Below are positions 1 through 64,000 of a stretch of DNA of 64,000 bases, piece after piece. The DNA is taken from contig CAZLJY010000002.1 of assembly GCA_964559945.1 (NCBI GenBank), positions 7,856 to 71,855 on the forward strand. The letters are read 5' to 3'. Positions within the stretch are counted from its first letter, which is position 1. Every line of letters begins with the position of its first letter. A program made the translations under genes and the position numbers. The notes beneath the pieces were generated by a model. That model made no database searches. It saw only the letters and a list, made by a program, of their open reading frames with translations, and was not told where the DNA came from. Origin of the DNA: an uncultured Gammaproteobacteria bacterium. GTDB taxonomy: Bacteria > Pseudomonadota > Gammaproteobacteria > Xanthomonadales > SZUA-38.

Positions 1-648
1 GATGATTTTTATTTGAGTTCCCAGGAACGCACCGAGCTGGCCCAAGACATTCATCCACTGCTAAAGACTCGTGGGGTACCGGGCACTCACAATGTGGCTG
101 ACGCCCTGCGCACCCTGGTGGACTTAAAGACGCTTGAGCCTGAGCAGACTTTAGCCATTCCACGCTTTGATAAAGCCACCGACGAGCCGCAAGCAGAAAG
201 CCTATGGCCGCTGGTGGTGGGTCCGGTTGATGTCATTATCGTTGAAGGTTGGTGTGTTGCCAGTCAACCACAATCACCTGCCCAATTGCTTCAGCCGGTC
301 AATGAGTTGGAACTAAAAGATGACCCTGAAGGACTTTGGCGCTCCTTCGTTAATCGCCAGCTCAAGTACCGCTACAGCGATCTTTTTGCGCATTTAGATC
401 GACTCGTGGTTCTTTCTGCACCTAATTTTCAATGCGTTACCCAATGGCGCCAAAAGCAAGAACAGAAACTACGACAACGCTCGCCCGATGATTCACCAGG
501 GTTAATGGATTCCGCTCAGATAAGGCGCTTTGTGCAGCACTACCAGCGGCTCACCCAACACAACCTTGAGGTTCTTCCAAACATCGCGGATGTCCACGTC
601 ATGTTTGACCAGCACCATCAATGTAGCCACATCAGTTTCAGGGAGTAA
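1..648 (+). CDS. P-loop kinase, C-terminal part (COG4240 / glycerate-3-kinase-like); the 5' end lies outside the window
   Basis: Frame 1 is open from base 1 (DDFYLSSQERTEL...). The ORF-track start at 13 is only a TTG inside that open frame. The DDFYL and VDVIIVEGWCV motifs resemble uridine-kinase-like P-loop kinases. The stop is at 646-648. Confidence 0.5.
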   Translation, partial: DDFYLSSQERTELAQDIHPLLKTRGVPGTHNVADALRTLVDLKTLEPEQTLAIPRFDKATDEPQAESLWPLVVGPVDVIIVEGWCVASQPQSPAQLLQPVNELELKDDPEGLWRSFVNRQLKYRYSDLFAHLDRLVVLSAPNFQCVTQWRQKQEQKLRQRSPDDSPGLMDSAQIRRFVQHYQRLTQHNLEVLPNIADVHVMFDQHHQCSHISFRE

Positions 649-650
649 TC

Positions 651-1055
651 ATGTCTCAGCCGGTCACCGTTACTGAACAGACGAATCACAAATACACCAA
701 TAACATCAGCAATGGGCGCCATCGCATGATTGCTGATGAGCCTGAAGAACTGGGCGGCGCTGATCTTGGCCCAACGCCCTTTGAGTATCTCTGCGCAGCG
801 TTAGGATCGTGTACAACGATCACCATGAGAATGTATGTGGATCGCAAAGGCTGGTCGGTGGACCAGCTAGCCGCTGTGGTCAGCCATAGCAAACAGGAGG
901 TGTCTGGTCAGATGACCGATGTGTTTGAACGCCACCTGACCATTACCGGCAATATCAGCGATGAACAACGTCAACGGATAATGACCATTGCCAATAAGTG
1001 CCCGGTTCACCGGACTCTTGAAGCAAGCAGCCATGTCGTTACACAGCTGCGCTAA
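651..1055 (+). CDS. OsmC/Ohr-family protein (OsmC-like peroxiredoxin fold)
   Basis: 134 aa. It has GGADLGPTPFEYLCAALGSCTTITMRMY and a C-terminal KCPVHRTL, the two-cysteine pattern typical of OsmC/YhfA-type proteins. It starts 2 nt after the upstream stop. Confidence 0.8.
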   Translation: MSQPVTVTEQTNHKYTNNISNGRHRMIADEPEELGGADLGPTPFEYLCAALGSCTTITMRMYVDRKGWSVDQLAAVVSHSKQEVSGQMTDVFERHLTITGNISDEQRQRIMTIANKCPVHRTLEASSHVVTQLR

Positions 1056-1130
1056 AGGGAATCCAAGGACTGATATGCTAACTGGGAATCTTGGCTTTCT
1101 GGGCGCCCAATGTTGGCGGCGACAGCGAAA

Positions 1131-1709
1131 CTAAAGGGGCATCGATTCGTAGGTAGGAAATGTTGGCCTATTTTTTCGGTTGGGCCGTGAGCAGGTTTGA
1201 TACCGCAAGTGGGTTCCCGTTCCTTTTGACTGCTTACACTCAATGCCATAGGCGTCCGCGCCATATAAGTCATCAAGCCTTTTCGCCAGCGCTTGCCCAG
1301 TCTCACGCCACGCATCTGGCGCCGCTGCCGTTAATTTATCAACCTCCGCCTTCCAGTTAGGATTTTTGCTGTGATTGGAAACCAGCAACCACGCATAACC
1401 CCAATGGGACTCACCTTCTCTGGCATGCCCCTCTAGAATCAACATGCCCAGCAGAAATTGCGAACGTGTATGGCCCCAGCGCGCCGCCTGGCTTAGGTGA
1501 TCGAATGCCTTATCCCACTTTTTCGCACGATAGGCGGTATGACCGCGGTCAGCGTGAGCTCGATACTCTCTCACGGTTACTGAGCCAGTCATGGCTTCGG
1601 TTGATACCAACTCCGCCGCCATCAGGAATAGAAAATATACTGCAACCATTATTTTAGGGATATTTATCAACAACGAGATAAACCCTATTTTGCCAGAAAT
1701 ATTCGGCAA
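1131..1709 (-). CDS. Hypothetical exported protein with Sel1-like repeat features
   Basis: The N-terminus is hydrophobic (MVAVYFLFLMAAELVS), so an alternative start at 1649 is possible. AARWGHTRSQFLLGMLILEGHA resembles a Sel1/SLR repeat. There are no other recognisable motifs. Confidence 0.4.
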   Translation of the reverse strand: MPNISGKIGFISLLINIPKIMVAVYFLFLMAAELVSTEAMTGSVTVREYRAHADRGHTAYRAKKWDKAFDHLSQAARWGHTRSQFLLGMLILEGHAREGESHWGYAWLLVSNHSKNPNWKAEVDKLTAAAPDAWRETGQALAKRLDDLYGADAYGIECKQSKGTGTHLRYQTCSRPNRKNRPTFPTYESMPL

Positions 1710-1865
1710 ACGCCCAAAATATTCAGATCACACAGCGCAGAAACCAGCCATCTCCTCCGCAAGGTTTGCAGCAACGTAGGGCGCGAGATGTTACGAAATT
1801 CATTAAGAACGGGAGTTTGTGGATGAGATTTATACTCCGTCCAACCACCCTAAACTACTGTGAGA

Positions 1866-1952
<87 letters not shown>

Positions 1953-2160
1953 AGGCTGCGGCTCGGGTGAGCCGACGGAGGCGGGACTTTATCGGCCCCC
2001 GTGTCGATTGTCAATCCGTCTATGGGTTTAGCTTAAGTTCTTAGTACAACGACCTCCGCGAGCTCTCGATGGGCTGATCTTGAGCGCCATCATTTAGCAG
2101 AACGTTTCTAACCCACAACCATCAACTGCCCACACCTAAACCTTGTGTTTTCTCTGGGCA

Positions 2161-2192
2161 AAATAAAAGGCGGCTGAGTTTCCTCAGCCGCC
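2161..2192 (-). terminator. Rho-independent terminator downstream of the lipoprotein gene
   Basis: A 10-bp stem pairs GGCGGCTGAG (2169-2178) with CTCAGCCGCC (2183-2192) around the loop TTTC. On the minus strand it is followed by TTTTATTT. Confidence 0.65.
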
Positions 2193-2258
2193 TAAATTCC
2201 CGGATTCCAATGCTACGACACCTGCCGCGCATTGATTGTCCCAACTAACAATCCATTG

Positions 2259-3398
2259 TTAGATATTGATTTTGAGTGCTTTTACAACGTCCATGGCAAT
2301 GTAATTGCTGCCAGCGGGAAGTCGTTTGGCGTTGGCGTAAGCCTTAGCCGCAGTCAAGGTTTGTGAACCCATGATGCCATCGATTGGGCCTTTGTAATGG
2401 CCTGCCGTCGCCAACGCACGCTGCAGCGCGGTAACGTTAGACTTGGTCATGTTGACTTCACATAGAACGCTTTCCCACTCCAAGTAGCTGTCCGTCACTT
2501 TTTCTGTCTTGGTAACGTTGGCGTACTCAGCAGGAATATCGATGCGGGTTTCCTGTGCTGGGCGAACCATCTTGGTCACATCGACCATGGCGTACTCAGC
2601 AGGAATGGTGACCGTGCGAGTGCTCGCTGGGGTCTTAACCACACGACGGGTAACCGTCTTGTACTCAGCCGGAATTTTGACTTCCCGGGTTGACGCTGGG
2701 CGATCCAATACGGTGCGAGAAACGGTCTTGTAGGTGGCAGGCACCTCAACCAGACACATGATCTCACCGGTTTCAGAGGATTGCTCAGCCAACACGTTAC
2801 CGGAATGGCCTGATGCTGGGCCACGCTTCCACAAGGTGTGAGCTGGCTTTTCCAGTACACGCTCGGTCACCGTCTTATAGGTGGCAGGTACTTCCTCGAG
2901 TCGAGAAGATGCAGGTCGAACCAAAACGCGCTCTTCCACAGTTCCGTAGACCGCAGGAACCACTTCCAGTCGCGAACTGGCTTCTTTCACCAACACTCGC
3001 TCCTGAGCATTTTCAAACCGAGCCGGGCTCACTTCGATACGCTGTGATTTTTCTTTCTTCAATACACGTTCTGAAGTGGTCTTGTATGTGGCTGGGGTCA
3101 AAATCCGAGCATAACATTCACCGACTTTCGGGTTAGGTGGGAACAAGCTGCTTTCGCCTGCTCCTGCCATCGCCTTAGCGGGTGCTGCTGATGATGATGC
3201 TGACATTTCCCGAGCCTTCATCAGCTCTTTGTCTTTTCGATTCAACTGGGTTTTCAGGTTAGCGATTTCCCGCTCAGCCTGTTGCAATTCGCTAGAATTT
3301 CGCGGCGCGCTTGCAGTTGAAGATTTTTCGGTTACCCCTGTGCAACCTGTTGCCAGGGCTGCGGTCATAGCTAGTGCTGACCATTTAATCATTTTCAT
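2259..3398 (-). CDS. Lipoprotein with eight short PAxYKTV-type repeats and a C-terminal peptidoglycan-binding (PG_binding_1-like) domain
   Basis: I prefer the ATG at 3398 because GGAG lies 7 nt upstream. This gives MKMIKWSALAMTAALATGC, a lipobox. A coiled-coil segment follows, then about 8 repeats such as EVPATYKTVTERVLEKPA. The C-terminus LQRALATAGHYKGPIDGIMGSQTLTAAKAY is typical of PG-binding domain 1. The ORF-track start at 3458 adds 20 non-signal residues. Confidence 0.7.
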   Translation of the reverse strand: MKMIKWSALAMTAALATGCTGVTEKSSTASAPRNSSELQQAEREIANLKTQLNRKDKELMKAREMSASSSAAPAKAMAGAGESSLFPPNPKVGECYARILTPATYKTTSERVLKKEKSQRIEVSPARFENAQERVLVKEASSRLEVVPAVYGTVEERVLVRPASSRLEEVPATYKTVTERVLEKPAHTLWKRGPASGHSGNVLAEQSSETGEIMCLVEVPATYKTVSRTVLDRPASTREVKIPAEYKTVTRRVVKTPASTRTVTIPAEYAMVDVTKMVRPAQETRIDIPAEYANVTKTEKVTDSYLEWESVLCEVNMTKSNVTALQRALATAGHYKGPIDGIMGSQTLTAAKAYANAKRLPAGSNYIAMDVVKALKINI

Positions 3399-3556
3399 AG
3401 TGCTTCTCCGTTGATGCCAAAAGAGGTCAGCGACCCACCCGCTTAGATCCGGGGCCAATTAGGTAAGCCGCGACCTCGATGCGAATTATAGAAGTGAGGT
3501 CACTGGCGACTTTAACGAATGCAACGCTTGTTTACAATTTAGCTGAAAGATACTGC

Positions 3557-3587
3557 TATAGCGGAAAAGTGGGAGCTTTCCGCTATA
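3557..3587 (-). terminator. Hairpin overlapping the Hpt stop codon (possible weak terminator)
   Basis: A perfect 11-bp stem pairs TATAGCGGAAA (3557-3567) with TTTCCGCTATA (3577-3587) around a 9-nt loop. The downstream minus-strand tail (GCAGTATCTTTC) is only weakly T-rich. Confidence 0.35.
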
Positions 3588-3939
3588 AAAAACGATTGGG
3601 GAAACGCATCAACTTGGTTACTCGCTCCAATCGCCGGCGGGTTACACTCGACAGTCGCACAGGCCCAGTCTCCGCCAGAACCTCATCAAGCTCTGCCTGT
3701 AGTGAGTCAAATTCACGATATAACTCGGTGAGATCATACAAACCTGAGCTGCCCCGCAATTGATGAACCTCGGTGCGTAGCTGTTGCATGGCCTGACGAT
3801 CTGGAGGCTCAGCGAGACATTTCTGTGTCCAATCCTCAATATCGATCAGCCGTTTAGCGAAGCTATCAACAAACTGGCGTTTAAGGCGTGCGATATGTGC
3901 TTCGGTGGCCGGTTTTAAGTTGCGGCGACTGTCTGTCAT
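3583..3939 (-). CDS. Stand-alone Hpt (histidine phosphotransfer) protein
   Basis: 118 aa. EVHQLRGSSGLYDLTEL matches the Hpt signature H-x-L-K/R-G-S-(S/A). The start overlaps the upstream kinase stop by 4 nt (ATGA). Confidence 0.7.
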   Translation of the reverse strand: MTDSRRNLKPATEAHIARLKRQFVDSFAKRLIDIEDWTQKCLAEPPDRQAMQQLRTEVHQLRGSSGLYDLTELYREFDSLQAELDEVLAETGPVRLSSVTRRRLERVTKLMRFPNRFL

Positions 3940-5462
3940 GGCGATTCCTGCAACGCGGTAGCGGCCTTTTCTACCAGCCCCGCCAATTCCTGAAGTTCAA
4001 AAGGTTTGCTGATGAACCCTATGCAGCCAGCAGCGCGGGTTCGCTCGAGAGTCTGGGCATCGGCAGCGGCAGACATAGCAAAAACACTAAGATTGGGTAA
4101 ACGACGTCTAAGCTCTTCAACCACTTGTAAACCATCGCTGCCATAGAGATCCAAATCGATCAGCGCAACATTGGGAACCAGGCCACCATCCAATTGTTGC
4201 TCGGTTTCGGATTGGCTTCGACAAAGGGTAACCTGATGGCCCGCGTCGGTCAGGGACAGGCGCAGCACTGCGCCAATATTTGGATCATCATCGACTACCA
4301 ATACCTTGGCGATAAAATGACTACACTGTTTTTTGTGATTGTTTACTTTCGGCTCGTCGTCCAGCTTGGCTAGGGGAAGCCTTAGGGTAAAGGTCGAACC
4401 CTGACCGGCCTGACTGGTCACATCGAGAATTCCACCCATGGCATCTGCTAGTTGTCGACTGATGGCCAACCCCAACCCAGCGCCAGGTCGTCCTGCCATA
4501 TCCTCACCACGCTCAAACGGCTTGAATATTCGTTCAATGTCAGACGCTGATATGCCGCAGCCAGTATCAACCACATCAATGACCAACCACTGATCGGCCT
4601 GTTGCCAGCGTAAATCAACACCGCCTGAGGACGTATGGCGAATAGCATTGGTCAATAAATTAATCAGAATCTGACGACAGCGGATGGGATCAATGACGAC
4701 ATCACCCACCGTGTCAGTGGGACCAGAGAGCGTCAGGGACAATTGCTGTTTGTCTGCCAGAGGTTTGACCTGCGCAATCACGCCAGCAAAAAATCCATCC
4801 GGTGCAACCTGCTCCAAATTCACCGCGATGGGCCCGCTATCCGATGACCCATGTTCCAAAAGATTGTCTACCAACGACAACAAATAAACGGCGGATTCCC
4901 GAATCCCCGACAAACCTTCTTCGTCTGTGGCTACGCCGGAACTCATCAAGTCAGCGAAACCCATCACAGAGGTCAGAGGCGTACGAAATTCGTGGGACAT
5001 ACCCGCGATAAAGCGGCTTTTTGCTTCACTAGCGGATTCGGCTTCAGTCCTGGCCAAATCCAGAGCGACGGTCAATTTTTCCAAGCGCCGATTTAGCAAA
5101 GCAATTTCATGGGCCTGCTGCTGGGTCTCGCGGGTTTCCGCGTGCTGCTCGTTGACGTCGACCAATAACACCTCAAATCCATCGCAAGATTCAAACAGAT
5201 GCACGTCAACGATAGCGCCGCCATCTAAGTTGACCACGGGAAAAGCAATGGGTGCGATTTCCTGCGCGCCAATCAGACAAGGCAGCTGATCGGTAAGGTG
5301 TAACCCCGGTTTGATCTGGTTTAACAGCGGCGAACCAAAACAGCGACGCACCATAAATTCGAAATCGGTTTCAATCCACTGAGGGGCATGAGCATGGGTA
5401 AGCACGTCGAACACCCGCTCGCGGATGTCCGGAGGCAACTGGGCACTAGTGGCAAGATTCAT
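3936..5462 (-). CDS. Soluble hybrid sensor histidine kinase (novel N-terminal domain, then HisKA, HATPase_c and REC)
   Basis: The H-box is SHEFRTPLTSVMGF. The N/G boxes are LLTNAIRHT, DTGCGI and GAGLGLAISRQLADAMGG. The C-terminal receiver is VLVVDDDP...ALIDLDLYGSDG...SKPF. No TM segment is visible. Confidence 0.9.
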   Translation of the reverse strand: MNLATSAQLPPDIRERVFDVLTHAHAPQWIETDFEFMVRRCFGSPLLNQIKPGLHLTDQLPCLIGAQEIAPIAFPVVNLDGGAIVDVHLFESCDGFEVLLVDVNEQHAETRETQQQAHEIALLNRRLEKLTVALDLARTEAESASEAKSRFIAGMSHEFRTPLTSVMGFADLMSSGVATDEEGLSGIRESAVYLLSLVDNLLEHGSSDSGPIAVNLEQVAPDGFFAGVIAQVKPLADKQQLSLTLSGPTDTVGDVVIDPIRCRQILINLLTNAIRHTSSGGVDLRWQQADQWLVIDVVDTGCGISASDIERIFKPFERGEDMAGRPGAGLGLAISRQLADAMGGILDVTSQAGQGSTFTLRLPLAKLDDEPKVNNHKKQCSHFIAKVLVVDDDPNIGAVLRLSLTDAGHQVTLCRSQSETEQQLDGGLVPNVALIDLDLYGSDGLQVVEELRRRLPNLSVFAMSAAADAQTLERTRAAGCIGFISKPFELQELAGLVEKAATALQESP

Positions 5463-5971
5463 TCGTCCGCCGGCAATCCCACCAGCTCGCGCGCCAAACG
5501 GATCAGCGCTTGGTCCACGTTCTGACCGGTTTTAGCGCTGGTGGTAAATACGTTCCAGCCATTGTCGGTTAACTGCTTCAAATTCATGTCATCAACTTCG
5601 CGCTCGCGTTTCAGATCAAGCTTATTAGCGAGCAGGCACAATGGCACCGCTCCGAAGCGACTGGCAACTTCTCGCTGAAGTTTCTTTGCAGTTGTTAACG
5701 TCTCAGCGCGAGTTAAATCACAAACCAGCACGATGCCTGATGCGCCGCGAACATAATTGGTGCGAAGCGCGTCCATTTCGTCCGCGCCGGCTATATCCCA
5801 TAGGATCAGCTTGGCGTCAGTGCCCTCCGGTAACGTCACCACTTTGGTGTCGATCTTGACACCCACGGTGGTCAGATACCGTTCGGAAAACGCCTGATCA
5901 ACGAAGCGCCGGACCAAACTGGTTTTACCCACCGAAAAATCGCCTAGTACACAGATCTTAAAGCTCTTCAC
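5459..5971 (-). CDS. Ras/Rab-like small GTPase
   Basis: 170 aa. The motifs are G1 GDFSVGKT, G2 YLTTVG, G3 WDIAGADE, G4 NKLD and G5 TSAK. The stop overlaps the kinase start by 4 nt. Confidence 0.88.
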   Translation of the reverse strand: MKSFKICVLGDFSVGKTSLVRRFVDQAFSERYLTTVGVKIDTKVVTLPEGTDAKLILWDIAGADEMDALRTNYVRGASGIVLVCDLTRAETLTTAKKLQREVASRFGAVPLCLLANKLDLKREREVDDMNLKQLTDNGWNVFTTSAKTGQNVDQALIRLARELVGLPADE

Positions 5972-5975
5972 GGGA

Positions 5976-7328
5976 TTACTCGTCGATAGGTGTTAGCGTT
6001 GCAGAGGGCCGAATCAAGCGGTTGGTATCCACTTGGACGTTGAGCCCAGAAAATTCAAGATGTGCGGCAAGCTTCTGGTACCAGTCGCTGTCTGTTTCAC
6101 CTGAAATGACTACGCGATCTCCCTGCAAGAAAAAAGAGACCCCCTCTGGCACCGGCGCCAAGGCCGCCTTCAATCGACGCAGCTCCATTCTTGGTAGCGC
6201 CGAGACAAAGGGCGTAGACCTAAACAAGACTTCATCGGCTTCAAAGCCCACATCGCTAACAAGGGACTGCAAATTGTCAGAAAATGGGTCCTGCAGTACC
6301 TCAATGGTTGCTGGCGATGCATCTTGTTCGGCGTTAACCCACACCACACCAGGGGTGGCGCGAATTGCCGCTTCCAGCGCCTGCCAACGCTGAGAATACT
6401 CGTAACTTCGCCAACCCCACCAAACAATAGCCGCTAGCAATGCCAGCAGGAGGAAAACCAGCACGCCTTTTACCACCGCACTAGGCTCAGATTTTTCCTC
6501 AGTGGCAGCAACATCGCTTTGTTGGATTACCGCCTGCATTTTGTTGAGCAACTCCGGTGGTGTGGAGTCAGTACCGTCAAAGTTGTTTAGAAAAGTGCCA
6601 TGCTGTTGATGCATGCTGGCCAGGTGATCGCGCAGGGTGATGCGAAGACTTAATGGAGGCTCACCGTCTAACACCAAGGCTAAACGCGCTCTTGGTCCTG
6701 TTAGCACCCAAAGTACCTGGCCGCCGAGTTCGGCGCTGGACAGCTCACCGTCACTGTCGCCAGTAGAATCGGCAACGAAATCCTGCACTGCCGTCAACAT
6801 GGCGGCAACCGCGTCCCGGTCCATTGCATCGGCAGCGGTTTCATCGCCAACGTGGGAGATCAGTAAGCCGTTTTCGTTATTAATTAACAGCGCTTCAGTG
6901 ACCCGGTAGCTAAGGGTATGGCGGAGCACCACTTCTCGAAAAGGCACACCCGTTCGCCAGGATTCCATGCGCCACTTGATATTGTCGGCGCTGATACCGC
7001 CAGTGAGACCCTTATTCAGCCCTTCCAACGCCGCGCGTAGTGCTTCAGAAATTGATCGACGAATTGCAGGACCCATAACCGGAAACAAAATCCCCGCAAG
7101 GTCGTCCGGATTTTCCGTCACCGACTCTTTTAATGCCCGAGCAACGGGCTTGCGCATAGCATCGGCTAGGTCATTGCCATCGGTGAGCTGACGGATGGCA
7201 TCGGGTAACACTTCAGCGACGTCTGGCAGACGCTGCTGTTTTTGTCCAACGCGCTCAGCGTATTCTTTGGCCGCCGATTGGTCGGCTTCGATGCCCAGAA
7301 GTTCTCGCAGGCGATGAACGTTGGACAT
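5976..7328 (-). CDS. Single-TM protein: cytoplasmic region with a possible Roadblock/LC7-like segment, periplasmic BON-like modules
   Basis: 450 aa. The TM segment is GVLVFLLLALLAAIVWWGW. The segment EALLINNENGLLISHVGDE...DAVAAMLTAVQDFV...GQVLWVLTGPRARLALVL has a Roadblock-like pattern, but this is an inference only. The C-terminal GVSFFLQGDRVVISGETDSDWYQKLAAHLEFSGLNVQVDTNRL is BON-like. Confidence 0.6.
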   Translation of the reverse strand: MSNVHRLRELLGIEADQSAAKEYAERVGQKQQRLPDVAEVLPDAIRQLTDGNDLADAMRKPVARALKESVTENPDDLAGILFPVMGPAIRRSISEALRAALEGLNKGLTGGISADNIKWRMESWRTGVPFREVVLRHTLSYRVTEALLINNENGLLISHVGDETAADAMDRDAVAAMLTAVQDFVADSTGDSDGELSSAELGGQVLWVLTGPRARLALVLDGEPPLSLRITLRDHLASMHQQHGTFLNNFDGTDSTPPELLNKMQAVIQQSDVAATEEKSEPSAVVKGVLVFLLLALLAAIVWWGWRSYEYSQRWQALEAAIRATPGVVWVNAEQDASPATIEVLQDPFSDNLQSLVSDVGFEADEVLFRSTPFVSALPRMELRRLKAALAPVPEGVSFFLQGDRVVISGETDSDWYQKLAAHLEFSGLNVQVDTNRLIRPSATLTPIDE

Positions 7329-7334
7329 GCGTCC

Positions 7335-7868
7335 TTACCGGTTTTTTCCGCGAGCAGGCGGGGTTTCGAGCTTACCTGCAAGTCCAGTTAGGAGTTTAGC
7401 CAACTCTGTGCGGCTGACGCTGTTTTGAGTAAGCCGAGAATCGACTTCATCCAACGCCTGTCCAATGGCATCACGATTGGCGTTGATCTGCTGGGTCAAC
7501 GTGGTTTTTAGTGCATCCAGCGCACCGGCAAGCTCAGTGGACTGTTGCTGGGAACTGGCTTCCAGGCTATCCAGTTGACGGGTTAACTCAGCGGCCTGAT
7601 TCTGGATTAATCCATCCAGGGACTCATACCCATCACGTCTTTGAGCCTCCTCAGCTTTTAGCTGTTTTCTGACCCCTTCTAGATGATCGTTGAGAGTGTC
7701 TAAGCGCTTGTTAAAGGAGGCATTGATTTTATTCTGCGCCTGTTCAAGCTTTCGCTCCAAAAGCGCAAACCGCTGCTCGTAATCCTTGATATGACCGCCA
7801 AACAGAATGTCCCGAATCTGCTCGACGTTGTCGGCGGCTGGAATAACCTCTTGTTGTTTTTTCGCCAT
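7335..7868 (-). CDS. Coiled-coil protein of unknown function
   Basis: 177 aa. It is rich in Q, E, L and A in heptad-like runs (LERKLEQAQNKINASFNKRLDTLNDHLEGVRKQLKAEEAQ...). It lies 6 nt upstream of the next gene. Confidence 0.65.
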   Translation of the reverse strand: MAKKQQEVIPAADNVEQIRDILFGGHIKDYEQRFALLERKLEQAQNKINASFNKRLDTLNDHLEGVRKQLKAEEAQRRDGYESLDGLIQNQAAELTRQLDSLEASSQQQSTELAGALDALKTTLTQQINANRDAIGQALDEVDSRLTQNSVSRTELAKLLTGLAGKLETPPARGKNR

Positions 7869-7906
7869 GCCTGCTTGTGTCCTAAGTCCTTGATGCCATC
7901 ACTATT

Positions 7907-8587
7907 TTACACACGCTGGAGTCGATAACCCTGCTGATAGATGCTACGCAACTCCCAACCTTGATCTTTCGTCCATCCCAATTTTTTCCTAAGCCTACTG
8001 GCATGGGTATCCACCGTTCGGGTTTCCACTGCGGTGCTCAGACCCCAGACCTCAAACATGATGCGTTCCCGAGTCACCACCACATTAAGGTTTTCTACCA
8101 GCGTGATAGCCATTTGAAATTCTCTACGAGTGAGAGCAACATTTTCCCCACCAACCGTAACCTTCTCACTGCGCCGGTCGAACTCATGCTCCCCTTCGCG
8201 CACCAACCACGCAGGCCCTTTGCTGCCGGTGCGTCGGACCAATGCATTGGTCCGCGCCATAAGCACAGTGCGGTCGAACGGTTTTGTGAGATAGTCATCG
8301 GCGCCGCTGTCCAGAGCCTCTACCAGGTCGGCATTGGCGTCACGGCCGGTTAGAAACAACACAGGCAACTGGGATTGCTGACTGTCGCGGATCCATTTAA
8401 GAACCCCAAGCCCCTGGACGTCTGGCAGCTCCCAATCCAGGATTGCTAGCCGGTAGTCGCGATGCAGAAACCCATTAACGAAGGATTTTGAGGTGGCAAA
8501 CAGGTCCACCTCAAATCCGGCGTCCTCAAGCCAGGCTTTCACCAGTTCTCCCTGGTGCTGATCATCCTCAAGGTACGCTATTAACAT
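7907..8587 (-). CDS. OmpR/PhoB-family DNA-binding response regulator
   Basis: The receiver is MLIAYLEDDQ...LAILDWELPD...LTKPF. The winged-helix region is LTRREFQMAITLVEN...VDTHASRLRKKL...GYRL. Confidence 0.9.
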   Translation of the reverse strand: MLIAYLEDDQHQGELVKAWLEDAGFEVDLFATSKSFVNGFLHRDYRLAILDWELPDVQGLGVLKWIRDSQQSQLPVLFLTGRDANADLVEALDSGADDYLTKPFDRTVLMARTNALVRRTGSKGPAWLVREGEHEFDRRSEKVTVGGENVALTRREFQMAITLVENLNVVVTRERIMFEVWGLSTAVETRTVDTHASRLRKKLGWTKDQGWELRSIYQQGYRLQRV

Positions 8588-8979
8588 GTTTTCAAAGGCC
8601 CCCTAAGCCTAAACGCGCCCTATAGTACCTTATAGGCATAGGGCAACCTGTAAACAACTGTGGTTAGACAATTGTCAGTAACGCGATGGCATTTTAGCCT
8701 GCTATCACATCTCAACGATTGTCGAGATGTCCGCGTTCGGGTTGAACAGTACTATAAGACATCGTTTCTAGCCTCCCCCTGATGCCAACGATGTGTTCGA
8801 CCCGGACGCGTTTTCACCTACTTGCCCCCCACTGGTCCATACATACCTACCGCTCGTCGATAAACACGCCCAAAACCGTTAACGATCATCGGGCTTTGAT
8901 GATGGCACTGCCATTGACAGAAATAATTGTATAAGGTGCGAAACGCCACCGGATTTCAGGCTAAAAAACGAGCGTAAAA
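8588..8979. promoter_or_regulatory. 392-bp divergent control region between the GTPase/phosphorelay operon and the barrel/giant-protein operon
   Basis: It is non-coding. The inverted repeats are CCTATA-N6-TATAGG (8619-8636) and ACATCTC-N10-GAGATGT (8707-8730). A minus-strand TTGTTT-N17-TATAAG candidate promoter overlaps the first palindrome. Confidence 0.4.
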
Positions 8980-10149
8980 ATGCGACATTTTTCCTTATTT
9001 ATTATGACGTTAGGGCTTTTCGCCTTATTCCAAGCTGGGGCCCAAGAACAGGCCATTAATATTGGCCGTATTCAGCTGTATCCGACCTTCGGAGCAGCCC
9101 TGGGTTATGACGATAACTTAGCGTTAAGCCGGTCAAACCCGATTAGTTCACGGTATCGTTTGCTCGAGCCTGGTATCCGCGCTGATTTGAACGGCCAAAA
9201 CCATCAATTTCGCGCCCAATATCGGATTTCCGATGCGAGCTTCTCGGACTCCGCAAGAGACGATTTCACCGATCAGTTTTTGGATTTGAGTTGGCGATAT
9301 ACCCCTACCATTCGATCTGATCTGACGCTCAGCGCTCGCTGGCACGAATCCCATGATCGTCGCGGCGAGGGCCTGCGAGAGAATTTCATTAATACCCTTG
9401 ATCGAGATGTTGATGAATTTCGGGATACGGGACTGGGATTGCGCTATACCCATGGCGCACCTGGCGCCCGAGGGCGGCTGGCGTTGTTTGCCGACGCCGG
9501 CGACAAACGATATGACAATAACCGAGATTTCACCGCTGCCGGCGACTATGACAGCTTCCGCTATGGCGGAGAATTCGGCTGGCGGGTAGGCGCCAGAACA
9601 ACCGCCATTTTACAGGCCAGTCAGACCGACATTAATTATGACCTCAGCGATCGCGATGCAGAACAACGGCAGCTGGCCGTAGGTGTGCTGTGGGATGGCG
9701 CTCCCCAATCCGATGCGCGGATTTTACTGGGTCGATTGAGTCGCTCACCAGATAGCGCCGATCAGCCAGATTTCTCCGGGGCATTTTGGGAAGCAGCTGT
9801 GAACTGGCGACCGGTAGAACGCTCCACATTTAGCCTAGTGACCAACCGTTCGACGGATGAAGCCTTCGGTAACGCGAGCTTCTTGGTTCGCGAGAGAATT
9901 GCACTGGGCTGGCGCCACCAGTGGCATGGCCGGCTTAGCACCGCACTGGATGTTGCGTTTGCCGACGAGAGCTTAAGACCAAGCGGGCGTGAGGATGACA
10001 TTGTGCAATATGGTGTTAGCGTCGATTACACCTTCAGACGTTGGCTATTGCTCGGGGCTGGTCTGCGCCATGTAGAGCGAGACTCTAACAACACTTTTTT
10101 TGACTACAGCCGAAATGAAATCTTGTTATCGGCCCAGCTAAGCCTGTAG
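8980..10149 (+). CDS. Outer-membrane beta-barrel protein (putative beta-barrel porin-2 / BBP2-like family)
   Basis: The signal peptide is MRHFSLFIMTLGLFALFQAGAQE. LYPTFGAALGYDDNL is an N-terminal strand motif typical of this family. Alternating aromatic/polar strands run to the C-terminus (NEILLSAQLSL). Confidence 0.65.
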   Translation: MRHFSLFIMTLGLFALFQAGAQEQAINIGRIQLYPTFGAALGYDDNLALSRSNPISSRYRLLEPGIRADLNGQNHQFRAQYRISDASFSDSARDDFTDQFLDLSWRYTPTIRSDLTLSARWHESHDRRGEGLRENFINTLDRDVDEFRDTGLGLRYTHGAPGARGRLALFADAGDKRYDNNRDFTAAGDYDSFRYGGEFGWRVGARTTAILQASQTDINYDLSDRDAEQRQLAVGVLWDGAPQSDARILLGRLSRSPDSADQPDFSGAFWEAAVNWRPVERSTFSLVTNRSTDEAFGNASFLVRERIALGWRHQWHGRLSTALDVAFADESLRPSGREDDIVQYGVSVDYTFRRWLLLGAGLRHVERDSNNTFFDYSRNEILLSAQLSL

Positions 10150-10167
10150 GCACTTAAAGGATTACCC

Positions 10168-13100
10168 ATGACGACTATTAAAAGGAATACAGGCACCTCC
10201 GCACTGCTTATGGCAGGCGGCTTGCTGCTAGGGACCGTCGCAGGCGCACTGGAAATACCGCCACCAGGGGACCCGTTTTTCATTCAAACCAACTCATCGG
10301 ACGCCGCCATTGGTCTTGGCGACTGGTACACCGCCAGCAACAACGGCGTTGGCGGTGGCTTTCACTACGTAGGCATATTCGTGCCCTGTGGCTGGCCGGT
10401 GGATCAAGAAATCCATATCGACTTGTTCAGTCCGGAAATGAATACCAACAATCCGGTTACCGATGAACCCAATAGCGGTGGATTAGGCACAACTACCTTT
10501 GAATTGTTTGGGGTTGGGACAACCGTCGCTAGCCCAGCAACCCCGGCGCCTGGTGCCGCGGGTTCGCTGTTGTCCATAGATTACCCGCCCAGCAGTGATC
10601 CCGAGCAGTGGATTCGGGCATTCACCCTGGGTGATGACGCTGGCGCAACGGCTCCCATCAGCTGCGGCCAATATGTGCTGCGCATTGGCTCAACCCAAGA
10701 TGATCAAAATGCTTGGCGACTGCGGGTAGGGTTCGACGATGACAACAACCCTAACAATGCATTTCCTCCCAACTGGGATGATTTAGACGGCGTTCCTGGG
10801 ACCGATGACGAACTGCTGGTGGGGCTTTATCAATACGCCTTTCAACAGAACTCCGGCGGTGTGCAGTGCAACACCTTATTTGAGTTTGTCGAGGAAAACT
10901 CTAGCTGCCCTAGTTCTCCGCCAACTCCTCCAGACAGTAATGTCTGCTTTAACAACTTTGACATGGACAACAACACCAGAGTCCGTTATTACCCGCCTCT
11001 GACCCCCCTGGACCCGAACGGGCTGATTGGAGGCGTTCCAGGCACCCTGTCAGGTAACGGTGTGTGGAATGGGGGAACTCAAACCACCCGAGGCGGTGAC
11101 GTCATTACCAACCCTGATGTGGGTTGGTGGGGCATTGTGACCTGCTTGTCTAACAACAATCAGCTGGCCCAAGATGCCCAGGAGAATGTTCCTCAATTTA
11201 ATCAAATCCCCCCTATTCCGGTGATTGAATTGTTGAAAGATGATGGAACAGTGGTTGCCAATGCTGGCGATACGCTGACCTACAACATCCGCTTTGAGAA
11301 CATTTCTGACGACGACCTACTGCCCGGCGCAGCCCGCAATTTGCAGTTAGTGGACACGCTACCGTCGGACGTGAGCTATGTATCTTGCGCCATCAACGCA
11401 CCCTTCAGCGGGGTTTGTAGCGAGTCCGGTGGAGTGGTGACTTATGACATCACTGAGACTGTATTGGCGGGAGACGTTGGAACCTTAAGCCTAGTGGTAA
11501 CGATTGACCCAGCGGCAACGTTTCCGTTTACCAACAACATCGTTGCGACCTACACCGATAGCTGGGAAGTAGGCACCTATACTGCCGAAGATGACGAAAC
11601 CACCTTTAGCGCGACGCCCCTTAGCCTGGTCAAAACCGTCGACACCCCCCTTGCCGCAGTGGGCGATGAGGTCAACTACACCTACACGATCACCAATATC
11701 TCTCCAGACCCGGTAGTGGTCATTGATCTGGTTGACGACAAAATTGGTACGTTCCAATTTCCCGAGCAATTTCCCAATGCAGTTGCGCTGTATGACTTCT
11801 CTCAAGGCCCAGACCCGGACATCGTACGCGATACCTCGGGATTTTTGTCTACGCTAGATTTAACCGTGGAAGCGCCGCCGGTGGTCTATGAACTGAACCC
11901 TGAGCGGATCGACATCAACACCTCCAACCGGATATCTAACGCCACCGACAACAATAAAATTGTTAGTGAATGCCAGGCCGAAGGCCAATTTGCTCTGGAA
12001 GCCTGGGTGCAGCCTCTTGGTGTTTTACAAGGTGGACCAGCACGAATTGTTCATTCATCCTTAGACGATGCCAATATCAATTTCAGCCTCTATCAAGACA
12101 ACGATCAATACGGTTTCTTCATTCGCACGCCGTCCAATACCGATCCAGTTAATGACATCGTACTCAATACCGCCCCGAGTTCTGTCAGCACCGACCTGAC
12201 CCATCTTTTGGTCGTGGTCTCGGCGACTGGCGATGCAACGCTATATCAAGATGGTGTGGTGTCAGCATCCGCTAACGTGGGCGCAACCAACAACTTCAGT
12301 AACTGGGATACCAGTTGGGATTTTGGCCTCGGCAATCAGTTCTCAGCGGCGCCAACATCAAGCGCGCAAGATTGGCAGGGGCAAATCTACAAAACTGCCA
12401 TTTACTGTGATGAAATTCGCCCAGAAGACGCGGGCAACCTCTTTAACCTTGGCAGTGAAAACGACCCTAGCGGCAACCGATTGCTAGAGCCCGGTGAGCA
12501 GGTGGTGCTGACTGCCCCCTACACAATTACCACCAGCGATTTCCCCGGCCCAGTGGTCAACATCGCTGAGGTGCGTGGCCTTACTGCCGGCGATCTTAGC
12601 TTTACCGTCACAGACACTGAGTCCGTCGACATCGATACCCAAGCGCTGGAGCTGACCAAGCAATCGGATGCCACCGGCGAGGTGGTCCCTGGGCAAATTA
12701 TCACTTACACCTTGACCGTCACCAATACCGACAGCATCACCCACACCGGTCTAACCGTGGTAGATCCCTTGCCTGCTGGCACGAGCTACGTCCCACAGTC
12801 CACCCAGGTTCAAGGACGGCGCGCACAAGTCATCGACTATCGGGACAACTTTAACGACACGCCAGTCACCTATTCTGGATCCAGTGGGGCGACACCCTGG
12901 GCCGGAAGCTGGATCGAGCTGGATAACGGTGCCAGCGATGGCCCGGCCGCAGGTGAGGTATTCATAAGCGGCGGCGAACTCCAGTTTGATCAGCCCGATT
13001 CTGCCGACGATACGGACTTTGACACCCTCCAACGGGCGGCTGATCTGAGCGGTGCCAGCAGCGCAAACCTCACCTTTGACTTCGACTTCGATGGCGCAAC

Positions 13101-16100
13101 CGAAGACTGTGATGGCGCTCTGGGCGCTGATGATTGCCTGTTTGCGGAAGCGTCCAATGACGGCATCAATTGGACCACTCTGGATACACTCGGTGGCGAG
13201 CCTGACAACAACAATGGCACCCGCACCGTTGCTATACCTGCCGGCCTTGTGGGCGCCACCACCCAAATTCGTTTTAGAGCTCTGGGCTTTCGCGGTGGCG
13301 ATGAAAACGTCAGCGTCGATAATGTTGTGGTTTCTGCATCGCTGACCGGGCCGGTGAGCTTAGACAATGTTCCGGGCGGCGCTAACGATTTGGACGATGG
13401 GGTACCCCAGGATCTGGTCACAACAAACGACAACCTGATTCTCAACCCGAATGAATCCATGACGGTTACCTTTCAAGTGCAAGTGGATGATCCGCTGAAC
13501 TCCAATATCGTGGCCATTCGTAATTTGGCGTCCGCTGACTCAGACCAAGGCACCCCCGCGGTGGCTGAAGTGCTGGATCCGGTGCGACCGCTGGGTGGGC
13601 AGATTGGCGATTCTGTTTGGCTGGATGCAGATGCTGATGGCATCTTCGATTTAGGTGAAGCGGGTCTTGCCAATGTTGTGGTAGAACTCATTGACCCCGC
13701 CGATGGATCAGTCATTGCAACCACAACGACCGACCTCACGGGCCGCTATCTATTCCCCAACTTGCCTGCTGGCGACTACGATGTAAGAGTCGACACAAGC
13801 ACCCTACCTGCTGGGCTGGTTGCCGGCCCCGGCAACAACAACCCCGCCGGTACGTTTACCATCACTGGCGCTGAACAATTCAACAATGCCGATTTCGGTT
13901 ATGTCACCACTCCTGGCGACGCCATCATCGGCGACAGCGTATTTTCTGACACCGACGGGGACGGCCTGCAGGACCCTGGCGAGGCCGGTTTTGGCGGCGT
14001 AACCGTAGAGTTGCGCGATGCCCTCACCGGTGCGGTGATTGCCACCACCACCACTGGCCCAGACGGTCGCTATCTGTTCACTGGAGTCGCCCCAGGCACC
14101 TATGTAGTGAACGTTACGGATACGGGCAACGTCCTGGCCAACGCCAGCAGCACCACCGGTGGCAATGAGTCTGCGCCGGTATCAGTAGGTGCAGGGGACG
14201 TCATCACCGATGTTGACTTCGGTTATCTGGATCCGTTTACCTTCAGTCTGACCGACGACGTGTGGTTTGATGCAGACGGCAATGGCCTTCGTACCAGTAA
14301 CGAAAGCGGTATCAGCGGGGTTAGCGTGAGTCTGCTTGACGCCGCTGGCAACGTGGTTGCCACCACCATCAGCGGAGCCGACGGTTCAGTGACATTCTCT
14401 GGTTTGCCCAACGGCGACTATCAACTGGCTCTTACAGACACCCAGGGCCGGCTGACTGGCTTTGGCGCCACAACCCCTGGCGCGGTCAATCGCTCGGCGA
14501 CTAACACCATTAACAACAGCGACGCCAGTGGTCGCAACTTCGGCTTCAATCTGCCCGGACTCGTCGGCAACGAAGTGTTTTCCGACGCCAACGGCAACGG
14601 CATCTTGGATCCTGGCGAAGTATTGATTCCGGGGGTTGATCTATCCCTGTTCGTCGACGACGGCGATGGTGTGTTCGATTCCACTGTCGATACATTGGTC
14701 AATTCAGACCAAACCGACTCCGGCGGTATCTACGACTTCCGCGGGTTGGCGTTCTCCCAGTACTTCGTCTCTCTGGATACTACCCAGCCAGAGTTGGCCG
14801 GTGCTACCTTGACCACCGGCGACTCACAAACTGGTGGTAACGCTGGCGGCGCGCAAATCGATGTCACCTTAAGCGGTGGTAACGGCGGCGTATTAACCGC
14901 CGATTTCGGATTCCTGAATTCCGCCCTGCCAGATCTCAGCGGCAATGTCTTTGAAGATCTGGACCGAGACGGCGTAGACGATGGCGTAGCCGAAGCGGGC
15001 TTCGCGGGCGTCACCATCGAACTGATTGCTGCAGGTCCTGATGGTGTGCTGGGAAGCGCCGATGACCTGGTGGTGGCTACCGCTCTCACCGACGCCAATG
15101 GCGACTATGAGTTTGTCGACGTACCGCCAGGCGACTACCGCCTTGCTGTCACCGATCGCAGCCAGGTTCTCACTGACTTTGGATTGACCAGTGGCTTAGA
15201 TCAGCTGGATCTGACAGTCGCCAACAGCGATATCAACGATCTAGACTTTGGCTATGCCCGAGCCTTTGGCGATGCCAGCCTGGGAGACTTGGTGTGGCTG
15301 GATGCCAATGGCAATGGCATCAACGAAGCGGGAGAAAACGGTATACCCGGCGTCACCCTGAACCTTTTTGACGCCGGCCCAGACGGCGTCATCGGCGGCG
15401 GTGATGACGTGTTGATTGCCAACACGGTTACCGATCAATTGGGCGGATTTGATTTCAAGAACCTGCCAGCGGGTCGCTACTACGTAGATGTTGACGACAG
15501 CACGATTCCACCAGGCTTAACTTTGAGCCCTGGCCTTACGGACCCCAGTGCTGTGGTTGCTCTGGGCGCCGGCGATAACAACGACACCTTGGAATTCGGT
15601 TACCGTCCAACCCCTGGCACCGCCTATATCGGCGATCAGGTTTGGATCGACGCTAACGGCAATGGTGAATTTGATCCTGGTGAAGCTGGCCTTCCTGGGG
15701 TTACCGTTGACCTGGTTGGTGCCGGGGCGGATGGCCAGTTAGGCACCGCAGACGACCTTACCCTTAGCACCGTCACCGATGGCGATGGAACCTACGCCTT
15801 CGACGGTCTGCCCCCAGACACCTACGCAGTCACGGTGAACACTGGCAGCCTGCCCGCAGGCTTCAATACCACGCCAACCAACGCTCAGGAAACCTACCAG
15901 CTGGTCGCTGACGCGGATACGGCCTACGTGCTGCTGGACTGGGGTTTTCAGCCCCAAACGCCATTGGCGTCATTGGGCGACCGAGTCTTCATCGACAACG
16001 ACGGCGATGGTGTACAAGATGCCGATGAGAGTGGACTTGGCGGGCTCACTATTGACTTACTGGGCCCCGGTCCAGACGGCATCTTCGGTACCGCAGATGA

Positions 16101-19100
16101 TGTGGTACTAGCCTCTACTGTGACCGACGGCAACGGGGACTACGATTTCACCGGACTGAATCCCGGCGATTATCGTGTCTCATTGACCGATACCGCAGGC
16201 GTATTGACAGGGCTCAACCCCACGACCGTCAACCCAGGCACAGTAACTTTAGCTGCCGGACAGGATTTTGATGACGCCGACTTTGGCTTCTTCCCAGCCT
16301 CCAGCTTAGGCTCGGTGGGCGATCTGGTGTTCCACGACGTCAATGGCGATGGCGTTCGCCAACCCAATGAATCAGGCATCGAGTCAGTGCTAGTGGAGCT
16401 ATGGTTGGACACCGACAACGACGGCGTGATTACGCCAGGCGTCGATAACCTGGTGCGCAGCACTCGCACCGACGTTAACGGTGAGTACGAATTCGGTGGG
16501 GTTACGCCGGAAGACTACCTGGTGCGCCCAGCGCCTCAGAACTTCCAATCAGGCGGCGTCCTGGAGGGCACCAATGCCACTTCTGGCACCGCAGGTAGCA
16601 ACAACAACGCTCAGGCTATACCGCTGCCACTATCCGTTGACTCGGGCAACCTGAATCCCAACTTCGCCGACTTTGGCGTCAATGCTCCGGCGCCCTTCAG
16701 CCTGGCAGGCACGGTGTTTGAAGACATCAGCAACGATGGCTTTGACCAACCCGGTGAACCTGATGTTGGCGGCGTTACCGTTCTGCTGTTTAGAGATCTG
16801 GACGGCGACGGTTTGCTGGGCCCCAATGATCCGGTTTTCGGCATGGCGACCACCGACGCCGACGGCGACTACCTGTTCGATAATCTGCCCCCTGGGGACT
16901 ACTTGGTCAGCACTGACGTGATCGGCTCGCGCCTTGCTGGCTACTTCCAGACCACCCAGACGGTATCACGCGGAGTGGAACCGGTTACCGGCAATAGCGG
17001 CGACACCATCACAGAAGTTGACTTCGGCTTTTTCAATGGTGGCCTCACAACAACGCCAGTGACCCTGTCCTATTTCCGCGCGACACCGGAAAAAGGTGGG
17101 CTTCGTGTCCAGTTCGCCACGGCAACAGAGACTGGCAATATCGGTTTTGCCATCCACCATCGCAGCGCCAATGGCGCCATCAAGCGGGCCGCTCCTATGA
17201 TGGCCTCCAAGGTGGTTGATTCGACCCAATGGCAATCTTACGAGACCTTCCTGACTGGAAGTTCGGCGACCAAATTGTGGCTCAGCGATATTGACACCCG
17301 CGGGGTAGAAACCCTGCACGGGCCGTTCGAATTGAATCGGGACTACGGCAATAGCCAGCCTCCGCAGCCCATCAACTGGCAAGCGATTCGCGAACAAAAT
17401 TCCCAGACGCTTTTGGCCAAGACTGCTCGCAAGGGCGATAGCAACACCTCATCGGTAGATCTCACCATCACCGAGTCTGGGATCGCTAGAGTTAGCGCAG
17501 ACCAACTCACCAGTGCTGGATTAGACCTAACCGCTGTCAGCGGCTCCGAATTGGCACTGAGTGTGAATAACGAGCATGTAGCGGCTCGGGTCAGCACTGA
17601 TGGACTGTTCGGATCAGGCGACTTTGTCGAATTCCTGGCCGAAACTCGCGATAGCCTTTATGGCTCTGACAATGTCTACCAATTGACTGTCAATCCGGTT
17701 GCCGCTCAGCGGGTGCAGGTTAACAGCGAGTTGCCGCAGAACCTGGATCCTCAAATCACCGAAACTGCGCTGGTGACATTAGCGGAAAATAACGAGTACA
17801 GCTTTGCCTCCCCCACCGGCGACCCCTGGTTTATGGAAGGTATCCTCGCCTTCACCGATGAAGTTGAGGCCAGTTATGACCTCTCATTGGACGGTTACTC
17901 TGGTGGCAGTGCCAATTTAACCGTTGATCTGTGGGGCGTTACCGACCTCCCCGAGAGCCCGGATCACCATATTCAGGTTCTGGTTAACGGCCAACAGGTC
18001 AGCGAGCTATTTCTAGACGGTTTGAGCCAGGGCCAAATCAACGTTCAGGTACCCCAGACGGAGCTGGTTGACGGCATCAACACCGTCACCGTTCGATTGC
18101 CAGCAGATACTGGCGCTCAGTTTGACCTGGTTAACGTTGAAGCCATATCAATGAGCTACCAGCGGGCACCAAGAATCGATGGCGGAACCGGCAACGTGGG
18201 CGTAAGCAATAACGCATCGCCACTGAGTCTCCATCCCGACACTCTGTTCGCCAGTTCTTTTGAGGTCTTGCCAGGAGCGTCATTCTCGGTCTCCGGTCTG
18301 ACCAGTAACGATGCGGTGGTTTACGCCGAAACCGACGCAGGTCCGGTCTGGATGCAAAACGCTCGGACTTCCGCTAACGGCTCTGACATCACCCTGGACG
18401 TGCCAGGGGTGCCCGGAGCTAATGGGTTTGTCATTAGCCAACTGGATTCACTGGTAGAAGTCTCCGTCAGCCCGACCCGGTTGAACAACGAGCTTCTCAG
18501 TGATCCTGCGGACTACCTAATGATTGCTCACCCGGTGTTTGTAGATGCCATCGAACCGCTGGCTCAATTCCACCGCGATCGGGGCTTAACCGTTCGGGTA
18601 ATCAACGTGAACGACATTTACGCCCAATATTCAGCGGCCCAGATTGATGCTAACGCCATCGACAGTTTTATCGCTGATGCTGTTCCGGCACTGGATACCC
18701 GCTTCGTGTTGCTGGTGGGTGGTGATTCCTACGATTACCACAATTACCTTGAGATGGGATCACTGAGCTTTATCCCATCGCTGTACGGCCAGGTCCATGC
18801 AGTGGTTCGCTATGCACCCCTAGATGCTTTGTACGCCGATATCGACGACGACCAAGTGCCTGACGTGGCCCTTGGCCGATTCCCAGTGCGCACTGTTCAA
18901 GAGTTAAACTTCATGATCAACAAGACCGTACAGTACGCGTCCAAAACGTATTCTCGTCAGGCAGTGTTTGCCGCCGACGAAGCGGAACCGTTAACACCCT
19001 TCGGCGCCATCAGCGACGACGTGATCGATAGTTTGCTCAGCAACTGGTCAGTAACCCAAAGCTATTTGGACAACGTATCTCCGGCCCAAGCCACCCAGGA

Positions 19101-19548
19101 TATTCTGGGCGCCATCAACAGTGGTGTTGCGCTAACTAACTACTTCGGCCACTCCGGATTCACCGAATGGGGACGAACCGATCGACTGCTCACTTCAAAC
19201 GACGTGGATACACTCAGCAATGTCGGCTTGCCCACCGTGGTCAATCAGTGGGGTTGCTGGAATGCTTACTACGTATCACCGTTTGCCGACACGCTGGCTC
19301 ATCGCTTCTTGATTGGCGGCGAACACGGGGCTGCCGCGATCCTCGGCCCAGTATCCCTAACCCGGCTGTCGTCCGAACAACTACTAAGCAACTTGAGTTT
19401 CGCCGAGATGGTCAGCGCTGGACAATCCGTCGGCCAATCGATCGTGAATGGCAAACAAGAACTAGCAGCTAATCACGAGAACCGCGAAGACGTTGTTCTG
19501 GGCTTCACCCTGCTAGGTGACCCGGCAATTCAGATAGAAAACGAATGA
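10168..19548 (+). CDS. Giant (3126 aa) secreted multidomain surface protein with a C-terminal peptidase C25 (gingipain-like) domain
   Basis: AAAGGA lies 8 nt upstream of the ATG and there is an 18-nt gap from the barrel gene. The signal peptide is [17 protein letters not shown]. DUF11/TIGR01451-type modules are present ([14 protein letters not shown]..., [15 protein letters not shown]..., [15 protein letters not shown]...LPAGTSY). It also has a LamG-like domain, 10 SdrD-B-like repeats and a C25 domain. Confidence 0.9.
   Translation: [3126 protein letters not shown]
11781..12460 (+). other. LamG / concanavalin-A-like lectin domain within the 3126-aa protein
   Basis: [26 protein letters not shown]...FALEAWVQP...ARIVHSS...[18 protein letters not shown]...[15 protein letters not shown] follows the Laminin_G_3 pattern. 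Confidence 0.6.
13594..17043 (+). repeat. Ten tandem SdrD-B-like (Cna-B fold, Ca-binding) repeats of about 100-125 aa
   Basis: The recurring motif is GDxVW/FxDxNGNGxxDxGExGxxGVTVxL...DGxYxFxxLxPGxYxV, e.g. [30 protein letters not shown]...[18 protein letters not shown]. Confidence 0.8.
18500..19545 (+). other. Peptidase C25 (gingipain-like) catalytic domain with an intact His/Cys dyad
   Basis: The domain begins [37 protein letters not shown] and continues [15 protein letters not shown]...ALGRFPVRT. The candidate catalytic His is in NYFGHSG (codon 19150-19152). The candidate Cys is in [10 protein letters not shown] (19255-19257), 35 residues later. The domain ends LLGDPAIQ. Confidence 0.75.
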
Positions 19549-19560
19549 CCTAGGGGTACC

Positions 19561-19587
19561 GCGCCGCAATCAATAAAATTGCGGCGC
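19561..19587. terminator. Hairpin between the convergent giant-protein and kynureninase-like genes (probable shared terminator)
   Basis: A 10-bp stem pairs GCGCCGCAAT (19561-19570) with ATTGCGGCGC (19578-19587) around the loop CAATAAA. It lies 13 nt after the TGA at 19546-19548. The flanking T-tracts are weak. Confidence 0.5.
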
Positions 19588-19746
19588 GAACCTTTAGATA
19601 CAAGCTGACATAGATCCCGCGCCGTGGCAGCGCAGACCTTAGGCATCCATCCTATTGCGGATCTTTGTCAGCTGTCATACGGGCAAATCGACCGTGGCCA
19701 TTGGGCTAGGGAAACCTCTACCGGCAGCGGCTGATATTCGCCTTCT

Positions 19747-20856
19747 CTACTGGGGAAGGCATTGGAGAATCTTTTCAATATCTTGCACAGTATTGTAAAG
19801 ATGGGGAGACAGACGGACGCCCTCATTGCGTGCATCAAAGTAAATTTCCGCGTTGCCCAGATTTTTCTCAAAATCTGATTGCCGCTCACCAAAGTTTAGT
19901 ACCACTGAACCGCCCCGCTGTATCGGATCGATCGGGGACACTTGGAACTCCGGCGCCACAGCGCTGCATAACTTTTCGCTAAGTTCTTGGTTGTGGCCCT
20001 GGATTGACCTTAGTCCGACATTAAGCAAACACTCAATCGAATGAGCGGCTGTCAAACACGGTGCAACGCTGGGAGTCGCCCCCCAGAAGCGAAGAGCATC
20101 GGGCGCGTATTTAAAATGATGAATATCAAATTCAAAGGGATTGGCGTGGGAAAACCAACCTACATCCCGTGGCTGACATTGCTCCACTTGCTCAGGATTG
20201 ACCCACAAAAAACCGGCGCCGGAACCACCACACAACCATTTCAGACAAGAACCCGCGATGAAGTCGACATTCCACTCATTGGCGTCTATTGGTCGGATGC
20301 CAATAGACTGGGCCACATCGACAATACTCACGATGCCCCGTTCACGGGCTATCGTCGCCAAAGGCGCAATATCGTGACATTCACTGGTATTGGAATGCAC
20401 ATGGGTTAGCAGCACGGCATGCACCTGGTGGTCCATAAACCGATCCCAGGTTGCCGGGTTCAAGGTATTTTCGCTGCGGGGAACCATCACGGGTTCGAAG
20501 CCCAAATTCCGGGCATTGGAAAAGACAAACCCTAGTGATGGGAAGGCTCGCTCAGAAATCAGCAGTTTGTTTCGACCTTTTCGCACGGGCAGTGCACCCA
20601 AGACCTGACTGACGGCAGCGGAAACGTTGGGCTGGGGACAAATCATGTCTGGCTGGTGCTGCAATACCTGAGCCAGGCCTTGCCTAAACGTATCAATGGC
20701 TGCTAACCAATGTGGCCACAGCTGGTCGTCTCCGGCCGTCCAAGGCGCCAATAGCGTGTCTTCTAAATGGGCCTTGAGGGAGGTTGGCGGAATACCCGCA
20801 GAGTGGTTCAACAGGTATCCTGGCGCAGCTGCCCAAGCGTCCGGAATGCTTAGCAT
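19747..20856 (-). CDS. Kynureninase-family PLP-dependent hydrolase (short form, 369 aa)
   Basis: LLTHVHSNTSECHDI, DVAQSIG and FIAGSCLKWLCGGSGAGFLWV (PLP lysine) parallel kynureninase LTHVNYKTG...GCTYKYLNGGPG..FVWV. GWFSH parallels GWFGH. The ATG overlaps the upstream gene's stop by 7 nt. Confidence 0.75.
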   Translation of the reverse strand: MLSIPDAWAAAPGYLLNHSAGIPPTSLKAHLEDTLLAPWTAGDDQLWPHWLAAIDTFRQGLAQVLQHQPDMICPQPNVSAAVSQVLGALPVRKGRNKLLISERAFPSLGFVFSNARNLGFEPVMVPRSENTLNPATWDRFMDHQVHAVLLTHVHSNTSECHDIAPLATIARERGIVSIVDVAQSIGIRPIDANEWNVDFIAGSCLKWLCGGSGAGFLWVNPEQVEQCQPRDVGWFSHANPFEFDIHHFKYAPDALRFWGATPSVAPCLTAAHSIECLLNVGLRSIQGHNQELSEKLCSAVAPEFQVSPIDPIQRGGSVVLNFGERQSDFEKNLGNAEIYFDARNEGVRLSPHLYNTVQDIEKILQCLPQ

Positions 20857-22034
20857 GGCTGGACTCCCAGGTGATTGCGGATGGTTTGCATATCCTTATA
20901 GCGACTGAGAATGTCATCTCGCGCAGCGGCAGTGCGCAAATCTTTTAGTTTTTCCAGCGCTGCTAATAACACTTCAAGAGGAGGCCCACTGGCAGTGATA
21001 TTTTTAAGGTGTTCGGTCGCCAGGGCATTGGATGGCTGTTGAATATAACGTTTCACCAATTGATCATGATGCTGGGTTGCTGTCACGCCATGGGCATCGC
21101 AAACCTTTACAAACAGTTCAACGTTGCGGTCGAAATAGGGCCCACCGTCGCCGGAGTGCAGACAATCAAGAATTTGATCCATTAGACTTTGCCGACGCAT
21201 GCAGTCTCGCAATCGGCTCTGATCGACCGGCGACATATACATAAATTTATCCACTAGCAATTGGGAATACGAGGTGTCCTCAGCCTGGCATAGCCCTAAC
21301 AACAGATCGATTTCATTGATGCCAGCAAAGTCTCCTGCGTTTGCACCTCGATATTCGGTTCGCCCAACCCGGTAAGGCTTATAGTAGGGCCTCACTGAAT
21401 AAAAAAAGCGGTCGGTATCAAGCTGGTCAAAAAGATGCTGGTTGTTTTGCGCGACCTCTTCCAAAGCGTTTTTTGCTGCGACCAGGAGGTCGGCAGTAAC
21501 GGGATGGGTTATACCCAAAGGTACCGTGTTAACCAATGCATCCGCCGCGCGTTTGAAGGCGAAAATTCCGCGGGTGTTGTAGTCAAGAAATAGAGCTTCG
21601 TCGTGGAGCGAGGTGAAACACCGGTATCGCCCGTTTTCCGCCAGGTTATGAGTCGATAAATGACTGGTTGCGAAGCGCGGAGCAACACCCAGTGAGGCGC
21701 CAATGTGCATAGCCAATCCGGAGGCCTCTACTAACGGCGAGGTTTGTTCCCGTGAAGGCTCTGTCAGTTCATGACGACGACAGGCTCCCATGTACAAGCC
21801 CACATCACCTAATAGGGCAAAGGCCGCCTCAAAACCTTCATCGGTGTTGCCTTCCCGATGCAGCTCGGCGATAAGTGCTCTACCCTCTTCTAACAAAGTA
21901 GTGCGTAATGACTGCCCGACCGCACCGACGTCTGCTCTGTCCTGCTGAGCAAAATAGAGGTTTTCCAGTTCGGTGTTGATTTCGATAAAGTCGCTGCGCA
22001 TCCAGGCGTAGAACTTTCTGACGTTAGTACTCAC
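20850..22034 (-). CDS. PrnB-like protein (monodechloroaminopyrrolnitrin synthase family; heme enzyme with TDO/IDO-type fold)
   Basis: [39 protein letters not shown] aligns by eye with my remembered PrnB sequence [50 protein letters not shown] aligns with APHLKLAERAY. I prefer the GTG at 22034, which is preceded by AAGGAAG-N5, over the ORF-track TTG at 22082. Confidence 0.65.
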   Translation of the reverse strand: [394 protein letters not shown]

Positions 22035-22196
22035 CAGGACTTCCTTGGCTCGGAGAAACAAGCGGGAAGTATTCCACAGCAAAACAATTCACGTCATAGG
22101 AAATTTATCCCACTGAATGATCATGCATAGAAAGTACTGCGATGGATTGATGGAGCCGACCCCAGCGATCGCTGAAGCCGGCGCCAATATTTAGGT

Positions 22197-25100
22197 TCAA
22201 CAGTCTCGACGGATCAGGCGACCTCTAGCAACCAACATCAGTAACATCATCATTATCAACAATGCCCAAGTATTGGTGGTAGGAATGGTCAACGGACGCA
22301 AGGTGGTAGTGATCACCGTGGGATCACTATTGTTACCCGGACCATCACCCTCAGGGTCGGCGTCTATGCCGTTTTGGGAGATATCGCTGACAGCACGGGA
22401 GGCGCCGATAGCCGTGGCAGTGGCGGTATTGGCATAGGGCGGCGCGGAGTCGCGGGCAAAGACCAAAACGGACAGCCGGATGAGGCCACTTTCACCCACA
22501 GCCAGAGAGTCCGTTCCAGCCAATAAATTGACGTCCGAATCGCCGTCATAGTTATCGTTAACCGTGAGCTCTGCCGAGAAAAGGTTTGTCACCTCAAAGG
22601 TCGCCGGTGCTGGGAATGTCGATACCAGGTCATCAACCACCTGAATCTGATCCAAGTCTACTTGGCCGGTGTTAAACACCCTCAGCTGGTAGCTAACCAG
22701 CGCGCTGTTGTCTGGCAACACCGCAGTGTAACCAGGCTGCGGCAACTCAACGTTGGCCAGATTTTTAGCCAGTCCAATCTCACCTAAGCCGGCGCCTCCA
22801 AGGGGGACGACGGTTGGGTCGCCGCCAACAACAGAGCCTGGATCATCGGAACTCACTGGGTCGGTCTCGTCCGAGTCCACCACTGCTTGGTTAATGATGG
22901 AACTCACGTCCCCTGGCAATGGGTCGTTTATCCGCACTTGGAAGGCCACAGTTTGTGTGGTGTTGGCAGCCATAGAGCCAAGGTTTACCGCAATACTGGT
23001 TTGCCCTGCACCGTTGCCGGTGATGACAGTGCCTGCACTGGTTATCACACTGCCATTAATTAACAGCGTATTGATATCCGGTGTGTCACTTAAGGTGACA
23101 TTGTTCGCCGTGCCGTTACCCACGTTTCGAATGGTCAACAAGTAGTCTATTCGATCACCACTGTTGTTCAGGCCATCAGCGTTGTCATCAAAGATGTTGA
23201 TCGCCGCCTTGCTTAACTCAAGGATGGGGTCCGCATCAATCGGCGTGCCGGTCGGGTCGTCATCGGTGGGTGAGTCCGGATCGTCCGTGGGCTCATCAGG
23301 GATGGTCGGGCCGGTGACCAGCCCTTGGTTGAACACCTGAGAGGCGTTGTTGATCACTGGGCTATTAATCGTCACGTCAAAACTGACCGTCACGCTGGCG
23401 CCACCAGCGAGGGTACCCACATTAATCTCGACGTCAGTATCCGCGCCGCCATTGCCGCGAGTCACGATTCCCTGACTAGTCTGCACGCTGCCAGGCACCA
23501 ATGTGGTGTTAACGTCAGGCGTATCGGTGAACACAATTCCGGACGCCCCAGCGTTACCACTGTTTGAAATGGTCACAATGTAGGTCAGCGTGTCACCCGG
23601 TGAGCCAACGCTATTGTTGTCCGCATCAACACTTAAGGTATCGGTTTTACTGGCCTCAATAACCGGATTAGAAGTCACTGGCGTGTCGGTGGTGTCGTCA
23701 TCGTCCGGGGTGTCCGGATCATCAGAGGGTGCAACCGGCGCGTTATCACTGAATACCACCGCTTGGTTGGATACCGAGGTGACATCGGCAGGAAGTGGAC
23801 TGTTAATGGTCACGTCAAACGACAGCGAGACCGTATTACCACCAGCGATATCGCCGAAATCTACAGCCACATCAATATCCCCAGGGGTATTGCCCTGAGT
23901 CACCGTTCCCTGAGAGGTCACCACTGAGCCAACCACTAAGGTGACGTTAGGATCCAGGTTATCGTTGGCAAAGGTGCTTATGGCCGCCTGGTTGCCGTCG
24001 TTGTTGACAGTAACAATATAAGTCAGGGTGTCGCCGGGAGAAGGCGAACCACTGCCATCGGCATCAACTCTTAGGATGTCAGTTTTGAGTACCTCCAGAT
24101 CCGGCGCAGCAACAATCGGCACCTCGGTCGGATCTCCGTTCGGAGCATCATCGGGATCATCCGTGGGCACTGTCGGCAGTTCGTTACTACCTACCAAGCC
24201 TTGGTTAACCAGTTCAGTCACACCCGCCGGCAGCGGCGAGTTCACGGTGGTCTGGTAACTGATGGATACTGAACTTGCGCCGCTCAGCCCACCAATATCG
24301 ATGGTGATAGTGCTATCACCCGCACCGTTACCGGTAACCACGGTGCCCGCGGAGCTTGCCACACTGCCGTTGACTAAGGTGGAGTTAATGTCCGGTATGT
24401 CCGTGTACTGAACGCCGGTAGCACCACCGTTACCGATATTGTCAATAACAATTGTGTAGAGCAGCGTATCGCCGGGACTGACAGCCCCGTTGTTATCGGC
24501 ATCGTTCTGCAGAGCAACAGCTTTGCTCGCTTCAATGATTGGCGCTGAGGTCACCGGTGTTGGCGTTGGATCATCTTCATCAGGGCTGTCCGGGTCATCC
24601 GTCGGCTCGGTGGGCTGCTGATCAGAGTCAACAGCGCCCTGGTTGGACAGTAACGTTACGCCCGCTGGCAATGGGTTGTTGATCGTGACATCAAAGGTAA
24701 TGGTCACACTACCTCCCCCGCCAGGGATGCCGCCTATAGCTACCGCCACCTGGGTATCACCCGCGGTGTTGCCAAGGGTGACTGTTCCCATGGTTGTTGC
24801 CACCGAGCCGGCTACTAGCGTGGTATTGGCATCGGGGATGTCTGTGAACTGAACCCCGGACGCGCCGCCGTTGCCGCCATTGAGCACCGTCACGGTGTAT
24901 CGCAGCGTGTCACCTGGCGATGCAATCGTGTCGCCGTCGGCATCCACCAACAAACTGTCGGCTTTAAAGGCTTCCAGGTTGGTGGCCGAGGTTAGCGGTA
25001 CCACGGTGGGATCGTCATCTGGCGGACCATCCAAATCGTTGGAAGGCTCCGCTGGTAGGCCATCGCCACTGACAAAGGCTTGGTTCACCAACTGGCTGAC

Positions 25101-28100
25101 GCCAGCGGGCAGCGGATTGGGAATATCCACCTGGTAACCGACAGTGACGGACGCACCGCCCCCTGGCAATGTGCCAACGTCTACCGAGATCGCGGTATCG
25201 CCCGCGGTGTTGCCGATGGTGACTAAACCTGCGGTAGATATCACCGAGCCGGCGATAAAGGTGCCATTGGCATCGGGAGTATCGGTGATCACCACTCCTG
25301 TGGCTGCCGCATTGCCGATGTTGATAGCAGTCAGCGTATAGCTGAGGGTGTCGCCCGGCGACGGTACACCATTGCCATCGGCATCTGTCAGTAGCGTGAC
25401 CGATTTATCCAACTCCAAGATCGGCGTCGCGGTTACCGGCGTTGGGGTGGGTTCATCCTCAGACCCGCCATCTGGATCATCCGTTGGCTCATCTGGCAGC
25501 TGATCGCTGCTGACAAAACCCTGGTTGACCACCTGGATCACACCTGCCGGCAGAGGATTGTTGATCGTCACATCAAACGTAATGGTGACCTGAGCACCAC
25601 CACCTAAGGAACCGATATCAACACTGACGTCGGTGTCGCCGGCGCCATTACCCATCAATACCGTACCCAGGGTCGTCACCACAGAGCCTGGCACCAGTTG
25701 GGTATTCGCTCCGGGCGTATCATTGAAGGCCAGGCCAGTTAATCCAACATTACCAACGTTGTCGATCAACACCGTATAGCGCAGTACATCACCCGGTGAG
25801 GGCACACTGTCAAGGTCGTTGTCTGTCAGCAAGGCATCGGACTTGAACGCCTCCAGCAGCGGATCAGTCGTCACCGGTGTACCAGTAGGATCCCCGCCCG
25901 GTAAGGTGTCTGGATCGTCCGTATCAATGGGCGGTAATTCAGCGGAGCTCACGGTGGCCTGGTTGGCTACCATGGTGGTACCGGCCGGTAGCGGATTGTC
26001 TACCACAACCTCGAAGGTCACCACCGCAGTCTCGCCATTACCCGGAATCACTCCGGTATCCACTTCCACGTTTACGTCGCCTGGGGTATTACCCAACACA
26101 ACGCTGCCGCGACTGGTCATCACACTGCCCACATTAAGGGCCACATTGGGGTCTAAGTTGTCGTTGACAAAGGTGGCTGTAGCGCCCTGATTACCCGTGT
26201 TAGTGATAGTGATGGTGTACAGCAGGGTATCACCGGGAGAAGCAAAGCCGTCGCCATCGGCATCGACCAACAGGGCATCGGTTTTGATCGCCGACAGCAC
26301 AGGGGTTGCGGTGAGCGGCGTGTCCGTCGGGTCATCGTCCATTGGCGTATCTGGGTCGTTGGTGGGCTCATCGGGTAATTCGTTGCTACCCACAACACCC
26401 TGGTTACTAAGCTGGGTGACACCCGCCGCCAAGGGGTCATCGATCAACACATCAAACGTGATAGTGCGACTAGCACCACCACCAGGGATGGTGTCCAGAT
26501 TCACGCTGATGGTCGTATCACCGGCGGTATTACCGGTCACCACAGTACCCAATGGCGCAACCTGTACTGAGCCAACGATCAATGCGCTGTTGCTGTCTGG
26601 CATATCGTTGAAGGTCACACCCGTCGCCGCAATGTTGCCGGTGTTCGTAATGTTGACGGTGTAGCGCAGAGTGTCACCTGGGGACGGGACGGTATCGCCA
26701 TCGGCGTCCACCAGTAATACATCAGCCTTGTCTGCCTCCAAAATTGGCACCGCTGTTACCGGTGTGTCGGTAGGATCGTTGGGATCTGCGTCATCCGGGT
26801 CGTCAGTGGGCACAACCGGGGTTTGATCACTACCCACCAATCCTTGGTTAGCCACTGTGGTAACGCCTGCCGGCAATGGATTATTGATAGTGACGTTGAA
26901 GCTGATCGTGACGCTATCGCCGCCACCTAAAAGGGTGCCAACGTTAACCGTGATCGGTGGCGTGCCGGCGTTACCACCGGTAATCGTTCCCCGACTGGTA
27001 GTGACCGTTCCAGCCACCAGCGTGGTATTGGCATCTGGTGTATCGGTAAAGGTCACACCGCTGGCAGCCTGGTTGCCGCTGTTGGTAAGGACCACGGTAT
27101 ACAGCAGCTCATCGCCCGGCGACGGTATGCTGTTGCCATCGTTATCAAGGAACAACGAATCGGTCTTAGTGGCGCTGATGATAGGCGTACCTACCAGCGG
27201 GGTGATATTCGCGTCGTCGTCCGGACCGGTGCTTGGATCATCCGTTGGCTCGGACGGCAGCTCGTTGGAATCAACCCGCCCCTGGTTAACCACTTGGGTC
27301 ACACCCAATGGCAGAGGGTTGTTGATAGTGACATCAAACACAATGTCCACACTACCGCCCTGACCAGCCAGAATTCCGATATCGACGGTGACCGGAGGGA
27401 CGCCGGCGTTACCACCGGTAATGGTGCCCTGGGTGGTTGTGACAGACCCGCTAACCAAGGTGGTGTTGGCATCCGGAGTATCTACAAACATGACACCAGA
27501 CGCGTCCTGATTACCACTGTTGACCACATTGATGGTATAGCGAAGGGTGTCACCCGGAGACGCCACACTGTTGCCGTCCGCATCAATCAACAGGGCATCG
27601 CTCTTGCTCGCTTCGATAACCGGTTCGGCAATGAGCGGAGTCACCGTCGGATCATCATCCGGCGCTGTATCTGGATCGTCGGTGGGTTCGTCGGCCAACT
27701 CATTGGAGCCAACCACACCCTGGTTTGACACTTGAGTGACGCCATCGGATAGCGGGTTGTCGACTATCACATCGAAGGTGATCGTGACAGTGGCCCCGCC
27801 ACCCATCATGGTGCCTATATCAATGTTAATGGGTGGCGCGCCCGCGTTTCCTCCAGTGACAGTTCCCTGGGTAGTGGTAACCGAACCTGCCACGAGCGTC
27901 GTGTTGGCATCGGGGGTATCAGTAAACGTCACTCCACTAGCAGCGCCGTTGCCGCTATTGGTGATCACTACCGTATAGCGCAGCGTGTCGCCCGGTGAGG
28001 GTGAACTACTTGCATCAGCGTCCACCAATACCGCATCGGTTTTGCTAGCTTCCAAAATGGGGTTGGAATTAACCGGAATCACGGTGGGGTCATCATCGCC

Positions 28101-31100
28101 TACCGGGCCCGGATCGTCGGTGACCACATCGGGGACTTGCGCACTGGACACAACACCCTGGTTCGTCAGCGTGTTGATACCGGCAGGAAGTGGGTCATTG
28201 ACTGTGGTGCGGTAAGTAATGGTGGCAGTGCCGCCGCCAGCGGCCAATGCACCCAACGCGACCTCTACAGGAGGGGTGCCGGTATTGCCGTCGGTAATTG
28301 TGCCTTGAGTTGTGGTTACCGTTCCGGCAACCAAGGTGGAATTCACATCAGGGGTATCGGTAAATACCACGTTGGTAGCGGACGCACCGCCAGTGTTGGT
28401 AATGACAATGCTATAGCTCAGCACATCGCCAGGGGTTACATCGCCCGAGCTGTCGACGTCATCAAATAGCACGCCGGTTTTGCTGGCACTGAGTTCGGGC
28501 AAATTGATATTTTCTGAATCAGTGGCGGTATCGGTTCGATCCTCATCCGGTGCGCCGGGCATGGTAGTGCCACTGAGATTGGCAACGTTCACCACCGGCA
28601 GCGCTGGCAGCGGATCGGCAAACATGACTCGGGCGGTAAAGGACAAAGTCTCACCCACTTCCAACGACGTATCAGGCAAGCTGCCTGCAGGGTCAGAGGA
28701 AAATCGCAGAGTGGTTTGGCCCGCTGCTGGTGTATTGACCAAAATCTGCCCAATGAAGCCAGCAGGCACCGTATCGATAATGGCGGTTGCCAGATCCCAG
28801 TTGGTTTCGCTAAGCACATCATCCAGAACCAAATCGTAGGCAGGGGCGGTGCCCGTGTTGGTGATATCGAACTGAAGCGTGGCGATCAGTCCGTTGACCT
28901 CGGCGAGGGTTTTATCCACTGCCAGGTTAGGCTCAACCACATCAATGTCTGCGGTAGCCGAGTCCGTCACCGTGCCAGTGGGTCCTTCAAACTCCAGAGT
29001 TGAGGTATTGATGAGTAGGTCACCGGATTCGTTGGTGTCATCGTCGGCCGGTACTGAAGGGCCAACATTGACCACCACACCGCACACCTGCAGCACCAAC
29101 TGATCATCAACCGTTACCGCGTTGTCGGTGGTGGGATTGGTGACATCACCCAAATTAAAGGTGGCCGTGTCGTTGCCCACAGGCGCGAGGTCGTCGGAAA
29201 TCACCGCGGTGAACCCATTGGTCACGCCCAGCATTCCTGAACCAAATACCGTGGCACTGGTGAGTTCAAGAACCCCCTCGTTGCCGTTAGCGCTGCCCGA
29301 GGGCAGTGTGTCACTCACAATCACTTGCTGGGTGACGCCTTGGGGGAAGGTGACTGTGGTGTGGTAGCACACCTCCTCACCAATGGTTGCGTCAAACAGG
29401 AATGGATCGCCAAAACTTTGTCCGGTATCCGGGTTGCTGGTTGAGAATACGGTCTTCTCAATGCTCGGCTCGTCGACAGTGAATTGACCGGTGTCGGCAT
29501 CGTTACCGTCACCGTTTTCATCACCGGCACCACCGGGGGTCGAATCGAACTGCAGTGACGCGTTGTTGACGTAGCTATCGCCGGAAATCACCGTTGGATC
29601 AACGGTGACGTCATAGGTGATGGTGCAAACGTCCCCTAAGTCCAGCTGGGTAATGGTGAACAATACGGCAGGGTCGCCGGTACCGTCAGCCACAAAACCC
29701 TGGCAAGCGGCGCTGGATGTGAAGTTAGTTGGTGCACCGGAACCCAGTGGGTCGGGTAGTTGGTCAGTGATATCCAGATCATAGGCCACCGCGCTGGAAG
29801 CACCAGTATGGGAAATGACCAGGGTAAAGGTCAGCGTATCGCTGCCGCTGACCTCAACTAAGGTATCGGGCGTCTTGTTGATTTGCAGCAACGGCTGAAC
29901 AATGTCTACATCCACCGAATCCATTAACGGCATCTGGGGTGTGCCGCCGATATCAAAGTCCAGACTAGCCTGATTACGCGCATTGTCGGTACCGGGGTTG
30001 CCGGCAACATTGCGCACCCGGGCAACGATAGTGAATTCAATTTGGTCATCTGCCGGCAGCGTTGCGTCGGTGGCAACGTTAACCACGTTGCCGAGATCCC
30101 ACAGGAAGAAGTCGTCGGTACCGTCCAGCGGCGCAGTGTCAGATATCGCATCGGGTGAAGCACCCAACGCTAAGCCGCTGCCGATGGTGATGTCAGCGCC
30201 AATACGAGACAGGGTGGCTGAAACCAGTTCGAAGGTCGCTGACGGCGTGCTGCCCGGGAACGGCAGTTGGTCGCTGATGACAGCGTTTTCTAATGTGCCG
30301 TTGGGAAGATCAAGAACCAAGCGATAGGTCACCTCTTCACCGATGGTCAGATCAGGCTCCGGCCCTAACACCCCATCGACATCCGGCGTATTGATATCGC
30401 CGGAGGAGACAAACAGTTTGTCCAGACCCGGGCCAGAGATATCCACCATAAACTCAGCCATATCTCCGTAGCTACGTCGTTGTTCATCTGCCTCAGAGGC
30501 ATCAGTACTGAAGTAGTCAAGATCGGCGACGTTCATGATCGTGTCACCCAAGGTCGCGGCCACATTAATTTGGGCCTGATAGGTGAAACGGCAGACATCG
30601 GCCACGGGTAGGCTGTCAAAACCAATGCGCAATCCCACACCATTGGGATCAGACTCGTCCAGCAGATCCGGTGCGCCGGTGCAGGTTGCGCCAGAAGGCG
30701 CGCCGGCGGCAGCCAAGGTGCCCGTCACGTAGGTCAACTCTGCGGGCAATTGGTCAGCCAACAACACATCGATGGCAGCGGCATTGGAGATTCCGGTGTG
30801 GCCAATGTCCAAGGTGTAGGTAATGGTATCGCCGGCATCGCCAGAGGTGACCGAACCACTCTTTGCCACCATCAAGTCAGGTTCAGCGATTTCCACATCC
30901 GCCGAGGCAACCACGTCGCTGAAGGTATCGGACGACACAATCATGTTATTGCGAACGGGCAATCCCGTGACGCCGTTGGCCGCTATATCGGCGACCCGAG
31001 CTTGAACCAGGAAAGTGATTTGGTTGTCTGCAGCAACCGTTGCCGGCGAATCGTTGGCATTAGTCAAATTGCCAAAATCTAAAATTAGCTGGTTATTGAG

Positions 31101-34100
31101 GGTGTCGCCGTTGGTGTCATTGACGGTTTGCAGCGGTGGGTCGTTGTCCACGGTAATTTCGCTGCCGATGGTGATGGCAGATACCGATAGGTATTCCAGC
31201 ACCGTCGGCGCAATGGGAAGTTCGTCGCTAATCATCACGTTGGCGGCAGATCCATCTGGGATGTTGACGGTCAGCTCGTAAGTGATCACCTCGCCAATGG
31301 TCACGTCCACAATGGCCGGGTCAAAATTCCCATTGTCCGTGGTTTGGGTGCGATTGGTGACCGTTTTGATTGCCATCACTGGGGCCACCATAAAGCTGGC
31401 AGAACCCTGGGCGTCATAGTCGTCTGAAGCACCCTGCCCGTCCCCAACTCCCGCTGCACCCGATCGCTCGGAGTCAAATTCGTCGATAAATGGTGACAGA
31501 TTCGTGTTGTCACCCGGTAGCGACGTCCATTCGGTACTGGCGGTATTCACAATATTAGTGCCGATGGGGGTGGCAGCATCAACTTGAACGTCAAAGACGA
31601 TCTGACAACTGCTGCCTTTGGTAAACGTATCCCAACTGGCCGTAATAACCCCACCCGCCTCGGCAGGTCCAGCATCGGGGTTATCCGCGCAAGCTTGCAG
31701 TGTCGGCGGCGACATGACCGTTAGGAATGGGGGCAGCGCATCGCTTAACTCAACATCAAAGGCATCGGGACGGTTTGCACCTCCAGTGACGGCCACCGTA
31801 ATGGTCACCTGGGTAACATCACCCGAATCACCGATGGCAGGACTAAAGGCTTTGCCGATGGTGACCACGGGCTCGCGAATCCCCACGTTATCCGCATTGT
31901 CGTTAGCCAAGGTGGTGTTGTCCTGGCGCCATTGGGCATTGTTGTTTCGGTTGCTGCCGCTGTTGGCGTTGGTGGAATCCAACAGCACAACTTCGTACTC
32001 AATAACAATATCGGTACTTCCCGCACCATTGCTGCTGGGAACCACAACGGTGCCGAAGTCAAAAACGGCTTGGCGGGCCACATCTCGAGCGTTAACGCCG
32101 CTGTTGGTAATAAAGGGGTTGTCGGTGGCTGAGTCGGTGTTGCCATCATTGGTACAGCCAGCGTCCAACGCCACGCCATTCGCCGGGGTCACCGTCGCAG
32201 TGCCGGTGTTCACTGAGGTACAGTCAACAAAGGCCAGCGAGGTATCTAAAATGTCCACCAATGTGATATCGGTAGAGGTTCCTTCTGGCAACGTAACAGT
32301 GGTGCGATAGCGCACGATCGAACCAATAGTTACCTCATTTTCTGTGCCGTCAGCGTCCAAACCCAAGGCTGCTTCCGTTGGGCTTACGTTGACCAATTCC
32401 TTGTTCACCAAGACTTCAGTAATGGTGGCGTTGGCCTCATCAACCACTTCGGGGAAACGATCCGTTGAGCCGTCACCGGGCGCCCAAGTGACGCCGCTTT
32501 CGTTGGTGATGGTGCTACCCGGCTCCACGCTGTCAGGCAGCGTGCAGGAAATCTCGATCAAAATCCGGTTGTTGCCATTGAGATCGGTTCCCGGAGCCAA
32601 GGCTGCGCCGCCCACCGAGGCCCCGTTAGTACCGTCATCGTCAAAGGTGATTCCCGCGCCGAACAAATCCCCAGAAAAACTGGTGTAACGCGTATCCGTG
32701 CCATCGATGGCACCCGCTGTGCCGCCATTGTCCAGGAATACACGAGGCTGACCGGCATCATCGTTAATAGCGCACGATAGCAAGCTGCCGCCAGCAGCAT
32801 CATCGGTAGCGATTACATCAAAGGCGCTACCGGTGCCAACGTTTTCCAGGGTAATCAGGTACGTCAGCACATCCGCAGCATCGGCATCGCTGATATCCCC
32901 ATCGCTGATTGTTGCATCGGAGGTTGCGTTGGTGCTGCTGACGATTTGCTTATCCAAAGTCAATTCTGGCGCACCAACAATAAATAACGCGCCGGTGTCA
33001 GAGGCTGACGGAGACTGATTGCCATCGCCGTTGACATTCAAGATATTGCTCAAGCTCAGCAAATCGGTAAACGCAGCAGGCTGCACCGTCATAGCGATAT
33101 CCAACTGAAGCACAACGGGCGCCACCGCTTCCGACACTTCATCCCAGGTAAAGACCCAAGAGTTGGGTGAATCGGGCGACGGTACTGTGCCACCGCCTGA
33201 ATCTGCCACAATGCTGGTCAGACCGACGTCCAGTCCGCCGCTTTCGAGATTGTGCGCTGGACCATAGTTGATGGTCGTTGCAGCAATAGACCCGGCTGGC
33301 TGACTAACCGTGGGGGCTGTGCCGTATTGTTCGGCATCAAAAATGGGAATCGGCCAAAAGTCTATCCACTGCAGGTTAACAATATCGGCTGCCTCCAAGG
33401 TCATGGTCAATCGATACACCACGTCCTCTCCAACCTGGTAAGAGACACCATTGGCTGGGCTACTGATCACCGTTTTGGTCAAGTCAAAACCAGCCACGTT
33501 AACCGTCGCGCCGGAGCCTTCGGTACAGCCCGGTAGTGCCGGTCCGCCCGCCAAACCCTGCACGGCATAGGTCGTGCTCACCGTGTTGGGTAAGCTATCG
33601 TTAATTCTGAGTGGTACCGGCGTTGCAGGGGTTGAGCCAAACCGACTCACATAAGTTTGATTGACGGTGGTGTCGTAGGTGAGTTGTCCTGTCGTACCTA
33701 AGCCAAGCTGATTGTCGCCAGTGAGCGGCAGCACACCCACGGTAAGATCATCAAAATCTAAAGTGATGACTTCCTCGGTGCCGTTCGGACCGGTTTGGGT
33801 AGTGACCGTAAAATCGGTGTTCTCCACAAGTGGAGTGCCATTTAACACTAAGGTTGAGCGGTCCAAGGTCAAGCCATCAGGCACCGTATCAACCAACACC
33901 AGATCAGTGAGTTCCGCAAAATCGGAGACTTGGTAGTCGATGGTGTAACTCACCGTGTCGCCGGGCACAACGAACCCACCCGGCGCGCCCTTCTGAACCG
34001 AAAAATGTCGGGCCACCAGCGTATCGTCGGTTTGGGTGGCGGCAGGAACAAAAATATCGCTGCCTTCAAATTGGGCGAGAAAACTGGCTGTGTTGGGAGG

Positions 34101-35009
34101 AATGTTGAGATCCATACACATAGTCTCATCCAGCACATCGGGAACCACCACAGGGATTGTTACAGTGATATCGTCATTGTTGCCCGTACCGGTAATTGGC
34201 CCCGCACAATCCACCGTGACGGTGCCGCCGCTGCCAATAGCGGGCTGTGTGATGGTGCAGTCGGCATTGCTAAGACCGGCGCTTCCAGCCACCTGTGGGA
34301 TACCGCCAATGAGATCAGCGATCACTAAAGGCGCAGGAAGCGCATCGTCAAAATCCGCACTGGTGATGTCCTGACCGTCTGCAATATCAACGGTTAGGAT
34401 GAAATTAAACGGGTACCCAGGAGGCGGCTCGAATTCCGCATAGTCATTAATTTTGCTGGTAAAACGCGCCACCGTTAAGGTGCTGGTATCGGTAAGCGTA
34501 GTGCCGAAAATCGGCGTGCCGCCGGTGGCGGAGTCGCCAAATCGAAAAACCGGGGTAGACACAATGTCATAACCCATACCCACAACAGCGTCCGATGGTG
34601 GGGTGGGATCGTCACTTTGTAGACAAATGGTCAATGAAATCACTGGCCCGCCAGGGGTGAGCGAGCCAATCGGTGGCACGATGGCAACAAAGGTGCCGTC
34701 GGCTGGGCCGGTGATGGGTTGATTGATCACTGGGTCGATGGCGTTGCCACTGGCGTCAAAGGCAACCGTTGTGGCAGTGGCGTCTAGCGGGGTTACCACA
34801 GCAGAATTAAACACAATCCCCGGTGGCAAACTCAGCTGCAGATAGGGGCCAAAACCCGTATCAGTCCCGGTGTTGCTGATCGTTTGGTTGAAACAGAATT
34901 CTTCGTTAACAAACGGGTCTGCCGGCGGACTGCCGGTAAGCGTAATTGTCTGTCCCCAAACGCTTGAACCCCATAGTGCCATCATGACCAACAGCGCTAT
35001 TCGAACCAT
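22197..35009 (-). CDS. Giant (4270 aa) secreted DUF11-repeat surface protein with an IPTL-CTERM-like C-terminal sorting signal
   Basis: GGAG lies 7 nt upstream of the ATG. The signal peptide is MVRIALLVMMALWGSSVWG-QT. The N-terminal half is built of beta-sandwich modules, followed by 13 tandem 146-aa DUF11-type repeats. The C-terminus is IPTTNTWALLIMMMLLMLVARGRLIRRDC. Confidence 0.9.
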   Translation of the reverse strand: MVRIALLVMMALWGSSVWGQTITLTGSPPADPFVNEEFCFNQTISNTGTDTGFGPYLQLSLPPGIVFNSAVVTPLDATATTVAFDASGNAIDPVINQPITGPADGTFVAIVPPIGSLTPGGPVISLTICLQSDDPTPPSDAVVGMGYDIVSTPVFRFGDSATGGTPIFGTTLTDTSTLTVARFTSKINDYAEFEPPPGYPFNFILTVDIADGQDITSADFDDALPAPLVIADLIGGIPQVAGSAGLSNADCTITQPAIGSGGTVTVDCAGPITGTGNNDDITVTIPVVVPDVLDETMCMDLNIPPNTASFLAQFEGSDIFVPAATQTDDTLVARHFSVQKGAPGGFVVPGDTVSYTIDYQVSDFAELTDLVLVDTVPDGLTLDRSTLVLNGTPLVENTDFTVTTQTGPNGTEEVITLDFDDLTVGVLPLTGDNQLGLGTTGQLTYDTTVNQTYVSRFGSTPATPVPLRINDSLPNTVSTTYAVQGLAGGPALPGCTEGSGATVNVAGFDLTKTVISSPANGVSYQVGEDVVYRLTMTLEAADIVNLQWIDFWPIPIFDAEQYGTAPTVSQPAGSIAATTINYGPAHNLESGGLDVGLTSIVADSGGGTVPSPDSPNSWVFTWDEVSEAVAPVVLQLDIAMTVQPAAFTDLLSLSNILNVNGDGNQSPSASDTGALFIVGAPELTLDKQIVSSTNATSDATISDGDISDADAADVLTYLITLENVGTGSAFDVIATDDAAGGSLLSCAINDDAGQPRVFLDNGGTAGAIDGTDTRYTSFSGDLFGAGITFDDDGTNGASVGGAALAPGTDLNGNNRILIEISCTLPDSVEPGSTITNESGVTWAPGDGSTDRFPEVVDEANATITEVLVNKELVNVSPTEAALGLDADGTENEVTIGSIVRYRTTVTLPEGTSTDITLVDILDTSLAFVDCTSVNTGTATVTPANGVALDAGCTNDGNTDSATDNPFITNSGVNARDVARQAVFDFGTVVVPSSNGAGSTDIVIEYEVVLLDSTNANSGSNRNNNAQWRQDNTTLANDNADNVGIREPVVTIGKAFSPAIGDSGDVTQVTITVAVTGGANRPDAFDVELSDALPPFLTVMSPPTLQACADNPDAGPAEAGGVITASWDTFTKGSSCQIVFDVQVDAATPIGTNIVNTASTEWTSLPGDNTNLSPFIDEFDSERSGAAGVGDGQGASDDYDAQGSASFMVAPVMAIKTVTNRTQTTDNGNFDPAIVDVTIGEVITYELTVNIPDGSAANVMISDELPIAPTVLEYLSVSAITIGSEITVDNDPPLQTVNDTNGDTLNNQLILDFGNLTNANDSPATVAADNQITFLVQARVADIAANGVTGLPVRNNMIVSSDTFSDVVASADVEIAEPDLMVAKSGSVTSGDAGDTITYTLDIGHTGISNAAAIDVLLADQLPAELTYVTGTLAAAGAPSGATCTGAPDLLDESDPNGVGLRIGFDSLPVADVCRFTYQAQINVAATLGDTIMNVADLDYFSTDASEADEQRRSYGDMAEFMVDISGPGLDKLFVSSGDINTPDVDGVLGPEPDLTIGEEVTYRLVLDLPNGTLENAVISDQLPFPGSTPSATFELVSATLSRIGADITIGSGLALGASPDAISDTAPLDGTDDFFLWDLGNVVNVATDATLPADDQIEFTIVARVRNVAGNPGTDNARNQASLDFDIGGTPQMPLMDSVDVDIVQPLLQINKTPDTLVEVSGSDTLTFTLVISHTGASSAVAYDLDITDQLPDPLGSGAPTNFTSSAACQGFVADGTGDPAVLFTITQLDLGDVCTITYDVTVDPTVISGDSYVNNASLQFDSTPGGAGDENGDGNDADTGQFTVDEPSIEKTVFSTSNPDTGQSFGDPFLFDATIGEEVCYHTTVTFPQGVTQQVIVSDTLPSGSANGNEGVLELTSATVFGSGMLGVTNGFTAVISDDLAPVGNDTATFNLGDVTNPTTDNAVTVDDQLVLQVCGVVVNVGPSVPADDDTNESGDLLINTSTLEFEGPTGTVTDSATADIDVVEPNLAVDKTLAEVNGLIATLQFDITNTGTAPAYDLVLDDVLSETNWDLATAIIDTVPAGFIGQILVNTPAAGQTTLRFSSDPAGSLPDTSLEVGETLSFTARVMFADPLPALPVVNVANLSGTTMPGAPDEDRTDTATDSENINLPELSASKTGVLFDDVDSSGDVTPGDVLSYSIVITNTGGASATNVVFTDTPDVNSTLVAGTVTTTQGTITDGNTGTPPVEVALGALAAGGGTATITYRTTVNDPLPAGINTLTNQGVVSSAQVPDVVTDDPGPVGDDDPTVIPVNSNPILEASKTDAVLVDADASSSPSPGDTLRYTVVITNSGNGAASGVTFTDTPDANTTLVAGSVTTTQGTVTGGNAGAPPINIDIGTMMGGGATVTITFDVIVDNPLSDGVTQVSNQGVVGSNELADEPTDDPDTAPDDDPTVTPLIAEPVIEASKSDALLIDADGNSVASPGDTLRYTINVVNSGNQDASGVMFVDTPDANTTLVSGSVTTTQGTITGGNAGVPPVTVDIGILAGQGGSVDIVFDVTINNPLPLGVTQVVNQGRVDSNELPSEPTDDPSTGPDDDANITPLVGTPIISATKTDSLFLDNDGNSIPSPGDELLYTVVLTNSGNQAASGVTFTDTPDANTTLVAGTVTTSRGTITGGNAGTPPITVNVGTLLGGGDSVTISFNVTINNPLPAGVTTVANQGLVGSDQTPVVPTDDPDDADPNDPTDTPVTAVPILEADKADVLLVDADGDTVPSPGDTLRYTVNITNTGNIAATGVTFNDMPDSNSALIVGSVQVAPLGTVVTGNTAGDTTISVNLDTIPGGGASRTITFDVLIDDPLAAGVTQLSNQGVVGSNELPDEPTNDPDTPMDDDPTDTPLTATPVLSAIKTDALLVDADGDGFASPGDTLLYTITITNTGNQGATATFVNDNLDPNVALNVGSVMTSRGSVVLGNTPGDVNVEVDTGVIPGNGETAVVTFEVVVDNPLPAGTTMVANQATVSSAELPPIDTDDPDTLPGGDPTGTPVTTDPLLEAFKSDALLTDNDLDSVPSPGDVLRYTVLIDNVGNVGLTGLAFNDTPGANTQLVPGSVVTTLGTVLMGNGAGDTDVSVDIGSLGGGAQVTITFDVTINNPLPAGVIQVVNQGFVSSDQLPDEPTDDPDGGSEDEPTPTPVTATPILELDKSVTLLTDADGNGVPSPGDTLSYTLTAINIGNAAATGVVITDTPDANGTFIAGSVISTAGLVTIGNTAGDTAISVDVGTLPGGGASVTVGYQVDIPNPLPAGVSQLVNQAFVSGDGLPAEPSNDLDGPPDDDPTVVPLTSATNLEAFKADSLLVDADGDTIASPGDTLRYTVTVLNGGNGGASGVQFTDIPDANTTLVAGSVATTMGTVTLGNTAGDTQVAVAIGGIPGGGGSVTITFDVTINNPLPAGVTLLSNQGAVDSDQQPTEPTDDPDSPDEDDPTPTPVTSAPIIEASKAVALQNDADNNGAVSPGDTLLYTIVIDNIGNGGATGVQYTDIPDINSTLVNGSVASSAGTVVTGNGAGDSTITIDIGGLSGASSVSISYQTTVNSPLPAGVTELVNQGLVGSNELPTVPTDDPDDAPNGDPTEVPIVAAPDLEVLKTDILRVDADGSGSPSPGDTLTYIVTVNNDGNQAAISTFANDNLDPNVTLVVGSVVTSQGTVTQGNTPGDIDVAVDFGDIAGGNTVSLSFDVTINSPLPADVTSVSNQAVVFSDNAPVAPSDDPDTPDDDDTTDTPVTSNPVIEASKTDTLSVDADNNSVGSPGDTLTYIVTISNSGNAGASGIVFTDTPDVNTTLVPGSVQTSQGIVTRGNGGADTDVEINVGTLAGGASVTVSFDVTINSPVINNASQVFNQGLVTGPTIPDEPTDDPDSPTDDDPTGTPIDADPILELSKAAINIFDDNADGLNNSGDRIDYLLTIRNVGNGTANNVTLSDTPDINTLLINGSVITSAGTVITGNGAGQTSIAVNLGSMAANTTQTVAFQVRINDPLPGDVSSIINQAVVDSDETDPVSSDDPGSVVGGDPTVVPLGGAGLGEIGLAKNLANVELPQPGYTAVLPDNSALVSYQLRVFNTGQVDLDQIQVVDDLVSTFPAPATFEVTNLFSAELTVNDNYDGDSDVNLLAGTDSLAVGESGLIRLSVLVFARDSAPPYANTATATAIGASRAVSDISQNGIDADPEGDGPGNNSDPTVITTTLRPLTIPTTNTWALLIMMMLLMLVARGRLIRRDC
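22200..22286 (-). other. IPTL-CTERM-like sorting signal (motif, TM helix, Arg-rich tail)
   Basis: The last 29 aa are IPT-TNT-W-ALLIMMMLLMLVA-RGRLIRRDC. This compares with the remembered IPTL-CTERM consensus IPTLSEWGLLLLALLLG...RRLRRR. Confidence 0.6.
22790..28493 (-). repeat. 13 tandem, diverged ~438-bp (146-aa) intragenic repeats (DUF11 / TIGR01451-type domain)
   Basis: The unit looks like LEASKTDALLVDADG..SPGDTLRYTV.I.N.GN..A.GV.FTDTPD.NTTLV.GSV.T..GTV..GN.G......IG...GG..VTI.F.V.I..PLPAGV....NQG.V.S...P..PTDDPD.P.DDDPT.TP. The antisense shadow ORFs at 23590/24028 and 27547/27985 are exactly 438 nt apart. Confidence 0.85.
28494..32400 (-). repeat. About four higher-order super-repeats (~325 aa each) pairing a TIGExVxY-type module with a Cys-pair DUF11-type module
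   Basis: The first module recurs as VTIGSIVRYRTTVTLPEGT / VTIGEVITYELTVNIPDGS / LTIGEEVTYRLVLDLPNGT / ATIGEEVCYHTTVTFPQGV. Each is followed about 150 aa later by a module such as GDTITYTLDIGHTGISNAAAIDVLLADQLP...C...C(R/Q/T)(F/I)(T/V)(Y/F). The boundaries are approximate. Confidence 0.5.
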
Positions 35010-35320
35010 CCCACTTCTCCTTGACCCTTAGCCGTTGCCGCTAAGTTCTTAACCCCAACTTTGCTAGACCTACTAGCGAACGCTTAAGCCAGTTGATCGG
35101 CATCTGATGTCGAAACCCTAATACCGGCCTGTTTTCCGCAGGCTAACACCCGTGGATTGACCGCAAACAGAGAATAGGCACACTTGTTTACAATTCCACT
35201 CCAGCCACCATAGTGCCTTATTTCCGCAAGGAAAAATGGGTAATGTTCAGGGTTTTTCGATTGAGCGGTCCGAAGCTGGGCTCCGTTGATCAAAAAAACG
35301 TTGTTGATTGTCGAAAACCA

Positions 35321-35349
35321 AAGATATTGTTACGCAGGCGCTATATCAA
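35321..35349 (-). promoter_or_regulatory. Candidate sigma70-type promoter about 300 nt upstream of the 4270-aa gene
   Basis: The minus strand reads TTGATA (35349-35344), a 17-nt spacer, then TATCTT (35326-35321). This is a sequence match only with no expression data. Confidence 0.3.
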
Positions 35350-35493
35350 TCCAACCGAGTCACGAGCTGACCAAAAACAAGAGACTCTTGGCTGTTGACG
35401 GGCAACAAAGTGGCCTTCGGTGCACTTTGAACAGGCTTATCCGCCGCCCTATTGGTCCGATAAAAAACTGAACCGCGACAATACCCATTGTTT

Positions 35494-36060
35494 CTAAGGA
35501 CTAAGAATATCCTTGAGCCGCCGCTTGGCCAGCGCCCAGTCCCGTTGCACGGTTCGCCTGGAGCAACCCAGAGCTTGGGCAGTTTCCTCCTCAGTGAGAC
35601 CGGCAAAAAACCTACACTCAACCAACTGAACTAGATGCTCATCTTCTTCCCTTAGAGCATCCAGGGCATCTTCCAGTTCCAATAGCATTCCGGCCTGTTC
35701 TTGACCATTAACCTTGTCATCGTCCCAGGTAGTTCGATGCTCAGGACCCTGGCGTTTCAGTGCCAACCGCTCCCGGGCCCGGTCTATACATATGCGTCGC
35801 ATGGCGCGAGCGATCAGACGAAAAAAGTGCTGCCGGTCGTTGAACTGCCCCTCCACTGAGTTCATTAGTCGAAGATAGGCCTCATGGACCAGCGCGGTCG
35901 CACTCAAGGTTTGCTCGGCTCGCTCACCGTGTAATTGTCGACCGGCGAGTCTGCGCAGATCGGCGTAGACCATTCCCAATAACGATTCCATGGCCTGGGC
36001 ATCGCCACCGCGACTGTCGAACAACAGCTGGGTGATTTCCGCGGTTGGTCGCTGGGTCAT
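35494..36060 (-). CDS. ECF-type sigma-70 factor of the Ser/Thr-kinase-associated class (Sigma70_ECF / ECF43-like)
   Basis: EITQLLFDSRGGDAQAMESLLGMVYADLRRLAGRQL...TLSATALVHEAYLRLMN is the signature N-terminus of this class. The C-terminal region-4 HTH is GLTEEETAQALGCSRRTVQRDWALAKRRL. I prefer the ATG at 36060 because it forms an ATGA overlap with the kinase stop. The ORF track uses the GTG at 36069. Confidence 0.85.
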   Translation of the reverse strand: MTQRPTAEITQLLFDSRGGDAQAMESLLGMVYADLRRLAGRQLHGERAEQTLSATALVHEAYLRLMNSVEGQFNDRQHFFRLIARAMRRICIDRARERLALKRQGPEHRTTWDDDKVNGQEQAGMLLELEDALDALREEDEHLVQLVECRFFAGLTEEETAQALGCSRRTVQRDWALAKRRLKDILSP

Positions 36061-38195
36061 GGTTGGCACAAGGCTCTTTGCCGACGACTCTCTAGCAATT
36101 CGGGATGCTGCGGCGAATACCGTTTGGACGCGATGTCCACTGCTAAGTCGTAGTATTCAATGGCTTTACCGCAGTCCCCTGCTGAGCGAAGCGCGGTCCC
36201 CAGGTTGTGGGCGACCAAAGCGACCCTAGGGTGCAGGTCGCCAAACTCTTTGCGATATGCGGCTAATGCTAGCTGATAGTGATCCGCAGCTTCAGCGAAC
36301 TGGGCCTGGGTCATCAAGACATTGCCAAGGGTGGTGCTGGCAGTCGCCAACAATTGGGGGTTGTCGCTGGAGCCTGCCAGCAGGTCCACCGCACTTCGGG
36401 CGTGGGATTGAGCCTGATTCAAATCCCCTTTTAACCGCAAGGTGTCTGCCATATTGCTTAAGGTCATTGCCCGACGCACTGCATGGTCGCCGGATAAGCC
36501 ATCCAGGCTCTGCATGGATTGCTCAAAGGCCAAAAGCGCTGTCTCAAGTTCTCCCAAATCGGTCAGTATCAAACCCTGCTGGCTTAGCGCCTGGGCTCGT
36601 TGGCGGGCAAAGGACGGCTTCTCGGTTAGCAACGCCAGCGCCTGCTCCATATGCCGGCGCGCATCTTGAATGTTGGCCGCTCGTCGCTCTGCCATTGCTA
36701 GTCGCTGCAAGGTTAGAGCCCTGACCTCCGGTGCCTGTGGGGTCTTTGCCAACACCTGCATTTGTAATGCCTTGCGCAACTCAACCAAACCCTGGGAAAC
36801 ATCGCCATCGCGATAGCGGGCATACCCAAGCAGACTGAGAAACTCGCTATATCTCGGCGGCTTGGGCACTTCATCCGCCATGTCTGCCACCAGGGGTTCA
36901 ACCAACGCAACAACTTCTGCAAATCGACCTGCATCCAACAGGGCTCGGCCGCTACCGACAATCATCTCTCGTTGGACCTGCGGATTGTGACGCGTAGCTC
37001 CCACCATCTTCTCGAAGTTAGAGCTTGAGATGACGTCATCGATGGGTGCACTACTGCCGTTTTCCAGCGGATCCATGGTCGCCAAAATATCGGTAACCAC
37101 CTCACTTAGGGCCACCGCCGATTCGCCACTGGCTGCCACCTCGGCTTTCTGTTGTTGGATTTGACGCCAGACCATGGTGCCGACCAACAATGCTCCCACC
37201 ACAACGGCTGCCGCCGCTGACAACTCAAAACGACGGTTACCGGCTGCCTTGCGAAAACGATAAGCCTTGTCTTCGGCGCGGGTTGGTAAAGGCTGGTCAT
37301 TGGCCAATGCCATCAGGTCCTTCCCTAGTGCCTCCATAGTGGGGTAACGATCAGTCGGCGCCGCTTCCAGACATCGCCGAAGAATGTGCAGAAAATCGCC
37401 GCGCTGCTGGGCCGCTACATCAATGGCCACTGATGCATCAACACTTGGATTTTTCATTTGCTGACCAATCACATCCAAGCGTGCACTGGCATCTTTCAAC
37501 AACGGGTGCCGACCGGTCACCACTTTGGCAATCAGCAACCCCATCTGAAATACGTCCGTTGCCTCGCTAATCTCGCCGCCACCGAATTGTTCCGGCGCGG
37601 CGTAAGCCGGCGTCATCAGATGCTCCTGACCCTCATCAGCCTCAGCAAAATCTGAAATGCCAAAATCCAGTAGCTTGGGTTCGGCGCTATCGGTCACCAA
37701 GACGTTGCCTGGCTTTAAGTCCTGGTGAATTACCCCCTGACTGTGGGCATGCTCAACCGCGGCAACAACCTTAGCCAGCATCCGCAGGCGAGCAGAAAGG
37801 TCTGGCTGGTGGAGCTCACAATATTCGTCAATTGGCCGTCCGCTGACCAATTCCATAACCAAGTACGGTCGTTCCCCAACAACACCACCATCAATAATTC
37901 TGGCAATTGCGGGATGATCAAGCTTGGCCAGAATCTGACGCTCTCGAACGAAACGCTGTTGATGGGTGTCACCCTTCAACGCCGCGCTCATCACTTTTAC
38001 CGCAACCTGCTGCTCAAATTGGTTGGTCCGTCGCCCACTATAGACGCTTGCCATACCGCCAATGGCGATGCGCTCGGTGAGCTCGAAAGCGCCAAGCACT
38101 TGGCCCGACCAGTTCTCATCATCGACCTGATCGTCAGCCAACAAGCCGCCGCCGGTCACCAGCAGCTGATCCCATTTGTCCTGTGAAATATCCAC
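36057..38195 (-). CDS. Membrane Ser/Thr protein kinase with an extracytoplasmic TPR-repeat region
   Basis: The Hanks kinase motifs are IGGMASVY, VAVKVM, HQDLKPGNVLV, DFGISD and APEQ. The single TM segment is AAAAVVVGALLVGTMVW. About 340 aa of TPR-like repeats follow (e.g. LALLTEKPSFARQRAQALSQQGLILTDLGELETALLAFEQS). Confidence 0.88.
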   Translation of the reverse strand: MDISQDKWDQLLVTGGGLLADDQVDDENWSGQVLGAFELTERIAIGGMASVYSGRRTNQFEQQVAVKVMSAALKGDTHQQRFVRERQILAKLDHPAIARIIDGGVVGERPYLVMELVSGRPIDEYCELHQPDLSARLRMLAKVVAAVEHAHSQGVIHQDLKPGNVLVTDSAEPKLLDFGISDFAEADEGQEHLMTPAYAAPEQFGGGEISEATDVFQMGLLIAKVVTGRHPLLKDASARLDVIGQQMKNPSVDASVAIDVAAQQRGDFLHILRRCLEAAPTDRYPTMEALGKDLMALANDQPLPTRAEDKAYRFRKAAGNRRFELSAAAAVVVGALLVGTMVWRQIQQQKAEVAASGESAVALSEVVTDILATMDPLENGSSAPIDDVISSSNFEKMVGATRHNPQVQREMIVGSGRALLDAGRFAEVVALVEPLVADMADEVPKPPRYSEFLSLLGYARYRDGDVSQGLVELRKALQMQVLAKTPQAPEVRALTLQRLAMAERRAANIQDARRHMEQALALLTEKPSFARQRAQALSQQGLILTDLGELETALLAFEQSMQSLDGLSGDHAVRRAMTLSNMADTLRLKGDLNQAQSHARSAVDLLAGSSDNPQLLATASTTLGNVLMTQAQFAEAADHYQLALAAYRKEFGDLHPRVALVAHNLGTALRSAGDCGKAIEYYDLAVDIASKRYSPQHPELLESRRQRALCQP

Positions 38196-38250
38196 GGTTG
38201 AATATTACCGCAGCTGAACCATCGAGTGTGGGGTGGTCAATTGACCCGGG

Positions 38251-38525
38251 CTAGGAACGACGAACCCTAACCACTTTCATAATGTCCATATCCATCCCAG
38301 CGACGGTCTCGGTATCTGGATAATAGGTAAGATTGACCAAACTGCCGGTCAAATTTTTGTATTTCTTTCGCCGCTTATATTTGAAGGGAACTAACTCACC
38401 CTCCAGCATAATGGTGTTCAAGTACCACTCTTCGACCTCCCGCTGCACGTGGGAGTCGACTTTTCGGTCCTCGGAATGAACCAATTCCGGGTGCTTTTCC
38501 AGCATTTTTTTAGGCGTAACTGGCA

Positions 38526-38526
<1 letters not shown>
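38251..38526 (-). CDS. Small basic hypothetical protein (91 aa), translationally coupled to purA
   Basis: The ATG (38526-38524) overlaps the purA TAA (38528-26) as TAATG. It has a Lys/Arg-rich centre (FKYKRRKKYKNL). I recognise no family. Confidence 0.5.
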
Positions 38527-39830
<1,304 letters not shown>

Positions 39831-39836
39831 TCACCC

Positions 39837-40019
39837 TTATTTCACGAAATTCAGCAAAACTAACCCTACCAGCATACATCCGCCGCCCAACATCCGCAGC
39901 GTTCGGTCATCCATGGACGCCATCTGCCGCATGGCTTCGCGCCAAGATTCGGGACTGGCAAATGGCAATAAGCCTTCCAAAATCAGCACCAAACAAAACG
40001 CCGCCATCAAATCAGACAT
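39837..40019 (-). CDS. DUF2065 (YjeT-like) small membrane protein
   Basis: 60 aa with two hydrophobic segments and LILEGLLPFASPESWR. It sits between hflC and purA, as yjeT does in E. coli. Confidence 0.7.
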   Translation of the reverse strand: MSDLMAAFCLVLILEGLLPFASPESWREAMRQMASMDDRTLRMLGGGCMLVGLVLLNFVK

Positions 40020-40084
40020 CGAAACCCCAAGATTTCAACCACACCATCTAGCGCCATTGGGAGCCCGTTCAAAACACCCAACGA

Positions 40085-40169
40085 GGCAACGGTCGGTATC
40101 AGCCATTTGAAGGAAGTAAAGCGGACCAAAGGGAGCCATTCCTTCAAATGGCTGATACCGACCGTTGCC
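40085..40169. repeat. Perfect 31-bp inverted repeat with a 23-nt loop in the hflC-DUF2065 spacer
   Basis: 40085-40115 (GGCAACGGTCGGTATCAGCCATTTGAAGGAA) is the exact reverse complement of 40139-40169. The loop is GTAAAGCGGACCAAAGGGAGCCA. Confidence 0.9.
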
Positions 40170-40344
40170 GTGCCGATTCCCCGAATTCCCAAACACTCAC
40201 CAAGAAAATTTACACGCGGACGTCGAGCACGCCGCTAAATCAGGCCCTCTGATCGACGTTAAGCATATCCAAAGGAGTCATCCGACAAAGACGCTTTTCC
40301 CTCGCGCGAGCTAAATTTTTGGTGATATCAACTGTCGACCATTA

Positions 40345-40374
40345 GAAAAAGAAAGCGGGGCTAGCCCCGCTTTC
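40345..40374 (-). terminator. Rho-independent terminator after hflC
   Basis: A 10-bp stem pairs GAAAGCGGGG (40351-60) with CCCCGCTTTC (40365-74) around the loop CTAG. On the minus strand it is followed by TTTTTCT. It starts 20 nt after the hflC stop. Confidence 0.8.
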
Positions 40375-40393
40375 TTTTGCTGATCTGATTGGG

Positions 40394-41263
40394 TTACCGG
40401 TCGCCGTCGGCCCGTTGACCAAAGTAGTCAAAGAACTCGGAACTGGCATCCAACATCATCACATCGCCGCCGTTACCGAAAGTTGAACGGTAGGCCTGTA
40501 GAGATCGATAAAACGAGTAGAACTCCCGATCTCGATCATAGGCGCTAGCGTAGAGGTCTGCCGCCTGGGCATCACCCTCACCACGAATCCGCTCCGCATC
40601 ACGTTGGGATTCGGCCAGCAACACCGTGCGTTGACGTTCTGCGCCAGCAGCAATTTTGGTCGCTTCCTCGTTGCCCTCAGAGCGCAGCTCGTTAGCGACC
40701 TCTTTTCGTTCTGCTCGCATTCGACTAAACACCGAGCTACTGACTTGGTCGGGCAGGTCGATACGTTTAACCCGCACATCCACAATCTCAATTCCCAGAG
40801 AACTGGCCACACCGCTGGCACGAACCACCAGCGATTGCATGATTTCCTCCCGTTCGGTGGAAATAACTTCCTGTAGCGTACGCTTAGCAAACTCAGCCCG
40901 CAGGCCATCAGCAATGATCTGGCTCAATCGTTGACGGGCGCGAATTAGGTCACCGCCGCCTGTGGCGGTATAGAAATCTCGCACATCCGAGATACGCCAC
41001 TTAACGAAGGAATCCACAATCACGTCTTTTTTCTCAGAAGTGATGAAGCGCTCAGGGTTAGCATCCAAGGTCAGTATGCGCCGATCAAACTTGCGCACGT
41101 TGTTGACGATGGGCAACTGCCAGTGCAGGCCAGGTTCAAAGTCTGTGCGCACCACCTCGCCCAGTCGGAACTTGGCAGCGTATTCCACTTCAGAAACTGT
41201 GAACGCTGACAGATAAACGATAACGGCTGCCAGACCCGCAATGATGATTCCAATCCCTTTCAT
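40394..41263 (-). CDS. hflC: HflC, regulator of the FtsH protease (SPFH/band-7)
   Basis: I prefer the start MKGIGIIIAGLAAVIVYLSAF at 41263, immediately after the hflK TAA (41265-67) and preceded by GGAGG. It has an SPFH domain and E/R-rich coiled-coil region. The ORF-track start at 41317 lies inside hflK. Confidence 0.9.
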   Translation of the reverse strand: MKGIGIIIAGLAAVIVYLSAFTVSEVEYAAKFRLGEVVRTDFEPGLHWQLPIVNNVRKFDRRILTLDANPERFITSEKKDVIVDSFVKWRISDVRDFYTATGGGDLIRARQRLSQIIADGLRAEFAKRTLQEVISTEREEIMQSLVVRASGVASSLGIEIVDVRVKRIDLPDQVSSSVFSRMRAERKEVANELRSEGNEEATKIAAGAERQRTVLLAESQRDAERIRGEGDAQAADLYASAYDRDREFYSFYRSLQAYRSTFGNGGDVMMLDASSEFFDYFGQRADGDR

Positions 41264-41264
41264 A

Positions 41265-42404
41265 TTAGCCTCCATCCCTGCCGCGACGCGGCGCACTGCG
41301 GGGGTCGTAAGAGTCATTGGGCGAACTGGGGTCGGTTAGATACTCCTGCCGATTCGCCCGCTGGGTTGCTGGCACGGTATTACGAATAATCTCATCCAAC
41401 GGTAGATACATGACGTTGTTGCCGTCCTTAACGTCCACAATGACTTTTGAGGTGTTGCCTAATACCGCTTCCATGGTCTCCAAGTAGAGACGTTGGCGGG
41501 TGACTTCCGGTGCCTGCTGGTACTCCGCCAACAGCAAACTGAAGCGCTGTGCCTCACCTTCAGCACGAGAGGTGACCGCCGATTTGTACGCTTCGGCTTC
41601 TTCGATGTAGCGAGCTGCGCTACCGCGAGCCTCTGGAACCACTGAGTTGGCGTAGGCCTGGGCCTCGTTTTGGGATTTTTCTTTGTCTTCTCGAGCCTTA
41701 ATGGCATCGTCAAAGGCGTCTTTGACCTCCTGTGGAGGGCGAACCTCTTCTAGGTTGACCGCAGTAATTTCGACGCCCGTTTCGTAACGATCCATAATGG
41801 ATTGCTGGATCTCACGAATCTGTTGGGAAATTTCAGCCCGCCCTTCAAGCAGAACAAAGTCCATGATGTTGTCGCCGACGACCTGACGCATAGCCGATTC
41901 AGCGGCCTGCCCCATGGTTGCCTCGGGATCTTGGACGTTAAACAAGAACGCCTCGGCATCCTTAACCCGAAACTGGGTCGCCATTTTCATATCGACGATG
42001 TTCTCATCCAAGGTCAACATGTAGCCTTCAGCAATGTCCGAGCGAATTTGCTCCACATTGACTCGGTAGACACGGTCAATGGGACGCGGAAGGGTGAAGT
42101 TCAGCCCTGGTTGCATGGTTTTGACGTGTTTGCCAAAACGCAGCACCACGCCGCGCTCGGGCTCATCAATGGTATACACCGAGTCCACCACCATCCAGAC
42201 GCCAATTGCCGCGATGGCGAGGAAAAACAGCCCGGCATTGCCGCCACCGCCCTTGCGGGAATTGCCTCGACCACCGCCGCCAAATATTCCGCTGATGCGG
42301 TTTTGCAAGTTCTTGAAAACCTCATCCAGATCCGGTGGCTGATCACCACCGCCGCCATTAGATTTCCAAGGGTCTTTGCCGTTGCCAGGTTCATTCCAGG
42401 CCAT
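41265..42404 (-). CDS. hflK: HflK, regulator of the FtsH protease (SPFH/band-7)
   Basis: It begins MAWNEPGNGKDPW...GGGGDQPPDLDEVF, followed by a Gly-rich linker, a TM segment and an SPFH domain. The synteny hflX-hflK-hflC is conserved. Confidence 0.93.
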   Translation of the reverse strand: MAWNEPGNGKDPWKSNGGGGDQPPDLDEVFKNLQNRISGIFGGGGRGNSRKGGGGNAGLFFLAIAAIGVWMVVDSVYTIDEPERGVVLRFGKHVKTMQPGLNFTLPRPIDRVYRVNVEQIRSDIAEGYMLTLDENIVDMKMATQFRVKDAEAFLFNVQDPEATMGQAAESAMRQVVGDNIMDFVLLEGRAEISQQIREIQQSIMDRYETGVEITAVNLEEVRPPQEVKDAFDDAIKAREDKEKSQNEAQAYANSVVPEARGSAARYIEEAEAYKSAVTSRAEGEAQRFSLLLAEYQQAPEVTRQRLYLETMEAVLGNTSKVIVDVKDGNNVMYLPLDEIIRNTVPATQRANRQEYLTDPSSPNDSYDPRSAPRRGRDGG

Positions 42405-42447
42405 GAGGAGTTCCTATTGAGACGCGATGAGCGACAAGCCCACCATT

Positions 42448-43812
42448 TTAAAGTTGTCGACCCGCCACAGCAACCGAGGAAGTTGCCACCGGGGCGACCT
42501 CAGCTGATGGGGCGGGGCACGAAGAGGACGGGAACTGGCCAGGCCACTCCCGCTCCAGCATTTCCCGCTCGCGGGCGGCCATGGAGCAATTGAGCTGCCA
42601 GCCGCCATCATCAAGGGGTAATTCATTGTCTATGCAGCCCAGGCTGTAGAGCCGCGCACGCAGCCGGCCATCACCCGGGCCCAGAGTTAACTCGAAATGC
42701 TTAAGGCGCCCAGAAAGATGTTCCCGCACCGCGGTCATTAACAGATCAAGTCCCTCACCGGTTTGCGCCGATACCCACACCCGTTCAGCGCCATCAGGCT
42801 GCTGGCGTTGGGCGGGCAGGCCCAAGACATCAATTTTGTTGTTAACGATAATTTGCGGCACCTCGCCGGCGCCAATTTCTTCCAGCACCCGGCTAACAGC
42901 CTCAACCCTCTCGTCGCGCAGCGGATCGGAGGCATCAACCACGTGCAACAACACATCAGCGTCGCGGGTTTCTTCCAGGGTGGATTTGAATGCTGCCACC
43001 AACTCATGGGGCAAATGGCGGATGAAACCTACCGTGTCCGCTAACACGATATCCAGGCCCTTGGCGCTTTCCAGGCGACGAAGGGTCGGATCCAGGGTCG
43101 CAAACAGTTGATCCGCCGCGTAAACCTCGCCGTCGGTCAAACGGTTAAACAGAGTGGACTTTCCCGCGTTGGTATAACCCACAAGCGACACCAGAGGAAC
43201 GTCAATGCGGGATCGCGCCCGACGGCTCTGGCGGCGTTGGCGTGTGAGTTTAGCCAAACGTTTATTCAGCGTTCTGACCCTAGCCCCTAAAAGCCGTCGA
43301 TCGGTTTCCAGCTGGGTTTCACCGGGTCCACGCAGGCCAATACCGCCCTTTTGACGCTCTAAGTGTGTCCAGCCCCGAACCAGACGGGTGGACAAGTGCT
43401 TCAACTGGGCAAGCTCGACCTGCAATTTGCCTTCATGGGAGCGCGCACGCTGTGCAAAGATGTCCAAAATCAAGGTGTTGCGATCATGTACCCGGCGATT
43501 AATGATTTTCTCCAGGTTGCGTTCCTGGATCGGCGACAGGGCGTGATTGACCAGCACAGTATCCCAACAATGCTCCTGCATCAGGTCGGCAATTTCCTGA
43601 ACCTTGCCCTTGCCCACCAGTGTCGCGGCGTCCGGAGAACCGCGCGGCGCTTCAACCTCTGCACAAACCTCTAAACCGGCAGAGGTAGCAAGTTCGCGAA
43701 ATTCAGCCATATCTTCCCGACTTTCCAGCGCCTGGAAGCGGGGATGCAGAAGCAGAACCTGATTGCCACCTTGTCGGGGCTCATCGGGATTATTGGGTAA
43801 AAATTCGATCAA
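42448..43812 (-). CDS. hflX: GTPase HflX
   Basis: Motifs seen: GYTNAGKSTLFNRLT (G1), DTVGF (G3) and NKID (G4), plus the HflX N-terminal domain. The start is apparently TTG. It lies downstream of hfq. Confidence 0.92.
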   Translation of the reverse strand: MIEFLPNNPDEPRQGGNQVLLLHPRFQALESREDMAEFRELATSAGLEVCAEVEAPRGSPDAATLVGKGKVQEIADLMQEHCWDTVLVNHALSPIQERNLEKIINRRVHDRNTLILDIFAQRARSHEGKLQVELAQLKHLSTRLVRGWTHLERQKGGIGLRGPGETQLETDRRLLGARVRTLNKRLAKLTRQRRQSRRARSRIDVPLVSLVGYTNAGKSTLFNRLTDGEVYAADQLFATLDPTLRRLESAKGLDIVLADTVGFIRHLPHELVAAFKSTLEETRDADVLLHVVDASDPLRDERVEAVSRVLEEIGAGEVPQIIVNNKIDVLGLPAQRQQPDGAERVWVSAQTGEGLDLLMTAVREHLSGRLKHFELTLGPGDGRLRARLYSLGCIDNELPLDDGGWQLNCSMAAREREMLEREWPGQFPSSSCPAPSAEVAPVATSSVAVAGRQL

Positions 43813-43945
43813 GAGGCAATTTGCCGTCTATTAAAAGTATCTGACTAATGTGGGGGGTCCAGCAGCGTTAGGCAAGCGCCATCTGGCCTAGGAGGGTGTC
43901 AGAACGGGCTCCGACAGTCCTCAATGGGTGCACAAACCCATGAAA

Positions 43946-44173
43946 TCATTGATCTTCGTCAGTGACCTTAACGTTGCGGGAAGGCACTACGGTGGAGATT
44001 GCATGCTTATAAATCATCTGGCTGACGGCGTTTTTTAACACCACCACAAATTGGTCAAAGGACTCAACTTGTCCTTGCAGCTTGATTCCGTTGACCAAAT
44101 AAATGGACACCGGTACACGTTCCCGCCGGAGCGCGTTCAAAAACGGCTCTTGCAGTGAATGGCCTTTAGACAT
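43946..44173 (-). CDS. hfq: RNA chaperone Hfq
   Basis: The sequence [48 protein letters not shown]...[10 protein letters not shown] contains the Sm1/Sm2 motifs. Confidence 0.98.
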
Positions 44174-44215
44174 CGGGGCACTCCTACGATTTGTTATTAG
44201 TATCGGGCGATTTTA

Positions 44216-45160
44216 TCACAGCGTCTTGTGTAGAAATCGTGCAGTCCAATCAAGCCCCGTGGATTCCCAGCCAACAATGGTTGGGTCAAGCCACTGAACG
44301 TTCTCCAGTTGGCGCAGACCGGTCAGTTGGCGTTTGGCCAGCTGTCGAGTGGCCGCCTGACCCCGCAAAATCAACTGACTAAGGTCATATTCACCGTTCA
44401 AATGGGCGATTGACTGCCGGTAACCCACCGCCCGCATCGACGGCATATCTGGGCTGAGCTGAGGCAAATCCATTAACTGACGCACCTCCTCCAACAAGCC
44501 TGCGTCTAACATCTGCTCAAATCGCCGGTTGATACTGTCATGCAACAAATGTCTTTCCTGTGGAGACACCGCAATCTTTAGGAATGCGCCTGCTGCCGCC
44601 CCTTGACGGTTCTTTTGCAGACTAGAAATGGGGCTGCCGGTGGCCCTGAAGACCTCCAATGCTCGCTGTATCCGTTGCGGATCATTGGGATGAATCCGCT
44701 CGGCCGCCGCTGGGTCTACCTGCGCCAAGCGGGTATGCATCTGTTGCCAGCCCAAATCCTCTCCCTCCTTAGCGATTTGCTCACGAATCTCAGCCGATGC
44801 CTCCGGCAAGTCTGACAAGCCTTCAAGCAAGGCGCGGTAGTAGAGCAGCGTACCGCCAACCAAAACCGGAATGCAGTCTCGGCTTCGTATGGCCGCCATC
44901 ACAAGCCCAGCATCGCGAGAAAACTCAGCAGCGCTGTAAGTTTCCCACGGCTCACGAATGTCGATTAGGTGATGGGGAACTTGGATCAACTGCTCAGCGG
45001 TGGGTTTTGCTGTGCCCAGGTTCATCCGCCGGTAGACTTGGGCTGAGTCAACACTCACCAGCTCAAAACCGCCTTGCCGATAAAGAGTCTCAGCCAGCGC
45101 CGTCTTGCCAGCACCCGTGGGACCCATAATGCATATGGCCTTTGGGGTGTTACCGTCCAC
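44216..45160 (-). CDS. miaA: tRNA dimethylallyltransferase MiaA
   Basis: P-loop [16 protein letters not shown], then [17 protein letters not shown] prefer the GTG at 45160 ([16 protein letters not shown]), which overlaps mutL by 11 nt. The ORF-track start at 45268 adds 36 implausible residues inside mutL. Confidence 0.9.
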
Positions 45161-46946
45161 GCAAAAACAAGCGATCCAAGGCAGCCATGTCCAATTGCGT
45201 CCAGGTTGGGCGGCCATGGTTGCATTGGCCGCTTCGCTCGGTGCGCTCCATATCTCGCAGCAGCGCATTCATTTCGCTGATTTCAAGACGCCGATTTGCT
45301 CGCACCGAGCCATGGCAGGCCATCGTCGACAGGACCTCGTTATGGGCCTCGCGCAGCCGACTGCTGTGCCCTACCCCTGATAGGTCAGCGAGGACATCGC
45401 GCACCAGCGCTTCGGGGTCAGCGCGACTGAGTAACGTGGGAACTTGTCGAATTTTCAACTCTTCGGGGCCGCTACGATCAACCTCAAAGCCCAAATCGGC
45501 GAACACCTCTGGGGATTGAGCGGCCAGCTCCGCCTCAGCTTCGCTCACCTTGACCACCACCGGAACCAGCAACGGTTGGCTGCGTATGCCGTCATTGTCG
45601 ACGGAGGTTTTCAGTCGCTCATAGGTGATTCTTTCGTGGGCAGCGTGCATATCCACCAGCACCAATCCCGCGTGATTTTGGGCCAAGATGTAGACACCGT
45701 GAAGCTGGGCCACGGCAAACCCCAGCGGCGGCCCACATGCCTCAGACTCCGGTTCCTGCAGAGCTGCTGCGCCAGCTTGATCTGACCCGGCGGGCAATTG
45801 GGTGTTGCCGGATGCATACAGACCCGACCAGTCCGCAGTTGGCTCACGCACTGACAAGGTGGCAAAACTCTGGGTTGGTATGGCGCCGGCTTGCCTAGGA
45901 GAGCCCCCAGCCAGCCCGGAGCCCGCGGGACTCACGTTTTGGGCCTCTGGCCTTACCTGGCCTAAAGCTCGGTGTAAGGTTTGAAAAATAAAACTGTGGA
46001 TGAGTCCCGAATCTCGGAATCGCACTTCGTGTTTAGCGGGGTGCACATTCACATCCACTCGCCCAGGATCAAGGGTCAGCTCCAACACAAAAACCGCATG
46101 GCGGCCGTGGTAAAGCACGTCGGCATAGGCCTGGCGCACGGCATGGGCAACTAGCCGGTCCTTGACCATCCGCCCATTCACAAAAAAGTGCTGGGCGTCT
46201 GCCTGAGAACGGGAAAATGTGGGTAAACCCACCCGGCCGGACAAACTCAACCCGGCCCCTTCTTGATGTACTTGAACCGACTCATCGGCAAACCCACGAC
46301 CCAGCGCCGTCGTCATTCTGCGCAATGACTCTGCTTCGTTGGTCGCCGGTGGGTAGTGGCGAACCGCTTTGCCATTGTGTGACAGGCGAAACTCTACCTG
46401 GGGCCTAACCAGCGCCAGACGACGAACCAGATCATCAATATGACGAAATTCCGTGTTCTCAGTCTTGAGAAATTTACGGCGGGCTGGGGTGTTGTAGAAA
46501 AGGTCATCAACCTGAATGGTTGTACCTTGAGGGTGAGCCGCGGGTTCGCTGGACAACACTTGACCACCCTCACAGCGCAGCTGCCAAGCGTTGCTATCGG
46601 TGTGGGTCCGAGAGGTTAGCGTCAAGCGTGACACCGAACCGATACTGGGCAGGGCTTCACCGCGAAACCCTAAACTGCTAACCCCTTCAAGATCTTCCAG
46701 CGAACGAATTTTGCTGGTGGCGTGGCGGGTCAATGCCAGTTCCAGCTCGTCTTTGACGATACCCGAACCGTTATCGGTAATTTTCAGACGTTTGCTGCCG
46801 CCTCGCTCAACGCTGATTTCGATCCGAGTAGCGCCCGCATCCAAGCTGTTCTCTGCCAACTCTTTAATCACGGACGCCGGACGCTCCACCACCTCGCCGG
46901 CAGCGATCTGGTTGATCAGTTGGGAAGGTAACTGGCGAATGCCCAT
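45150..46946 (-). CDS. mutL: DNA mismatch repair protein MutL
   Basis: The N-terminal GHKL ATPase region reads [41 protein letters not shown]...DNGSGI. Confidence 0.96.
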
Positions 46947-47035
46947 GACGGAATTGTCCTACAGCTGCCTGCAGGATTCCACGTAGCACACAAAAAAACC
47001 GGTTGGGCGATTAGATCGCGATTAATGGATGCCCG

Positions 47036-48439
47036 CTAGCTGGCAGGAATTTTTAACACTTCGCCAACTTTAACCATATCGCCGCGCAAATCGTTGGCTG
47101 AACGCAGGCGACGCAGACTGACGCTGTGGCGCTGAGCGATGCCGCTGAGGGTTTCTCCTCTAGCCACTACATGGGAGCCTTCGGATCGGTTATTGGCCAG
47201 CCAAGTATCGGTGGGTGGATAAGCATAGAAATAGTCTTCAATACCCGCCGCGATCGCGGCTGCAATTTTCTTTTGCCAGCGTTTTGAACGCAGACGTTTT
47301 TCCTCTTCCGGGTTACTGATGTAGCCCGTCTCAACCAAAATTGAGGGAATATCTGGCGCAGTTAGCACGGCAAATGAGCCACCCTCTACGTGGCCTTTGT
47401 GGGTCGGCCCCACATTGCCCAACGCGTTAATGACCTTAGTGCCCACGGACTTACTCACCCCTGTACTGGCGCCTTGAGACAGGTCCAGCAGAACCGCCGC
47501 TAGGGTTTCGTCTTTATCGCTGAGACTGACCCCACCGACCAAATCTGATTGATTTGCCCGATTGGCAAGAAATTTTGCCGCCTCGCTGCTGGCCCGCCGA
47601 TTGGACAAGATAAACACCGAAGAACCTTTGACGTTGCGGTTTTCGAACGCATCTGCGTGAATTGAAACAAACAAATCGGCCCGTGCATCACGGGCTTTGG
47701 CAGGTCGTTTTAGGTGAGGGATATAGTAATCCCCGGTTCGCACCAACACCCCTTTGAAACCTGGCAACTTGTCCAGATCTGCCTTCACCACTTTGGCGAT
47801 CGCCAGCGCGACGTCCTTTTCATAGGTCCCATGCAAGCCGATGGCGCCAGGATCTTCACCCCCATGGCCCGCATCAATCGCAATGACAACATCCCTATTT
47901 GAGCCGCGATCAAGCTTTTTCACTGGCTTGGCCGGCTCCGCGCTGACCTTCTGTTTAGTTGCAGAGGGGTAAAGATCCACTACTAGCCGATGCCCGTACT
48001 GGGCCGCGGGGGGCAACAGAAAGCTCTGGGCTTTGGCCGATCCAGCAAGATCAAGCACCACTCGCAAGCTGCCGTTGTCCCGAGGACCCGTGCGCACCTT
48101 TTGAACCAGATCTCCGTCATTGCTGACCGGGGCAAATGCCTTGGCCGCAGACACCGAACGTAAATCTAAAACTACCCGATCAGGCCCTTCTAAGGTAAAT
48201 AACTGGTATTCCACCGCCCCTGATAGGTCCAGCACAGCACGGGTCTTATCGGGGCTGGTCCAGACTCGGAAGTCCAGCAACTCGGTAGCCTGGGCAAACG
48301 GGCTGATGGCCAACGCCATCAGGACCCCAAATAGCCGTGGGGCCACAGATTTGGGTTCGGTCCTTGGCAGGCCGGCAGGATTTGACGGAATTTTCCACAT
48401 CACAGCAAAGGATTTACCGGATTTTTTGCCACTTTTCAA
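47036..48439 (-). CDS. amiB: N-acetylmuramoyl-L-alanine amidase (AMIN, Amidase_3 and LysM domains)
   Basis: The AMIN domain is TRAVLDLSGAVEYQLFTLEGPDRVVLDL. The Amidase_3 motifs are AIDAGHGGEDPGA...SIHADA. The LysM domain is HVVARGETLSGIAQRHSVSLRRLRSANDL. The start is uncertain: TTG at 48439 or ATG at 48400. Confidence 0.85.
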   Translation of the reverse strand: MKSGKKSGKSFAVMWKIPSNPAGLPRTEPKSVAPRLFGVLMALAISPFAQATELLDFRVWTSPDKTRAVLDLSGAVEYQLFTLEGPDRVVLDLRSVSAAKAFAPVSNDGDLVQKVRTGPRDNGSLRVVLDLAGSAKAQSFLLPPAAQYGHRLVVDLYPSATKQKVSAEPAKPVKKLDRGSNRDVVIAIDAGHGGEDPGAIGLHGTYEKDVALAIAKVVKADLDKLPGFKGVLVRTGDYYIPHLKRPAKARDARADLFVSIHADAFENRNVKGSSVFILSNRRASSEAAKFLANRANQSDLVGGVSLSDKDETLAAVLLDLSQGASTGVSKSVGTKVINALGNVGPTHKGHVEGGSFAVLTAPDIPSILVETGYISNPEEEKRLRSKRWQKKIAAAIAAGIEDYFYAYPPTDTWLANNRSEGSHVVARGETLSGIAQRHSVSLRRLRSANDLRGDMVKVGEVLKIPAS

Positions 48440-48600
48440 CCATTTTATATCTTTTTACTGATAAAGCACTGTTTATGCTACGTAAAAAAGAAAAATCACT
48501 ACCACAACCTCGAATTAGAACAAAAGTACCCTACCCCCGGCTCCGCCACAAAACAGTAAAGAAATCCAACGGTTAAGCGAGGAATTGTTCGCCAACACCA

Positions 48601-49062
48601 TTACAGACCGTCGGCTAAATCCTGTCGGTTAGCGGCGGTCAGCTCCGCCTGCCGGGCAGAGCCGCCTTGACGGGTTAACTGGATGGTCAATTGCGCTGCT
48701 GGCAACACCCCCAATCCTTTTTCTGGCCACTCCACCAAGATCAGGGCGTTTTCGGCCATCCAGTCCTCCAAACCCAAAAATTCAAGCTCAAGCGGGTCTG
48801 CCACGCGGTAAAGGTCCAAGTGATAGCAGGGGCCTGTGGCCAGCGAATAAGGCTCCACCAAAGTATAAGTTGGGCTCTTGACTGGACCACTGACACCCAA
48901 AGCCCGCAACCAGGCGCGCACCAATGTGGTTTTCCCAGCGCCCAAGTCGCCCTTTAGATAAACCAGATACGGAGCGGTGGATGGGGTCTGGCCCGCAACG
49001 AACCGTGCCAGTCTTGCAGCCAACGCTTCCGTTGCCGCCTCATCCAGCAGATCAATCTTCAT
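48601..49062 (-). CDS. tsaE: tRNA t6A37 biosynthesis ATPase TsaE (YjeE)
   Basis: Motifs LKGDLGAGKTTLVRAWLRALG...SPTYTL...HLDLYR. It overlaps nnr by 4 nt. Confidence 0.9.
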   Translation of the reverse strand: MKIDLLDEAATEALAARLARFVAGQTPSTAPYLVYLKGDLGAGKTTLVRAWLRALGVSGPVKSPTYTLVEPYSLATGPCYHLDLYRVADPLELEFLGLEDWMAENALILVEWPEKGLGVLPAAQLTIQLTRQGGSARQAELTAANRQDLADGL

Positions 49063-50519
49063 AAATTCACGACTCGACGCAATTGATCAACAACATCCAT
49101 CGCCAGCATACCCCGTGGCTCACTGCCCGCAGCCAGATCGCCGGCAGCAGAATGCACCGTGACGCCAACTCTGGATGCATCTGGCAAACTCAGCCCCTGG
49201 CCGAGCATTGCCGCGACAACGCCCGTCAACACATCACCCATACCAGCGGTCGCCATCCCCGGATTACCCAGGGTACAAACTGATAAATTTTTTCCATCGT
49301 TGACCAAAGTACCCGGGCCCTTTGTCACCGCAACACCACCAAAGCGGGCCTGCAATTGCTCCGATGCGGAGAACCTATCGGCCTGAACCTGGGCTGAGGT
49401 TAAATCCAGCAGCCGGCCCAATTCACCGGGATGAGGGGTGAGTATCCAGTTTGATCGCCGGGCCGGCGCTGCTGCCAGCAAATTAAGCCCATCGGCATCA
49501 ACGACCGTTGGGCCGGCAAAGCTCAGACAAGCTTGCCAAAGCTCCTGCGCCCAACCATTGGTTCCCAACCCTGGACCCACTGCAACCACACTTGCCTGCT
49601 CTAACAATGGCATAAGCTCAGCTGCACTGTTGATCCCAGCCACCATTAACTCAGGGCGGCGATCAGGGACACCATGACTGGGATGAGTGGCAATTTGAAC
49701 AATCCCTGCACCACTGCGCAAAGCCGCCTCACCTGCCAACCTGACCGCACCGGGCATACCCTGATTCCCGCCAACAATCAGCACCCGGCCAAAATCGCCT
49801 TTGTGCGCTGCCAGGTTGCGCGGCGCCAAGCAGCGGGAAATCAACGATTGAGTGATACGCTGGGCCGAAAGCGGCACAGCTTCGTACACCGATTGCACCA
49901 CCCCCAAACTGTCGAATTCTATCCGCCCACACTGCTGGGGGCCTGCAGCGGTAAATTGCCCGCGCTTTAAACCGATAAAGGTCATCGTGACCTGGGCCTT
50001 CACAGCGCTGCCTAATACCGCCCCGGTATCGGCGCAGAGCCCGCTGGGTATATCCACCGCCACAACTGGGCTGGCGCTGGCATTGATCGTGTTTACGGCC
50101 TGCAAGTAACCGCCAGTCACTTCTCGATTACCACCAATACCTAGCAGGGCGTCCACTACAACGTCCGCTGACAGCTGCTTCGGCAGCGTCTCGTAAATCA
50201 TTCCGCCAGTCGAAATAAAATCCTCATAGGCCTGACTGGCCTCACCGGAAAGACTGTCAGGATCACTGATGGCATAGACGTTCACGCCCACACCTTGACC
50301 CATGGCCAGTCTTGCCAACACATAGCCATCACCAGCGTTGTTGCCTGCGCCACAAACGATATCCAAAGTCGCCCCGGGGAAGGTTCGCTGAATCAACGCC
50401 CAGCAACGCTTGCCGGCTAAGCACATCAGCGCATAGCCGTCCGAATCACTGCTTTGAATCGCCAGGCGGTCCAGTTCGCGCAACTGTTTGGCGGTATAAA
50501 GCGCCACTGGAAGGTCCAT
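49059..50519 (-). CDS. nnr: Bifunctional NAD(P)H-hydrate repair enzyme Nnr (epimerase/dehydratase, YjeF)
   Basis: The N-terminal YjeF_N region has CGAGNNAGDGYVLARL. The C-terminal carbohydrate-kinase region has VLIVGGNQGMPGA...GMATAGMGDVLTG. Confidence 0.9.
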   Translation of the reverse strand: MDLPVALYTAKQLRELDRLAIQSSDSDGYALMCLAGKRCWALIQRTFPGATLDIVCGAGNNAGDGYVLARLAMGQGVGVNVYAISDPDSLSGEASQAYEDFISTGGMIYETLPKQLSADVVVDALLGIGGNREVTGGYLQAVNTINASASPVVAVDIPSGLCADTGAVLGSAVKAQVTMTFIGLKRGQFTAAGPQQCGRIEFDSLGVVQSVYEAVPLSAQRITQSLISRCLAPRNLAAHKGDFGRVLIVGGNQGMPGAVRLAGEAALRSGAGIVQIATHPSHGVPDRRPELMVAGINSAAELMPLLEQASVVAVGPGLGTNGWAQELWQACLSFAGPTVVDADGLNLLAAAPARRSNWILTPHPGELGRLLDLTSAQVQADRFSASEQLQARFGGVAVTKGPGTLVNDGKNLSVCTLGNPGMATAGMGDVLTGVVAAMLGQGLSLPDASRVGVTVHSAAGDLAAGSEPRGMLAMDVVDQLRRVVNL

Positions 50520-50686
50520 TACCGTTATCCTCTATGCTTCGGTATGCGAGTCTTGTGCGTTGAGATTGCCTCCAAGCACCGACCCATTGTCGTACGTTTT
50601 ACCCCGGATAGGCAGGTAAGAATAAACCAGTGGTGGAAAAAACCGCAGACCCAAAAAATCGAACCATCACCCGCGCGGCGGGTGAC

Positions 50687-51733
50687 ATGTCTCAGCTCGC
50701 TGAGCAGATTAAAGATTGGGGAAAGCAGCTAGGCTTCCAGCAGATTGGCATTTGCGATACTGACCTGGCCACCCATGAGACCTACCTTCTGCGCTGGCTG
50801 AAGCTTAAGCGCCACGGCACCATGGAGTATATGCAGCGCCATGGCACCCTGCGCAGCCGGCCCGCCGACCTATTACCCGGAACACTGCGGGTGATCTCAG
50901 TTCGGATGGACTATCGAACCCCATCCAAACCCCTGCAAAGCGTGCTAGACAACCCCGATGCCGCAGCCATTTCCCGTTATGCACTGGGCCGCGATTACCA
51001 CAAAGTGATTCGCCGACGACTACAAAAGCTGGCGGACCAAATCAGTACTGAAGTGGGTGACTTTGGCTACCGCGCATTCGTCGATTCAGCACCGGTACTG
51101 GAAAAAGCACTGGCCCAGAAAGCAGGCTTAGGTTGGATTGGAAAACACAGCAATTTGCTGAACGACCAGGCCGGCTCCTGGTTTTTTCTCGGCGAACTTT
51201 ACACCGACCTGCCATTGCCAATTGACCCACCCGCTAAGGAACATTGTGGGAGCTGCCGGCGGTGCATTGATGCCTGCCCAACGGACGCCATTGTTGGCCC
51301 CTTTGAGGTGGATGCGCGGCGCTGCATCTCTTACCTCACGATTGAGCTAAAGGGGTCAATCCCAGAAGTTTTCCGCAAACCCATGGGCAATCGAATTTAT
51401 GGTTGCGATGACTGCCAGTTAGTCTGCCCATGGAACAAGTTCGCCGAAGACACCCAGGAAACGGACTTTCAACCACGCCATAGCCTGGATGACGTCAGCC
51501 TGGTGAGCTTGTTCCGCTGGACTGCTGAAGAATTTGACCATCGCACCAAAGGCAGCCCGATTCGGCGCATTGGTTACGAGCGATGGCTACGCAACATCGC
51601 CGTAGCGCTTGGCAACGCAAGCAGCAGCGCTGAGGTGATCCAGGCGTTGAATGCTCGAGCTCAGGACCCATCGCCGCTGGTTCGAGAACATGTTGACTGG
51701 GCATTAGCCCAACACCAAAAATTTGCCGGCTAG
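50687..51733 (+). CDS. queG: Epoxyqueuosine reductase QueG
   Basis: The two 4Fe-4S motifs are CGSCRRCIDACPTDA and CDDCQLVCPWNKF. C-terminal HEAT-like repeats are present. I prefer the ATG at 50687 (MSQLAEQIKDW). It is divergent from nnr, as in E. coli. Confidence 0.88.
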   Translation: MSQLAEQIKDWGKQLGFQQIGICDTDLATHETYLLRWLKLKRHGTMEYMQRHGTLRSRPADLLPGTLRVISVRMDYRTPSKPLQSVLDNPDAAAISRYALGRDYHKVIRRRLQKLADQISTEVGDFGYRAFVDSAPVLEKALAQKAGLGWIGKHSNLLNDQAGSWFFLGELYTDLPLPIDPPAKEHCGSCRRCIDACPTDAIVGPFEVDARRCISYLTIELKGSIPEVFRKPMGNRIYGCDDCQLVCPWNKFAEDTQETDFQPRHSLDDVSLVSLFRWTAEEFDHRTKGSPIRRIGYERWLRNIAVALGNASSSAEVIQALNARAQDPSPLVREHVDWALAQHQKFAG

Positions 51734-53361
51734 CGTTTCAGCCACTGCACCCAATCAGCCAGGCTTGGATCCACAGCGCTCAGGCCTTCTTCATTGGCCT
51801 GCAGGTGAGGCTCCACTGCCAAGGCCAACGTTTTACCCAACTCCACACCCCATTGGTCGAACGCATTGATATTCCATAGTACTGATTGAACGTAAACCCG
51901 ATGCTCATAGAGGGCTAGCAGCGCGCCCAAAGATCGTGGATCGAGGCGTTCCAACATGATGATGGTGCTCGGTCGGTCACCGGGGAAGGTCATGTGGGGA
52001 GCCAGAGCATCGGCTTGGGCCTGAGAGCGACCGGCGTCCAGTAGCTCCTTGCGGGTCTGGTCCTCACTCCTACCATGCAGCAATGCACTAGCCTGCCCCA
52101 GCAAATTGGCCATCAATTGCTGGTGATGCTCCGGGTAACCATGTTGCGGATCTCGCACCCCAATGAACTCCACCGGGGTTGGGCTTGTGCCCTGATGTAA
52201 CCATTGGAAGTAGGCGTGTTGACCGTCGGTTCCCACCCCACCCCAGACCAACGCACCAGAGTGGGACTGAAGGGACTGGCCGTTAATCGTCACCCGTTTG
52301 CCGCTACTTTCCATGTCCAGCTGCTGCAACCAGGCTGGCAACAAACTCAAACGGTTTGCGTAAGGGACCACTGCATAACTATTGTGGCCAGCAAAATTTC
52401 TATGCCAGGCGCCTAGCAATCCCAACTGAATTGGTAAATTATCTTCCAACGCTTCATTGAAAAAATGCGCGTCCATTTCTCCTGCGCCCGCCAACAGGGC
52501 ATCGTAACCGTCGCCGCCCAGCGCCACCGCAATCGGCAATCCCACAGCCGACCAGAGGGAATATCGGCCGCCAACCCAGTCCCACAGCGGCAACACGTTG
52601 TTTGGATCAACCCCAAAGGCCTTAGCCTTATCCACATTCGCGCTGGCAGCGATAAGGTGAGCTGACATATCAGCGTCTTCACCCAAAGCCTCCAGCAACC
52701 AACGCCGAGCGGTGGTGGCATTGGTCAGAGTCTCTCGGGTACCAAAACTCTTGGAAGTAACACAAAAAACGGTACTCGCCGGATTTAACGTGGCCAGCAG
52801 GTCGTTGATGGCCACCCCATCAATATTGGCAAGGAAATGAACCTTGACCGGCATCTGGTCGGACCGAATCAGCGCTTCGACCACCGCCCGAGGCCCAAGA
52901 TCGGAGCCACCGATGCCGATATTCACAAAATCGGTGATCACCTGTCCCGTTGAGCCTTTCCATTGCCCACTGCGCAGGCGCTTTGCAATGGCCAGCAACT
53001 GGCGCCGAGCTTCAGCAACCTGCTGGGTCACGCCAGCAGCGGCAGCACAGGAACTTAGGCGCAGTGCACTATGTAGTGCCGGCCGGCCTTCGGTGGGGTT
53101 AATCACCTCACCGTCGTGCATACGGCGCACAGCCTGAGGTAAATCGCAGCTCCTGGCCCAATCATTCAGTGATTGCCAGGCCAGGGCATCTAGGTTGTGA
53201 CGGGAAAAATCCACCCTTAGGCCAGCCGCCTGGCGAGTCATCGAGCAGGCGCGCTTAGGATCGTTAACGAATCGTGTTTTCAGGGATTGGTTTTGCAGTC
53301 TCTCAGCATGCTGCTGTAAATCCTTTAGAGCCTGGGTAACCGAGTTTTCTTTGTTATTCAT
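51730..53361 (-). CDS. pgi: Glucose-6-phosphate isomerase
   Basis: Motifs IGIGGSDLGPRAV, SKSFGTRETLTNA and GVGTDGQHAYFQWLHQG. I prefer the ATG at 53361 (MNNKENS). Confidence 0.95.
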   Translation of the reverse strand: MNNKENSVTQALKDLQQHAERLQNQSLKTRFVNDPKRACSMTRQAAGLRVDFSRHNLDALAWQSLNDWARSCDLPQAVRRMHDGEVINPTEGRPALHSALRLSSCAAAAGVTQQVAEARRQLLAIAKRLRSGQWKGSTGQVITDFVNIGIGGSDLGPRAVVEALIRSDQMPVKVHFLANIDGVAINDLLATLNPASTVFCVTSKSFGTRETLTNATTARRWLLEALGEDADMSAHLIAASANVDKAKAFGVDPNNVLPLWDWVGGRYSLWSAVGLPIAVALGGDGYDALLAGAGEMDAHFFNEALEDNLPIQLGLLGAWHRNFAGHNSYAVVPYANRLSLLPAWLQQLDMESSGKRVTINGQSLQSHSGALVWGGVGTDGQHAYFQWLHQGTSPTPVEFIGVRDPQHGYPEHHQQLMANLLGQASALLHGRSEDQTRKELLDAGRSQAQADALAPHMTFPGDRPSTIIMLERLDPRSLGALLALYEHRVYVQSVLWNINAFDQWGVELGKTLALAVEPHLQANEEGLSAVDPSLADWVQWLKR

Positions 53362-53488
53362 GGTGCAACGACCTAATTGCTCCACCCAGTTGATGATTCA
53401 ACGGCAATGGAACAGCTGAAGTTGGGATCAATAGATTTAATGGGCTGAATTGATGATCAGGCGTGGAGGAAAAACATTTCTGAGGCTG

Positions 53489-53525
53489 AAAAAAAACGCG
53501 CCCCCTCAACTTTCGAAGAGGGGGC
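53489..53525 (-). terminator. Rho-independent terminator about 245 nt downstream of panC
   Basis: The stem pairs GCCCCCTC (53500-07) with GAGGGGGC (53518-25). On the minus strand it is followed by an 8-nt T run (forward A-run 53489-53496). Confidence 0.75.
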
Positions 53526-53768
53526 AGAATCGGAGTGACGAATACCTTAAAACATTTGCGCCCTGCGCCTTGAGAAGCTTCGTGGGATGAAGAGAGGAAG
53601 CTCAATCTCTCAAGGACGGTTTAAGACTACCACTACAATCAGCAAAAAGCCAGCACATAAGCAACGTTTTGTCGCTTTTCCCCAACCTGTCTCTTTTTTG
53701 CAACAATTTTTGCGACTTTACGCCGGATTTGAGGCTATCACTAACAAAATCGGAGGTGCACATTGCCC

Positions 53769-54608
53769 TTATAACTGAATATTATCGATTAGCCGCGTCG
53801 TTTCCAAGGTCGCGGCGACCAAAATGACCCTGTCGTTGACACCAAAACCATCAGGGATAGATAACGTGTTTGCATCTCTCAGCTCTAAGTATTCAGGCTG
53901 AAATCCCGCACCTTCCAGCCTCTTGACCGCCGCCGACCTGAGACCCACCCAGTCAGCGGGGTCATCGCGTAACCTCGTCGCTAGAGATTGCAACGTCTGA
54001 TAAAGCTCACTGGCCCGGTTTTTCTGTTCCCCCGTCAGGTAGCCGTTGCGAGAACTCATTGCCAGCCCAGAGGGCTCCCTGGCAATAGGCGCCGCGTGGA
54101 TTTGAATGTCATAGGCCATTTCCGCGCACATCCGGCGCAAGGTCTGCAGTTGTTGATAGTCTTTTTGGCCAAAGACTGCGTGATCTGGCTGCACCGCATT
54201 GAACAATCGGGACACCACCGACGTGACCCCTCGGAAATGCCCAGGCCTGCTGGCATCACAAAGGCCTTCCCCCACCAACGGCACATCGACCGTCGTATAG
54301 GCTTCTAGTCCGTAAGGGTAAAGTTCAGTGTGGTCTGGCAGAAACACCCCGTCACACCCTCTAGCCTTGAGCTGAGCAAGGTCATCGACCAAGGTTCGTG
54401 GATAAGCAGCAAAATCTTCCCCAGGCCCAAATTGGGTTGGATTAACGAAAATACTTGCCACAGTTCGATCAGCAACAGTTTTTGCCAGATCGATCAACGA
54501 CAGATGCCCCTCGTGCAAATTACCCATGGTAGGCACCAAGGCAACAGGGCCACCTGCCCACTGAGCCCGTTGCTTTCTCAAAGCGGTCAGCGTCTTAAAT
54601 TCTTTCAC
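53769..54608 (-). CDS. panC: Pantoate--beta-alanine ligase
   Basis: Motifs PTMGNLHEGHLSLI, FVNPTQFGPGEDF and FGQKDYQQL. Confidence 0.95.
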   Translation of the reverse strand: MKEFKTLTALRKQRAQWAGGPVALVPTMGNLHEGHLSLIDLAKTVADRTVASIFVNPTQFGPGEDFAAYPRTLVDDLAQLKARGCDGVFLPDHTELYPYGLEAYTTVDVPLVGEGLCDASRPGHFRGVTSVVSRLFNAVQPDHAVFGQKDYQQLQTLRRMCAEMAYDIQIHAAPIAREPSGLAMSSRNGYLTGEQKNRASELYQTLQSLATRLRDDPADWVGLRSAAVKRLEGAGFQPEYLELRDANTLSIPDGFGVNDRVILVAATLETTRLIDNIQL

Positions 54609-55126
54609 AGAGCCTCCTGAGATCGCCTCACCAGACTTTGATCAGGACATCGTTTCAAGAGTTCGGCGACGCTAGTTTGAACATTTGGCAAAACAAAATT
54701 CGGCGCAATTTCTGCCCAGGGTTGCAACACAAAGCGACGTTCGGTCAACCTGGGGTGCGGAACGTGAAGGCCGGGTCGATTGATCTGCCGATCTCCTACG
54801 GCCAATAAATCCAAGTCGACGATACGATCTCCCCAGCGAACTTCCAACGCTCGGCGCCGTCCTAAGCTGTGCTCCACTGAGCTAAGCACGTCCAACAACT
54901 GATGGGCATCAAGGGTGGATCGATATTCTACAACGGCGTTAACAAAAGCAGTGGTCGTTTGCCCACCCCAGGGTTCTGAGTTATACCAAGATGACAAAGC
55001 CGTTGGCTCAACGCCTAGGCTGCGATTTAATTCGCCGATGGCACGGAGCAACACGGCCGGAGTGCCATCAAAATTGCCACCCAAGCCGACAAAAATTCGC
55101 TGCTGAGGATTTAACGGTCGCTTCAC
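54605..55126 (-). CDS. folK: 2-amino-4-hydroxy-6-hydroxymethyldihydropteridine diphosphokinase
   Basis: Motifs FVGLGGN, RWGDRIVDLDLL and VPHPRLTERRFVLQPWAEIAP. It overlaps panC by 4 nt. Confidence 0.9.
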   Translation of the reverse strand: MKRPLNPQQRIFVGLGGNFDGTPAVLLRAIGELNRSLGVEPTALSSWYNSEPWGGQTTTAFVNAVVEYRSTLDAHQLLDVLSSVEHSLGRRRALEVRWGDRIVDLDLLAVGDRQINRPGLHVPHPRLTERRFVLQPWAEIAPNFVLPNVQTSVAELLKRCPDQSLVRRSQEAL

Positions 55127-55161
55127 CTATATCGTTTTCAGACGCCCAGTCATCGCTGGAA

Positions 55162-56412
55162 TCAACTGCTGCCGCCGGAGCGGCGATTGGGCGGCGAGCT
55201 GAGCCATTGCTGACGCTCATCAGACGGTAACTCCTGCAACTTTGTCCAATACTCAGCCAACTCGTTTAATGAGGGGTCAGCCACGGCACGCAGTAACAGG
55301 AAGTCATAGGCGGCACGAAACCTGGGGTGGGCGTAAAGCCGCTGGGCACGCTTACCTCGACGAGACTTAAAGCGACCCTGTAACGACCAGATTTCCCGCA
55401 TCGGCACGCTGAAACGGCGGGGAATGGCGATTTGCCCAACCTGGCGAGAAATCACCCGATCAGCGGCTAGCTCAGCGGCAGGCAAGGGTTTCATGCCGTT
55501 TTGCTGATTGCGCGCTGCCCGTTGTTGCAGTCCAGGCCACAACAACACGGCAAATAAAAACGCCGGCGTGGTGGGTTTTCCTATGGCGATTCGCTCGTCA
55601 GTATTCGCCATACTGGCATTCATCATGGCCATTAAGCCCTCATCGGGCGCCGCATCCAGAGCAGGCACCAAATCGGGAAACAAATGCCCCAGCAAATTGT
55701 GTTTCATCAAACGGTCGAAACTTGCCTGTGAATGCCCCTTCATAAACAGCTTCAGCGATTCGTCAAATAATCGCGCTGCAGGCACATCGTCCAACAGATG
55801 ACCGAGCTCATTGACCGGAGCCAAGGTCGCCGGCTCCATCTCAAAATTCAGTTTGGCCGAAAAACGCACGGCACGAAGCAAGCGCACTGGATCTTCTCGA
55901 TACCTAGCAGCCGGTTCGCCGATCAACCTGAGGCGTTTTTGGGCAACGTCCTCAAAGCCCTGATGATAATCGTGAATGGTTTGGTCAGACGGGTCGAAGT
56001 ACATCGCATTTACACTGAAATCGCGACGGGCTGCATCCTCATTCATCGGCCCGTATACATTTTCAGTGATCAGCCTGCCAGTTTCGCTTTCATGGACCTT
56101 GCCATTGCCTCGAAAGGTAGCGACCTCAATGACATCGCGACCGAAATGCACGTGGGCCAGGCGAAAACGCCGCCCAATCAACCGACAATTTCGCTTGAAA
56201 ACGCCTTTGGCTTCCTCAGGAGTGGCATCGGTAGCAACGTCAAAATCTTTCGGCGTTAAGCCACAGAGGGCGTCTCGGATACAGCCACCCACCAGGAATG
56301 CGGCGAACCCGTCCTGTTGCAGGCGTCGCACAACCGATACGGCGCGTTGATCGAAGTCATCCGCGCTCAGACCGTGCTGATTTACGGGAATTATGTGTGC
56401 TTTTTTGGAGAT
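55162..56412 (-). CDS. pcnB: Poly(A) polymerase I; the true start is probably a non-canonical codon upstream of the first GTG
   Basis: Motifs FLVGGCIRDALCG...KDFDVAT. The frame stays open upstream of the GTG at 56331 back to the stop at 56416-18. It encodes KISKKAHIIPVNQHGLSADDFDQRAVSV, which matches the conserved PcnB N-terminus. No ATG, GTG or TTG occurs in that stretch. Confidence 0.85.
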   Translation of the reverse strand: MSKKAHIIPVNQHGLSADDFDQRAVSVVRRLQQDGFAAFLVGGCIRDALCGLTPKDFDVATDATPEEAKGVFKRNCRLIGRRFRLAHVHFGRDVIEVATFRGNGKVHESETGRLITENVYGPMNEDAARRDFSVNAMYFDPSDQTIHDYHQGFEDVAQKRLRLIGEPAARYREDPVRLLRAVRFSAKLNFEMEPATLAPVNELGHLLDDVPAARLFDESLKLFMKGHSQASFDRLMKHNLLGHLFPDLVPALDAAPDEGLMAMMNASMANTDERIAIGKPTTPAFLFAVLLWPGLQQRAARNQQNGMKPLPAAELAADRVISRQVGQIAIPRRFSVPMREIWSLQGRFKSRRGKRAQRLYAHPRFRAAYDFLLLRAVADPSLNELAEYWTKLQELPSDERQQWLSSPPNRRSGGSS

Positions 56413-56578
56413 CTTTTAAGCGCTTCAGCGGCTTTGGTGGCGCGTCATCGTATCAACGCCTCTTGCCGCACGGCAAGCCGCAGACGCCGTGAGTACTGAA
56501 TTTCGGTTCGACTCACAGGGTTTTACCTGCCTGCGCAAAATGCCAAAATAGCGACCTTCTTTCAAAACCAATGCCGCC

Positions 56579-56902
56579 ATGACCTTCGTAGTGACCGAAA
56601 GCTGTATCAAATGCAAACACACCACCTGCGTGGAGGTGTGTCCGGTAGATTGTTTCCACGAAGGTCCGAATTTTTTGGTGATTGACCCAGAAGAGTGCAT
56701 CGATTGCACCTTGTGCGAACCTGAATGCCCGGTAGATGCCATCTACCCGGAGGAAGATCTACCGGCAAACCAGGAAAAATTCACCGAACTAAATGCTGAA
56801 CTGTCCTTGCAATGGCCAGTGATTACCGAACGCAAGGACCCGCCCGAAGATTACGCCAAGTGGGAAGAAGTCAGCGAAAAAATTCACCTGCTGGAGCGCT
56901 GA
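56579..56902 (+). CDS. fdxA: 7Fe (3Fe-4S + 4Fe-4S) ferredoxin, FdxA type
   Basis: The sequence [55 protein letters not shown] carries the cysteine pattern of Azotobacter-type ferredoxin I. Confidence 0.93.
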
Positions 56903-56930
56903 CTCCTATTTGAGCCGCGACTAGCGGACC

Positions 56931-57560
56931 TCAGCCTAAGCGGTCGCGCAACGGCACCAGCACGTCATCCAGCACTCGATCGGCCACTCGGCCCGGGTCT
57001 TTGCCAGTGACCTTAATCAGTGTGACCTCGTCGTTGTGGGACTGAACCACCAAATTGTACTTTCCGCTGTGATCGGCCGGCCCCTTCTTACGCAAAAACC
57101 AACGCGACAAAACGCCTGGGCGCTGGTCCCTAGCGGTTCGATCAACATAATTTATCTTATAGGAGCCAGACTCCTCATCCTGACTGTCTACATCCAGGCC
57201 CAGCCGATCTAATGCTAAGCCCAGACGCCGATAAACGCTGGTGGTCGTGTCACTCAAGGCCAAAAGCTGCTCACCGTCAATCTCTAGCAGCTTAACGCCC
57301 TCCAGATCAGCCAACGGATTTTCTTGCGTTTGGCTAACGCTGCTTCCTGCAACTGCCGAATAGGTGGCATCAGGAACCCGCAACGCCGCACTACTCTCAG
57401 GACTATCAAGGTCTGGTGGTATTTCCAGCGCTTGGCCAGGGTCAACCTTTTCGTAGGATGACTGCTTCGGAAATACCCCGCACCCGGAGAGAAGCAGCAG
57501 TAGCGCCGAGACACCGGCGATCGTCCAGTCGTGTTTTTTCATGGTTTTCATCGTTTTCAT
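56931..57560 (-). CDS. bamC: BamC (NlpB)-like outer-membrane lipoprotein, short form
   Basis: The lipobox is LLLLSGC. It sits immediately downstream of dapA, and the ATG at 57560 forms an ATGA overlap with the dapA stop. TSVYRRLGLALDRLGLDVDSQDEESGSYKINY and GKYNLVVQ resemble the BamC helix-grip domain. Confidence 0.55.
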   Translation of the reverse strand: MKTMKTMKKHDWTIAGVSALLLLLSGCGVFPKQSSYEKVDPGQALEIPPDLDSPESSAALRVPDATYSAVAGSSVSQTQENPLADLEGVKLLEIDGEQLLALSDTTTSVYRRLGLALDRLGLDVDSQDEESGSYKINYVDRTARDQRPGVLSRWFLRKKGPADHSGKYNLVVQSHNDEVTLIKVTGKDPGRVADRVLDDVLVPLRDRLG

Positions 57561-58459
57561 GTCCCCGTCCATTGGGCGAGTGAATTATCTAATAAGTCCT
57601 TAAGGACCTGTTCTGTGTCGGCGCAAGCAGGCATCAACGGCAATGCCAACTGGGGCTCAATGAGCCCAAGGTAGTTTAGTGCAGCTTTCACCGGAATGGG
57701 ATTCGGCTCTCTCATCAGCGCTTCGTGCAGCGGCGCCAGTAATTGGTCAATCGCCGACGCCTGGGTATTTTGGCCAGCCAAAGAGAACTTCACCAGTTCT
57801 GCCATCGCCGCAGGCACCACATTGGCGGTCACAGATATAACGCCCCTAGCACCATGAGACATTGCTTCACGGGCGCTGGCATCGTCCCCGCTTAGGACCA
57901 CAAAATCCCTGGAAGTTCCCTCAACCAGCGTCTTTACCCGAGACATATCAGCCAGAGCTTCTTTGATTCCCACGATATTTTCGTGTTGGCTAAGGCTAAT
58001 GGTGGTGCTTGCCTCAAGATCCAAGGCCGTTCGCGCAGGTACGTTGTACAGAATAACCGGGATCTGGGCTTTATCAGCCAATGTCTGGAAATGTGAGGCT
58101 AAGCCTTGCTGGGTGGTTTTCAGGTAATAAGGGGTAACACACAGCAAAGCGTCAGCGCCGCCGACCTGTGCTTTGTCAATTTGTTCCAGACATTTAGCTG
58201 TGGCGGGTGAACCAATGCCCGCTATTAAACGAACATCTGCCCCCCGCAAGGTTTCTCGAGCAACCCCAAGGGCAGTTTCGAACATGGAAACCGTCAGCGC
58301 CGCACCCTCACCAGTGGTACCAGCAATCACGATGCCGCTGGTTCCGGCACTGATTTGGCGCGCGATGAGATTTCGCAATGCAGCCGAATCTAACTGGCCC
58401 TTAGCGTCCAGAGGCGAAACGATCGCAACAATGCTGCCACTGAAACAGTGTGAATCCAT
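57557..58459 (-). CDS. dapA: 4-hydroxy-tetrahydrodipicolinate synthase
   Basis: Motifs FSGSIVAIVSPLD, GTTGEGAALT, YNVPARTA and the K in GIKEA. I prefer the ATG at 58459. Confidence 0.95.
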   Translation of the reverse strand: MDSHCFSGSIVAIVSPLDAKGQLDSAALRNLIARQISAGTSGIVIAGTTGEGAALTVSMFETALGVARETLRGADVRLIAGIGSPATAKCLEQIDKAQVGGADALLCVTPYYLKTTQQGLASHFQTLADKAQIPVILYNVPARTALDLEASTTISLSQHENIVGIKEALADMSRVKTLVEGTSRDFVVLSGDDASAREAMSHGARGVISVTANVVPAAMAELVKFSLAGQNTQASAIDQLLAPLHEALMREPNPIPVKAALNYLGLIEPQLALPLMPACADTEQVLKDLLDNSLAQWTGT

Positions 58460-58603
58460 GAATGTCCGATGTTTTGGAAGACACGCATGGTACTTGAGCC
58501 ACTCAGCCCCGAACAAGGGGCATAAATGACATTGCTGCTTGCCTGCTGTGATGATCCGGATAAACTCATCCCATCAAACAGCAATTTGGGCAAACCTACC
58601 TTC

Positions 58604-59068
58604 ATGATTGAACTGGGCAAAGTCGTACCAGATTTTAAGGCTGACGCCACCGGCGATCAGATCATCCAACTGAAGAAACTGCGTGGTCAGAACGTGGTGA
58701 TCTACTTTTACCCTAAGGACAACACCCCTGGGTGCACACGGGAAAGTCAGGAATTCAGGGATCTATCTGGCAAATTCAAGAAAGCTAACACCGTCATTCT
58801 TGGCGTTTCCAGAGATAGCCTGAAATCCCATGACAAATTCCGCGAAAAGCAGGCCTTGAACTTTGACCTATTGTCCGACGGCGACGAAAAACTCTGCCAA
58901 GCCTTTGACGTCATTAAAGAAAAAAACATGTACGGGCGAAAGGTTATGGGGATTGAACGAAGCACCTTCCTGATCGATGCCAAAGGCAAACTGCATGCTC
59001 AGTGGCGCAAAGTTCGAGTCCCAGGTCACGTAGAAGCAGTACTTGAAGCAGCCCAGGAGCTTAGCTGA
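58604..59068 (+). CDS. bcp: Thiol peroxidase Bcp (peroxiredoxin Q type)
   Basis: Motifs VPDFKA...VVIYFYPKDNTPGCTRES...ILGVSRDS. I prefer the ATG at 58604 (MIELGKV). Confidence 0.92.
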   Translation: MIELGKVVPDFKADATGDQIIQLKKLRGQNVVIYFYPKDNTPGCTRESQEFRDLSGKFKKANTVILGVSRDSLKSHDKFREKQALNFDLLSDGDEKLCQAFDVIKEKNMYGRKVMGIERSTFLIDAKGKLHAQWRKVRVPGHVEAVLEAAQELS

Positions 59069-59144
59069 CCGCGATCCGATGCTATGGCGATCGATTCGCC
59101 GCAACGCCAGTCCCCTCCGCTTACTCTGACAGGATCCCTCACTA

Positions 59145-60572
59145 ATGAGCCGGGATAAACGCCTTTACGTTTTAGATACCAACGTGCTGATGCACGATCC
59201 CACCGCATTGTTTCGATTCCAAGAGCACGACGTTTTCTTGCCAATGATGGTGCTCGAGGAACTGGATGCCGCGAAAAAAGGGATGTCCGAGGTTTCTCGA
59301 AATGTGCGACAGGTCAGCCGGTTTTTAAGTGAACTCATCGAATCCCACGACGGCGACATTAGCGCTGGGATTGAACTTCGCCAGCCCCAAGACCTCAATC
59401 TCGACCTGAGCGGCGAACGTGGCCAGTTATTTTTTCAAACCCGCAAGCCTTCCGGAGAAGAACCGGGCGCTGATCACAATCCAGAGGCGCAATCTCACGC
59501 CAGCAATGGACGGCTGCCCGACAACCAAATCCTGTCTGCCGCACTCCAAGAACGGACCCAGCGCGGCTGCGACACAGTGCTGGTGTCCAAAGATATCAAT
59601 TTACGCATTAAGGCCTCGATTGCCGGATTGACCGCAGAGGATTATCAGAACGATCGGGCGCTGGACGACTTATCCCTACTCTACGGCGGTACCAGCGAGG
59701 TCGAAAACGAGCTATGGGGCATGGATGAAAACCTCAAATCTTGGACCGAGGGCGCGCAGACTTATTACCAAGTTCGCACTGACGACGACCATGGCTGGTA
59801 CCCCAACCAATGCCTCTATACCGCTGGTGGGGCGAGCACCGAAGCAGTTGTGGAATCGGTGGCCGACGATAACCGCGTTCAGCTGCGTATCGCCACCGAT
59901 TATCGCAACGAAAACCAAAACGTCTGGGGCATTACTGCACGCAACCGGGAACAGAACTTCGCCCTCAATTTGTTGCTCGATGACAACATCGACTTTGTCA
60001 CGCTACTAGGCACCGCAGGCACCGGGAAAACCTTGCTATCACTGGCGGCCGGGCTGACTCAGACTCTGGAGCACAAACGGTACTCAGAAATCATCATGAC
60101 TCGAGCAACCGTGCCTGTGGGTGAAGACATTGGCTTCCTACCCGGCACCGAAGAAGAGAAAATGACGCCGTGGATGGGCGCGCTTACTGACAATTTAGAG
60201 GTGCTCACCGGCAGTGGCGAACCCGGCGAATGGGGACGGGCTGCCACTAACGATCTGCTAGCCAGTCGGATCAAGATCCGCTCCATGAATTTCATGCGCG
60301 GACGTACCTTTCTGAACCGTTACGTCATCATCGATGAAGCGCAAAACCTCACCCCAAAACAAATGAAAACCTTACTGACCCGAGCCGGGCCCGGCACCAA
60401 GATGATTTGCCTGGGCAATGTGGAGCAAATCGACACCCCCTACTTGACGGAGACCACATCCGGACTGACCTTTGCCGTAGACCGATTCAAACCCTGGCAA
60501 CATAGTGGACATATCACGCTGCGGAGGGGCGAACGCTCTAGACTGGCTGACTTCGCGTCAGAAACCCTATAA
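59145..60572 (+). CDS. PhoH-family ATPase with an N-terminal PIN domain (YlaK-like)
   Basis: The PIN region is LYVLDTNVLMHDP...LEELD. The P-loop is LLGTAGTGKTLLSLAAG, Walker B is VIIDEAQNL, and there is a PhoH C-terminal region. Confidence 0.88.
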   Translation: MSRDKRLYVLDTNVLMHDPTALFRFQEHDVFLPMMVLEELDAAKKGMSEVSRNVRQVSRFLSELIESHDGDISAGIELRQPQDLNLDLSGERGQLFFQTRKPSGEEPGADHNPEAQSHASNGRLPDNQILSAALQERTQRGCDTVLVSKDINLRIKASIAGLTAEDYQNDRALDDLSLLYGGTSEVENELWGMDENLKSWTEGAQTYYQVRTDDDHGWYPNQCLYTAGGASTEAVVESVADDNRVQLRIATDYRNENQNVWGITARNREQNFALNLLLDDNIDFVTLLGTAGTGKTLLSLAAGLTQTLEHKRYSEIIMTRATVPVGEDIGFLPGTEEEKMTPWMGALTDNLEVLTGSGEPGEWGRAATNDLLASRIKIRSMNFMRGRTFLNRYVIIDEAQNLTPKQMKTLLTRAGPGTKMICLGNVEQIDTPYLTETTSGLTFAVDRFKPWQHSGHITLRRGERSRLADFASETL

Positions 60573-60598
60573 CGACAGGTCCTAAGCCCTAACTTCTG

Positions 60599-61720
60599 CT
60601 AAGCCTGTGCGCCGGACTCAGCCGGACCGGACTGAACGACTTCGTCGCTATCTGACAACGCCTCGTTCGCCGCCATTTGCCCGGTGCGGATCGCACGCAG
60701 CAACGCACTGCTCAAGGTGGCCAGAGGAATCGCAAAGAACACGCCCCAGAAGCCCCAAATTCCACCGAACAACAACACCGAAACAATAATCGCCACAGGA
60801 TGCAGGTCCACCACCTCGGAGAACAACAATGGAACCAGAGCATTGCCATCAAGCATTTGAATGATTCCGTAGGCACCTAAAATCCAAGCAAACTGACTGG
60901 TCCAACCAAACTGATAAAACGCCACAATGGCCACCGGAAGCGTGACCACCGCCGCACCGATATAAGGCACAAGAACAGAAAAGCCGACTAGGGTTGCCAA
61001 CAGCGCGGCAAACTGCAGATCGAGAAATCTGAAGGTCACAAAGCTCACCACGCCTACCAGAAAAATCTCAAGGGCCTTGCCGCGAACGTAGTTGCCTAGT
61101 TGCACATCAACCTCATGCCAGACCGATATCGCTAGATGTCGATCTTTGGGCAAAAACTGCTGGAACCAGCCGATCAGTTGGTGCTTATCCTTCATCAGAA
61201 AAAAGACCAAAATAGGGACCAAGACCAAGAAGACCAGCAGGGTTATCACGCCACTGATGGATGCCAGAGTTTGGGTGACAAGCCCCTGACCTGCCTCGCC
61301 TAGCTGATCGCCTAAGGACCCCATAAAACTATTGATCTGCTCTGGACTGATCAACTCGGGGTACTTTTCTGGCAAGGTTTCAATGGTGGTCTGCAATCGA
61401 TTAATGAAGGCAGGTACCTGTTGCACCAACTGGGTGACCTGACGGGTCAACAGCGGCACGATGCCGAAAAACATGATCATTAGGCTGGCAACAAAGACCA
61501 AGAAGACTAGCGAAACCACCAGCAACCTTGGCAAACCAAACCCTTCCAGACGAACAACCAACCCCTCAAGCAGGTAAGCGATCACCAGGGCTGCAAATAA
61601 CGGTGCGAGAATGTCGCCGAACGCCCAAACCGCTATGACTCCCAGTAGCACCAGCGCCATCAGGATGAACACCTGGGGGTTGGAAAAACGCCGCACAAAC
61701 CATTCGCGGAGGAGCTGCAT
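60599..61720 (-). CDS. AI-2E family transporter (PerM/YhhT-like permease)
   Basis: 373 aa with about 8 TM segments. The characteristic C-terminal part reads GGIWGFWGVFFAIPLATL. Confidence 0.85.
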   Translation of the reverse strand: MQLLREWFVRRFSNPQVFILMALVLLGVIAVWAFGDILAPLFAALVIAYLLEGLVVRLEGFGLPRLLVVSLVFLVFVASLMIMFFGIVPLLTRQVTQLVQQVPAFINRLQTTIETLPEKYPELISPEQINSFMGSLGDQLGEAGQGLVTQTLASISGVITLLVFLVLVPILVFFLMKDKHQLIGWFQQFLPKDRHLAISVWHEVDVQLGNYVRGKALEIFLVGVVSFVTFRFLDLQFAALLATLVGFSVLVPYIGAAVVTLPVAIVAFYQFGWTSQFAWILGAYGIIQMLDGNALVPLLFSEVVDLHPVAIIVSVLLFGGIWGFWGVFFAIPLATLSSALLRAIRTGQMAANEALSDSDEVVQSGPAESGAQA

Positions 61721-61879
61721 CAGATTCCTTTAGCTTTACGCAGTCGAAGGGCGCCGCGTTTCCAACCTATGAGACCGCAATTTTCTGCAGTTCACAAGGC
61801 ACATTTGCACCACGGTTTATCGGTTCTGACGATCAGAAGGACAAATTGGGTATTAACGCCGCGGCAAGGCGCTAAATCG

Positions 61880-63124
61880 TTAGAACTTCCAGCTCCATAG
61901 AAGCTCAACCTCAACGCTGTCGCCTCTAAGATCCGTGGGTCGGGAAAATTGGGGGTTACCCAGATAGTATTCTGCCGGCGCGTAGCTGGCATTGAGATTT
62001 AGCGCGGTGTTTTTGCTGGGAGTGTGGGTTACACCAATCCTCATGCTGCGATCCGCAACGTCTCGGCTCAGGGCTCTGGCCAGAGTCGGTGAACTGGGTG
62101 CAGGTTGTTGGGAAGTACTGTAACTCACCTTCCAGGCCAGTTTGTCGCTGCTTCGCCAGTTCCAACCCAACTCGTAAACCGTGAGATCGTCCCAATCGAA
62201 CTCTGGACTGGCACTATCACCCAACAGGGATAGAAACCGATCCGGCAACAACGCGGTTGTGAACGTGCTGACGTCGCTGTATAGCACTCGCTGCACATCG
62301 AAGGTCAGCGCTGAACGGCGACCGGCGCGCACCAGCACGCTGAAGTTTGCGCTGGCTGGAATGTCGAAATCTCCGGGTTCAGCGTAAACCCCTCGATAAT
62401 TCTGGAATGCATCCATATCGATACGCGAGCGGAATGATGCTCCGACCACCACGCTATCAGACAGCTCACTATCGAACCCTAAACGAAGACCGGCGCCGCT
62501 AACCTGTTCACCCTGGCGGGGATCAATGGACTGCGTGAATGTTTGGGTATTGGCCAAAAAGTCATTGGCCGATTGGGCCGTGACTGCCCCAAAACCCGGC
62601 GTGGCATAACCCTGTTGAGCAAACACCACCGCCACATCCACGTTGCTCTCATTGCCCAGCGAGCGACGAAACCCTGAGGCAAGGATGGAACGCTCGAACT
62701 CGAAACCGCCAACCCGTTGGTCCAACAGTCGTTGAGGACCACCACGGGCAATCTGGGCCAGCGACAAACCTTGGCGAGAGGCAAATTGGAAGGTCAACGC
62801 AGTCGGTGGCGTGGGCAGCGCATCGGAAAATGTCGGCTTTAGAAGATCGGCATGGCGATTCACCAGACCAATTTCCACATCGACTGTGAAGCCGAGGTTA
62901 CGGGCGAAATCTGGCATCAGCGCCGAACGGGCATACTCCTGCCAATCCCTCAGGTTCATTCGCCCCAGCGCAACTGTGGTTAGCGGGGCACGGGCGCCCA
63001 TCAACCCCGGCAAAGCCTGAGCTGCCGATGACAAACCTAGCGCCAGCAAAATGACCGCCATAACTGCTGTCATTTTTACTGCCCGACGTCGACCGCCTGT
63101 TTGTGATGAGCCCCTTTGAAACAT
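61880..63124 (-). CDS. Outer-membrane transport protein of the FadL/TodX (OMPP1) family
   Basis: The signal peptide is MTAVMAVILLALGLSSAAQA. FDWDDLTVYELGWNWRSSDKLAWKVSYSTSQQPAP is a FadL-like strand pattern, and the terminal residues are LLWSWKF. The start is uncertain: 63124, 63073 or 63175. Confidence 0.65.
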   Translation of the reverse strand: MFQRGSSQTGGRRRAVKMTAVMAVILLALGLSSAAQALPGLMGARAPLTTVALGRMNLRDWQEYARSALMPDFARNLGFTVDVEIGLVNRHADLLKPTFSDALPTPPTALTFQFASRQGLSLAQIARGGPQRLLDQRVGGFEFERSILASGFRRSLGNESNVDVAVVFAQQGYATPGFGAVTAQSANDFLANTQTFTQSIDPRQGEQVSGAGLRLGFDSELSDSVVVGASFRSRIDMDAFQNYRGVYAEPGDFDIPASANFSVLVRAGRRSALTFDVQRVLYSDVSTFTTALLPDRFLSLLGDSASPEFDWDDLTVYELGWNWRSSDKLAWKVSYSTSQQPAPSSPTLARALSRDVADRSMRIGVTHTPSKNTALNLNASYAPAEYYLGNPQFSRPTDLRGDSVEVELLWSWKF

Positions 63125-63409
63125 GGAATTAGTGTGTTTTTCCCCTAACACATAAATTTTCGCTGATTTAGACACAGACTATGGCAAGAACACAACAGCC
63201 TGTCAATTGAACTACATCACGTTTCTGGCCTTATCCTGCAACGACTTACCGCCATTACGGCCGCCAAAGACTTGGCCATTTGTGGCTTGAAAACAACACA
63301 CACCCAGGGCTTTAGACACGCTACTCAACAGACTAATTTCCAGTTGCGCTGAGGGTCCCATGGCGACATGATACCGGCCCGTCAGGTAAACCGAGGAAGG
63401 AACCCGGCT

Positions 63410-64000
63410 GTGGCCTCGCGAAAAATCACTGCAATTTCATCATCGCGAGCCGATTTCGCCCATTTGATATGGCCTATGCGCGCTATGGCGAACGAACCTG
63501 GCCTGGATCCGGAAATCCTACTCTTCGGCGCTCACCTATCGCCGGAGTTCGGCCACACGGGCAACGCAGCGAGCCAAGCGGGTTTCAACGTCAGAGCTGA
63601 ACTTGAGTGCTTAGTGAGCTCTGACACGGATGTGGGTATGGCGAAGACGATCGGGCTGGCTACCCTGTCTTTAGCGGACGAGCTGAGCCGAAATCGCCCC
63701 GACCTAGTGCTACTGATTGCCGATCGTTACGAAATGCTGGCTGCCGCCAGCGTTGCCTTAGCCTTACGGTTACCCATAGCCCATATTGAGGGTGGTGAAA
63801 TCTCAGTAGGCGCCATCGATGATGCGGTGCGCAATGCCCTGACCAAGATGGCTCACTTACATCTAACACCCCATGATCAGGCTAGCCGCCGCGTGATGGC
63901 GATGGGTGAAGAGCCATGGCGGGTGACCACCGTGGGCGCCCCCTCTCTAGATGCTCTGAATCACACCAAGCTGATTGAACCAGAAGACTTGACTGCCCGT
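63410..64000 (+). CDS. UDP-N-acetylglucosamine 2-epimerase (hydrolysing, NeuC-like), N-terminal part; it continues beyond the window
   Basis: This frame is open to base 64000 and is not in the ORF track. It encodes RKITAISSSRADFAHLIWPMRAM...ILLFGAHLSPEFGHT...DLVLLIADRYEMLAAASVALALRLPIAHIEGGE. The start is GTG 63410 (after GGAAGG) or ATG 63368. Confidence 0.75.
   Translation, partial: MASRKITAISSSRADFAHLIWPMRAMANEPGLDPEILLFGAHLSPEFGHTGNAASQAGFNVRAELECLVSSDTDVGMAKTIGLATLSLADELSRNRPDLVLLIADRYEMLAAASVALALRLPIAHIEGGEISVGAIDDAVRNALTKMAHLHLTPHDQASRRVMAMGEEPWRVTTVGAPSLDALNHTKLIEPEDLTAR

What the first reader, a model, noticed from the sequence alone, without database searches (positions are those of the whole stretch)
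3583..8587. Six-gene operon joining a eukaryote-like Ras/Rab small GTPase to a complete His-Asp-His-Asp phosphorelay
**Seen.** Six minus-strand genes are packed with gaps of 38, 6 and 4 nt and two 4-nt ATGA overlaps. They encode an OmpR-type response regulator, a 177-aa coiled-coil protein and a 450-aa single-TM protein. The remaining three are a 170-aa small GTPase with all five G motifs, a soluble hybrid histidine kinase (HisKA-HATPase-REC) and a stand-alone Hpt protein.

**Established.** Bacterial Ras-superfamily GTPases are best known as MglA/MglB polarity modules and as the Streptomyces conservons (sensor kinase, Roadblock, DUF742, GTPase).

**Inference.** This is a different wiring. The GTPase nucleotide state is probably read into, or set by, a multistep phosphorelay that ends in a DNA-binding regulator. 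The operon is divergent from the barrel/giant-protein operon at 8980, which is an obvious candidate target. I do not recognise this six-gene arrangement as a described system.
Basis: partly seen in the sequence, partly recalled or inferred. Interest (0 to 1): 0.75.

Follow-up and report, generated by a model that had tools for sequence, protein, structure and literature searches.

The report
Rab-like GTPase switch feeding a phosphorelay
This six-gene operon is a real, widely conserved bacterial signalling unit in which a membrane sensor probably controls a Rab-like GTPase that in turn drives a four-step phosphorelay to a gene regulator; its four-gene core was described by computation in 2014 (the "Group 1 Rup" system) but has never been tested in the laboratory.

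Summary
**Observation:** confirmed.

**Novelty claim:** only partly right.
- The central four genes match the "Group 1 Rup" system of Wuichet & Søgaard-Andersen 2014. These are the coiled-coil protein, the single-TM protein, the Ras/Rab-like GTPase without the catalytic Gln, and a signalling protein with a special N-terminal domain.
- That system has the same gene order, and a histidine kinase is one of its typical outputs.

**What this work adds:**
- The six-gene form is co-conserved. It adds an OmpR-type regulator, a hybrid kinase and a separate Hpt protein. Of 36 related loci with a hybrid kinase, 26 carry both extra genes, in different genomic contexts and in two gene orders.
- The 450-aa protein is predicted to have a cytoplasmic Roadblock/longin (MglB-like) domain, one TM helix and periplasmic BON-like modules. 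Most homologues also carry OmpA.
- The kinase N-terminus is a divergent PAS-like domain with a near-invariant Gln. The same domain is fused elsewhere to PP2C, cyclase, HD-GYP or PAS outputs. This places the GTPase upstream of the output.

**Limits:** all interactions are inferred. The link to the divergent barrel/giant-protein operon holds only in the closest relatives.

**Verdict:** a variant of a known but uncharacterised kind; moderately interesting.

The parts
7907..8587 (-). OmpR/PhoB-type response regulator (226 aa). It has a REC domain with D51, T80 and K102, plus a winged-helix DNA-binding domain. It is the predicted terminal acceptor of the relay.
   Evidence: Pfam Response_reg 2e-23 and Trans_reg_C 5.2e-19. 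Residues. An OmpR-type regulator sits directly upstream of the coiled-coil gene in most of the 28 hybrid-kinase loci that have one (28 of 36).
7335..7868 (-). Coiled-coil cytoplasmic protein (177 aa), the "DUFY" of Group 1 Rup systems. It has an invariant N-terminal motif, I-R19-D-I-L-F-G24.
   Evidence: Only sub-threshold coiled-coil Pfam hits. No hydrophobic segment. Homologue present in 84 of 88 loci; R19 88/88, G24 88/88, F23 86/88.
5976..7328 (-). Single-pass membrane protein (450 aa), the "DUFX" of Group 1 Rup systems and the predicted sensor/regulator of the GTPase.
   Evidence: No Pfam or NCBIfam family. AF2 model with mean pLDDT 85. The family has 3,289 clusters at 50% identity. Most homologues are about 630 aa with a C-terminal OmpA domain, which is absent here.
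6579..6947 (-). Predicted Roadblock/longin-like (MglB-like) domain of the 450-aa protein, about aa 128-250, with topology alpha-beta-beta-alpha-beta-beta-beta-alpha.
   Evidence: Secondary-structure order in the AF2 model. Foldseek against the PDB finds MglB (3t12, 1j3w, 6h5b, 6hjm; 20-27% identity, E about 1e-4, probability 1.0), Mon1-Ccz1, TRAPP, AP sigma, zeta-COP, Ykt6, Sec22b and Asgard Roadblock3. The relation is not detectable by sequence profile. The tool does not print aligned query ranges, so the residue range is inferred from topology.
6411..6479 (-). Transmembrane helix of the 450-aa protein (about aa 284-306).
   Evidence: Highest 19-residue hydropathy of the six proteins, 2.84 at aa 284. 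It lies within a long helix, aa 284-324, in the model.
6009..6353 (-). Periplasmic region of the 450-aa protein with two beta-beta-alpha-beta modules (about aa 326-440), predicted BON-like.
   Evidence: The model has pLDDT above 95 here. Foldseek finds DolP 6xmv, BonA 6v4v and OsmY 8rjx. The family profile matches Rv0899, whose match extends N-terminal of the OmpA-like domain.
5459..5971 (-). Rup-family small GTPase (170 aa), Rab-like. It has G1 to G5, Ala63 in place of the catalytic Gln, and Phe12 at the Ras Gly12 position.
   Evidence: Pfam Ras 1.9e-35. Rab1B is the best solved relative, 2.6e-26. In 75 orthologues the post-G3 residue is E/A/T/S/D and Gln only once; F12 is present in 66/75 and D59 in 75/75.
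3936..5462 (-). Soluble hybrid histidine kinase (508 aa): PAS-like input domain, HisKA (H157), HATPase_c and REC (D436).
   Evidence: Pfam. Residues and absence of a TM segment. 36 related loci carry the same architecture next to the GTPase.
5106..5441 (-). N-terminal PAS-like domain of the kinase (about aa 8-103) plus its exit helix (104-119). The helix carries the near-invariant Q114/Q115. This is the predicted GTPase-binding input domain.
   Evidence: AF2 model with pLDDT 80. Foldseek finds the FlrB PAS-like domain 7yrt at E = 7.7e-4 and VC2136 9p6i. Q115 is conserved in 50/51 and D102 in 47/51. The same domain is fused to SpoIIE/PP2C, class III cyclase, HD_5 or PAS in other loci.
3583..3939 (-). 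Stand-alone Hpt phosphotransfer protein (118 aa), with H59 in the motif H-Q-L-R-G-S-S.
   Evidence: Pfam Hpt 23.8 bits against a cut-off of 24.6. H59, G63, S64 and Y68 are invariant in 30/30 homologues. Present in 28 of 36 hybrid-kinase loci, either after the kinase or before the regulator.
3556..3588 (-). Terminator-like hairpin (13 pairs) overlapping the Hpt stop codon; the probable 3' end of the operon.
   Evidence: This is a consensus match only, the T-tail is weak, and the number of such sites in the region is not above the shuffled expectation.
8588..8979 (.). Divergent 392-nt intergenic region between the regulator gene and the barrel gene. It holds conserved blocks, including the inverted repeat ACATCGT-N20-ACGATGT (8756-8797) and the block TGACAATTGnCTAnCCACAGTTGTTTACAGGT (about 8640-8675).
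   Evidence: and the alignment of four relatives. Function is untested.
2259..3458 (-). [quoted passage not shown] It is a recurrent neighbour and a possible accessory, not part of the six-gene operon.
   Evidence: PG_binding_1 at 25 bits. Lipobox LATGC in the sequence. Homologues lie beside the cluster in two lineages.
8980..19548 (+). Divergent neighbour operon: a BBP2_2/EpsL-like outer-membrane barrel (8980-10149) and a 3,126-aa surface protein with a C-terminal Peptidase_C25 (10168-19548). It is a candidate target only.
   Evidence: Pfam and NCBIfam. The barrel gene is adjacent only in the closest relatives.

Best explanation
The operon encodes a Group 1 Rup signalling system whose output is a full His-Asp-His-Asp phosphorelay.

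**Proposed mechanism**
1. The 450-aa bitopic inner-membrane protein places BON-like modules in the periplasm. Most relatives add a peptidoglycan-binding OmpA domain. These modules report an envelope state.
2. The protein's cytoplasmic Roadblock/longin-like domain acts on the Rab-like GTPase, as a GAP (like MglB) or as a GEF platform (like longin/Roadblock GEFs). The coiled-coil protein with the invariant R-x-x-L-F-G motif probably assists.
3. The GTPase lacks the catalytic Gln and carries Phe at the Ras-G12 position. It is therefore probably a slow switch that depends on partner proteins to turn off.
4. In one nucleotide state the GTPase binds the PAS-like N-terminal domain of the soluble hybrid kinase. 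This changes autophosphorylation through the helix that carries the invariant Gln.
5. Phosphate then passes from H157 to D436 in the kinase, to H59 of the Hpt protein, and to D51 of the OmpR-type regulator, which changes transcription.

**Shown:** gene order, domain content, key residues, predicted folds and co-conservation.

**Inferred:** every protein-protein contact, the GAP or GEF role, the signal sensed and the regulon.
For: **Match to the published Group 1 Rup description**
- Gene order DUFY > DUFX > Rup, followed by a signalling output.
- Ala63 instead of Gln. Gln occupies this position in 1 of 75 orthologues.
- Q115 of the output's N-terminal region is conserved in 50/51.

**Co-conservation**
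- In 88 loci with a DUFX homologue, DUFY is present in 84 and Rup in 75.
- 36 loci have a hybrid kinase. Of these, 28 have an OmpR-type regulator, 28 have Hpt and 26 have both.
- Flanking genes differ between loci and there are two Hpt positions.

**Direction of signalling**
- The kinase's N-terminal domain also precedes SpoIIE/PP2C, class III cyclase, HD_5 and PAS outputs encoded next to Rup.

**Predicted folds**
- DUFX: Roadblock/longin plus BON.
- Kinase N-terminus: PAS-like.

**Other**
- Relay residues are intact.
- Tight spacing with ATGA overlaps.
Against: - No experiment exists for any Group 1 Rup system in the literature searched.
- The Roadblock relation rests on a predicted structure and Foldseek E-values near 1e-4. 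Sequence profiles see nothing significant. The aligned query range was not printed.
- The invariant Gln lies in a low-confidence helix (pLDDT 50-65). It could be a structural residue of the signalling helix rather than a catalytic one.
- This locus lacks the OmpA domain that suggested envelope sensing in relatives.
- Eight of the 36 hybrid-kinase loci lack an adjacent OmpR-type regulator, and eight lack an adjacent Hpt gene.
Confidence: 0.6

Rival explanations
1. The flow is reversed. The phosphorelay, or the kinase alone, sets the nucleotide state or localisation of the GTPase. The GTPase is then the true output, as was proposed for the actinobacterial conservon.
For: - Wuichet & Søgaard-Andersen argue that in conservons the GTPase is the output.
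- The invariant Gln in the kinase N-terminal region could make the kinase a GAP, so that it acts on the GTPase.
Against: - The same N-terminal domain precedes five unrelated enzymatic or output modules. This is the pattern of a shared input domain.
- The operon ends in a DNA-binding regulator that co-occurs with the hybrid kinase (26 of 36 loci have both the regulator and Hpt).
- The only periplasmic (sensor-like) part is on the 450-aa protein, not on the kinase.
Confidence: 0.15
2. Two independent systems lie side by side: a three-gene GTPase module acting on something else, such as polarity or envelope assembly in the manner of MglA, and an ordinary phosphorelay that merely shares the operon.
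For: - Bacteroidota and Acidobacteriota loci have the three-gene core with kinases that my profile did not recognise as carrying the N-terminal domain.
- Eight hybrid-kinase loci lack an adjacent regulator.
Against: - In the 89 fetched loci (all chosen for carrying a DUFX homologue) the kinase's PAS-like N-terminal domain lies immediately after Rup genes, whatever output domain follows it. Whether the domain also occurs away from Rup loci was not tested.
- Regulator and Hpt genes occur almost only where the output is a hybrid kinase. Of the loci without a recognisable hybrid kinase, only four have a regulator and two have Hpt; several of these are short contigs on which no kinase gene is seen after the GTPase gene.
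- ATGA overlaps couple the GTPase, kinase and Hpt genes.
Confidence: 0.1
3. The GTPase is a permanently GTP-bound (or non-cycling) scaffold subunit rather than a switch. The membrane protein and coiled-coil protein simply tether the kinase to the envelope, and the PAS-like domain senses a small ligand.
For: - The catalytic Gln is absent and a bulky Phe sits at the Ras-G12 position in 66/75 orthologues. Both features impair hydrolysis in Ras (established knowledge).
- PAS domains commonly bind ligands.
Against: - All nucleotide-binding motifs, and the switch I Thr (T35, 70/75), are strictly kept.
- Pairing with a Roadblock/longin-type domain is typical of regulated GTPases.
- The invariant Arg (DUFY R19) and Gln (kinase Q115) are candidates for residues supplied in trans.
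Confidence: 0.15

Closest known systems
Group 1 Rup system (Wuichet & Søgaard-Andersen 2014, Genome Biol Evol 7:57, PMC4316618); computational description only
   Same: - Gene order: coiled-coil protein (DUFY), membrane protein (DUFX), Rup GTPase, then a signalling output.
- The GTPase keeps Ras-like G1 to G5 but lacks the G3 Gln.
- The output protein has a special N-terminal region with an invariant Gln.
- A histidine kinase is one of the two typical outputs.
- Gammaproteobacteria are among the listed hosts.
   Different: - The main text and the Table S2 section examined list only the three- or four-gene core. Hpt is not mentioned anywhere in the paper, and no regulator is mentioned for Rup systems.
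- Here the output is a hybrid kinase with a co-conserved Hpt protein and OmpR-type regulator.
- DUFX here lacks the OmpA domain.
- The paper states that Rup GTPases are not predicted to work with MglB homologues. The predicted DUFX structure contains an MglB-like Roadblock fold.
MglA/MglB polarity module of Myxococcus xanthus and Thermus thermophilus
   Same: A small Ras-superfamily GTPase is paired with a Roadblock-fold regulator. MglB chains are the top Foldseek hits of the 450-aa protein. Both are linked to response-regulator signalling.
   Different: - The GTPase is Rab-like with D-x-x-G (D59 in 75/75). MglA homologues instead carry Thr at this conserved Asp position (PMC3000849 abstract).
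- The Roadblock-like domain is embedded in a membrane protein and is not recognisable by sequence.
- The output is transcriptional through a phosphorelay, not pole-to-pole localisation.
Actinobacterial conservon (CvnA-D; mfp operon of mycobacteria)
   Same: [quoted passage not shown]
   Different: - The conservon kinase is a membrane sensor with HAMP and has no partner regulator.
- The conservon GTPase belongs to the MglA family.
- CvnC is DUF742 and CvnB is a stand-alone Robl_LC7 protein.
- Here the kinase is soluble and hybrid with Hpt and a regulator. The membrane part sits on the Roadblock-bearing protein. No DUF742 is present.
Multistep phosphorelays with a separate Hpt protein (LuxQ-LuxU-LuxO; RcsC-RcsD-RcsB; TorS and ArcB as fused forms)
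   Same: Hybrid kinase (HisKA-HATPase-REC), then Hpt, then a DNA-binding regulator. The best NCBIfam similarities of the kinase are TorS, BarA, ArcB, LuxQ and RcsC, all far below their cut-offs.
   Different: The input is not a periplasmic or membrane sensor domain of the kinase. It is a cytoplasmic PAS-like domain, found in the fetched loci next to Rup GTPase genes.
Eukaryotic longin/Roadblock regulators of small GTPases (Mon1-Ccz1 with Rab7, TRAPP with Rab1, Ragulator/GATOR1 with Rag)
   Same: A Rab-like GTPase is paired with a membrane-attached longin/Roadblock-fold regulator. These complexes are among the Foldseek hits.
   Different: This is a fold-level resemblance in a predicted model only. 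No sequence-level homology was shown, and neither GEF nor GAP activity has been tested.

Membership tests
Group 1 Rup system | Single-domain Ras-superfamily GTPase with eukaryote-like G1 to G5 motifs (Rup family, not MglA) | tested here: met
   Pfam Ras 1.9e-35. Rab1B is the best solved relative, 2.6e-26. G1 to G5 located. D59 of D-x-x-G present in 75/75.
Group 1 Rup system | Catalytic Gln after the G3 motif is absent | tested here: met
   Ala63 in the window. Among 75 orthologues the residue is E 27, A 16, T 9, S 8, D 6 and Q only 1.
Group 1 Rup system | Conserved gene order DUFY (coiled-coil) > DUFX (membrane protein) > Rup | tested here: met
   The window order is 7335-7868, 5976-7328, 5459-5971, all on the minus strand. 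The same order holds in nearly all of 88 loci and in the paper's Table S2.
Group 1 Rup system | [quoted passage not shown] | tested here: met
   Conserved cytoplasmic region and one TM helix are present. OmpA is present in most homologues but absent from this protein and its nearest relatives (445-467 aa). The paper says "often", so absence does not exclude membership.
Group 1 Rup system | The fourth gene encodes a signalling output (GGDEF/EAL or histidine kinase) whose N-terminal region has an invariant Gln | tested here: met
   A hybrid histidine kinase follows Rup. Q115 is conserved in 50/51 homologous N-terminal domains, including 15/15 non-kinase outputs.
MglA/MglB module | MglA-type GTPase with Thr in place of the conserved G3 Asp | tested here: not met
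   G3 is W-D59-I-A-G; D is present in 75/75 orthologues. The criterion is taken from the PMC3000849 abstract.
MglA/MglB module | Partner protein of the Roadblock/LC7 family (MglB) recognisable as Robl_LC7 | tested here: inconclusive
   No Robl_LC7 hit by Pfam or PDB sequence profiles. The predicted structure of the 450-aa protein nevertheless matches MglB chains by Foldseek (E about 1e-4, probability 1.0).
Actinobacterial conservon (CvnA-D) | Four genes: membrane HAMP histidine kinase, stand-alone Roadblock protein, DUF742 protein, MglA-family GTPase; no response regulator | tested here: not met
   The kinase is soluble and hybrid. There is no DUF742 and no stand-alone Roadblock protein. The GTPase is Rup-type. 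A regulator and an Hpt protein are present.
Multistep His-Asp-His-Asp phosphorelay | Hybrid kinase with a phosphorylatable His and receiver Asp, an Hpt His, and a regulator receiver Asp | tested here: met
   H157 (H-box S-H-E-F-R-T-P), D436, Hpt H59 (30/30 invariant) and regulator D51. These are sequence features only; phosphotransfer cannot be tested with these tools.
Multistep His-Asp-His-Asp phosphorelay | Demonstrated phosphotransfer between the four sites | not testable with these tools
   This needs purified proteins and radiolabelled or Phos-tag phosphotransfer profiling.

The most novel reading that the evidence does not exclude
Group 1 Rup systems may be a widespread bacterial form of transmembrane G-protein signalling. 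The DUFX cytoplasmic region alone defines about 3,300 protein clusters at 50% identity.

In this reading, a periplasmic BON/OmpA envelope sensor controls a Rab-like GTPase through a built-in Roadblock/longin domain. That is the same regulator fold used by eukaryotic Rab and Rag GEFs and GAPs.

The downstream effector's PAS-like domain and helix would both read the GTP state and supply the missing catalytic Gln, so the effector acts as the GAP. The six-gene form in this window would then be the cleanest version for reconstituting GTPase-to-phosphorelay coupling.
Probability: 0.3. Interest if true: 0.8.

Novelty: new variant of a known kind. Interest (0 to 1): 0.55.

Why it matters
**An uncharacterised bacterial branch of the Ras superfamily.** Rup GTPases are the bacterial relatives closest to eukaryotic Ras and Rab proteins. 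No paper found in the searches here characterises one experimentally.

**A testable chain.** This locus lays out a complete path: membrane sensor, GTPase, soluble kinase, Hpt protein and DNA-binding regulator. Each step has a standard biochemical assay.

**Possible evolutionary link.**
- The 450-aa protein may carry a Roadblock/longin fold.
- If so, Rab-like GTPases in bacteria are paired with the same regulator fold as in eukaryotes.
- That would revise the 2014 view that Rup proteins work without MglB-like partners, and would bear on how the GTPase-plus-longin/Roadblock pairing arose.

**An annotation gap.** The DUFX family has about 3,300 clusters at 50% identity and relatives in at least 564 species genomes, yet none of the Pfam or NCBIfam searches run here matched it.

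Tried and rejected
**Searches that led nowhere**
- Searching the protein database with the kinase's N-terminal 151 aa alone found one fragment. The word index was too insensitive. Homologues were recovered instead from the full-length kinase search plus a local jackhmmer.
- Sequence-profile tests of the Roadblock-like region against PDB and Pfam gave nothing significant. The only trace was Fuz_longin_1 at E = 0.01 in 2 of 26 members. The Roadblock assignment therefore stays at fold level.
- Literature searches for an experimental study of Group 1 Rup found none. They used system names, locus tags from the 2014 table and domain combinations. One search was swamped by plant RUP1 papers.

**Ideas considered and rejected or left open**
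- MglA/MglB and conservon membership were rejected on tested features (see the membership table).
- The barrel/giant-protein operon as the regulator's target: adjacency holds only in near relatives. The hexamer AACGAT occurs four times in the intergenic region, but it is also twice as common as expected across the whole window. There is no tandem-repeat geometry typical of OmpR-family sites. No binding site is claimed.
- Promoter and terminator scans inside the operon were no richer than shuffled sequence.

Full report
**1.

The ORF list gives six minus-strand genes at 7907-8587, 7335-7868, 5976-7328, 5459-5971, 3936-5462 and 3583-3939. The gaps are 38, 6 and 4 nt, with two 4-nt overlaps. Both overlaps read ATGA.

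Pfam assigns the following:

| Gene | Pfam result |
|---|---|
| Regulator (226 aa) | Response_reg + Trans_reg_C |
| 170-aa protein | Ras, 1.9e-35 |
| Kinase (508 aa) | HisKA, HATPase_c, Response_reg |
| 118-aa protein | Hpt, 23.8 bits (cut-off 24.6) |
| 177-aa and 450-aa proteins | no significant family (only sub-threshold coiled-coil matches for the 177-aa protein) |

- NCBIfam also has no significant model for the 177-aa and 450-aa proteins.
- All four phosphorelay residues are present: kinase H157 and D436, Hpt H59, regulator D51.
- All five G motifs are present.
- Only the 450-aa protein has a membrane-grade hydrophobic segment, at about aa 284-306.

**2. The core is already described.**

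Wuichet & Søgaard-Andersen (PMC4316618) define the Rup family and within it "Group 1".
- The rup gene lies with three conserved genes.
[quoted passage not shown] - The third encodes a signalling output, typically GGDEF/EAL or a histidine kinase. Its N-terminal region carries an invariant Gln.
- The authors note that the Gln could replace, in trans, the catalytic Gln that Group 1 Rup proteins lack.
- Their Table S2 writes the order as DUFY > DUFX(:OmpA) > Rup, in Bacteroidetes, Chloroflexi, Cyanobacteria, Nitrospira and several proteobacterial classes.
- The paper never mentions Hpt.

**3. Membership was tested, not assumed.**

- The GTPase has W-D-I-A-G-A63. In 75 orthologues taken from related loci, this position is E/A/T/S/D and Gln only once.
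- D59 is invariant, which excludes the MglA type.
- Phe occupies the Ras-G12 position in 66/75.
- The best solved relative is Rab1B at 2.6e-26, where the aligned residue is the catalytic Gln.
- The gene order matches.
- The 450-aa protein's homologues are mostly about 630 aa with a C-terminal OmpA domain. This protein and its nearest relatives (445-467 aa) lack OmpA.
- The kinase's N-terminal domain has Q115 conserved in 50/51, including 15/15 non-kinase outputs.

Every defining feature I could test is met.

**4. The six-gene form is a conserved unit.**

- Neighbourhoods of eight homologues of the 450-aa protein show the same six genes in close relatives (L001-L004).
- Distant loci with 31-47% identity also show them, with unrelated flanking genes (L005, L006, L007, L009).
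- A Rubricoccaceae locus has only the four-gene core.

With local profiles built from the window proteins:

| Feature | Count |
|---|---|
| Loci with a DUFX homologue | 88 |
| of these, with DUFY | 84 |
| of these, with Rup | 75 |
| Loci with the hybrid kinase | 36 |
| of these, with an OmpR-type regulator | 28 |
| of these, with Hpt | 28 |
| of these, with both | 26 |

- Hpt lies after the kinase in the window type and before the regulator in the Woeseiaceae type.
- Regulator and Hpt genes are nearly absent where the output is not a hybrid kinase.

**5. Predicted folds of the unknown parts.**

*The 450-aa protein.*
- The AlphaFold2 model has mean pLDDT 85.
- It shows a helical N-terminal region, then an alpha-beta-beta-alpha-beta-beta-beta-alpha domain at about aa 128-250.
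- A long TM helix follows, then two very confident beta-beta-alpha-beta modules in the C-terminal part.
- Foldseek against the PDB returns MglB chains (20-27% identity, E about 1e-4, probability 1.0) and longin/Roadblock subunits. The latter include Mon1-Ccz1, TRAPP, AP sigma, zeta-COP, Ykt6, Sec22b, GATOR1/Ragulator and an Asgard Roadblock.
- It also returns the BON proteins DolP, BonA and OsmY.
- The family profile matches Rv0899, and the match extends N-terminal of the OmpA-like domain.
- Sequence profiles of the Roadblock-like region find nothing significant. This probably explains why the 2014 study concluded that Rup proteins have no MglB partner.

*The kinase N-terminus.*
- The model has pLDDT 80.
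- It is PAS-like, matching the FlrB PAS-like domain at E = 7.7e-4 and VC2136.
- It has a conserved Asp at the end of the last strand (D102, 47/51).
- Q114/Q115 lie in the exit helix towards HisKA.

*The coiled-coil protein.*
- It has an invariant N-terminal I-R-D-I-L-F-G motif, with R19 in 88/88.

**6. Direction of signalling.**

The PAS-like domain also precedes other output domains in genes that follow rup:
- SpoIIE/PP2C phosphatase domains (Variovorax and others)
- class III cyclase domains
- HD_5 (HD-GYP-type) domains
- a PAS-only protein

A domain shared by many different outputs, each encoded next to the same GTPase, is best read as the GTPase-responsive input. The nucleotide state is therefore probably read into the relay rather than set by it.

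The only periplasmic, sensor-like portion of the system is on the 450-aa protein. This suggests an envelope signal. Whether its Roadblock-like domain is a GAP (as in MglB) or a GEF platform (as in longin/Roadblock complexes) cannot be decided here.

**7. Surroundings.**

- A hairpin overlapping the Hpt stop codon (3556-3588) may end the operon.
- The divergent operon encodes a BBP2_2/EpsL-like barrel and a 3,126-aa repeat protein ending in Peptidase_C25.
- The barrel gene is adjacent to the cluster only in the window and five close loci. The target idea is therefore weak.
- The 392-nt intergenic region has blocks conserved among four relatives, including an 8-bp inverted repeat about 20 nt apart. 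No OmpR-type tandem site is evident.
- A lipoprotein with a peptidoglycan-binding domain (2259-3458) accompanies the cluster in two lineages.

**8. Verdict.**

This is a member of a known but purely computational and uncharacterised kind, in a conserved variant that extends the output to a full phosphorelay. No experimental study of such a system was found.

The additions made here are:
- the six-gene census;
- the Roadblock/longin plus BON prediction for DUFX;
- the PAS-like identity and modularity of the output's input domain.

These raise its value as a test system. All mechanistic steps remain inferences.

Noticed in passing
window 2259-3458 (-): A 399-aa predicted lipoprotein (lipobox LATGC, repeated P-A-x-Y-K-T-V motifs, C-terminal PG_binding_1) lies just after the Hpt gene. 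Homologues sit beside the Rup cluster in close relatives, and also 1.5-2.5 kb upstream on the opposite strand in Woeseiaceae-type loci. It might supply the peptidoglycan contact that the OmpA-less membrane protein here lacks.
   Followed up: partly
window 10168-19548 (+): A 3,126-aa protein with 10 SdrD_B repeats, CarboxypepD_reg, DUF11/CLIPPER and Laminin_G_3 domains and a C-terminal Peptidase_C25 (gingipain-type) domain. It is preceded by a BBP2_2/EpsL-like outer-membrane barrel (8980-10149). This is an unusual adhesin-protease fusion.
   Followed up: partly
window 8756-8797 and about 8640-8675: Blocks in the divergent intergenic region are conserved across four relatives. One is the inverted repeat ACATCGT-N20-ACGATGT enclosing GGGGGAGGC. 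The other is TGACAATTGnCTAnCCACAGTTGTTTACAGGT, upstream of the regulator gene. These could be operator or promoter elements.
   Followed up: partly
loci L023, L027, L030, L046, L050, L089; proteins P0243-P0262: Giant forms of the membrane protein (about 550-1,500 aa) have a duplicated match to the cytoplasmic region and extra periplasmic modules. In the loci examined, no adjacent Rup ORF was detected. They occur in Beggiatoa/Thiotrichales-type genomes among others.
   Followed up: no
window 20850-22082 (-) and 19747-20856 (-): A PrnB homologue (monodechloroaminopyrrolnitrin synthase, Pfam E = 2.4e-180) lies next to a class-V aminotransferase/kynureninase-like gene. This suggests a tryptophan-derived secondary-metabolite pathway.
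   Followed up: no
Rup orthologue alignment (window 5459-5971 and loci): Lys5 and Cys7 in the first beta-strand are invariant (75/75), and Phe at the Ras-G12 position is present in 66/75. These features are not discussed in the parts of the 2014 paper examined here.
   Followed up: no
whole window: The hexamer AACGAT occurs 56 times against about 28 expected from shuffles (0 of 100 shuffles reach 56). This is unexplained and may be a codon-usage effect.
   Followed up: no

Follow-up and report, generated by a model that had tools for sequence, protein, structure and literature searches.

What does a C25 cysteine peptidase do at the very end of an adhesin-like giant protein in a gammaproteobacterium? 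The question is raised by one gene in the 64,000-nt stretch of DNA analyzed here (the window), in which a first-pass annotation had recognized a gingipain-like C25 domain. To our knowledge, experimental work on C25 peptidases has dealt almost exclusively with enzymes of Bacteroidota, namely the gingipains, which are virulence factors, and PorU, the sortase of the T9SS. We found that the terminal 830 residues of the giant are a PorU-like C25 cysteine-peptidase module with a caspase-fold catalytic domain. The protein as a whole is probably, with considerable room for doubt, an extracytoplasmic and catalytically competent endopeptidase or transpeptidase borne on a fibrillar adhesin. Coordinates and supporting evidence for the individual features are collected in Table 1.

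Table 1 Features of the C25 giant and its neighbors (nucleotide positions count from the first letter of the window)
Feature	Position (nt)	Strand	Basis or remark
BBP2_2 / EpsL-like outer-membrane beta-barrel, 389 aa	8980..10149	+	Pfam BBP2_2, E 4.8e-19
Whole gene: secreted fibrillar-adhesin-like protein with the C25 module at its end	10168..19548	+	Uninterrupted ORF, 3126 aa
Sec-type signal peptide, aa 1-27, cleavage between GTVAGA and LE, without lipobox Cys	10168..10248	+	Translation read; putative cleavage site
All-beta N-terminal head (aa 28-~350) and first CLIPPER/DUF11 domain (~aa 353-480)	10249..11607	+	AF2, pLDDT 91.5
Laminin_G_3 (ConA-like lectin/glucanase) domain, aa 602-752	11971..12423	+	Pfam, E 1.3e-10
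Stalk of ten SdrD_B-type repeats, aa ~1145-2290	13600..17037	+	Pfam SdrD_B, E 3e-143, 10 stretches
PorU-like conserved 830-aa module, aa 2297-3126: N-terminal beta-sandwich domains and C25 catalytic domain	17056..19545	+	AF2, Foldseek, homologue alignment
Peptidase_C25 catalytic domain, aa 2783-3122	18514..19533	+	Pfam PF01364
Asp2937, candidate third catalytic acid	18976..18978	+	Immediately precedes the residue aligned with RgpB Glu152; putative role
Catalytic His2995 (NYFGHSG)	19150..19152	+	Aligns with RgpB His211 and the PorU His
Catalytic Cys3030 (NQWGCWN)	19255..19257	+	Aligns with RgpB Cys244 and the PorU Cys
4270-aa CLIPPER-repeat giant with IPTL-CTERM-like tail	22197..35009	-	14 DUF11 repeats and isopeptide domain

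The gene recurs with an identical product on the independent ENA metagenome contig k141_263234. Its nearest relatives lie in Lysobacterales MAGs, five of which (L002-L005 and L015) encode orthologues of 2958-3170 aa, and the host is a Lysobacterales-like gammaproteobacterium. Three CLIPPER domains, one LamG domain and ten SdrD_B repeats were counted in the protein. Foldseek matched the first CLIPPER domain to the CLIPPER structure 9ifr (TMt 0.69) and returned weak similarity of the head to adhesin heads and pilins (Sgo0707, SpaD). Mapping of the DxDxDG motif, which is of Ca-binding type, placed one in each of the ten SdrD_B repeats, as expected from the earlier description of an adhesin-like giant with Ca-binding-type repeats. 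The signal peptide, the binding-type head and the long tandem Ig-like stalk that define fibrillar adhesins are all present. The unit of head and first CLIPPER/DUF11 domain was also found in Chloroflexi DUF11 proteins of 500-780 aa.

How the giant is oriented at the cell is less clear. It had been described as a protease held about 2700 residues out on a stalk; the stalk is genuine, but head and stalk together comprise only ~2270 residues, and the picture presumes anchoring through an N-terminus that is in fact a cleavable signal peptide lacking a lipobox. We searched the giant for an envelope anchor opposite the head and found no LPXTG motif, OmpA-like domain, CTERM tail, CTD or lipobox. With no recognized anchor at either end, any association with the cell is a guess. 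The cleavable signal peptide is followed directly by a pilin- or adhesin-like head, and the C25 module might just as well lie nearest the cell.

The identity of the terminal module is far better defined. PF01364 matches the giant with an E-value of 2e-64 and 218.6 bits (cut-off 23) over model positions 1-373 of 374, which by profile comparison lies far beyond chance. All six motifs originally quoted were recovered (DYLMIAHP at aa 2782, LLVGGDSYDY at 2848, ALGRFPV at 2901, NYFGHSG at 2991, NQWGCWNAYY at 3026 and LLGDPA at 3115), and the C25 domain indeed sits at the extreme C-terminus, stopping 9 residues short of the stop codon. A C25 domain of ~350 aa is genuine as first proposed, but the conserved unit is much larger, spanning ~830 aa from aa 2297 (nt 17056). 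Homologues covered ~100% of a 635-aa query (aa 2492-3126), and an alignment and profile started at aa 2297 matched over the full 830-aa module. The AF2 model of this module is of high confidence (pLDDT 92.5, pTM 0.92). Both the model and its Foldseek matches to RgpB and Kgp display the caspase-like alpha/beta fold of C25 enzymes, and the caspase-fold proteins separase and Csx29 appear further down the same Foldseek list.

The catalytic residues are preserved as well. We aligned the module by phmmer with the gingipain chains 1cvr_A and 4ief_B and with the PorU chain 6za2_A, and the His and Cys singled out in the first-pass annotation fall on the catalytic positions in each case; their spacing of 35 residues, which had been likened to that of gingipains, compares with 33 in RgpB. 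His2995, Cys3030 and the glycines flanking them are invariant in 55/55 homologues, at an overall identity of 31-41%, and Cys3030 is the sole Cys after aa 990, i.e., in the final ~2100 residues. Asp2937 probably serves as the third catalytic residue beside this dyad, judging from conservation: its position is occupied by D in 52 of the 55 homologues, whereas the neighboring Glu2938, which phmmer aligned with Glu152, is variable.

To place the module in a wider context, we searched 1.84 billion representatives with its profile and obtained 9052 clusters (50% identity) at E<=1e-30. In all of the best 150 of these 9052 matches the module lies at the extreme C-terminus, in proteins of 791-5174 aa, and in every matched C25 gene at 69 loci the Cys motif is located 95-102 residues from the C-terminus. 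What precedes the module varies greatly, ranging from next to no sequence up to extensions of over 4000 residues; one short homologue (P0033) carries its own signal peptide. Subfamily members, spread over Chloroflexi, Acidobacteria and Proteobacteria, are 31-42% identical to the module over its full length, equally C-terminal, and known under the name 'C25 family cysteine peptidase', which is an NCBI annotation name only. On sequence grounds, the giant thus belongs to a C25 subfamily outside Bacteroidota that is very large and has the module in terminal position throughout; our literature search found no paper on this subfamily. Tandem C25 paralogues occur at several loci and are at odds with a simple housekeeping role as well as with one substrate only. 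At one locus (L009) the C25 gene is truly separate; its 1057-aa product has a signal peptide of its own, and it adjoins a divergent 3309-aa stalk giant. A similar two-gene arrangement at L012 (a 3168-aa giant and a 903-aa C25 gene) was discarded, being one gene with a frameshift within a GEVED domain.

From domain identity, fold, conserved catalytic residues, family architecture and local gene order, all of them established, we infer the activity, location, substrate and cell-facing end of the module. The giant would leave the cytoplasm via Sec, and its module would serve as an extracytoplasmic thiol endopeptidase, independently of any T9SS, possibly also acting as a PorU-style transpeptidase through an acyl-enzyme on Cys3030. 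Head and stalk would bring protein substrates within its reach.

Retention at the surface might be provided by the outer-membrane barrel encoded upstream. Its gene ends 18 nt before that of the giant on the same strand and would be co-transcribed with it, which makes the barrel a probable operon partner; against NCBIfam EpsL it scores 72.9 bits, under the cut-off. L004 has a 63% identical orthologue directly upstream of its giant, and BBP2_2 genes occupy the same upstream position in L002, L003 and L093. No BBP2_2 barrel lies beside the C25 gene in L005, L006 or L008, and the ORFs found upstream in L005 and L011 bear no relation to it. We therefore rejected the barrel as a general partner, its upstream position being limited to the window, L002-L004 and L093, and treat the link as a lineage-specific lead. 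Docking of the giant on this barrel is weakened by its absence as a neighbor outside one lineage, and also by the precedent of PorU, which meets the barrel PorV through a CTD (PMC10202324) that is missing in the giant.

Instead of acting on other proteins, the module might be a single-turnover enzyme that cuts the giant itself close to where stalk and module meet, after which the adhesin would be released or its new C-terminus joined to a surface amine (LPS, EPS or peptidoglycan), amounting to PorU chemistry in cis. PorU performs exactly such transpeptidation in trans (PMC4560394, PMC10202324), and the strictly C-terminal location of the module behind highly variable passengers, the want of another anchor in the giant and a low-confidence loop in the AF2 model (module residues 386-401, aa 2682-2697) would all suit self-processing. 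We nevertheless consider it unlikely: no cleavage motif is conserved at the junction, where only the domain start PVTLSxF is, short family members have nearly no passenger to release, and accretion of domains between a signal peptide and a C-terminal enzyme would yield the same pattern without activity in cis. A broader proposal strikes us as similarly speculative. It would have a widespread T9SS-independent PorU-type system outside Bacteroidota, in which a surface protein bears its own C-terminal C25 transpeptidase, which covalently processes or anchors it or partner proteins, perhaps while docked on a co-encoded outer-membrane barrel, and is accompanied in most lineages by a dedicated lasso peptide from an adjacent operon, with the giant of the window as a lasso-independent branch.

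This lasso-peptide association emerged from the gene neighborhoods of other family members. Of the C25 genes followed by at least 2 kb of sequence, 63 were left after de-duplication. In 42 of these the locus contains a lasso-cyclase-like gene, which in 27 of the 63 comes immediately next in the same orientation, at a distance of -62 to +396 nt. The identity of the clusters was verified with B2 (67.9 bits, cut-off 33) and leader NF033521 (25.7 bits, cut-off 19) matches; they also include a PqqD chaperone and a cyclase (370 bits), and a precursor family with the core GGSPGxGDSG is conserved in 34 loci. Such family-wide linkage points to a more specific function, for which our main explanation does not account. 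It could mean that the giant's protease works with a lasso peptide too, for instance by being its target, by regulating or processing it, or by acting as an isopeptidase, with the cluster elsewhere in the genome. For the giant of the window we regard this as improbable. Searches for cyclase, kinase, PqqD and B2 (tblastn) and a precursor-motif scan found none in the 64-kb window, Pfam scans of its large ORFs for lasso components yielded only housekeeping genes, and the flanks of L001-L006 and L015 are likewise free of lasso genes and the precursor motif. In a rough NJ tree, the clade of the window and that of L006/L047/L056 both lack the link. Furthermore, the enzymes that mature lasso peptides reside in the cytoplasm, but the C25 proteins have signal peptides.

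Another candidate partner is the 4270-aa giant nearby, which the first-pass annotation had named as a speculative target on account of its IPTL-CTERM-type tail (...LTIPTTNTWALLIMMMLLMLVARGRLIRRDC). The module would then be a PorU-like sortase removing this tail and those of other such proteins. PorU is the closest structure to the module, and one full-text search of the literature brought up no paper that assigns a sorting enzyme to IPTL-CTERM. In the window, L001 and L002, moreover, the C25 gene has a giant with an IPTL-like tail at a distance of 2.6 kb, and L010 encodes a strong IPTL-CTERM protein (38 bits) ~6 kb away. However, a scan of the full set of 93 loci for ORFs whose C-terminus combines the motif with a TM helix and a basic cluster placed a CTERM-type tail protein near the C25 gene in only four (the window, L001 and L010 flagged, L002 by eye), three of them from the same lineage, so that local gene order provides no general association and the neighbor is not a conserved one. 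Pfam IPTL-CTERM gave no match on the tail of the window's giant (its L001 orthologue reaches 21.6 bits), and we rejected a general substrate link on these two grounds. L004 retains barrel and C25 giant without an IPTL giant between PrnB and the ECF sigma gene, and L005 and L015 lack one too. Tandem paralogues with very variable N-terminal extensions are also unlike a single-copy housekeeping sortase, and the subfamily is abundant in Chloroflexi and Acidobacteria whatever the IPTL context. Taken together, sorting of IPTL-CTERM proteins is very improbable.

Finally, we give almost no credence to a structural or anchoring domain that has retained the protease fold without catalysis, a reading that could draw on the lack of any subfamily member with known experimental activity and on a gap at the RgpB S1 residue, but would leave the invariant His, Cys and glycines at so low an identity, the lone Cys and the conserved third acidic residue unaccounted for.

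An extracytoplasmic peptidase on a fibrillar adhesin would be of interest beyond this lineage. A well-conserved PorU-like module is joined here to a fibrillar adhesin in a gammaproteobacterium without T9SS hallmarks, and the same module terminates thousands of otherwise unlike proteins in Chloroflexi, Acidobacteria and Proteobacteria. If it is an active surface protease or transpeptidase, it would represent an unstudied route by which diderm and monoderm bacteria process or attach surface proteins, and would supply non-T9SS relatives for tracing the evolution of PorU chemistry. The unexpected operon link seen at other loci would place lasso peptides and C25 enzymes alike in a new functional setting.

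Compared with known systems, the giant resembles fibrillar adhesins with CLIPPER/SdrD_B stalks, such as staphylococcal SdrD and B9T28_05395 of A. silvestris, in being a secreted giant with an N-terminal head followed by a CLIPPER (DUF11) and SdrD_B stalk. Those proteins end in an anchor, LPXTG in SdrD, whereas the giant ends in an enzyme module. The anchor of B9T28_05395 is OmpA-like (PMC12617251). Among the proteins annotated as 'C25 family cysteine peptidase', some are giants too (L014, 3227 aa; L033, 4054 aa; P0218, 5174 aa), but most are 1000-1700 aa long and form operons with a lasso-peptide cluster, unlike the clade of the window.

The likeness to the gingipains RgpB and Kgp (PDB 1CVR, 4IEF, 4RBM) holds for the catalytic domain, which shares their fold (Foldseek E ~5e-19 and TMt 0.66 for RgpB, E 5e-16 for Kgp), the His211/Cys244 equivalents and an acidic residue close to the Glu152 position. 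It does not extend further: the alignments span ~370-400 columns (TMt 0.60-0.66), i.e., the last ~370 residues of the module only, at 17-20% identity, and the rest of the module is unmatched. The S1 Asp163 that gives RgpB-type Arg/Lys specificity falls on a gap, no IgSF or haemagglutinin domains or CTD follow the catalytic domain, and the adhesin-like domains are N-terminal rather than C-terminal as in gingipains. With the S1 Asp and the T9SS CTD absent, we rejected gingipain membership.

The closest counterpart is PorU, the T9SS C-terminal signal peptidase/sortase of P. gingivalis, and the earlier comparison with it was apt. The giant is nevertheless not a PorU. NCBIfam PorU sortase (NF033707; 143.4 bits, aa 2492-3123) and PorU2 (108.5 bits, aa 2432-3123) are the top enzyme-family models and reach upstream of the C25 domain, but their cut-offs are 420 and 450 bits, respectively. 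The ~370 residues after the PorU catalytic domain, including the retained PorV-binding CTD, are missing, nothing following the giant's catalytic domain beyond 9 residues past LLGDP. The sole Por_Secre_tail match (24.5 bits, cut-off 23) lies in the stalk at aa 1378-1428, with no individually significant stretch, and is not a credible CTD. Scoring below the model cut-off and lacking the CTD, the giant was rejected as a PorU member. Pfam scans of the large ORFs revealed no T9SS genes in the window, and the host contrasts with the restriction of the T9SS to Bacteroidota (PMC5445135). The giant's module is also fused behind head and stalk and is only 15% identical to PorU. Even so, PorU 6za2 is its best PDB match (Foldseek E 3e-27, TMq 0.48), with 816 columns aligned across the ~830-aa module; both are Sec-exported multidomain C25 enzymes that share an aligned His/Cys dyad and carry beta domains N-terminal to the catalytic domain.

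The 3126-residue giant is encoded without interruption by ORF 10168..19548 (+ strand), and an independent metagenome contig encodes the identical protein. The Pfam Peptidase_C25 model aligns almost end to end (positions 1-373 of 374) with aa 2783-3122 (E 2e-64; 218.6 bits, cut-off 23). The first-pass annotation had described a gingipain-like C25 domain with an intact His/Cys dyad at the end of an adhesin-like giant; all the motifs it quoted lie within aa 2782-3120, and family-model and structure-chain alignments bear the dyad out. In phmmer comparisons with solved structures, His2995 (NYFGHSG) and Cys3030 (NQWGCWN) align with RgpB His211 and Cys244, and the PorU chain 6za2_A places its own His and Cys on the same two residues. 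Their spacing (35 residues vs 33 in RgpB) is indeed akin to that of gingipains. Neither residue, nor the glycines flanking it, varies among 55 aligned homologue sequences (31-41% identity); Asp2937, which adjoins the residue aligned to RgpB Glu152, is Asp in 52 of them. Beyond residue 990, Cys3030 is the sole cysteine of the giant.

The catalytic domain occupies the ~350 residues originally assigned to it, but the conserved unit is larger: homologues of a 635-aa query cover ~100% of its length, and in an alignment extended upstream conservation begins at PVTLSYF (aa 2297). The AlphaFold2 model of this module (aa 2297-3126) is confident (pLDDT 92.5, pTM 0.92) and shows beta-sandwich domains in series followed by an alpha/beta catalytic domain. 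Its top PDB match is the PorU crystal structure 6ZA2 (E 3e-27; 816 alignment columns, approximately the whole module), and RgpB and Kgp match over ~370-400 columns only, corresponding to the catalytic domain (TMt 0.60-0.66). The NCBIfam PorU sortase and PorU2 models align with aa 2492-3123 (143 bits) and aa 2432-3123 (108 bits), far under their respective cut-offs of 420 and 450. Together with the 6ZA2 match, these alignments therefore indicate a C25 enzyme of PorU-type architecture, and the intact, strongly conserved Cys/His(/Asp) site lies within a PorU-like multidomain module. The sole low-confidence stretch of the model (module residues 386-401, pLDDT 40-50) is a loop between beta domains, just N-terminal to the catalytic domain; it might be flexible and serve latency or cleavage.

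Searching 1.84 billion representative proteins with the module profile (E<=1e-30) matched 9052 clusters, and the module formed the protein end in all 150 best matches (lengths 791-5174 aa). At 69 loci from genomes and metagenomes, the catalytic Cys motif lies 95-102 residues from the C-terminus in every matched C25 gene. Among the compared loci carrying C25-module genes (L001-L093), giants with a terminal module also occur in Gammaproteobacteria (L006, 2505 aa; L008, 2324 aa) and Chloroflexi (L014, 3227 aa), and they recur on many metagenome contigs. L009 has truly separate genes, one for a 1057-aa C25 protein that carries its own signal peptide and, next to it, one for a divergent 3309-aa stalk giant. 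An apparent second case of separate genes, L012 (1-10712; a 3168-aa SdrD_B/CLIPPER giant and the next, 903-aa C25 gene), was rejected as one gene broken by a frameshift in a GEVED domain (...WFDFDYDGVFETSEV / GEVEDY...), the result of either pseudogenisation or misassembly. Two C25-module genes, in tandem or nearby, are present in L022 (694-9260), L023 (2-12457), L026, L027, L029, L062 (3822-12448) and L085, showing that the family has paralogues within single genomes. Such pairs sometimes flank a lasso cyclase gene. NCBI labels some members "C25 family cysteine peptidase", and literature searches turned up no studies of these proteins.

Features of the giant, its neighbours and the C25-lasso loci (window coordinates unless prefixed)
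Feature	Location	Strand	Remarks
Sec-type signal peptide	giant aa 1-27		no lipobox
All-beta head	giant aa 28-~350 (10249-11217)	+	confident model, pLDDT 91.5
First CLIPPER (DUF11) domain	giant aa ~353-480		matches 9IFR, TMt 0.69 (PMC12617251)
LamG-type domain	giant aa 602-752
Additional CLIPPER repeats	giant, past LamG-type domain
Ten SdrD_B repeats	giant aa 1145-2290		DxDxDG motif in each
Low-confidence loop	giant aa 2682-2697 (18211-18258)	+
BBP2_2/EpsL-like outer-membrane barrel, 389 aa	ends 18 nt before giant start codon
Five genes upstream of, and divergent from, the barrel-giant pair	3936-8587	-
PrnB-like (monodechloroaminopyrrolnitrin synthase family, 600 bits) and class-V aminotransferase/kynureninase-like genes	19747-22082	-	overlapping
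4270-aa protein	22197-35009	-	14 CLIPPER repeats, RrgB-type isopeptide domains
ECF sigma factor (TIGR02999) and Ser/Thr kinase-TPR protein genes	35494-38195	-	overlapping
C25-lasso loci	L025 6182-9907; L008 11947-14980; L012 10913-15800; L046 12514-15870		~50 other loci

The giant is exported, and its head and stalk are of adhesin type with the module terminal, as initially annotated (the C25 domain reaches aa 3122 of 3126). No Pfam family covers the head, and structurally it resembles adhesin heads and pilins only weakly; with one CLIPPER domain, it also stands alone in hundreds of Chloroflexi "DUF11" proteins of 500-780 aa. The repeat stalk from which a protease was proposed to be held out is present, but that orientation is one of two possibilities, because no recognised anchor was found at either end. 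On balance, we favour an active thiol peptidase working outside the cytoplasm and possibly capable of PorU-style transpeptidation. Its substrates would be proteins that the fibre can reach, and the module itself might dock on the probably co-transcribed barrel. A module acting in cis, processing or anchoring its own chain, appears unlikely.

Barrel orthologues lie directly 5' of the giant in L002, L003, L004 (63% identity) and L093, and no barrel was found upstream of the C25 gene in L005, L006, L008 or across the wider family. Downstream, on the opposite strand, the PrnB-like/aminotransferase pair, which resembles a small operon for tryptophan modification, is kept in L001-L004. Of the five divergent genes, one encodes an OmpR-type response regulator and keeps this position in L002-L004; the others encode a hybrid histidine kinase, a Ras/Roc-family small GTPase (122 bits), a coiled-coil protein of 177 aa and a protein of 450 aa without family. 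Together they may constitute a regulatory module for the barrel-giant operon. The ECF sigma/kinase-TPR pair adjoins the 4270-aa giant in the window and PrnB in L004; L011 has a similar ECF sigma gene close to its C25 gene.

Clustering all neighbours in the 93 loci revealed an Asn-synthetase-family gene in 52. Of 63 de-duplicated C25 genes followed by 2 kb or more of sequence, 42 have it in their locus, and in 27 of these cases it comes immediately next on the strand of the C25 gene (gaps -62 to +396 nt). Behind it follow a small ORF, an HprK-like kinase, a PqqD protein and a B2 protein; the small ORF, conserved in 34 loci, ends ...R-x-L-T-L/G-G-S-P-G-x-G-D-S-G.... By NCBIfam, this gene set is a lasso-peptide pathway (B2, 67.9 bits, cut-off 33; leader NF033521, 25.7 bits, cut-off 19; PqqD chaperone, 55 bits, below the cut-off of 80; cyclase as best match, 250-410 bits, below the cut-off of 525). 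For most members of the wider family, a complete cluster comprising cyclase, precursor (leader ..T-L, core GGSPGxGDSG), HprK-like kinase, PqqD protein and B2 protease follows directly downstream of the C25-module gene and on its strand; in L025, the end of the C25 gene overlaps the start of the following one by 4 nt. The window contains none of these genes, and neither do the flanks of the giant's closest relatives; in a rough NJ tree, two clades lack the link, the window's own and another one of giants. A role dependent on a lasso peptide encoded elsewhere in the genome seems quite unlikely. The link is notable and unexplained, and it characterises the family rather than the window locus. A literature search found no paper tying lasso peptides to peptidase C25.

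The IPTL-CTERM neighbour had been suggested as a speculative target. This 4270-aa protein ends in IPTT, a TM helix and basic RGRLIRR; Pfam IPTL-CTERM gives no score for its tail, and the L001 orthologue just passes (21.6 bits). L004 lacks this gene altogether and has the ECF sigma gene directly after PrnB, so the gene is a variable insertion; it is also missing in L005 and L015. Proteins with CTERM-type tails lie near the C25 gene in 4 of 93 loci, 3 of them from the window's lineage. Gene order thus lends no support to an enzyme-substrate relation, and a sorting enzyme for IPTL-CTERM proteins is improbable. A non-catalytic domain is highly improbable. The earlier observation of an intact C25 domain at the C-terminus of the giant stands, and its interpretation is borne out only in part.

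The feature amounts to a fusion between a fibrillar adhesin and a C25 peptidase that is PorU-like in architecture and lies outside the T9SS. With PorU the module shares its domain architecture over those 816 columns, but it lacks all that PorU has after its catalytic domain, including the retained CTD by which PorU stays on PorV (PMC11285876, PMC10202324). The giant gene's closest relatives are from Lysobacterales MAGs (58-84% identity in the module) and no T9SS occurs outside Bacteroidota (PMC5445135), which, with the missing CTD and the sub-cut-off scores, rules out a PorU orthologue. "Gingipain-like" holds for the catalytic domain that RgpB and Kgp match, but gingipain identity was rejected: RgpB has the S1 residue Asp163, an IgSF domain and a CTD, whereas in the giant Asp163 is aligned to a gap (phmmer) and neither domain is present. 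Finally, the giant has the layout of a fibrillar adhesin, with a head and a CLIPPER/SdrD_B stalk, but opposite the head an enzyme module takes the place of an anchor.

Follow-up and report, generated by a model that had tools for sequence, protein, structure and literature searches.

A conserved gene pair for a predicted PrnB/IDO-family heme protein and a kynureninase-like PLP enzyme lies independently of the giant DUF11-repeat genes beside it

INTRODUCTION

What do two overlapping genes for a heme protein and a PLP enzyme do between two giant surface-protein genes, and do they have anything to do with these neighbors? An earlier note on this DNA had read the two genes, here called A and B, as a PrnB-like heme enzyme and a kynureninase-like hydrolase. 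It had proposed that they form a noncanonical two-enzyme route whose product might be linked to the surface-protein locus. We analyzed the window, by which we mean the whole stretch of 64,000 nucleotides, and compared the locus with related loci in other genomes.

RESULTS

Layout of the locus. ORF listing of the window and reading of the sequence agree with the earlier note that A and B are both on the minus strand and overlap by 7 nt (Table 1). The end of A (CCA TGC TAA) runs into the start of B (ATG CTA AGC), and this overlap suggests that translation of A and B is coupled. The TTG at 22082 is merely the earliest possible start of A. Similarity to Shewanella oneidensis SO4414 begins only at residue 20 of this long ORF, the GTG at 22034 is preceded by an AAGGAAG ribosome-binding site, and the public protein P0001 (394 aa) is identical to A read from the GTG (100% identity over 100% length). 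Thus, judged from the sequence, A most likely starts at the GTG and not at the TTG. It follows that the spacer after the upstream 4270-aa gene is 162 nt; it would be 114 nt with the TTG.

Table 1. Positions of the features of the A-B locus in the window
Feature	Position	Strand	Basis
Gene B, 369-aa class-V PLP enzyme, kynureninase-like	19747..20856	-	PF00266, TIGR01814, PDB profile, AF2 model
Gene A, 394-aa predicted heme protein of the IDO/TDO/PrnB superfamily (DUF1864/PrnB family, SO4414 orthologue), GTG start	20850..22034	-	PF08933, PDB 1zee/2nwb, P0001
7-nt overlap ATGCTAA (B start and A stop)	20850..20856	-	ORF listing and sequence reading
Shine-Dalgarno-like AAGGAAG, 5 nt upstream of the gene A GTG	22040..22046	-	Sequence reading
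Codons of His322-His323 (QHHDQLV) of A	21066..21071	-	His323 aligns to the IDO1 proximal ligand His346 and to the FbPrnB His
Codons of F210-F211-Y-S-V-R215 of A	21390..21407	-	F210 and R215 invariant in alignment A3
Codon of Lys206 (SCLKW) of B, predicted PLP Schiff-base lysine	20239..20241	-	Aligns to CTYK(227)Y; invariant in alignment A2
Codon of Arg348 (GVRLSPHLYN) of B, predicted substrate alpha-carboxylate binder	19813..19815	-	Aligns to human kynureninase GIR(434)VAP; invariant in alignment A2
G+C-rich hairpin of about 15 bp without a U tract, immediately following the stop codon of the 4270-aa gene	22151..22186	-	Folding
Two strong hairpins between convergent gene B and the 3126-aa gene	19555..19675		Folding

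Gene A belongs to the PrnB/IDO family. Gene A matches Pfam PF08933 (PrnB/DUF1864) over the full length of the model (E 2.4e-180; 599.8 bits against a gathering threshold of 27; residues 19 to 404 of the long ORF, model positions 2 to 386 of 387). It is a close homologue of SO4414 (PDB 1ZEE and 2NWB; E 1e-158) and a distant relative of true PrnB, to which it aligns only in part (E 9.9e-11 for 2v7i and 4e-4 for 9dfg). On the Pfam IDO profile (PF01231) it scores 12.3 bits, below the 26-bit cut-off, and the Pfam scan gave no match in A to the TDO family (PF03301).

The PrnB-like block and the His block that the earlier note had pointed to in A hold up in alignments to PrnB, IDO1, and FbPrnB. A 19-residue block of A aligns to its 19-residue counterpart in PrnB, RPxYxPxRVGxxxYxG is common to both proteins, and QHHDQLV lines up with the His that IDO1 has in SYHLQIV and FbPrnB has in PHFQLA. 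His322 is strictly invariant, and His323 is nearly so, with a Gln in one distant member; in the PDB numbering of 2NWB, the candidate heme ligands are His324 and His325. The spacing F210-F211-x-x-x-R215 is presumably that of F226-F227-x-x-x-R231 in IDO1, where R231, at the position corresponding to R215, is the Arg that binds the substrate carboxylate. The alignment of A with PrnB covers the RPYY part. The loop G230-A-N232-A-G234 aligns to the distal-pocket loop G-G-S-A-G of IDO1. Among A homologues down to 37% identity (alignment A3), F210, R215, G230, N232, G234, and H322 are invariant. Arg87 and His88 are likewise invariant residues. For the structure of the orthologue a His-ligated heme fold is established, and in a survey of heme proteins 2NWB is given as holo and 1ZEE as apo. 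These data support the assignment of A, predicted from its sequence, as a heme protein of the PrnB/IDO family with a conserved proximal His position.

Gene B is closest to kynureninase. Gene B matches the class-V PLP enzymes (PF00266; E 1.5e-21). On the kynureninase equivalog TIGR01814 it scores 83 bits, far under the curated cut-off of 246.4 bits, and on PF22580 (KYNU_C) 22.4 bits, below the 27-bit cut-off. We considered the alternative that B is a cysteine desulfurase and rejected it, with all scores under the NCBIfam cut-offs (SufS, 79.8 versus 475 bits; IscS, 30.5 versus 643; CsdA, 39.8 versus 494). When a profile of B was searched against the PDB, kynureninases were the best matches (3e-38 and 3e-25), with SufS at 9e-23. 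The AF2 model of B (pLDDT 86.6) gave its top TM-scores in the list with human kynureninase (query-normalized TM 0.86 to 0.87, rmsd 2.7 Å), compared with a TM of 0.78 to 0.83 at 3.2 to 4 Å for desulfurases and C-DES, although Foldseek E-values do not separate the model from cysteine desulfurases.

The kynureninase hallmarks that had been noticed in B are borne out by alignment. In the alignment with Pseudomonas fluorescens kynureninase, LTHV falls on MLTHV, the Lys of SCLKW on that of CTYK(227)Y, and GWFSH on GWFGH. Lys206 and Asp180 align to K227 and D201 of that enzyme and Arg348 to R434 of the human enzyme, and all three are invariant in alignment A2. Trp234, Phe105, Ser19, Trp47, and Thr261 also align to kynureninase positions. 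Positions among these are catalytic or substrate-contacting in kynureninase. The Tyr before the PLP Lys is not kept: B has SCL(205)K where 1qz9 has CTY(226)K, and the consensus of the homologues is Val. This Tyr (Tyr226 in P. fluorescens, Tyr275 in human) presumably has a catalytic role in kynureninase. At 369 aa against 416 aa for P. fluorescens kynureninase, B is also shorter, as the estimate of about 45 aa had it. Thus, profile and fold comparisons support B as a class-V PLP enzyme nearest to kynureninase, and the HMM and structure searches together uphold the PrnB/IDO-fold and kynureninase-like assignments, with the His and PLP Lys positions kept.

A and B form a pair across genomes. We surveyed the neighborhood of A in 80 genome loci from several phyla, 76 of which were informative for a PLP partner. 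A B orthologue directly adjoins A in 45 of these 76 (~59%), and another 13 (17%) have a sister class-V enzyme no more than 5 kb from A. All four of the B homologues that we looked up (41 to 49% identity) are next to A or fused with it. A natural A-B fusion of 767 aa, of which MDB9974668.1 is an example, is found in a 315-member cluster that includes Ca. Thioglobus. The A-B pairing is real: the co-occurrence in other genomes that had been raised for this pair is seen as co-conservation, with fusion in one lineage.

We also looked around A in the 80 loci for canonical kynurenine-pathway genes and other neighbors. PLP genes located 1 to 5 kb from A and 26 to 29% identical make up the sister class-V group; we considered them as KynU and rejected this, with scores of 36 to 95 bits against the 246-bit cut-off. 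A luciferase-like oxidoreductase, a cupin, and other class-V PLP enzymes replace or join B in some loci. In the remaining 18 of the 76 loci, A has no PLP partner within 2 to 10 kb. Here the immediate neighbors, as read by eye from their sequences, resemble housekeeping LeuRS, Pgi, PurA, and a cation-efflux protein and give no clue to a pathway.

Such solitary copies, together with a family that has no reported activity, would fit A as a heme-binding sensor or storage protein rather than an enzyme, with B independent of it. However, the IDO-type distal-pocket and substrate-binding positions of A are very strongly conserved, and A and B are tightly adjacent and naturally fused. We consider this explanation very improbable.

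The giant genes are neighbors of only a few close relatives. Both genes that flank A-B encode giant DUF11-repeat proteins (4270 aa and 3126 aa), and the description of the pair as embedded between two giant surface-protein genes is correct. The same arrangement is present in L001, L002, and L004. It would be expected if A-B served the adjacent proteins through a modification, a cofactor, or a signal. However, ORFs of >1200 aa adjoin A-B in only 4 of the 80 loci, all among the closest relatives. L003, one of the four closest relatives, lacks the upstream giant gene; its A is preceded, at a distance of 186 nt, by an ECF sigma-factor gene. The A of L053 is preceded by purA at 134 nt.

The region between the 4270-aa gene and A had been described as having no obvious terminator, which would also fit such a service. 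A consensus scan indeed found none there, but a stable stem follows directly on the stop of the giant gene (z of -2.6 for the 150-nt stretch folded) and may bound the A-B transcription unit on its upstream side. On the other side, the hairpins between B and the 3126-aa gene fold at -67.1 kcal/mol (z -4.56), and 0 of 200 shuffles fold as well. They are probably a bidirectional terminator region.

These comparisons demonstrate that A-B is independent of the giant genes. The pair has giant neighbors in none but its four closest relatives, and even among these one lacks the upstream giant; the surface-protein link is therefore coincidental. The proposed functional link to the surface-protein locus therefore falls, as does the idea that linkage to giant DUF11 genes extends to other genomes. 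The comparative data bring a service to the DUF11 proteins close to refuted, and we give it next to no credence.

An amino acid-type regulator recurs next to A, and genes of the known pathways are absent. An Lrp/AsnC regulator divergent from A is its neighbor in 22 loci and also in L081, L083 (Ca. Thioglobus), and L084, and SNF and APC amino acid transporters recur near A. There is no Lrp/AsnC regulator by A-B in this window. We scanned the window ORFs of at least 150 aa with Pfam (positions 61880 to 63175 with NCBIfam alone) and found no formamidase, halogenase, prnA/C/D, or TDO among them, in line with the absence of formamidase, halogenase, and prnA/C/D stated before. Kynurenine formamidase was absent from the conserved neighborhoods of A as well as from the window, prnA (halogenase), prnC, and prnD were absent from the conserved neighbor clusters of A, and there was no NRPS or PKS near A-B.

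These results bear on two further explanations. In the first, A-B would be a kynA/kynU equivalent of the ordinary kind: A would act as tryptophan 2,3-dioxygenase and B as kynureninase, and L-tryptophan would be converted to anthranilate or N-formylanthranilate plus alanine, with deformylation spontaneous or encoded elsewhere. The IDO1-like pocket residues of A, kynureninase as the closest family of B, the annotation of SO_4413, the neighbor of SO4414, as kynureninase, and a divergent regulator layout that resembles kynR-kynBU of Pseudomonas aeruginosa all favor this. However, A falls short of the IDO threshold (12.3 versus 26 bits) and has no TDO match, B reaches 83 of 246 bits on TIGR01814, no kynurenine formamidase occurs in the window or the conserved neighborhoods, and the family still had "no known function" after a biochemical study of the Shewanella protein reported in 2007. 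We regard an ordinary kynA/kynU equivalent as unlikely.

In the second, A would be a rearranging or mono-oxygenating enzyme like PrnB or MarE, and B would tailor the product by transamination or lyase chemistry to give a secondary metabolite, a pigment precursor, or a signal. The Pfam family is named after PrnB, the RPxYxPxRVG block is present in both proteins, the superfamily includes mono-oxygenases, and the additional enzymes that replace or join B in some loci could belong to such a route. Against this, true PrnB is distant (E 1e-11, partial alignment), and halogenase, prnC/D, NRPS, and PKS genes are missing nearby. Moreover, the minimal unit consists of a regulator, A, and B (or the fusion) amid housekeeping genes, which is typical of catabolism and not of a biosynthetic cluster. 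We therefore find a biosynthetic role of this kind improbable, more so than the kynA/kynU equivalent.

DISCUSSION

Beyond family membership, conserved catalytic positions, adjacency, fusion, and independence of the giant genes, we infer a chemistry, an order of steps, and a substrate for the pair. A-B may be a self-contained bicistronic unit whose enzymes act in turn on a single aromatic alpha-amino acid, probably of the indole type, a reading on which we are evenly divided. In the first step A, with a His-ligated heme and an IDO1-like active site, would use O2 to oxygenate or open the ring and so form an amino acid with an aryl ketone, like N-formylkynurenine or kynurenine. In the second step B would hydrolyze the C-beta/C-gamma bond to release L-alanine and an aromatic acid. 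Because an Lrp/AsnC-type regulator is divergent in most other lineages, the unit would be an inducible catabolic module that responds to amino acids.

Several observations do not fit well with two such steps. B is far under the kynureninase cut-off, and Leu replaces the Tyr before its PLP Lys. A lacks a PLP partner in 18 of 76 loci, and a formamidase was not found in the window or the conserved neighborhoods. The family of A has no reported activity, and PrnB and MarE rearrange or mono-oxygenate.

A wider reading is that the DUF1864 and kynureninase-like module represents a widespread undescribed pathway, acting not on plain L-tryptophan but, for example, on a modified Trp or another aryl amino acid, or else cleaving N-formylkynurenine directly, without a formamidase. 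This is a tentative proposal that we hold to be possible but rather doubtful. The module is free-standing in most lineages, is a 767-aa fusion in Ca. Thioglobus-type bacteria, and is usually linked to Lrp/AsnC.

How new is the pair? A full-text literature search that did not cover the 2007 structure paper on SO4414 found no functional assignment for the SO4414/DUF1864 family. That paper reportedly found no Trp dioxygenase activity. The only relevant literature that the search brought up on the family is a fold-based prediction and a statement in a 2008 review that the Shewanella IDO-like proteins have "no known function" (PMC2652831). PrnB and MarE, the relatives of A, are described as carrying out rearrangements or mono-oxygenations and not ring opening. 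A mention of PF08933 in the antiphage "Ukko" system, which we followed up, concerns a different multi-family TDO-like protein and not the A-B pair. Since A is orthologous to SO4414 (1ZEE/2NWB) and SO_4413 is annotated as kynureninase, A-B is one more copy of a known orphan pair of the SO4414/SO_4413 type and is not new. Thus, of the noncanonical two-enzyme route proposed earlier, the family assignments and the co-conservation stand, but its novelty was overstated.

The window itself holds nothing categorically new; the comparative result is the useful part. An IDO-like heme protein with a crystal structure since the mid-2000s is now tied by comparative genomics to a kynureninase-like PLP partner, and an attractive link to the giant adhesin-like genes proves to be false. 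Adjacency, fusion, and the amino acid-type regulator give a concrete design for a substrate search, with the pair or the fusion as the enzyme and the ligand of the regulator as a guide. If a substrate were found, it would add to what is known about the reactions of His-ligated heme oxygenases and about aromatic amino acid catabolism in marine and sediment bacteria. If the undescribed-pathway reading were true, a structural-genomics orphan about 20 years old, SO4414, would gain its first function.

Among known systems, the layout recalls kynR-kynBU of P. aeruginosa, in which an Lrp-type regulator is divergent from kynurenine-pathway genes. Likewise, 25 related loci have an Lrp/AsnC regulator divergent from A-B or the fusion, but this window has no such regulator, and the genes under control are other than kynB or kynU. 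A resembles IDO1 and TDO (KynA) in its proximal His position and G-x-x-A-G distal loop, presumably in the FFxxxR block, and in the His-ligated heme fold of the orthologue, although it is under the Pfam IDO threshold and has no TDO match, and its family is not known to have tryptophan dioxygenase activity. With PrnB (monodechloroaminopyrrolnitrin synthase) it shares the Pfam family, the RPxYxPxRVGxxxYxG block, and the His; the two differ in that the match is partial (E ~1e-11), prnA, prnC, and prnD are missing, and the partner here is a PLP enzyme.

The best profile and fold match of B is KynU (P. fluorescens 1QZ9, human 2HZP/3E9K). B keeps the PLP Lys, the Asp, GWF(G/S)H, the carboxylate Arg, and the F-P-S motif, and its Trp47 and Thr261 occupy the places of Trp64 and Thr282, specificity residues of bacterial kynureninase. 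It differs from KynU in being about 47 aa shorter, in the Leu or Val that replaces the Tyr before the Lys, in having DVAQS where kynureninase has DLAHS, and in the invariant Cys204 and Cys209 that flank its Lys (alignment A2).

The closest known system is that of SO4414 (1ZEE apo, 2NWB heme bound; PF08933, formerly DUF1864) with its neighbor SO_4413. The host here differs: it is an uncultured gammaproteobacterium, and the genome records nearest to it carry the labels Lysobacterales or Halieaceae and not Shewanella. B is only 38 to 41% identical to the Shewanella partners. Unlike in the SO4414 system, giant DUF11 genes flank the pair here in place of an Lrp/AsnC regulator upstream of A. A itself aligns to SO4414 over its full length within the same family, and the Shewanella species surveyed have the same order, A and then a kynureninase-like gene.

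A matches the PrnB family and keeps IDO-type residues

The product of A, the upstream member of two overlapping minus-strand genes, had been described as PrnB-like in an earlier note, and we found that this assignment holds. A matches PF08933 (PrnB, formerly DUF1864) end to end (E 2.4e-180; Pfam), and its top PDB matches, over the full length, are 1ZEE and 2NWB, the 'hypothetical protein SO4414' of Shewanella oneidensis (E 1e-158). True PrnB is distant (E 1e-11 for 2v7i and 4e-4 for 9dfg, both partial alignments), the Pfam IDO model scores below threshold (12.3 bits versus 26), and no NCBIfam model covers A. Family-profile alignment also bore out the conserved-block match: the block of A ending ...YRGANA pairs with the 19-residue block of PrnB, and G-A-N-A-G of A pairs with the IDO1 distal loop G-x-S-A-G. 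The second His of QHHDQLV in A falls on the His of SYHLQIV in IDO1 and of PHFQLA in FbPrnB. His346 is the proximal heme ligand of IDO1. In addition, F210-F211-x-x-x-R215 of A is spaced as F226-F227-x-x-x-R231 of IDO1.

Throughout an A alignment reaching down to 37% identity, R87, H88, R120, F210, R215, R229, G230, N232, G234, D235, H322, S349, and G350 are invariant. H323 is nearly so, with Gln in one distant member. The proposal that this His block supplies the heme ligand stands in that H323 aligns with the His of IDO1 and FbPrnB, but the invariant His is H322, and given the Gln of that one member, either His of the H322-H323 dyad may bind heme. Separately, we observed that A keeps 60% identity or more in Gammaproteobacteria, Acidobacteriota, Actinomycetota (Gaiellaceae), and Bacteroidota and that clustering at 50% identity leaves very few groups in its family. 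Either conservation of A is unusually tight or the gene has spread horizontally in recent times. B has diverged far more quickly (38-81% identity).

B is a predicted kynureninase-type enzyme

Pfam places B among the class-V PLP enzymes (PF00266, E 1.5e-21). It is predicted to be of the kynureninase type but does not qualify as KynU: its top NCBIfam match, the kynureninase model TIGR01814, reached 83 bits where 246.4 are required, with SufS close behind at 79.8 bits. A profile built from 15 homologues placed kynureninases first in the PDB (Pseudomonas fluorescens [Pf] 3e-38, human 3e-25; SufS 9e-23). The AlphaFold model (pLDDT 86.6) gave its highest TM score and lowest rmsd with human kynureninase (query-normalised TM 0.86-0.87, 2.7 A), compared with TM 0.78-0.83 and 3.2-4 A for desulfurases and C-DES; Foldseek E-values did not separate these groups. 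From the alignment and invariance among homologues, B shares with kynureninase the PLP Lys206 (Pf Lys227), Asp180, Trp234 within GWFSH, Arg348 (human Arg434), Phe105-Pro-Ser (human Phe165), Ser19, Trp47 (Pf Trp64), and Thr261 (Pf Thr282). However, it has Leu205 where kynureninase has Tyr before the Lys, DVAQS for DLAHS, and invariant Cys204 and Cys209 flanking the Lys. The kynureninase-like reading made earlier is upheld, as is the shorter length (about 45 aa had been estimated; we found ~47 aa).

A and B are paired across genomes

Scanning a genome collection with the A alignment yielded 80 loci with identities of 60-85%. They belong to Halieaceae/Congregibacter, Shewanella, Pseudoalteromonas, Woeseia, Steroidobacteraceae, 'Lysobacterales', Acidobacteriota, Gaiellaceae, and Chitinophagales/Hufsiella. 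A B orthologue (38-81% identity) lies directly beside A in 45/80, immediately 3' on the same strand in 43 and immediately 5' and divergent in 2, so the pair is co-conserved. In 13 loci the sole PLP candidate was a class-V enzyme of 26-29% identity, encoded at a distance of 1-5 kb, 18 had no partner within 2-10 kb, and in 4 the flank was too short for judging. The 13 class-V neighbors were ruled out as KynU (36-95 bits on TIGR01814). Conversely, all four B homologues looked up adjoin A or are fused to it.

An exhaustive search of representative proteins found an A-B fusion of 767 aa (P0241), 59% identical to A in its N-terminal half and 41% to B in its C-terminal half. It belongs to a 90% cluster of 315 proteins. 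Many of these also have 767 aa and are encoded on independent contigs, such as a 290-kb Ca. Thioglobus contig, which rules out an artefact. In Kineobactrum salinum (L081), a frameshift splits A while the downstream B is intact; either this A is a pseudogene or the sequence contains an error.

A divergent Lrp/AsnC regulator lies 100-220 nt upstream of A in 22 loci and in L081, L083, and L084, further loci around B homologues or the fusion. MarR regulators (~15 loci), an SNF sodium symporter (8), an APC amino-acid permease (several), and an aldo-keto reductase (9, mainly Congregibacter) also occur near A; none of these five is in the window. Alternative A neighborhoods with a sister class-V PLP enzyme (L013, L022-L024, L031, L040, L043, L050, L052) also carry a luciferase-like oxidoreductase, a CDGSH-cupin protein, a threonine-dehydratase-like enzyme, an SNF or APC transporter, and a MarR regulator.

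Gene layout and the giant flanking genes

The arrangement reported earlier, two overlapping minus-strand genes between giant genes, is real: A ends ...CCA TGC TAA and B starts ATG CTA AGC, sharing 7 nt. The TTG at 22082 is merely the first possible start of A. SO4414 starts to align at residue 20 of the long ORF (PDB comparison), a GTG at 22034 is preceded at 5 nt by the ribosome-binding site AAGGAAG, and the public protein P0001, exactly 394 aa long, matches A with 100% identity over its full length. Therefore, we favor the GTG, giving 394 aa. This leaves a spacer of 162 nt up to 22197, where the 4270-aa gene stops. That the spacer holds no obvious terminator was true of a consensus scan, which found neither terminator nor sigma-70 promoter there, but folding revealed a stem directly 3' of the stop.

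Features of the window and of two comparison loci
Feature	Location	Strand	Remarks
Small-GTPase cluster	3936-8587	-	Also a 177-aa protein and a 450-aa protein without family match
Hybrid histidine kinase-receiver	3936-5462	-	In GTPase cluster
Ras/Roc-type small GTPase	5459-5971	-	In GTPase cluster
OmpR-type response regulator	7907-8587	-	In GTPase cluster
3126-aa secreted-looking protein	10168-19548	+	DUF11/DUF7507, Laminin_G_3, SdrD_B repeats
Two very stable hairpins	19555-19675		Fill gap between convergent ends of B and 3126-aa gene; -67 kcal/mol over 150 nt, z -4.6 (folding)
Gene B ORF	19747-20856	-	ORF reading
Gene A, longest ORF	20850-22082	-	ORF reading
Stem, ~15 bp	22151-22186		G+C-rich, no U tract (folding)
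4270-aa protein	22197-35009	-	DUF11/DUF7927 repeats
Tail of 4270-aa protein	~22197-22300	-	...LTIPTTNTWALLIMMMLLMLVARGRLIRRDC
ECF sigma factor (TIGR02999) and Ser/Thr kinase-TPR protein	35494-38195	-	Upstream of 4270-aa gene
Frameshifted A	L081 4806-5990		Kineobactrum salinum CP048711; two frames
Natural single-chain A-B fusion	L083 8001-10304		Ca. Thioglobus sp.; divergent Lrp/AsnC regulator precedes

Both flanking genes encode giant DUF11-repeat proteins. The 3126-aa protein ends in a Peptidase_C25 (gingipain-type) domain (E 4e-65), and its C-terminal part is 67-83% identical in L001-L004, where it is convergent to A-B. The 4270-aa tail resembles an exosortase-type C-terminal sorting signal, a likeness whose sole support is a sub-threshold match to NF033207 midcut_by_XrtH (20.9 bits versus 45).

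The suggested link of the pair to a surface-protein locus is not supported: ORFs of >1200 aa occur within 7 kb of A in 4 of the 80 loci, the closest relatives L001-L004, and L003 has no 4270-aa gene. Its order is hflX-hflK-hflC-purA-Ser/Thr kinase-ECF sigma-A-B, the same ECF sigma gene ending 186 nt before A. In the more distant L053, purA lies 134 nt upstream of A. The L003 order and the L053 spacing suggest that the 4270-aa gene is an insertion into an older purA...A neighborhood. The position of A-B beside surface-protein genes is coincidental.

The remaining ORFs are housekeeping genes (purA, hflKC, hflX, miaA, mutL, amiB, tsaE, pgi, panC, folK, pcnB, dapA, and others). As the earlier note had it, formamidase, halogenase, and prnC/D are missing among the scanned window ORFs of 150 aa or more, and so is TDO.

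A possible two-step module and its relation to known systems

With family membership, conserved catalytic positions, adjacency, fusion, and regulatory context in hand, the best-supported reading of A-B is a two-step module on an aromatic amino acid, whose chemistry, step order, and substrate we infer. A would depend on heme and O2 to oxygenate or open the ring, and B would then hydrolyse the C-beta/C-gamma bond, releasing an aromatic acid together with alanine. The pair would in most lineages be controlled by a regulator that responds to amino acids. The 2007 PNAS structure paper is said to have found no Trp dioxygenase activity for SO4414. An ordinary tryptophan-to-anthranilate route would be a special case of the two-step module; we consider it unlikely, given the lack of function reported for SO4414, the sub-threshold scores of both A and B, and the absence of formamidase from the scanned ORFs.

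The family has been met before. 1ZEE was recognised as IDO-like by its fold (literature), a heme-protein survey pairs 2NWB as the holo form with 1ZEE as the apo form, and in a 2008 review, the group behind the SO4414 work writes that IDO-like proteins of Shewanella 'have no known function' (PMC2652831). The window itself is ordinary; the fusion and regulator data make the old SO4414-type orphan directly testable. The A-B pair is a member of this known, functionally orphan family and not a new system.

Follow-up and report, generated by a model that had tools for sequence, protein, structure and literature searches.

A giant DUF11 adhesin of an uncultured gammaproteobacterium ends in a probable drifted IPTL-CTERM sorting signal

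The locus analysed here raises two questions: to which class of sorting signal does the C-terminal tail of its giant adhesin belong, and where is the enzyme encoded that would process it? The window, by which we mean the whole analysed stretch of 64,000 nucleotides, encodes an adhesin of the DUF11 family (Table 1), in which Pfam detected DUF11 in 14 stretches (312 bits) in addition to DUF7927, DUF7507 and DUF7619. An AAGGAG sequence lies upstream of its ATG at 35009. On reading the sequence, the N-terminus MVRIALLVMMALWGSSVWGQ has the look of a Sec signal, and the putative signal peptide has a basic n-region and then a hydrophobic core, with small residues ahead of a Gln. Of all window ORFs of 100 aa or more, the adhesin alone ends in a hydrophobic helix and then a basic cluster.

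Table 1 Features of the adhesin locus in the window.
Feature	Position	Strand	Basis or remark
DUF11 (CLIPPER) repeat surface protein/adhesin, 4270 aa	22197..35009	-	ORF list and translation
N-terminal Sec-type signal peptide MVRIALLVMMALWGSSVWG/Q (inferred)	34950..35009	-	read from translation
Motif IPTTNTW, variant of IPTLxxWG	22266..22286	-	aligns to TIGR04174 positions 1-7
Hydrophobic membrane-spanning segment ALLIMMMLLMLVA	22227..22265	-	translation
Basic cytoplasmic tail RGRLIRRDC	22200..22226	-	translation
Adhesin stop codon	22197-22199	-	
ECF sigma factor	35494-36069	-	TIGR02999, 196 bits; upstream of adhesin
Ser/Thr kinase with TPR repeats	36057-38195	-	Pkinase and TPR domains; upstream of adhesin
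PrnB-like gene	20850-22082	-	PF08933 PrnB, 600 bits; directly downstream of adhesin
Class-V aminotransferase/kynureninase-like gene	19747-20856	-	Aminotran_5, 77 bits; downstream of adhesin
BBP2_2 outer-membrane barrel	8980-10149	+	Pfam/NCBIfam; convergent with adhesin operon
3126-aa protein, SdrD_B and DUF11 repeats, C-terminal C25 peptidase domain	10168-19548	+	Pfam/NCBIfam; convergent with adhesin operon

Translation of the adhesin gene gave a protein ending in ...TTTLRPLTIPTTNTWALLIMMMLLMLVARGRLIRRDC before the stop codon. Its last 29 residues form the tail, in which the motif IPTTNTW is followed by the hydrophobic segment ALLIMMMLLMLVA and the cluster RGRLIRRDC. This confirmed an earlier sequence-only reading of the locus, which had described a short motif, a membrane helix and a basic tail and had pointed out that the motif departs from the class name (IPTT, not IPTL). 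The Thr preceding IPTTNTW, at 22287-22289, lies just beyond the range given in that reading. Compared to the IPTLxxWG signature, the tail keeps I, P, T and W, while L is replaced by T at position 4 and G by A. The distance from motif start to the first basic residue is 20 aa as opposed to a median of 24 in canonical tails (5th-95th percentile, 21-25), leaving the helix about four residues short of that median, and its Met content is 31% versus 9% in 110 canonical IPTL tails. From motif start to stop the tail spans 29 aa, which is inside the canonical 28-37.

The sequence-only reading had proposed a scan with the IPTL-CTERM model, whose accession, TIGR04174 (IPTL_CTERM), it had given correctly. 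The window tail reached 10.3-10.7 bits, with the alignment starting at the I of IPT, and failed the curated cutoff of 20.5 bits, an outcome for which the sequence-only reading had allowed. The match was lost when the motif was scrambled or replaced by a Gly-Ser linker, or when W was changed to A. Restoring L at motif position 4 gained just 2.4 bits, and the window motif placed on a canonical helix scored 25.9 bits. The short, Met-rich helix accounts for the sub-threshold score. None of the CTERM models outscored TIGR04174 on this tail: a PEP motif is absent, PEP-CTERM models (TIGR02595) gave no match at E values up to 10, and PEP-CTERM, GlyGly-CTERM, MYXO-CTERM and LPXTG identities were rejected, the tail matching none of these models. 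On NF033207 (midcut-by-XrtH), the tails of the window adhesin and of its counterpart in the syntenic locus L002 matched the signal-like region (profile positions 26-61) at 20-23 bits; membership was rejected, as a full match over the 175-position profile at 45 bits or more was not reached.

Locus L002, from a Lysobacterales MAG, has the same gene order as the window, with a C25 region that is 83% identical, and encodes an adhesin counterpart of 4268 aa. The tail of this counterpart, VPTLSTWALLIMMTLLILLARRQLIGKD (VPTLSTWALL…, motif VPTLSTW), passes TIGR04174 at 25.2-26.3 bits. Hence, the earlier designation of the window tail as IPTL-CTERM-like is upheld by the syntenic counterpart and by the tail dissection, and is weakened by the tail's own score. 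The tail of P0311, a full-length orthologue with 73% identity to the adhesin, lacks the Trp and scored 19.7 bits, and that of P0310 scored 11.5 bits. A tripartite tail occupies the same place in three related proteins. Because the motif drifts within the orthologous group (IPTT, VPTL, VPVD, VPVT), its recognition may be relaxed, changed or lost. Homologous DUF11 proteins carry tails of several classes at this position: LPXTG-type tails with LA(F/Y)TG (P0230, P0258, P0273, P0302, P0305), a PEP-CTERM tail (P0299), T9SS domains, or IPTL-CTERM tails that pass the model (P0199, P0252, P0308, P0328, P0318). An exhaustive search of representatives was far more productive for adhesin homologues than a search with the last 200 aa, which returned two matches from a database of 5.8 billion proteins, neither with the same tail.

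Regarding the enzyme, the sequence-only reading had held that the IPTL-CTERM class has no identified processing enzyme. This needs revision, as exosortase H (XrtH, TIGR04177) is named for the class and is found beside IPTL-tailed genes; JGI and UniRef call TIGR04177 members "exosortase H (IPTLxxWG-CTERM-specific)". The assignment is a prediction, and our search of the literature on IPTL-CTERM and XrtH (exosortase H) yielded no experimental paper and a single passing mention: an S-layer protein of Methylomirabilis, with a surface destination, bears a predicted IPTL-CTERM domain (PMC8671808). Small four-helix membrane proteins encoded beside canonical IPTLSEWG tails scored 88-218 bits on TIGR04177 (cutoff 86), with invariant Cys, Asn, Arg and His residues. 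Of 120 metagenome loci with canonical IPTL tails, 10 also carried XrtH beside them, and in about 92% of the IPTL-tail loci the retrieved DNA contained no XrtH. Conversely, of 80 genome loci with XrtH, 22 had an IPTL-tailed gene no more than 10 kb away from it, mostly directly upstream. These 80 loci, retrieved with a three-sequence XrtH alignment, were all Burkholderiales-type, not Lysobacterales; a search with the XrtH profile gave 3359 matches, and the 120 of these that were listed were likewise all Burkholderiales-type. Tail variants near XrtH included WA, WS, VPTLAP and VPTV, and no tail beside XrtH had T at motif position 4. OmpR-type response regulators (about 19 loci) and Ser/Thr kinases (about 9 loci) also occurred near XrtH; because their identity to window genes was 29-38%, the co-occurrence was treated as generic family similarity and they were rejected as XrtH-linked partners.

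Within the window, no exosortase, rhombosortase or sortase was detected by a Pfam scan of 34 of the 35 ORFs taken as genes; the remaining one (41265-42404) is the equivalent of an HflK gene predicted on L001, an overlapping contig. When six-frame translations of the window were searched with an XrtH HMM, the best score was 11.8 bits, from a frame antisense to the adhesin gene. Both approaches agree with the earlier statement that no such enzyme is visible in the 64 kb. XrtH was also not found in the retrieved stretches of L001, L002 and a further related locus, L205. An empty window is ordinary, because the XrtH gene usually lies at a distance from those of its substrates, as the 10 in 120 IPTL loci indicate. 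The "missing enzyme" is therefore no puzzle: IPTL-CTERM has a predicted partner, XrtH, that is usually unlinked from its substrates.

The order kinase, ECF sigma factor, adhesin recurs in L205, and contig L001 carries the kinase gene together with the first part of the one that follows. The PrnB-like and aminotransferase genes follow the adhesin in L002 and L205 as well. A promoter and terminator scan at the operon end yielded no signal exceeding shuffled controls, and when the sequences upstream of the adhesin gene in the window and in L205 were aligned, they had a single short patch in common, TGTRAACAASTGT, with inconsistent spacing. Among 10,672 ORFs of 200 canonical IPTL/XrtH loci, we found no homologue of the C25 domain, the BBP2 barrel, the ECF sigma factor or PrnB, and the window kinase had generic kinase-domain matches alone (29-31% identity). 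These results speak against the proposal that the unusual neighbours include the missing machinery; the ECF/kinase pair probably has a conserved role in regulating the adhesin operon and is no part of the sorting machinery. The barrel is weakly similar to the PEP-CTERM-associated EpsL (72.9 bits, cutoff 275).

Judging from its sequence, we read the window tail as a drifted IPTL-CTERM signal. In our assessment, the last 29 residues of the adhesin are probably such a sorting signal, likely processed by an exosortase of the XrtH type whose gene lies in another part of the genome. The signal peptide would direct the adhesin through Sec, and the C-terminal helix would then keep it in the inner membrane with RGRLIRR in the cytoplasm. 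At the periplasmic face, an exosortase-family enzyme, most likely of the XrtH type, may recognise (I/V)PTxxxW and cut off helix and tail, whereby the adhesin would be released or transferred en route to the cell surface. We infer cleavage, the identity of the enzyme and its presence in the organism, and the way in which the adhesin crosses the outer membrane, by analogy with the sortase/LPXTG, exosortase/PEP-CTERM and archaeosortase/PGF-CTERM systems.

Instead of XrtH proper, the signal might be read by another exosortase, likewise encoded elsewhere in the genome and tuned to (I/V)P(T/V)xxxW-A. The sub-threshold score on TIGR04174 and the drift of the motif among orthologues would fit such an enzyme. 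NCBIfam, in addition, contains small exosortases close to XrtH (XrtX, XrtM, XrtY and XrtF) that cross-match XrtH sequences, and the retrieved XrtH genomes are Burkholderiales-type as opposed to the Lysobacterales locus of the window. We nevertheless regard this as unlikely, since the L002 counterpart tail passes the IPTL-CTERM model, no CTERM model beats that model on the window tail, and WA, WS and Trp-less tails are found directly upstream of bona fide XrtH genes. Similarly, we doubt that the signal has decayed or been repurposed, so that the tail would serve as an uncleaved C-terminal membrane anchor that no sorting enzyme processes. Such decay would be in line with a score of 10.7 bits against a cutoff of 20.5, with the short, Met-rich helix and with a tail that diverges faster than the body of the protein, P0311 having little tail sequence in common with the adhesin despite 73% overall identity. 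The tripartite layout is, however, retained in all four related proteins, the window motif on a canonical helix is enough for a passing score, and proven sorting-signal classes occur at the same position in homologues. Moreover, if a 4270-aa repeat adhesin stayed fixed in the inner membrane of a diderm, it would be unable to reach the surface.

A third alternative takes up the idea of the sequence-only reading that the tailed adhesin is processed or attached by the PorU-like C25 peptidase with the BBP2 barrel. L002 and L205 have likewise kept a convergent C25 gene beside the adhesin operon, which makes three genomes including the window, and in L207, an independent locus, a C25 peptidase with 38% identity divergently adjoins a 2812-aa DUF11/SdrD adhesin whose tail scores 25.8 bits on TIGR04174. 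Because of these two observations, the peptidase, possibly together with the barrel, could be dedicated in this lineage to the maturation, release or attachment of giant DUF11/SdrD adhesins with IPTL tails, either replacing an exosortase or acting after it. In the C25 domain, the catalytic-type His and Cys are invariant in 12 homologues, and the protein has weak similarity to the T9SS sortase PorU; its 143 bits on the PorU model NF033707 are, however, far under the cutoff of 420. Neither C25 nor BBP2 has a homologue in the canonical IPTL/XrtH loci, L207 has no barrel gene, and no C25 gene lies near three other IPTL-tailed DUF11 homologues. C25 homologues elsewhere are mostly found beside asparagine-synthase and exopolysaccharide-export genes, and five of six other C25 homologue loci lack a tailed adhesin, having these genes or SLH/Ig giant proteins there. 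As the class already has a candidate enzyme in XrtH, we consider a dedicated role of the C25 peptidase very improbable; if true, it would amount to a T9SS-like surface-attachment step operating outside Bacteroidota. The recurring C25 peptidase adjoining IPTL-tailed adhesins may still play a part in their maturation.

Returning to the reading as a drifted IPTL-CTERM signal, the tail illustrates that a real sorting signal can miss a curated HMM cutoff through the composition of its helix and not through its motif. Because helix composition lowers the HMM score, automated pipelines will leave such giant adhesins unlabelled.

Among known systems, the type IX secretion system with PorU and PorV resembles the locus in that genes for a C25 peptidase and an outer-membrane barrel adjoin that of a giant surface protein, and T9SS C-terminal domains occur in adhesin homologues of the Bacteroidota type. 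In contrast, the adhesin ends in a membrane-helix tail and not in a beta-sandwich domain (TIGR04183, Por_Secre_tail, had no match in its last 499 aa), the barrel is of the BBP2_2 type and not PorV, and the C25 protein stays far under the PorU cutoff. The LPXTG/sortase system shares its functional logic and the position of the signal with the adhesin tail, and five homologues have LA(F/Y)TG, whereas the adhesin has no LPXTG motif, the window ORFs include no sortase and the organism is a diderm gammaproteobacterium. PEP-CTERM with exosortase A/B (EpsH; Haft 2006, PMC1569441) has the tripartite design in common with the adhesin tail, XrtH belongs to the same enzyme superfamily, and the homologue P0299 bears a PEP-CTERM tail at the same position; the adhesin tail itself differs in having neither a Pro-Glu-Pro motif nor a PEP-CTERM model match. 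Compared to IPTL-CTERM with XrtH, the adhesin motif has T for L at position 4 and A for G, the helix is shorter and richer in Met (31%), the score misses the cutoff, and the lineage DNA examined (window, L001, L002 and L205) contains no XrtH. With this system, the adhesin shares a putative Sec-type signal peptide, a tail at the extreme C-terminus built of motif, helix and basic cluster, I, P, T and W at the conserved positions of the model, a total tail length within the canonical range, and a syntenic counterpart that passes TIGR04174.

Translation of the adhesin ORF (22197-35009, minus strand; 4270 aa) placed the three-part tail described in the sequence-only reading at the very end of the protein (...TTTLRPLTIPTTNTWALLIMMMLLMLVARGRLIRRDC*). 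DUF11 was detected in 14 stretches, with related repeat families besides. Judged by its sequence, the N-terminus (MVRIALLVMMALWGSSVWGQ) looks like a Sec signal peptide, and an AAGGAG lies upstream of the start codon. Among window ORFs of at least 100 aa, only the adhesin combined a C-terminal helix with a basic cluster.

The accession given for IPTL-CTERM, TIGR04174, was right (model name IPTL_CTERM). When scanned with this model, as had been proposed, the adhesin tail alone failed, scoring 10.3-10.7 bits where the cutoff is 20.5, with the alignment starting at the I of IPT. Replacing T by L at motif position 4 raised the score from 10.7 to 13.1 bits, and the reverse exchange in the tail from L002, the syntenic locus of a Lysobacterales MAG, lowered it from 26.3 to 24.2 bits. 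The window motif IPTTNTW joined to a canonical helix and basic end scored 25.9 bits. Scrambling the motif, replacing it with Gly-Ser or mutating W to A left no match, indicating that the match of the window tail is motif-dependent. Its low score stems from the helix, not the motif: Met makes up 31% of the helix versus 9% in canonical tails (n=110), and the span between motif start and first basic residue measures 20 aa versus a canonical median of 24. Both the window and L002 tails matched the signal-like region of NF033207 (midcut-by-XrtH).

L002 (GCA_045106555.1) shares the window's gene order, with the C25 peptidase gene and, on the opposite strand, genes for an aminotransferase, PrnB and a 4268-aa adhesin, whose C-terminus RPMPVPTLSTWALLIMMTLLILLARRQLIGKD exceeds the TIGR04174 cutoff (25.2-26.3 bits). 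The orthologue in a third genome (P0311, locus L205; 4269 aa, 73% identical) has the tail PVPVTGAAGLLVL... and reached 19.7 bits. Searched exhaustively, the last 200 aa of the adhesin returned 1351 homologues, among whose C-termini were T9SS C-terminal domains, LPXTG-type signals (LAFTG, LAYTG), one PEP-CTERM and IPTL-type tails, five of which passed TIGR04174 (P0199, P0252 with IPTLSVWA, P0308, P0318 and P0328). Lineage-specific sorting signals were evidently exchanged among DUF11 homologues at exactly the position of the adhesin tail. Because of the relatives' tails, the dissection and the interchangeable signals, we place the tail in IPTL-CTERM despite its low score; the earlier assignment thus holds for the class, although the tail itself stays below the cutoff. 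We read the feature as a genuine IPTL-CTERM sorting signal that has drifted, carried by a giant adhesin from a Lysobacterales-like gammaproteobacterium.

The class had been described as lacking an identified processing enzyme; a predicted one exists, exosortase H (XrtH, TIGR04177), found beside IPTL-tailed genes. Metagenome contigs were scanned for DNA encoding IPTL(S/T)EWG, and of the 124 matches running to a stop codon 110 are genuine C-terminal tails. Several of these tails were adjoined by small membrane proteins predicted to contain four helices, scoring 88-218 bits on TIGR04177 (cutoff 86) and sharing invariant Cys, Asn, Arg and His. A database search with XrtH sequences yielded 3359 relatives, with members in JGI and UniRef named "exosortase H (IPTLxxWG-CTERM-specific)", and the XrtH pattern occurred in at least 542 records of species-representative genomes. 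There, an IPTL-tailed gene lay within 10 kb of XrtH in 22 of the best 80 loci, and most such genes end directly upstream of XrtH. Variant tails in XrtH loci (IPTLSEWA, IPTLSEWS, VPTLAP..., PVPTV...) show that the natural signal tolerates variation. The assignment of XrtH to IPTL-CTERM is a computational prediction; literature searches for XrtH and IPTL-CTERM found no experimental study of it.

Two retrieved loci (L020, L038) encode mid-protein IPTL signals, in which IPTLSEWG and its helix pass TIGR04174 (25-28 bits) but the chain continues for about 85 residues, which include two further predicted helices; these proteins fall below the midcut-by-XrtH model requirement (19-20 bits). Divergent XrtH genes (88-107 bits) in L015, L033, L103 and L067 are adjoined by a membrane protein of about 200 aa with no NCBIfam match, whose gene in L067 is flanked by two XrtH paralogues.

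Most likely, the adhesin tail would be cleaved by an XrtH-type exosortase encoded elsewhere in the genome. In agreement with the sequence-only reading, no exosortase, rhombosortase or sortase was seen among the window ORFs, and a purpose-built HMM detected no XrtH in the window, the overlapping contig L001 or L002 (six-frame translations), nor in L203-L212, retrieved for C25 and adhesin homologues. XrtH was present in 10 of the 120 loci with an IPTL tail, whose median length is 4.4 kb, and in 2 of the 22 that span at least 10 kb; IPTL-CTERM substrates are usually not linked to XrtH, and an XrtH-free window is not informative. The alternative, an orphan IPTL-type signal served by novel machinery encoded at the adhesin locus, has low probability. 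Its proposed components were correctly identified (C25 peptidase, BBP2-like barrel, kinase/ECF pair), but in a BLASTP comparison with the 10,672 ORFs of 200 IPTL/XrtH loci the C25 domain, barrel, ECF sigma factor and PrnB had no match and the kinase only generic kinase-domain matches. The C25 protein scored 143 bits on the PorU model (cutoff 420). Homologues of its subfamily occur in many phyla, mostly in surroundings unrelated to tailed adhesins, such as asparagine synthase and exopolysaccharide genes (L203, L208, L209, L210) or SLH/Ig giant proteins (L204). The exception is L207, where a 38%-identical C25 peptidase (P0015) divergently adjoins P0328, a 2812-aa DUF11/SdrD adhesin with a tail above the TIGR04174 cutoff. 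This suggests that the C25 subfamily and IPTL-tailed giant adhesins are linked somehow, with tail processing not implied; novel locus-encoded machinery is not supported.

SdrD_B repeats lie on the adhesin in L207 and are fused to the C25 protein in the window. The subfamily (window, L203, L204, L207-L210) is about 40% identical over roughly 1000-1200 aa, with invariant His and Cys in the C25 domain. Asparagine-synthase genes directly adjoin it in four of six loci, two of which also carry Wzy_C, Wzz and Poly_export polysaccharide-export genes; the L208 gene set resembles a lasso-peptide maturation cassette.

In L205, kinase, ECF sigma, adhesin, PrnB and aminotransferase follow the window's order with a convergent C25 gene; L002 covers only the adhesin-to-C25 part. 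This conserved order fits a regulated adhesin operon, for which the translationally coupled ECF sigma factor and kinase directly upstream are probably a kinase-controlled ECF switch. Upstream regions share a short patch, TGTRAACAASTGT, at inconsistent spacing. The PrnB-like (600 bits on PF08933) and kynureninase-like class-V aminotransferase genes lie downstream on the adhesin strand in all three genomes, an unexpected combination of tryptophan chemistry with a giant adhesin.

Coordinates of features in the window and in related loci
Feature	Locus	Coordinates	Strand	Basis or content
Adhesin stop codon	window	22197-22199	-	translation
Basic tail, RGRLIRRDC	window	22200-22226	-	translation
Hydrophobic helix, ALLIMMMLLMLVA	window	22227-22265	-	translation
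Motif, IPTTNTW	window	22266-22286	-	translation
SdrD_B/DUF11 protein, C-terminal C25 peptidase domain	window	10168-19548	+	3126 aa
BBP2_2 barrel	window			domain identity confirmed
ECF sigma factor	window			TIGR02999
Ser/Thr kinase with TPR repeats	window			
ECF sigma/kinase pair	window	35494-38195	-	
ECF sigma/kinase pair	L205	76-2774		conserved
ECF sigma/kinase pair	L001	8755-11168		conserved
PrnB-like/aminotransferase pair	window	19747-22082	-	
PrnB-like/aminotransferase pair	L002	3842-6129		
PrnB-like/aminotransferase pair	L205	15798-18145		
Gene cluster	window	3936-8587	-	hybrid histidine kinase; Ras/Roc-like small GTPase (122 bits, PF00071); OmpR-type response regulator; 450 aa, no family match; 177-aa coiled-coil
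Second, distant C25 peptidase/IPTL-tailed adhesin pair	L207 (ENA ERZ27271399, contig k119_166482)	967-13116		
Genes adjoining C25 homologue	L208	13248-16221		Transglut_core3, PqqD, NTP_transf_5, Asn-synthase
Mid-protein IPTL signal	L020	1222-3591	-	
Mid-protein IPTL signal	L038	1-344	+	

Across the homologous DUF11 repeat proteins P0189-P0338, the C-terminal targeting elements fall into five or more types: T9SS domains, LPXTG, PEP-CTERM, IPTL-CTERM and an end resembling an outer-membrane barrel (...GYNFTDFxDDL...GWFxxLxGxY). These proteins are a clear case of sorting signals exchanged as modules.
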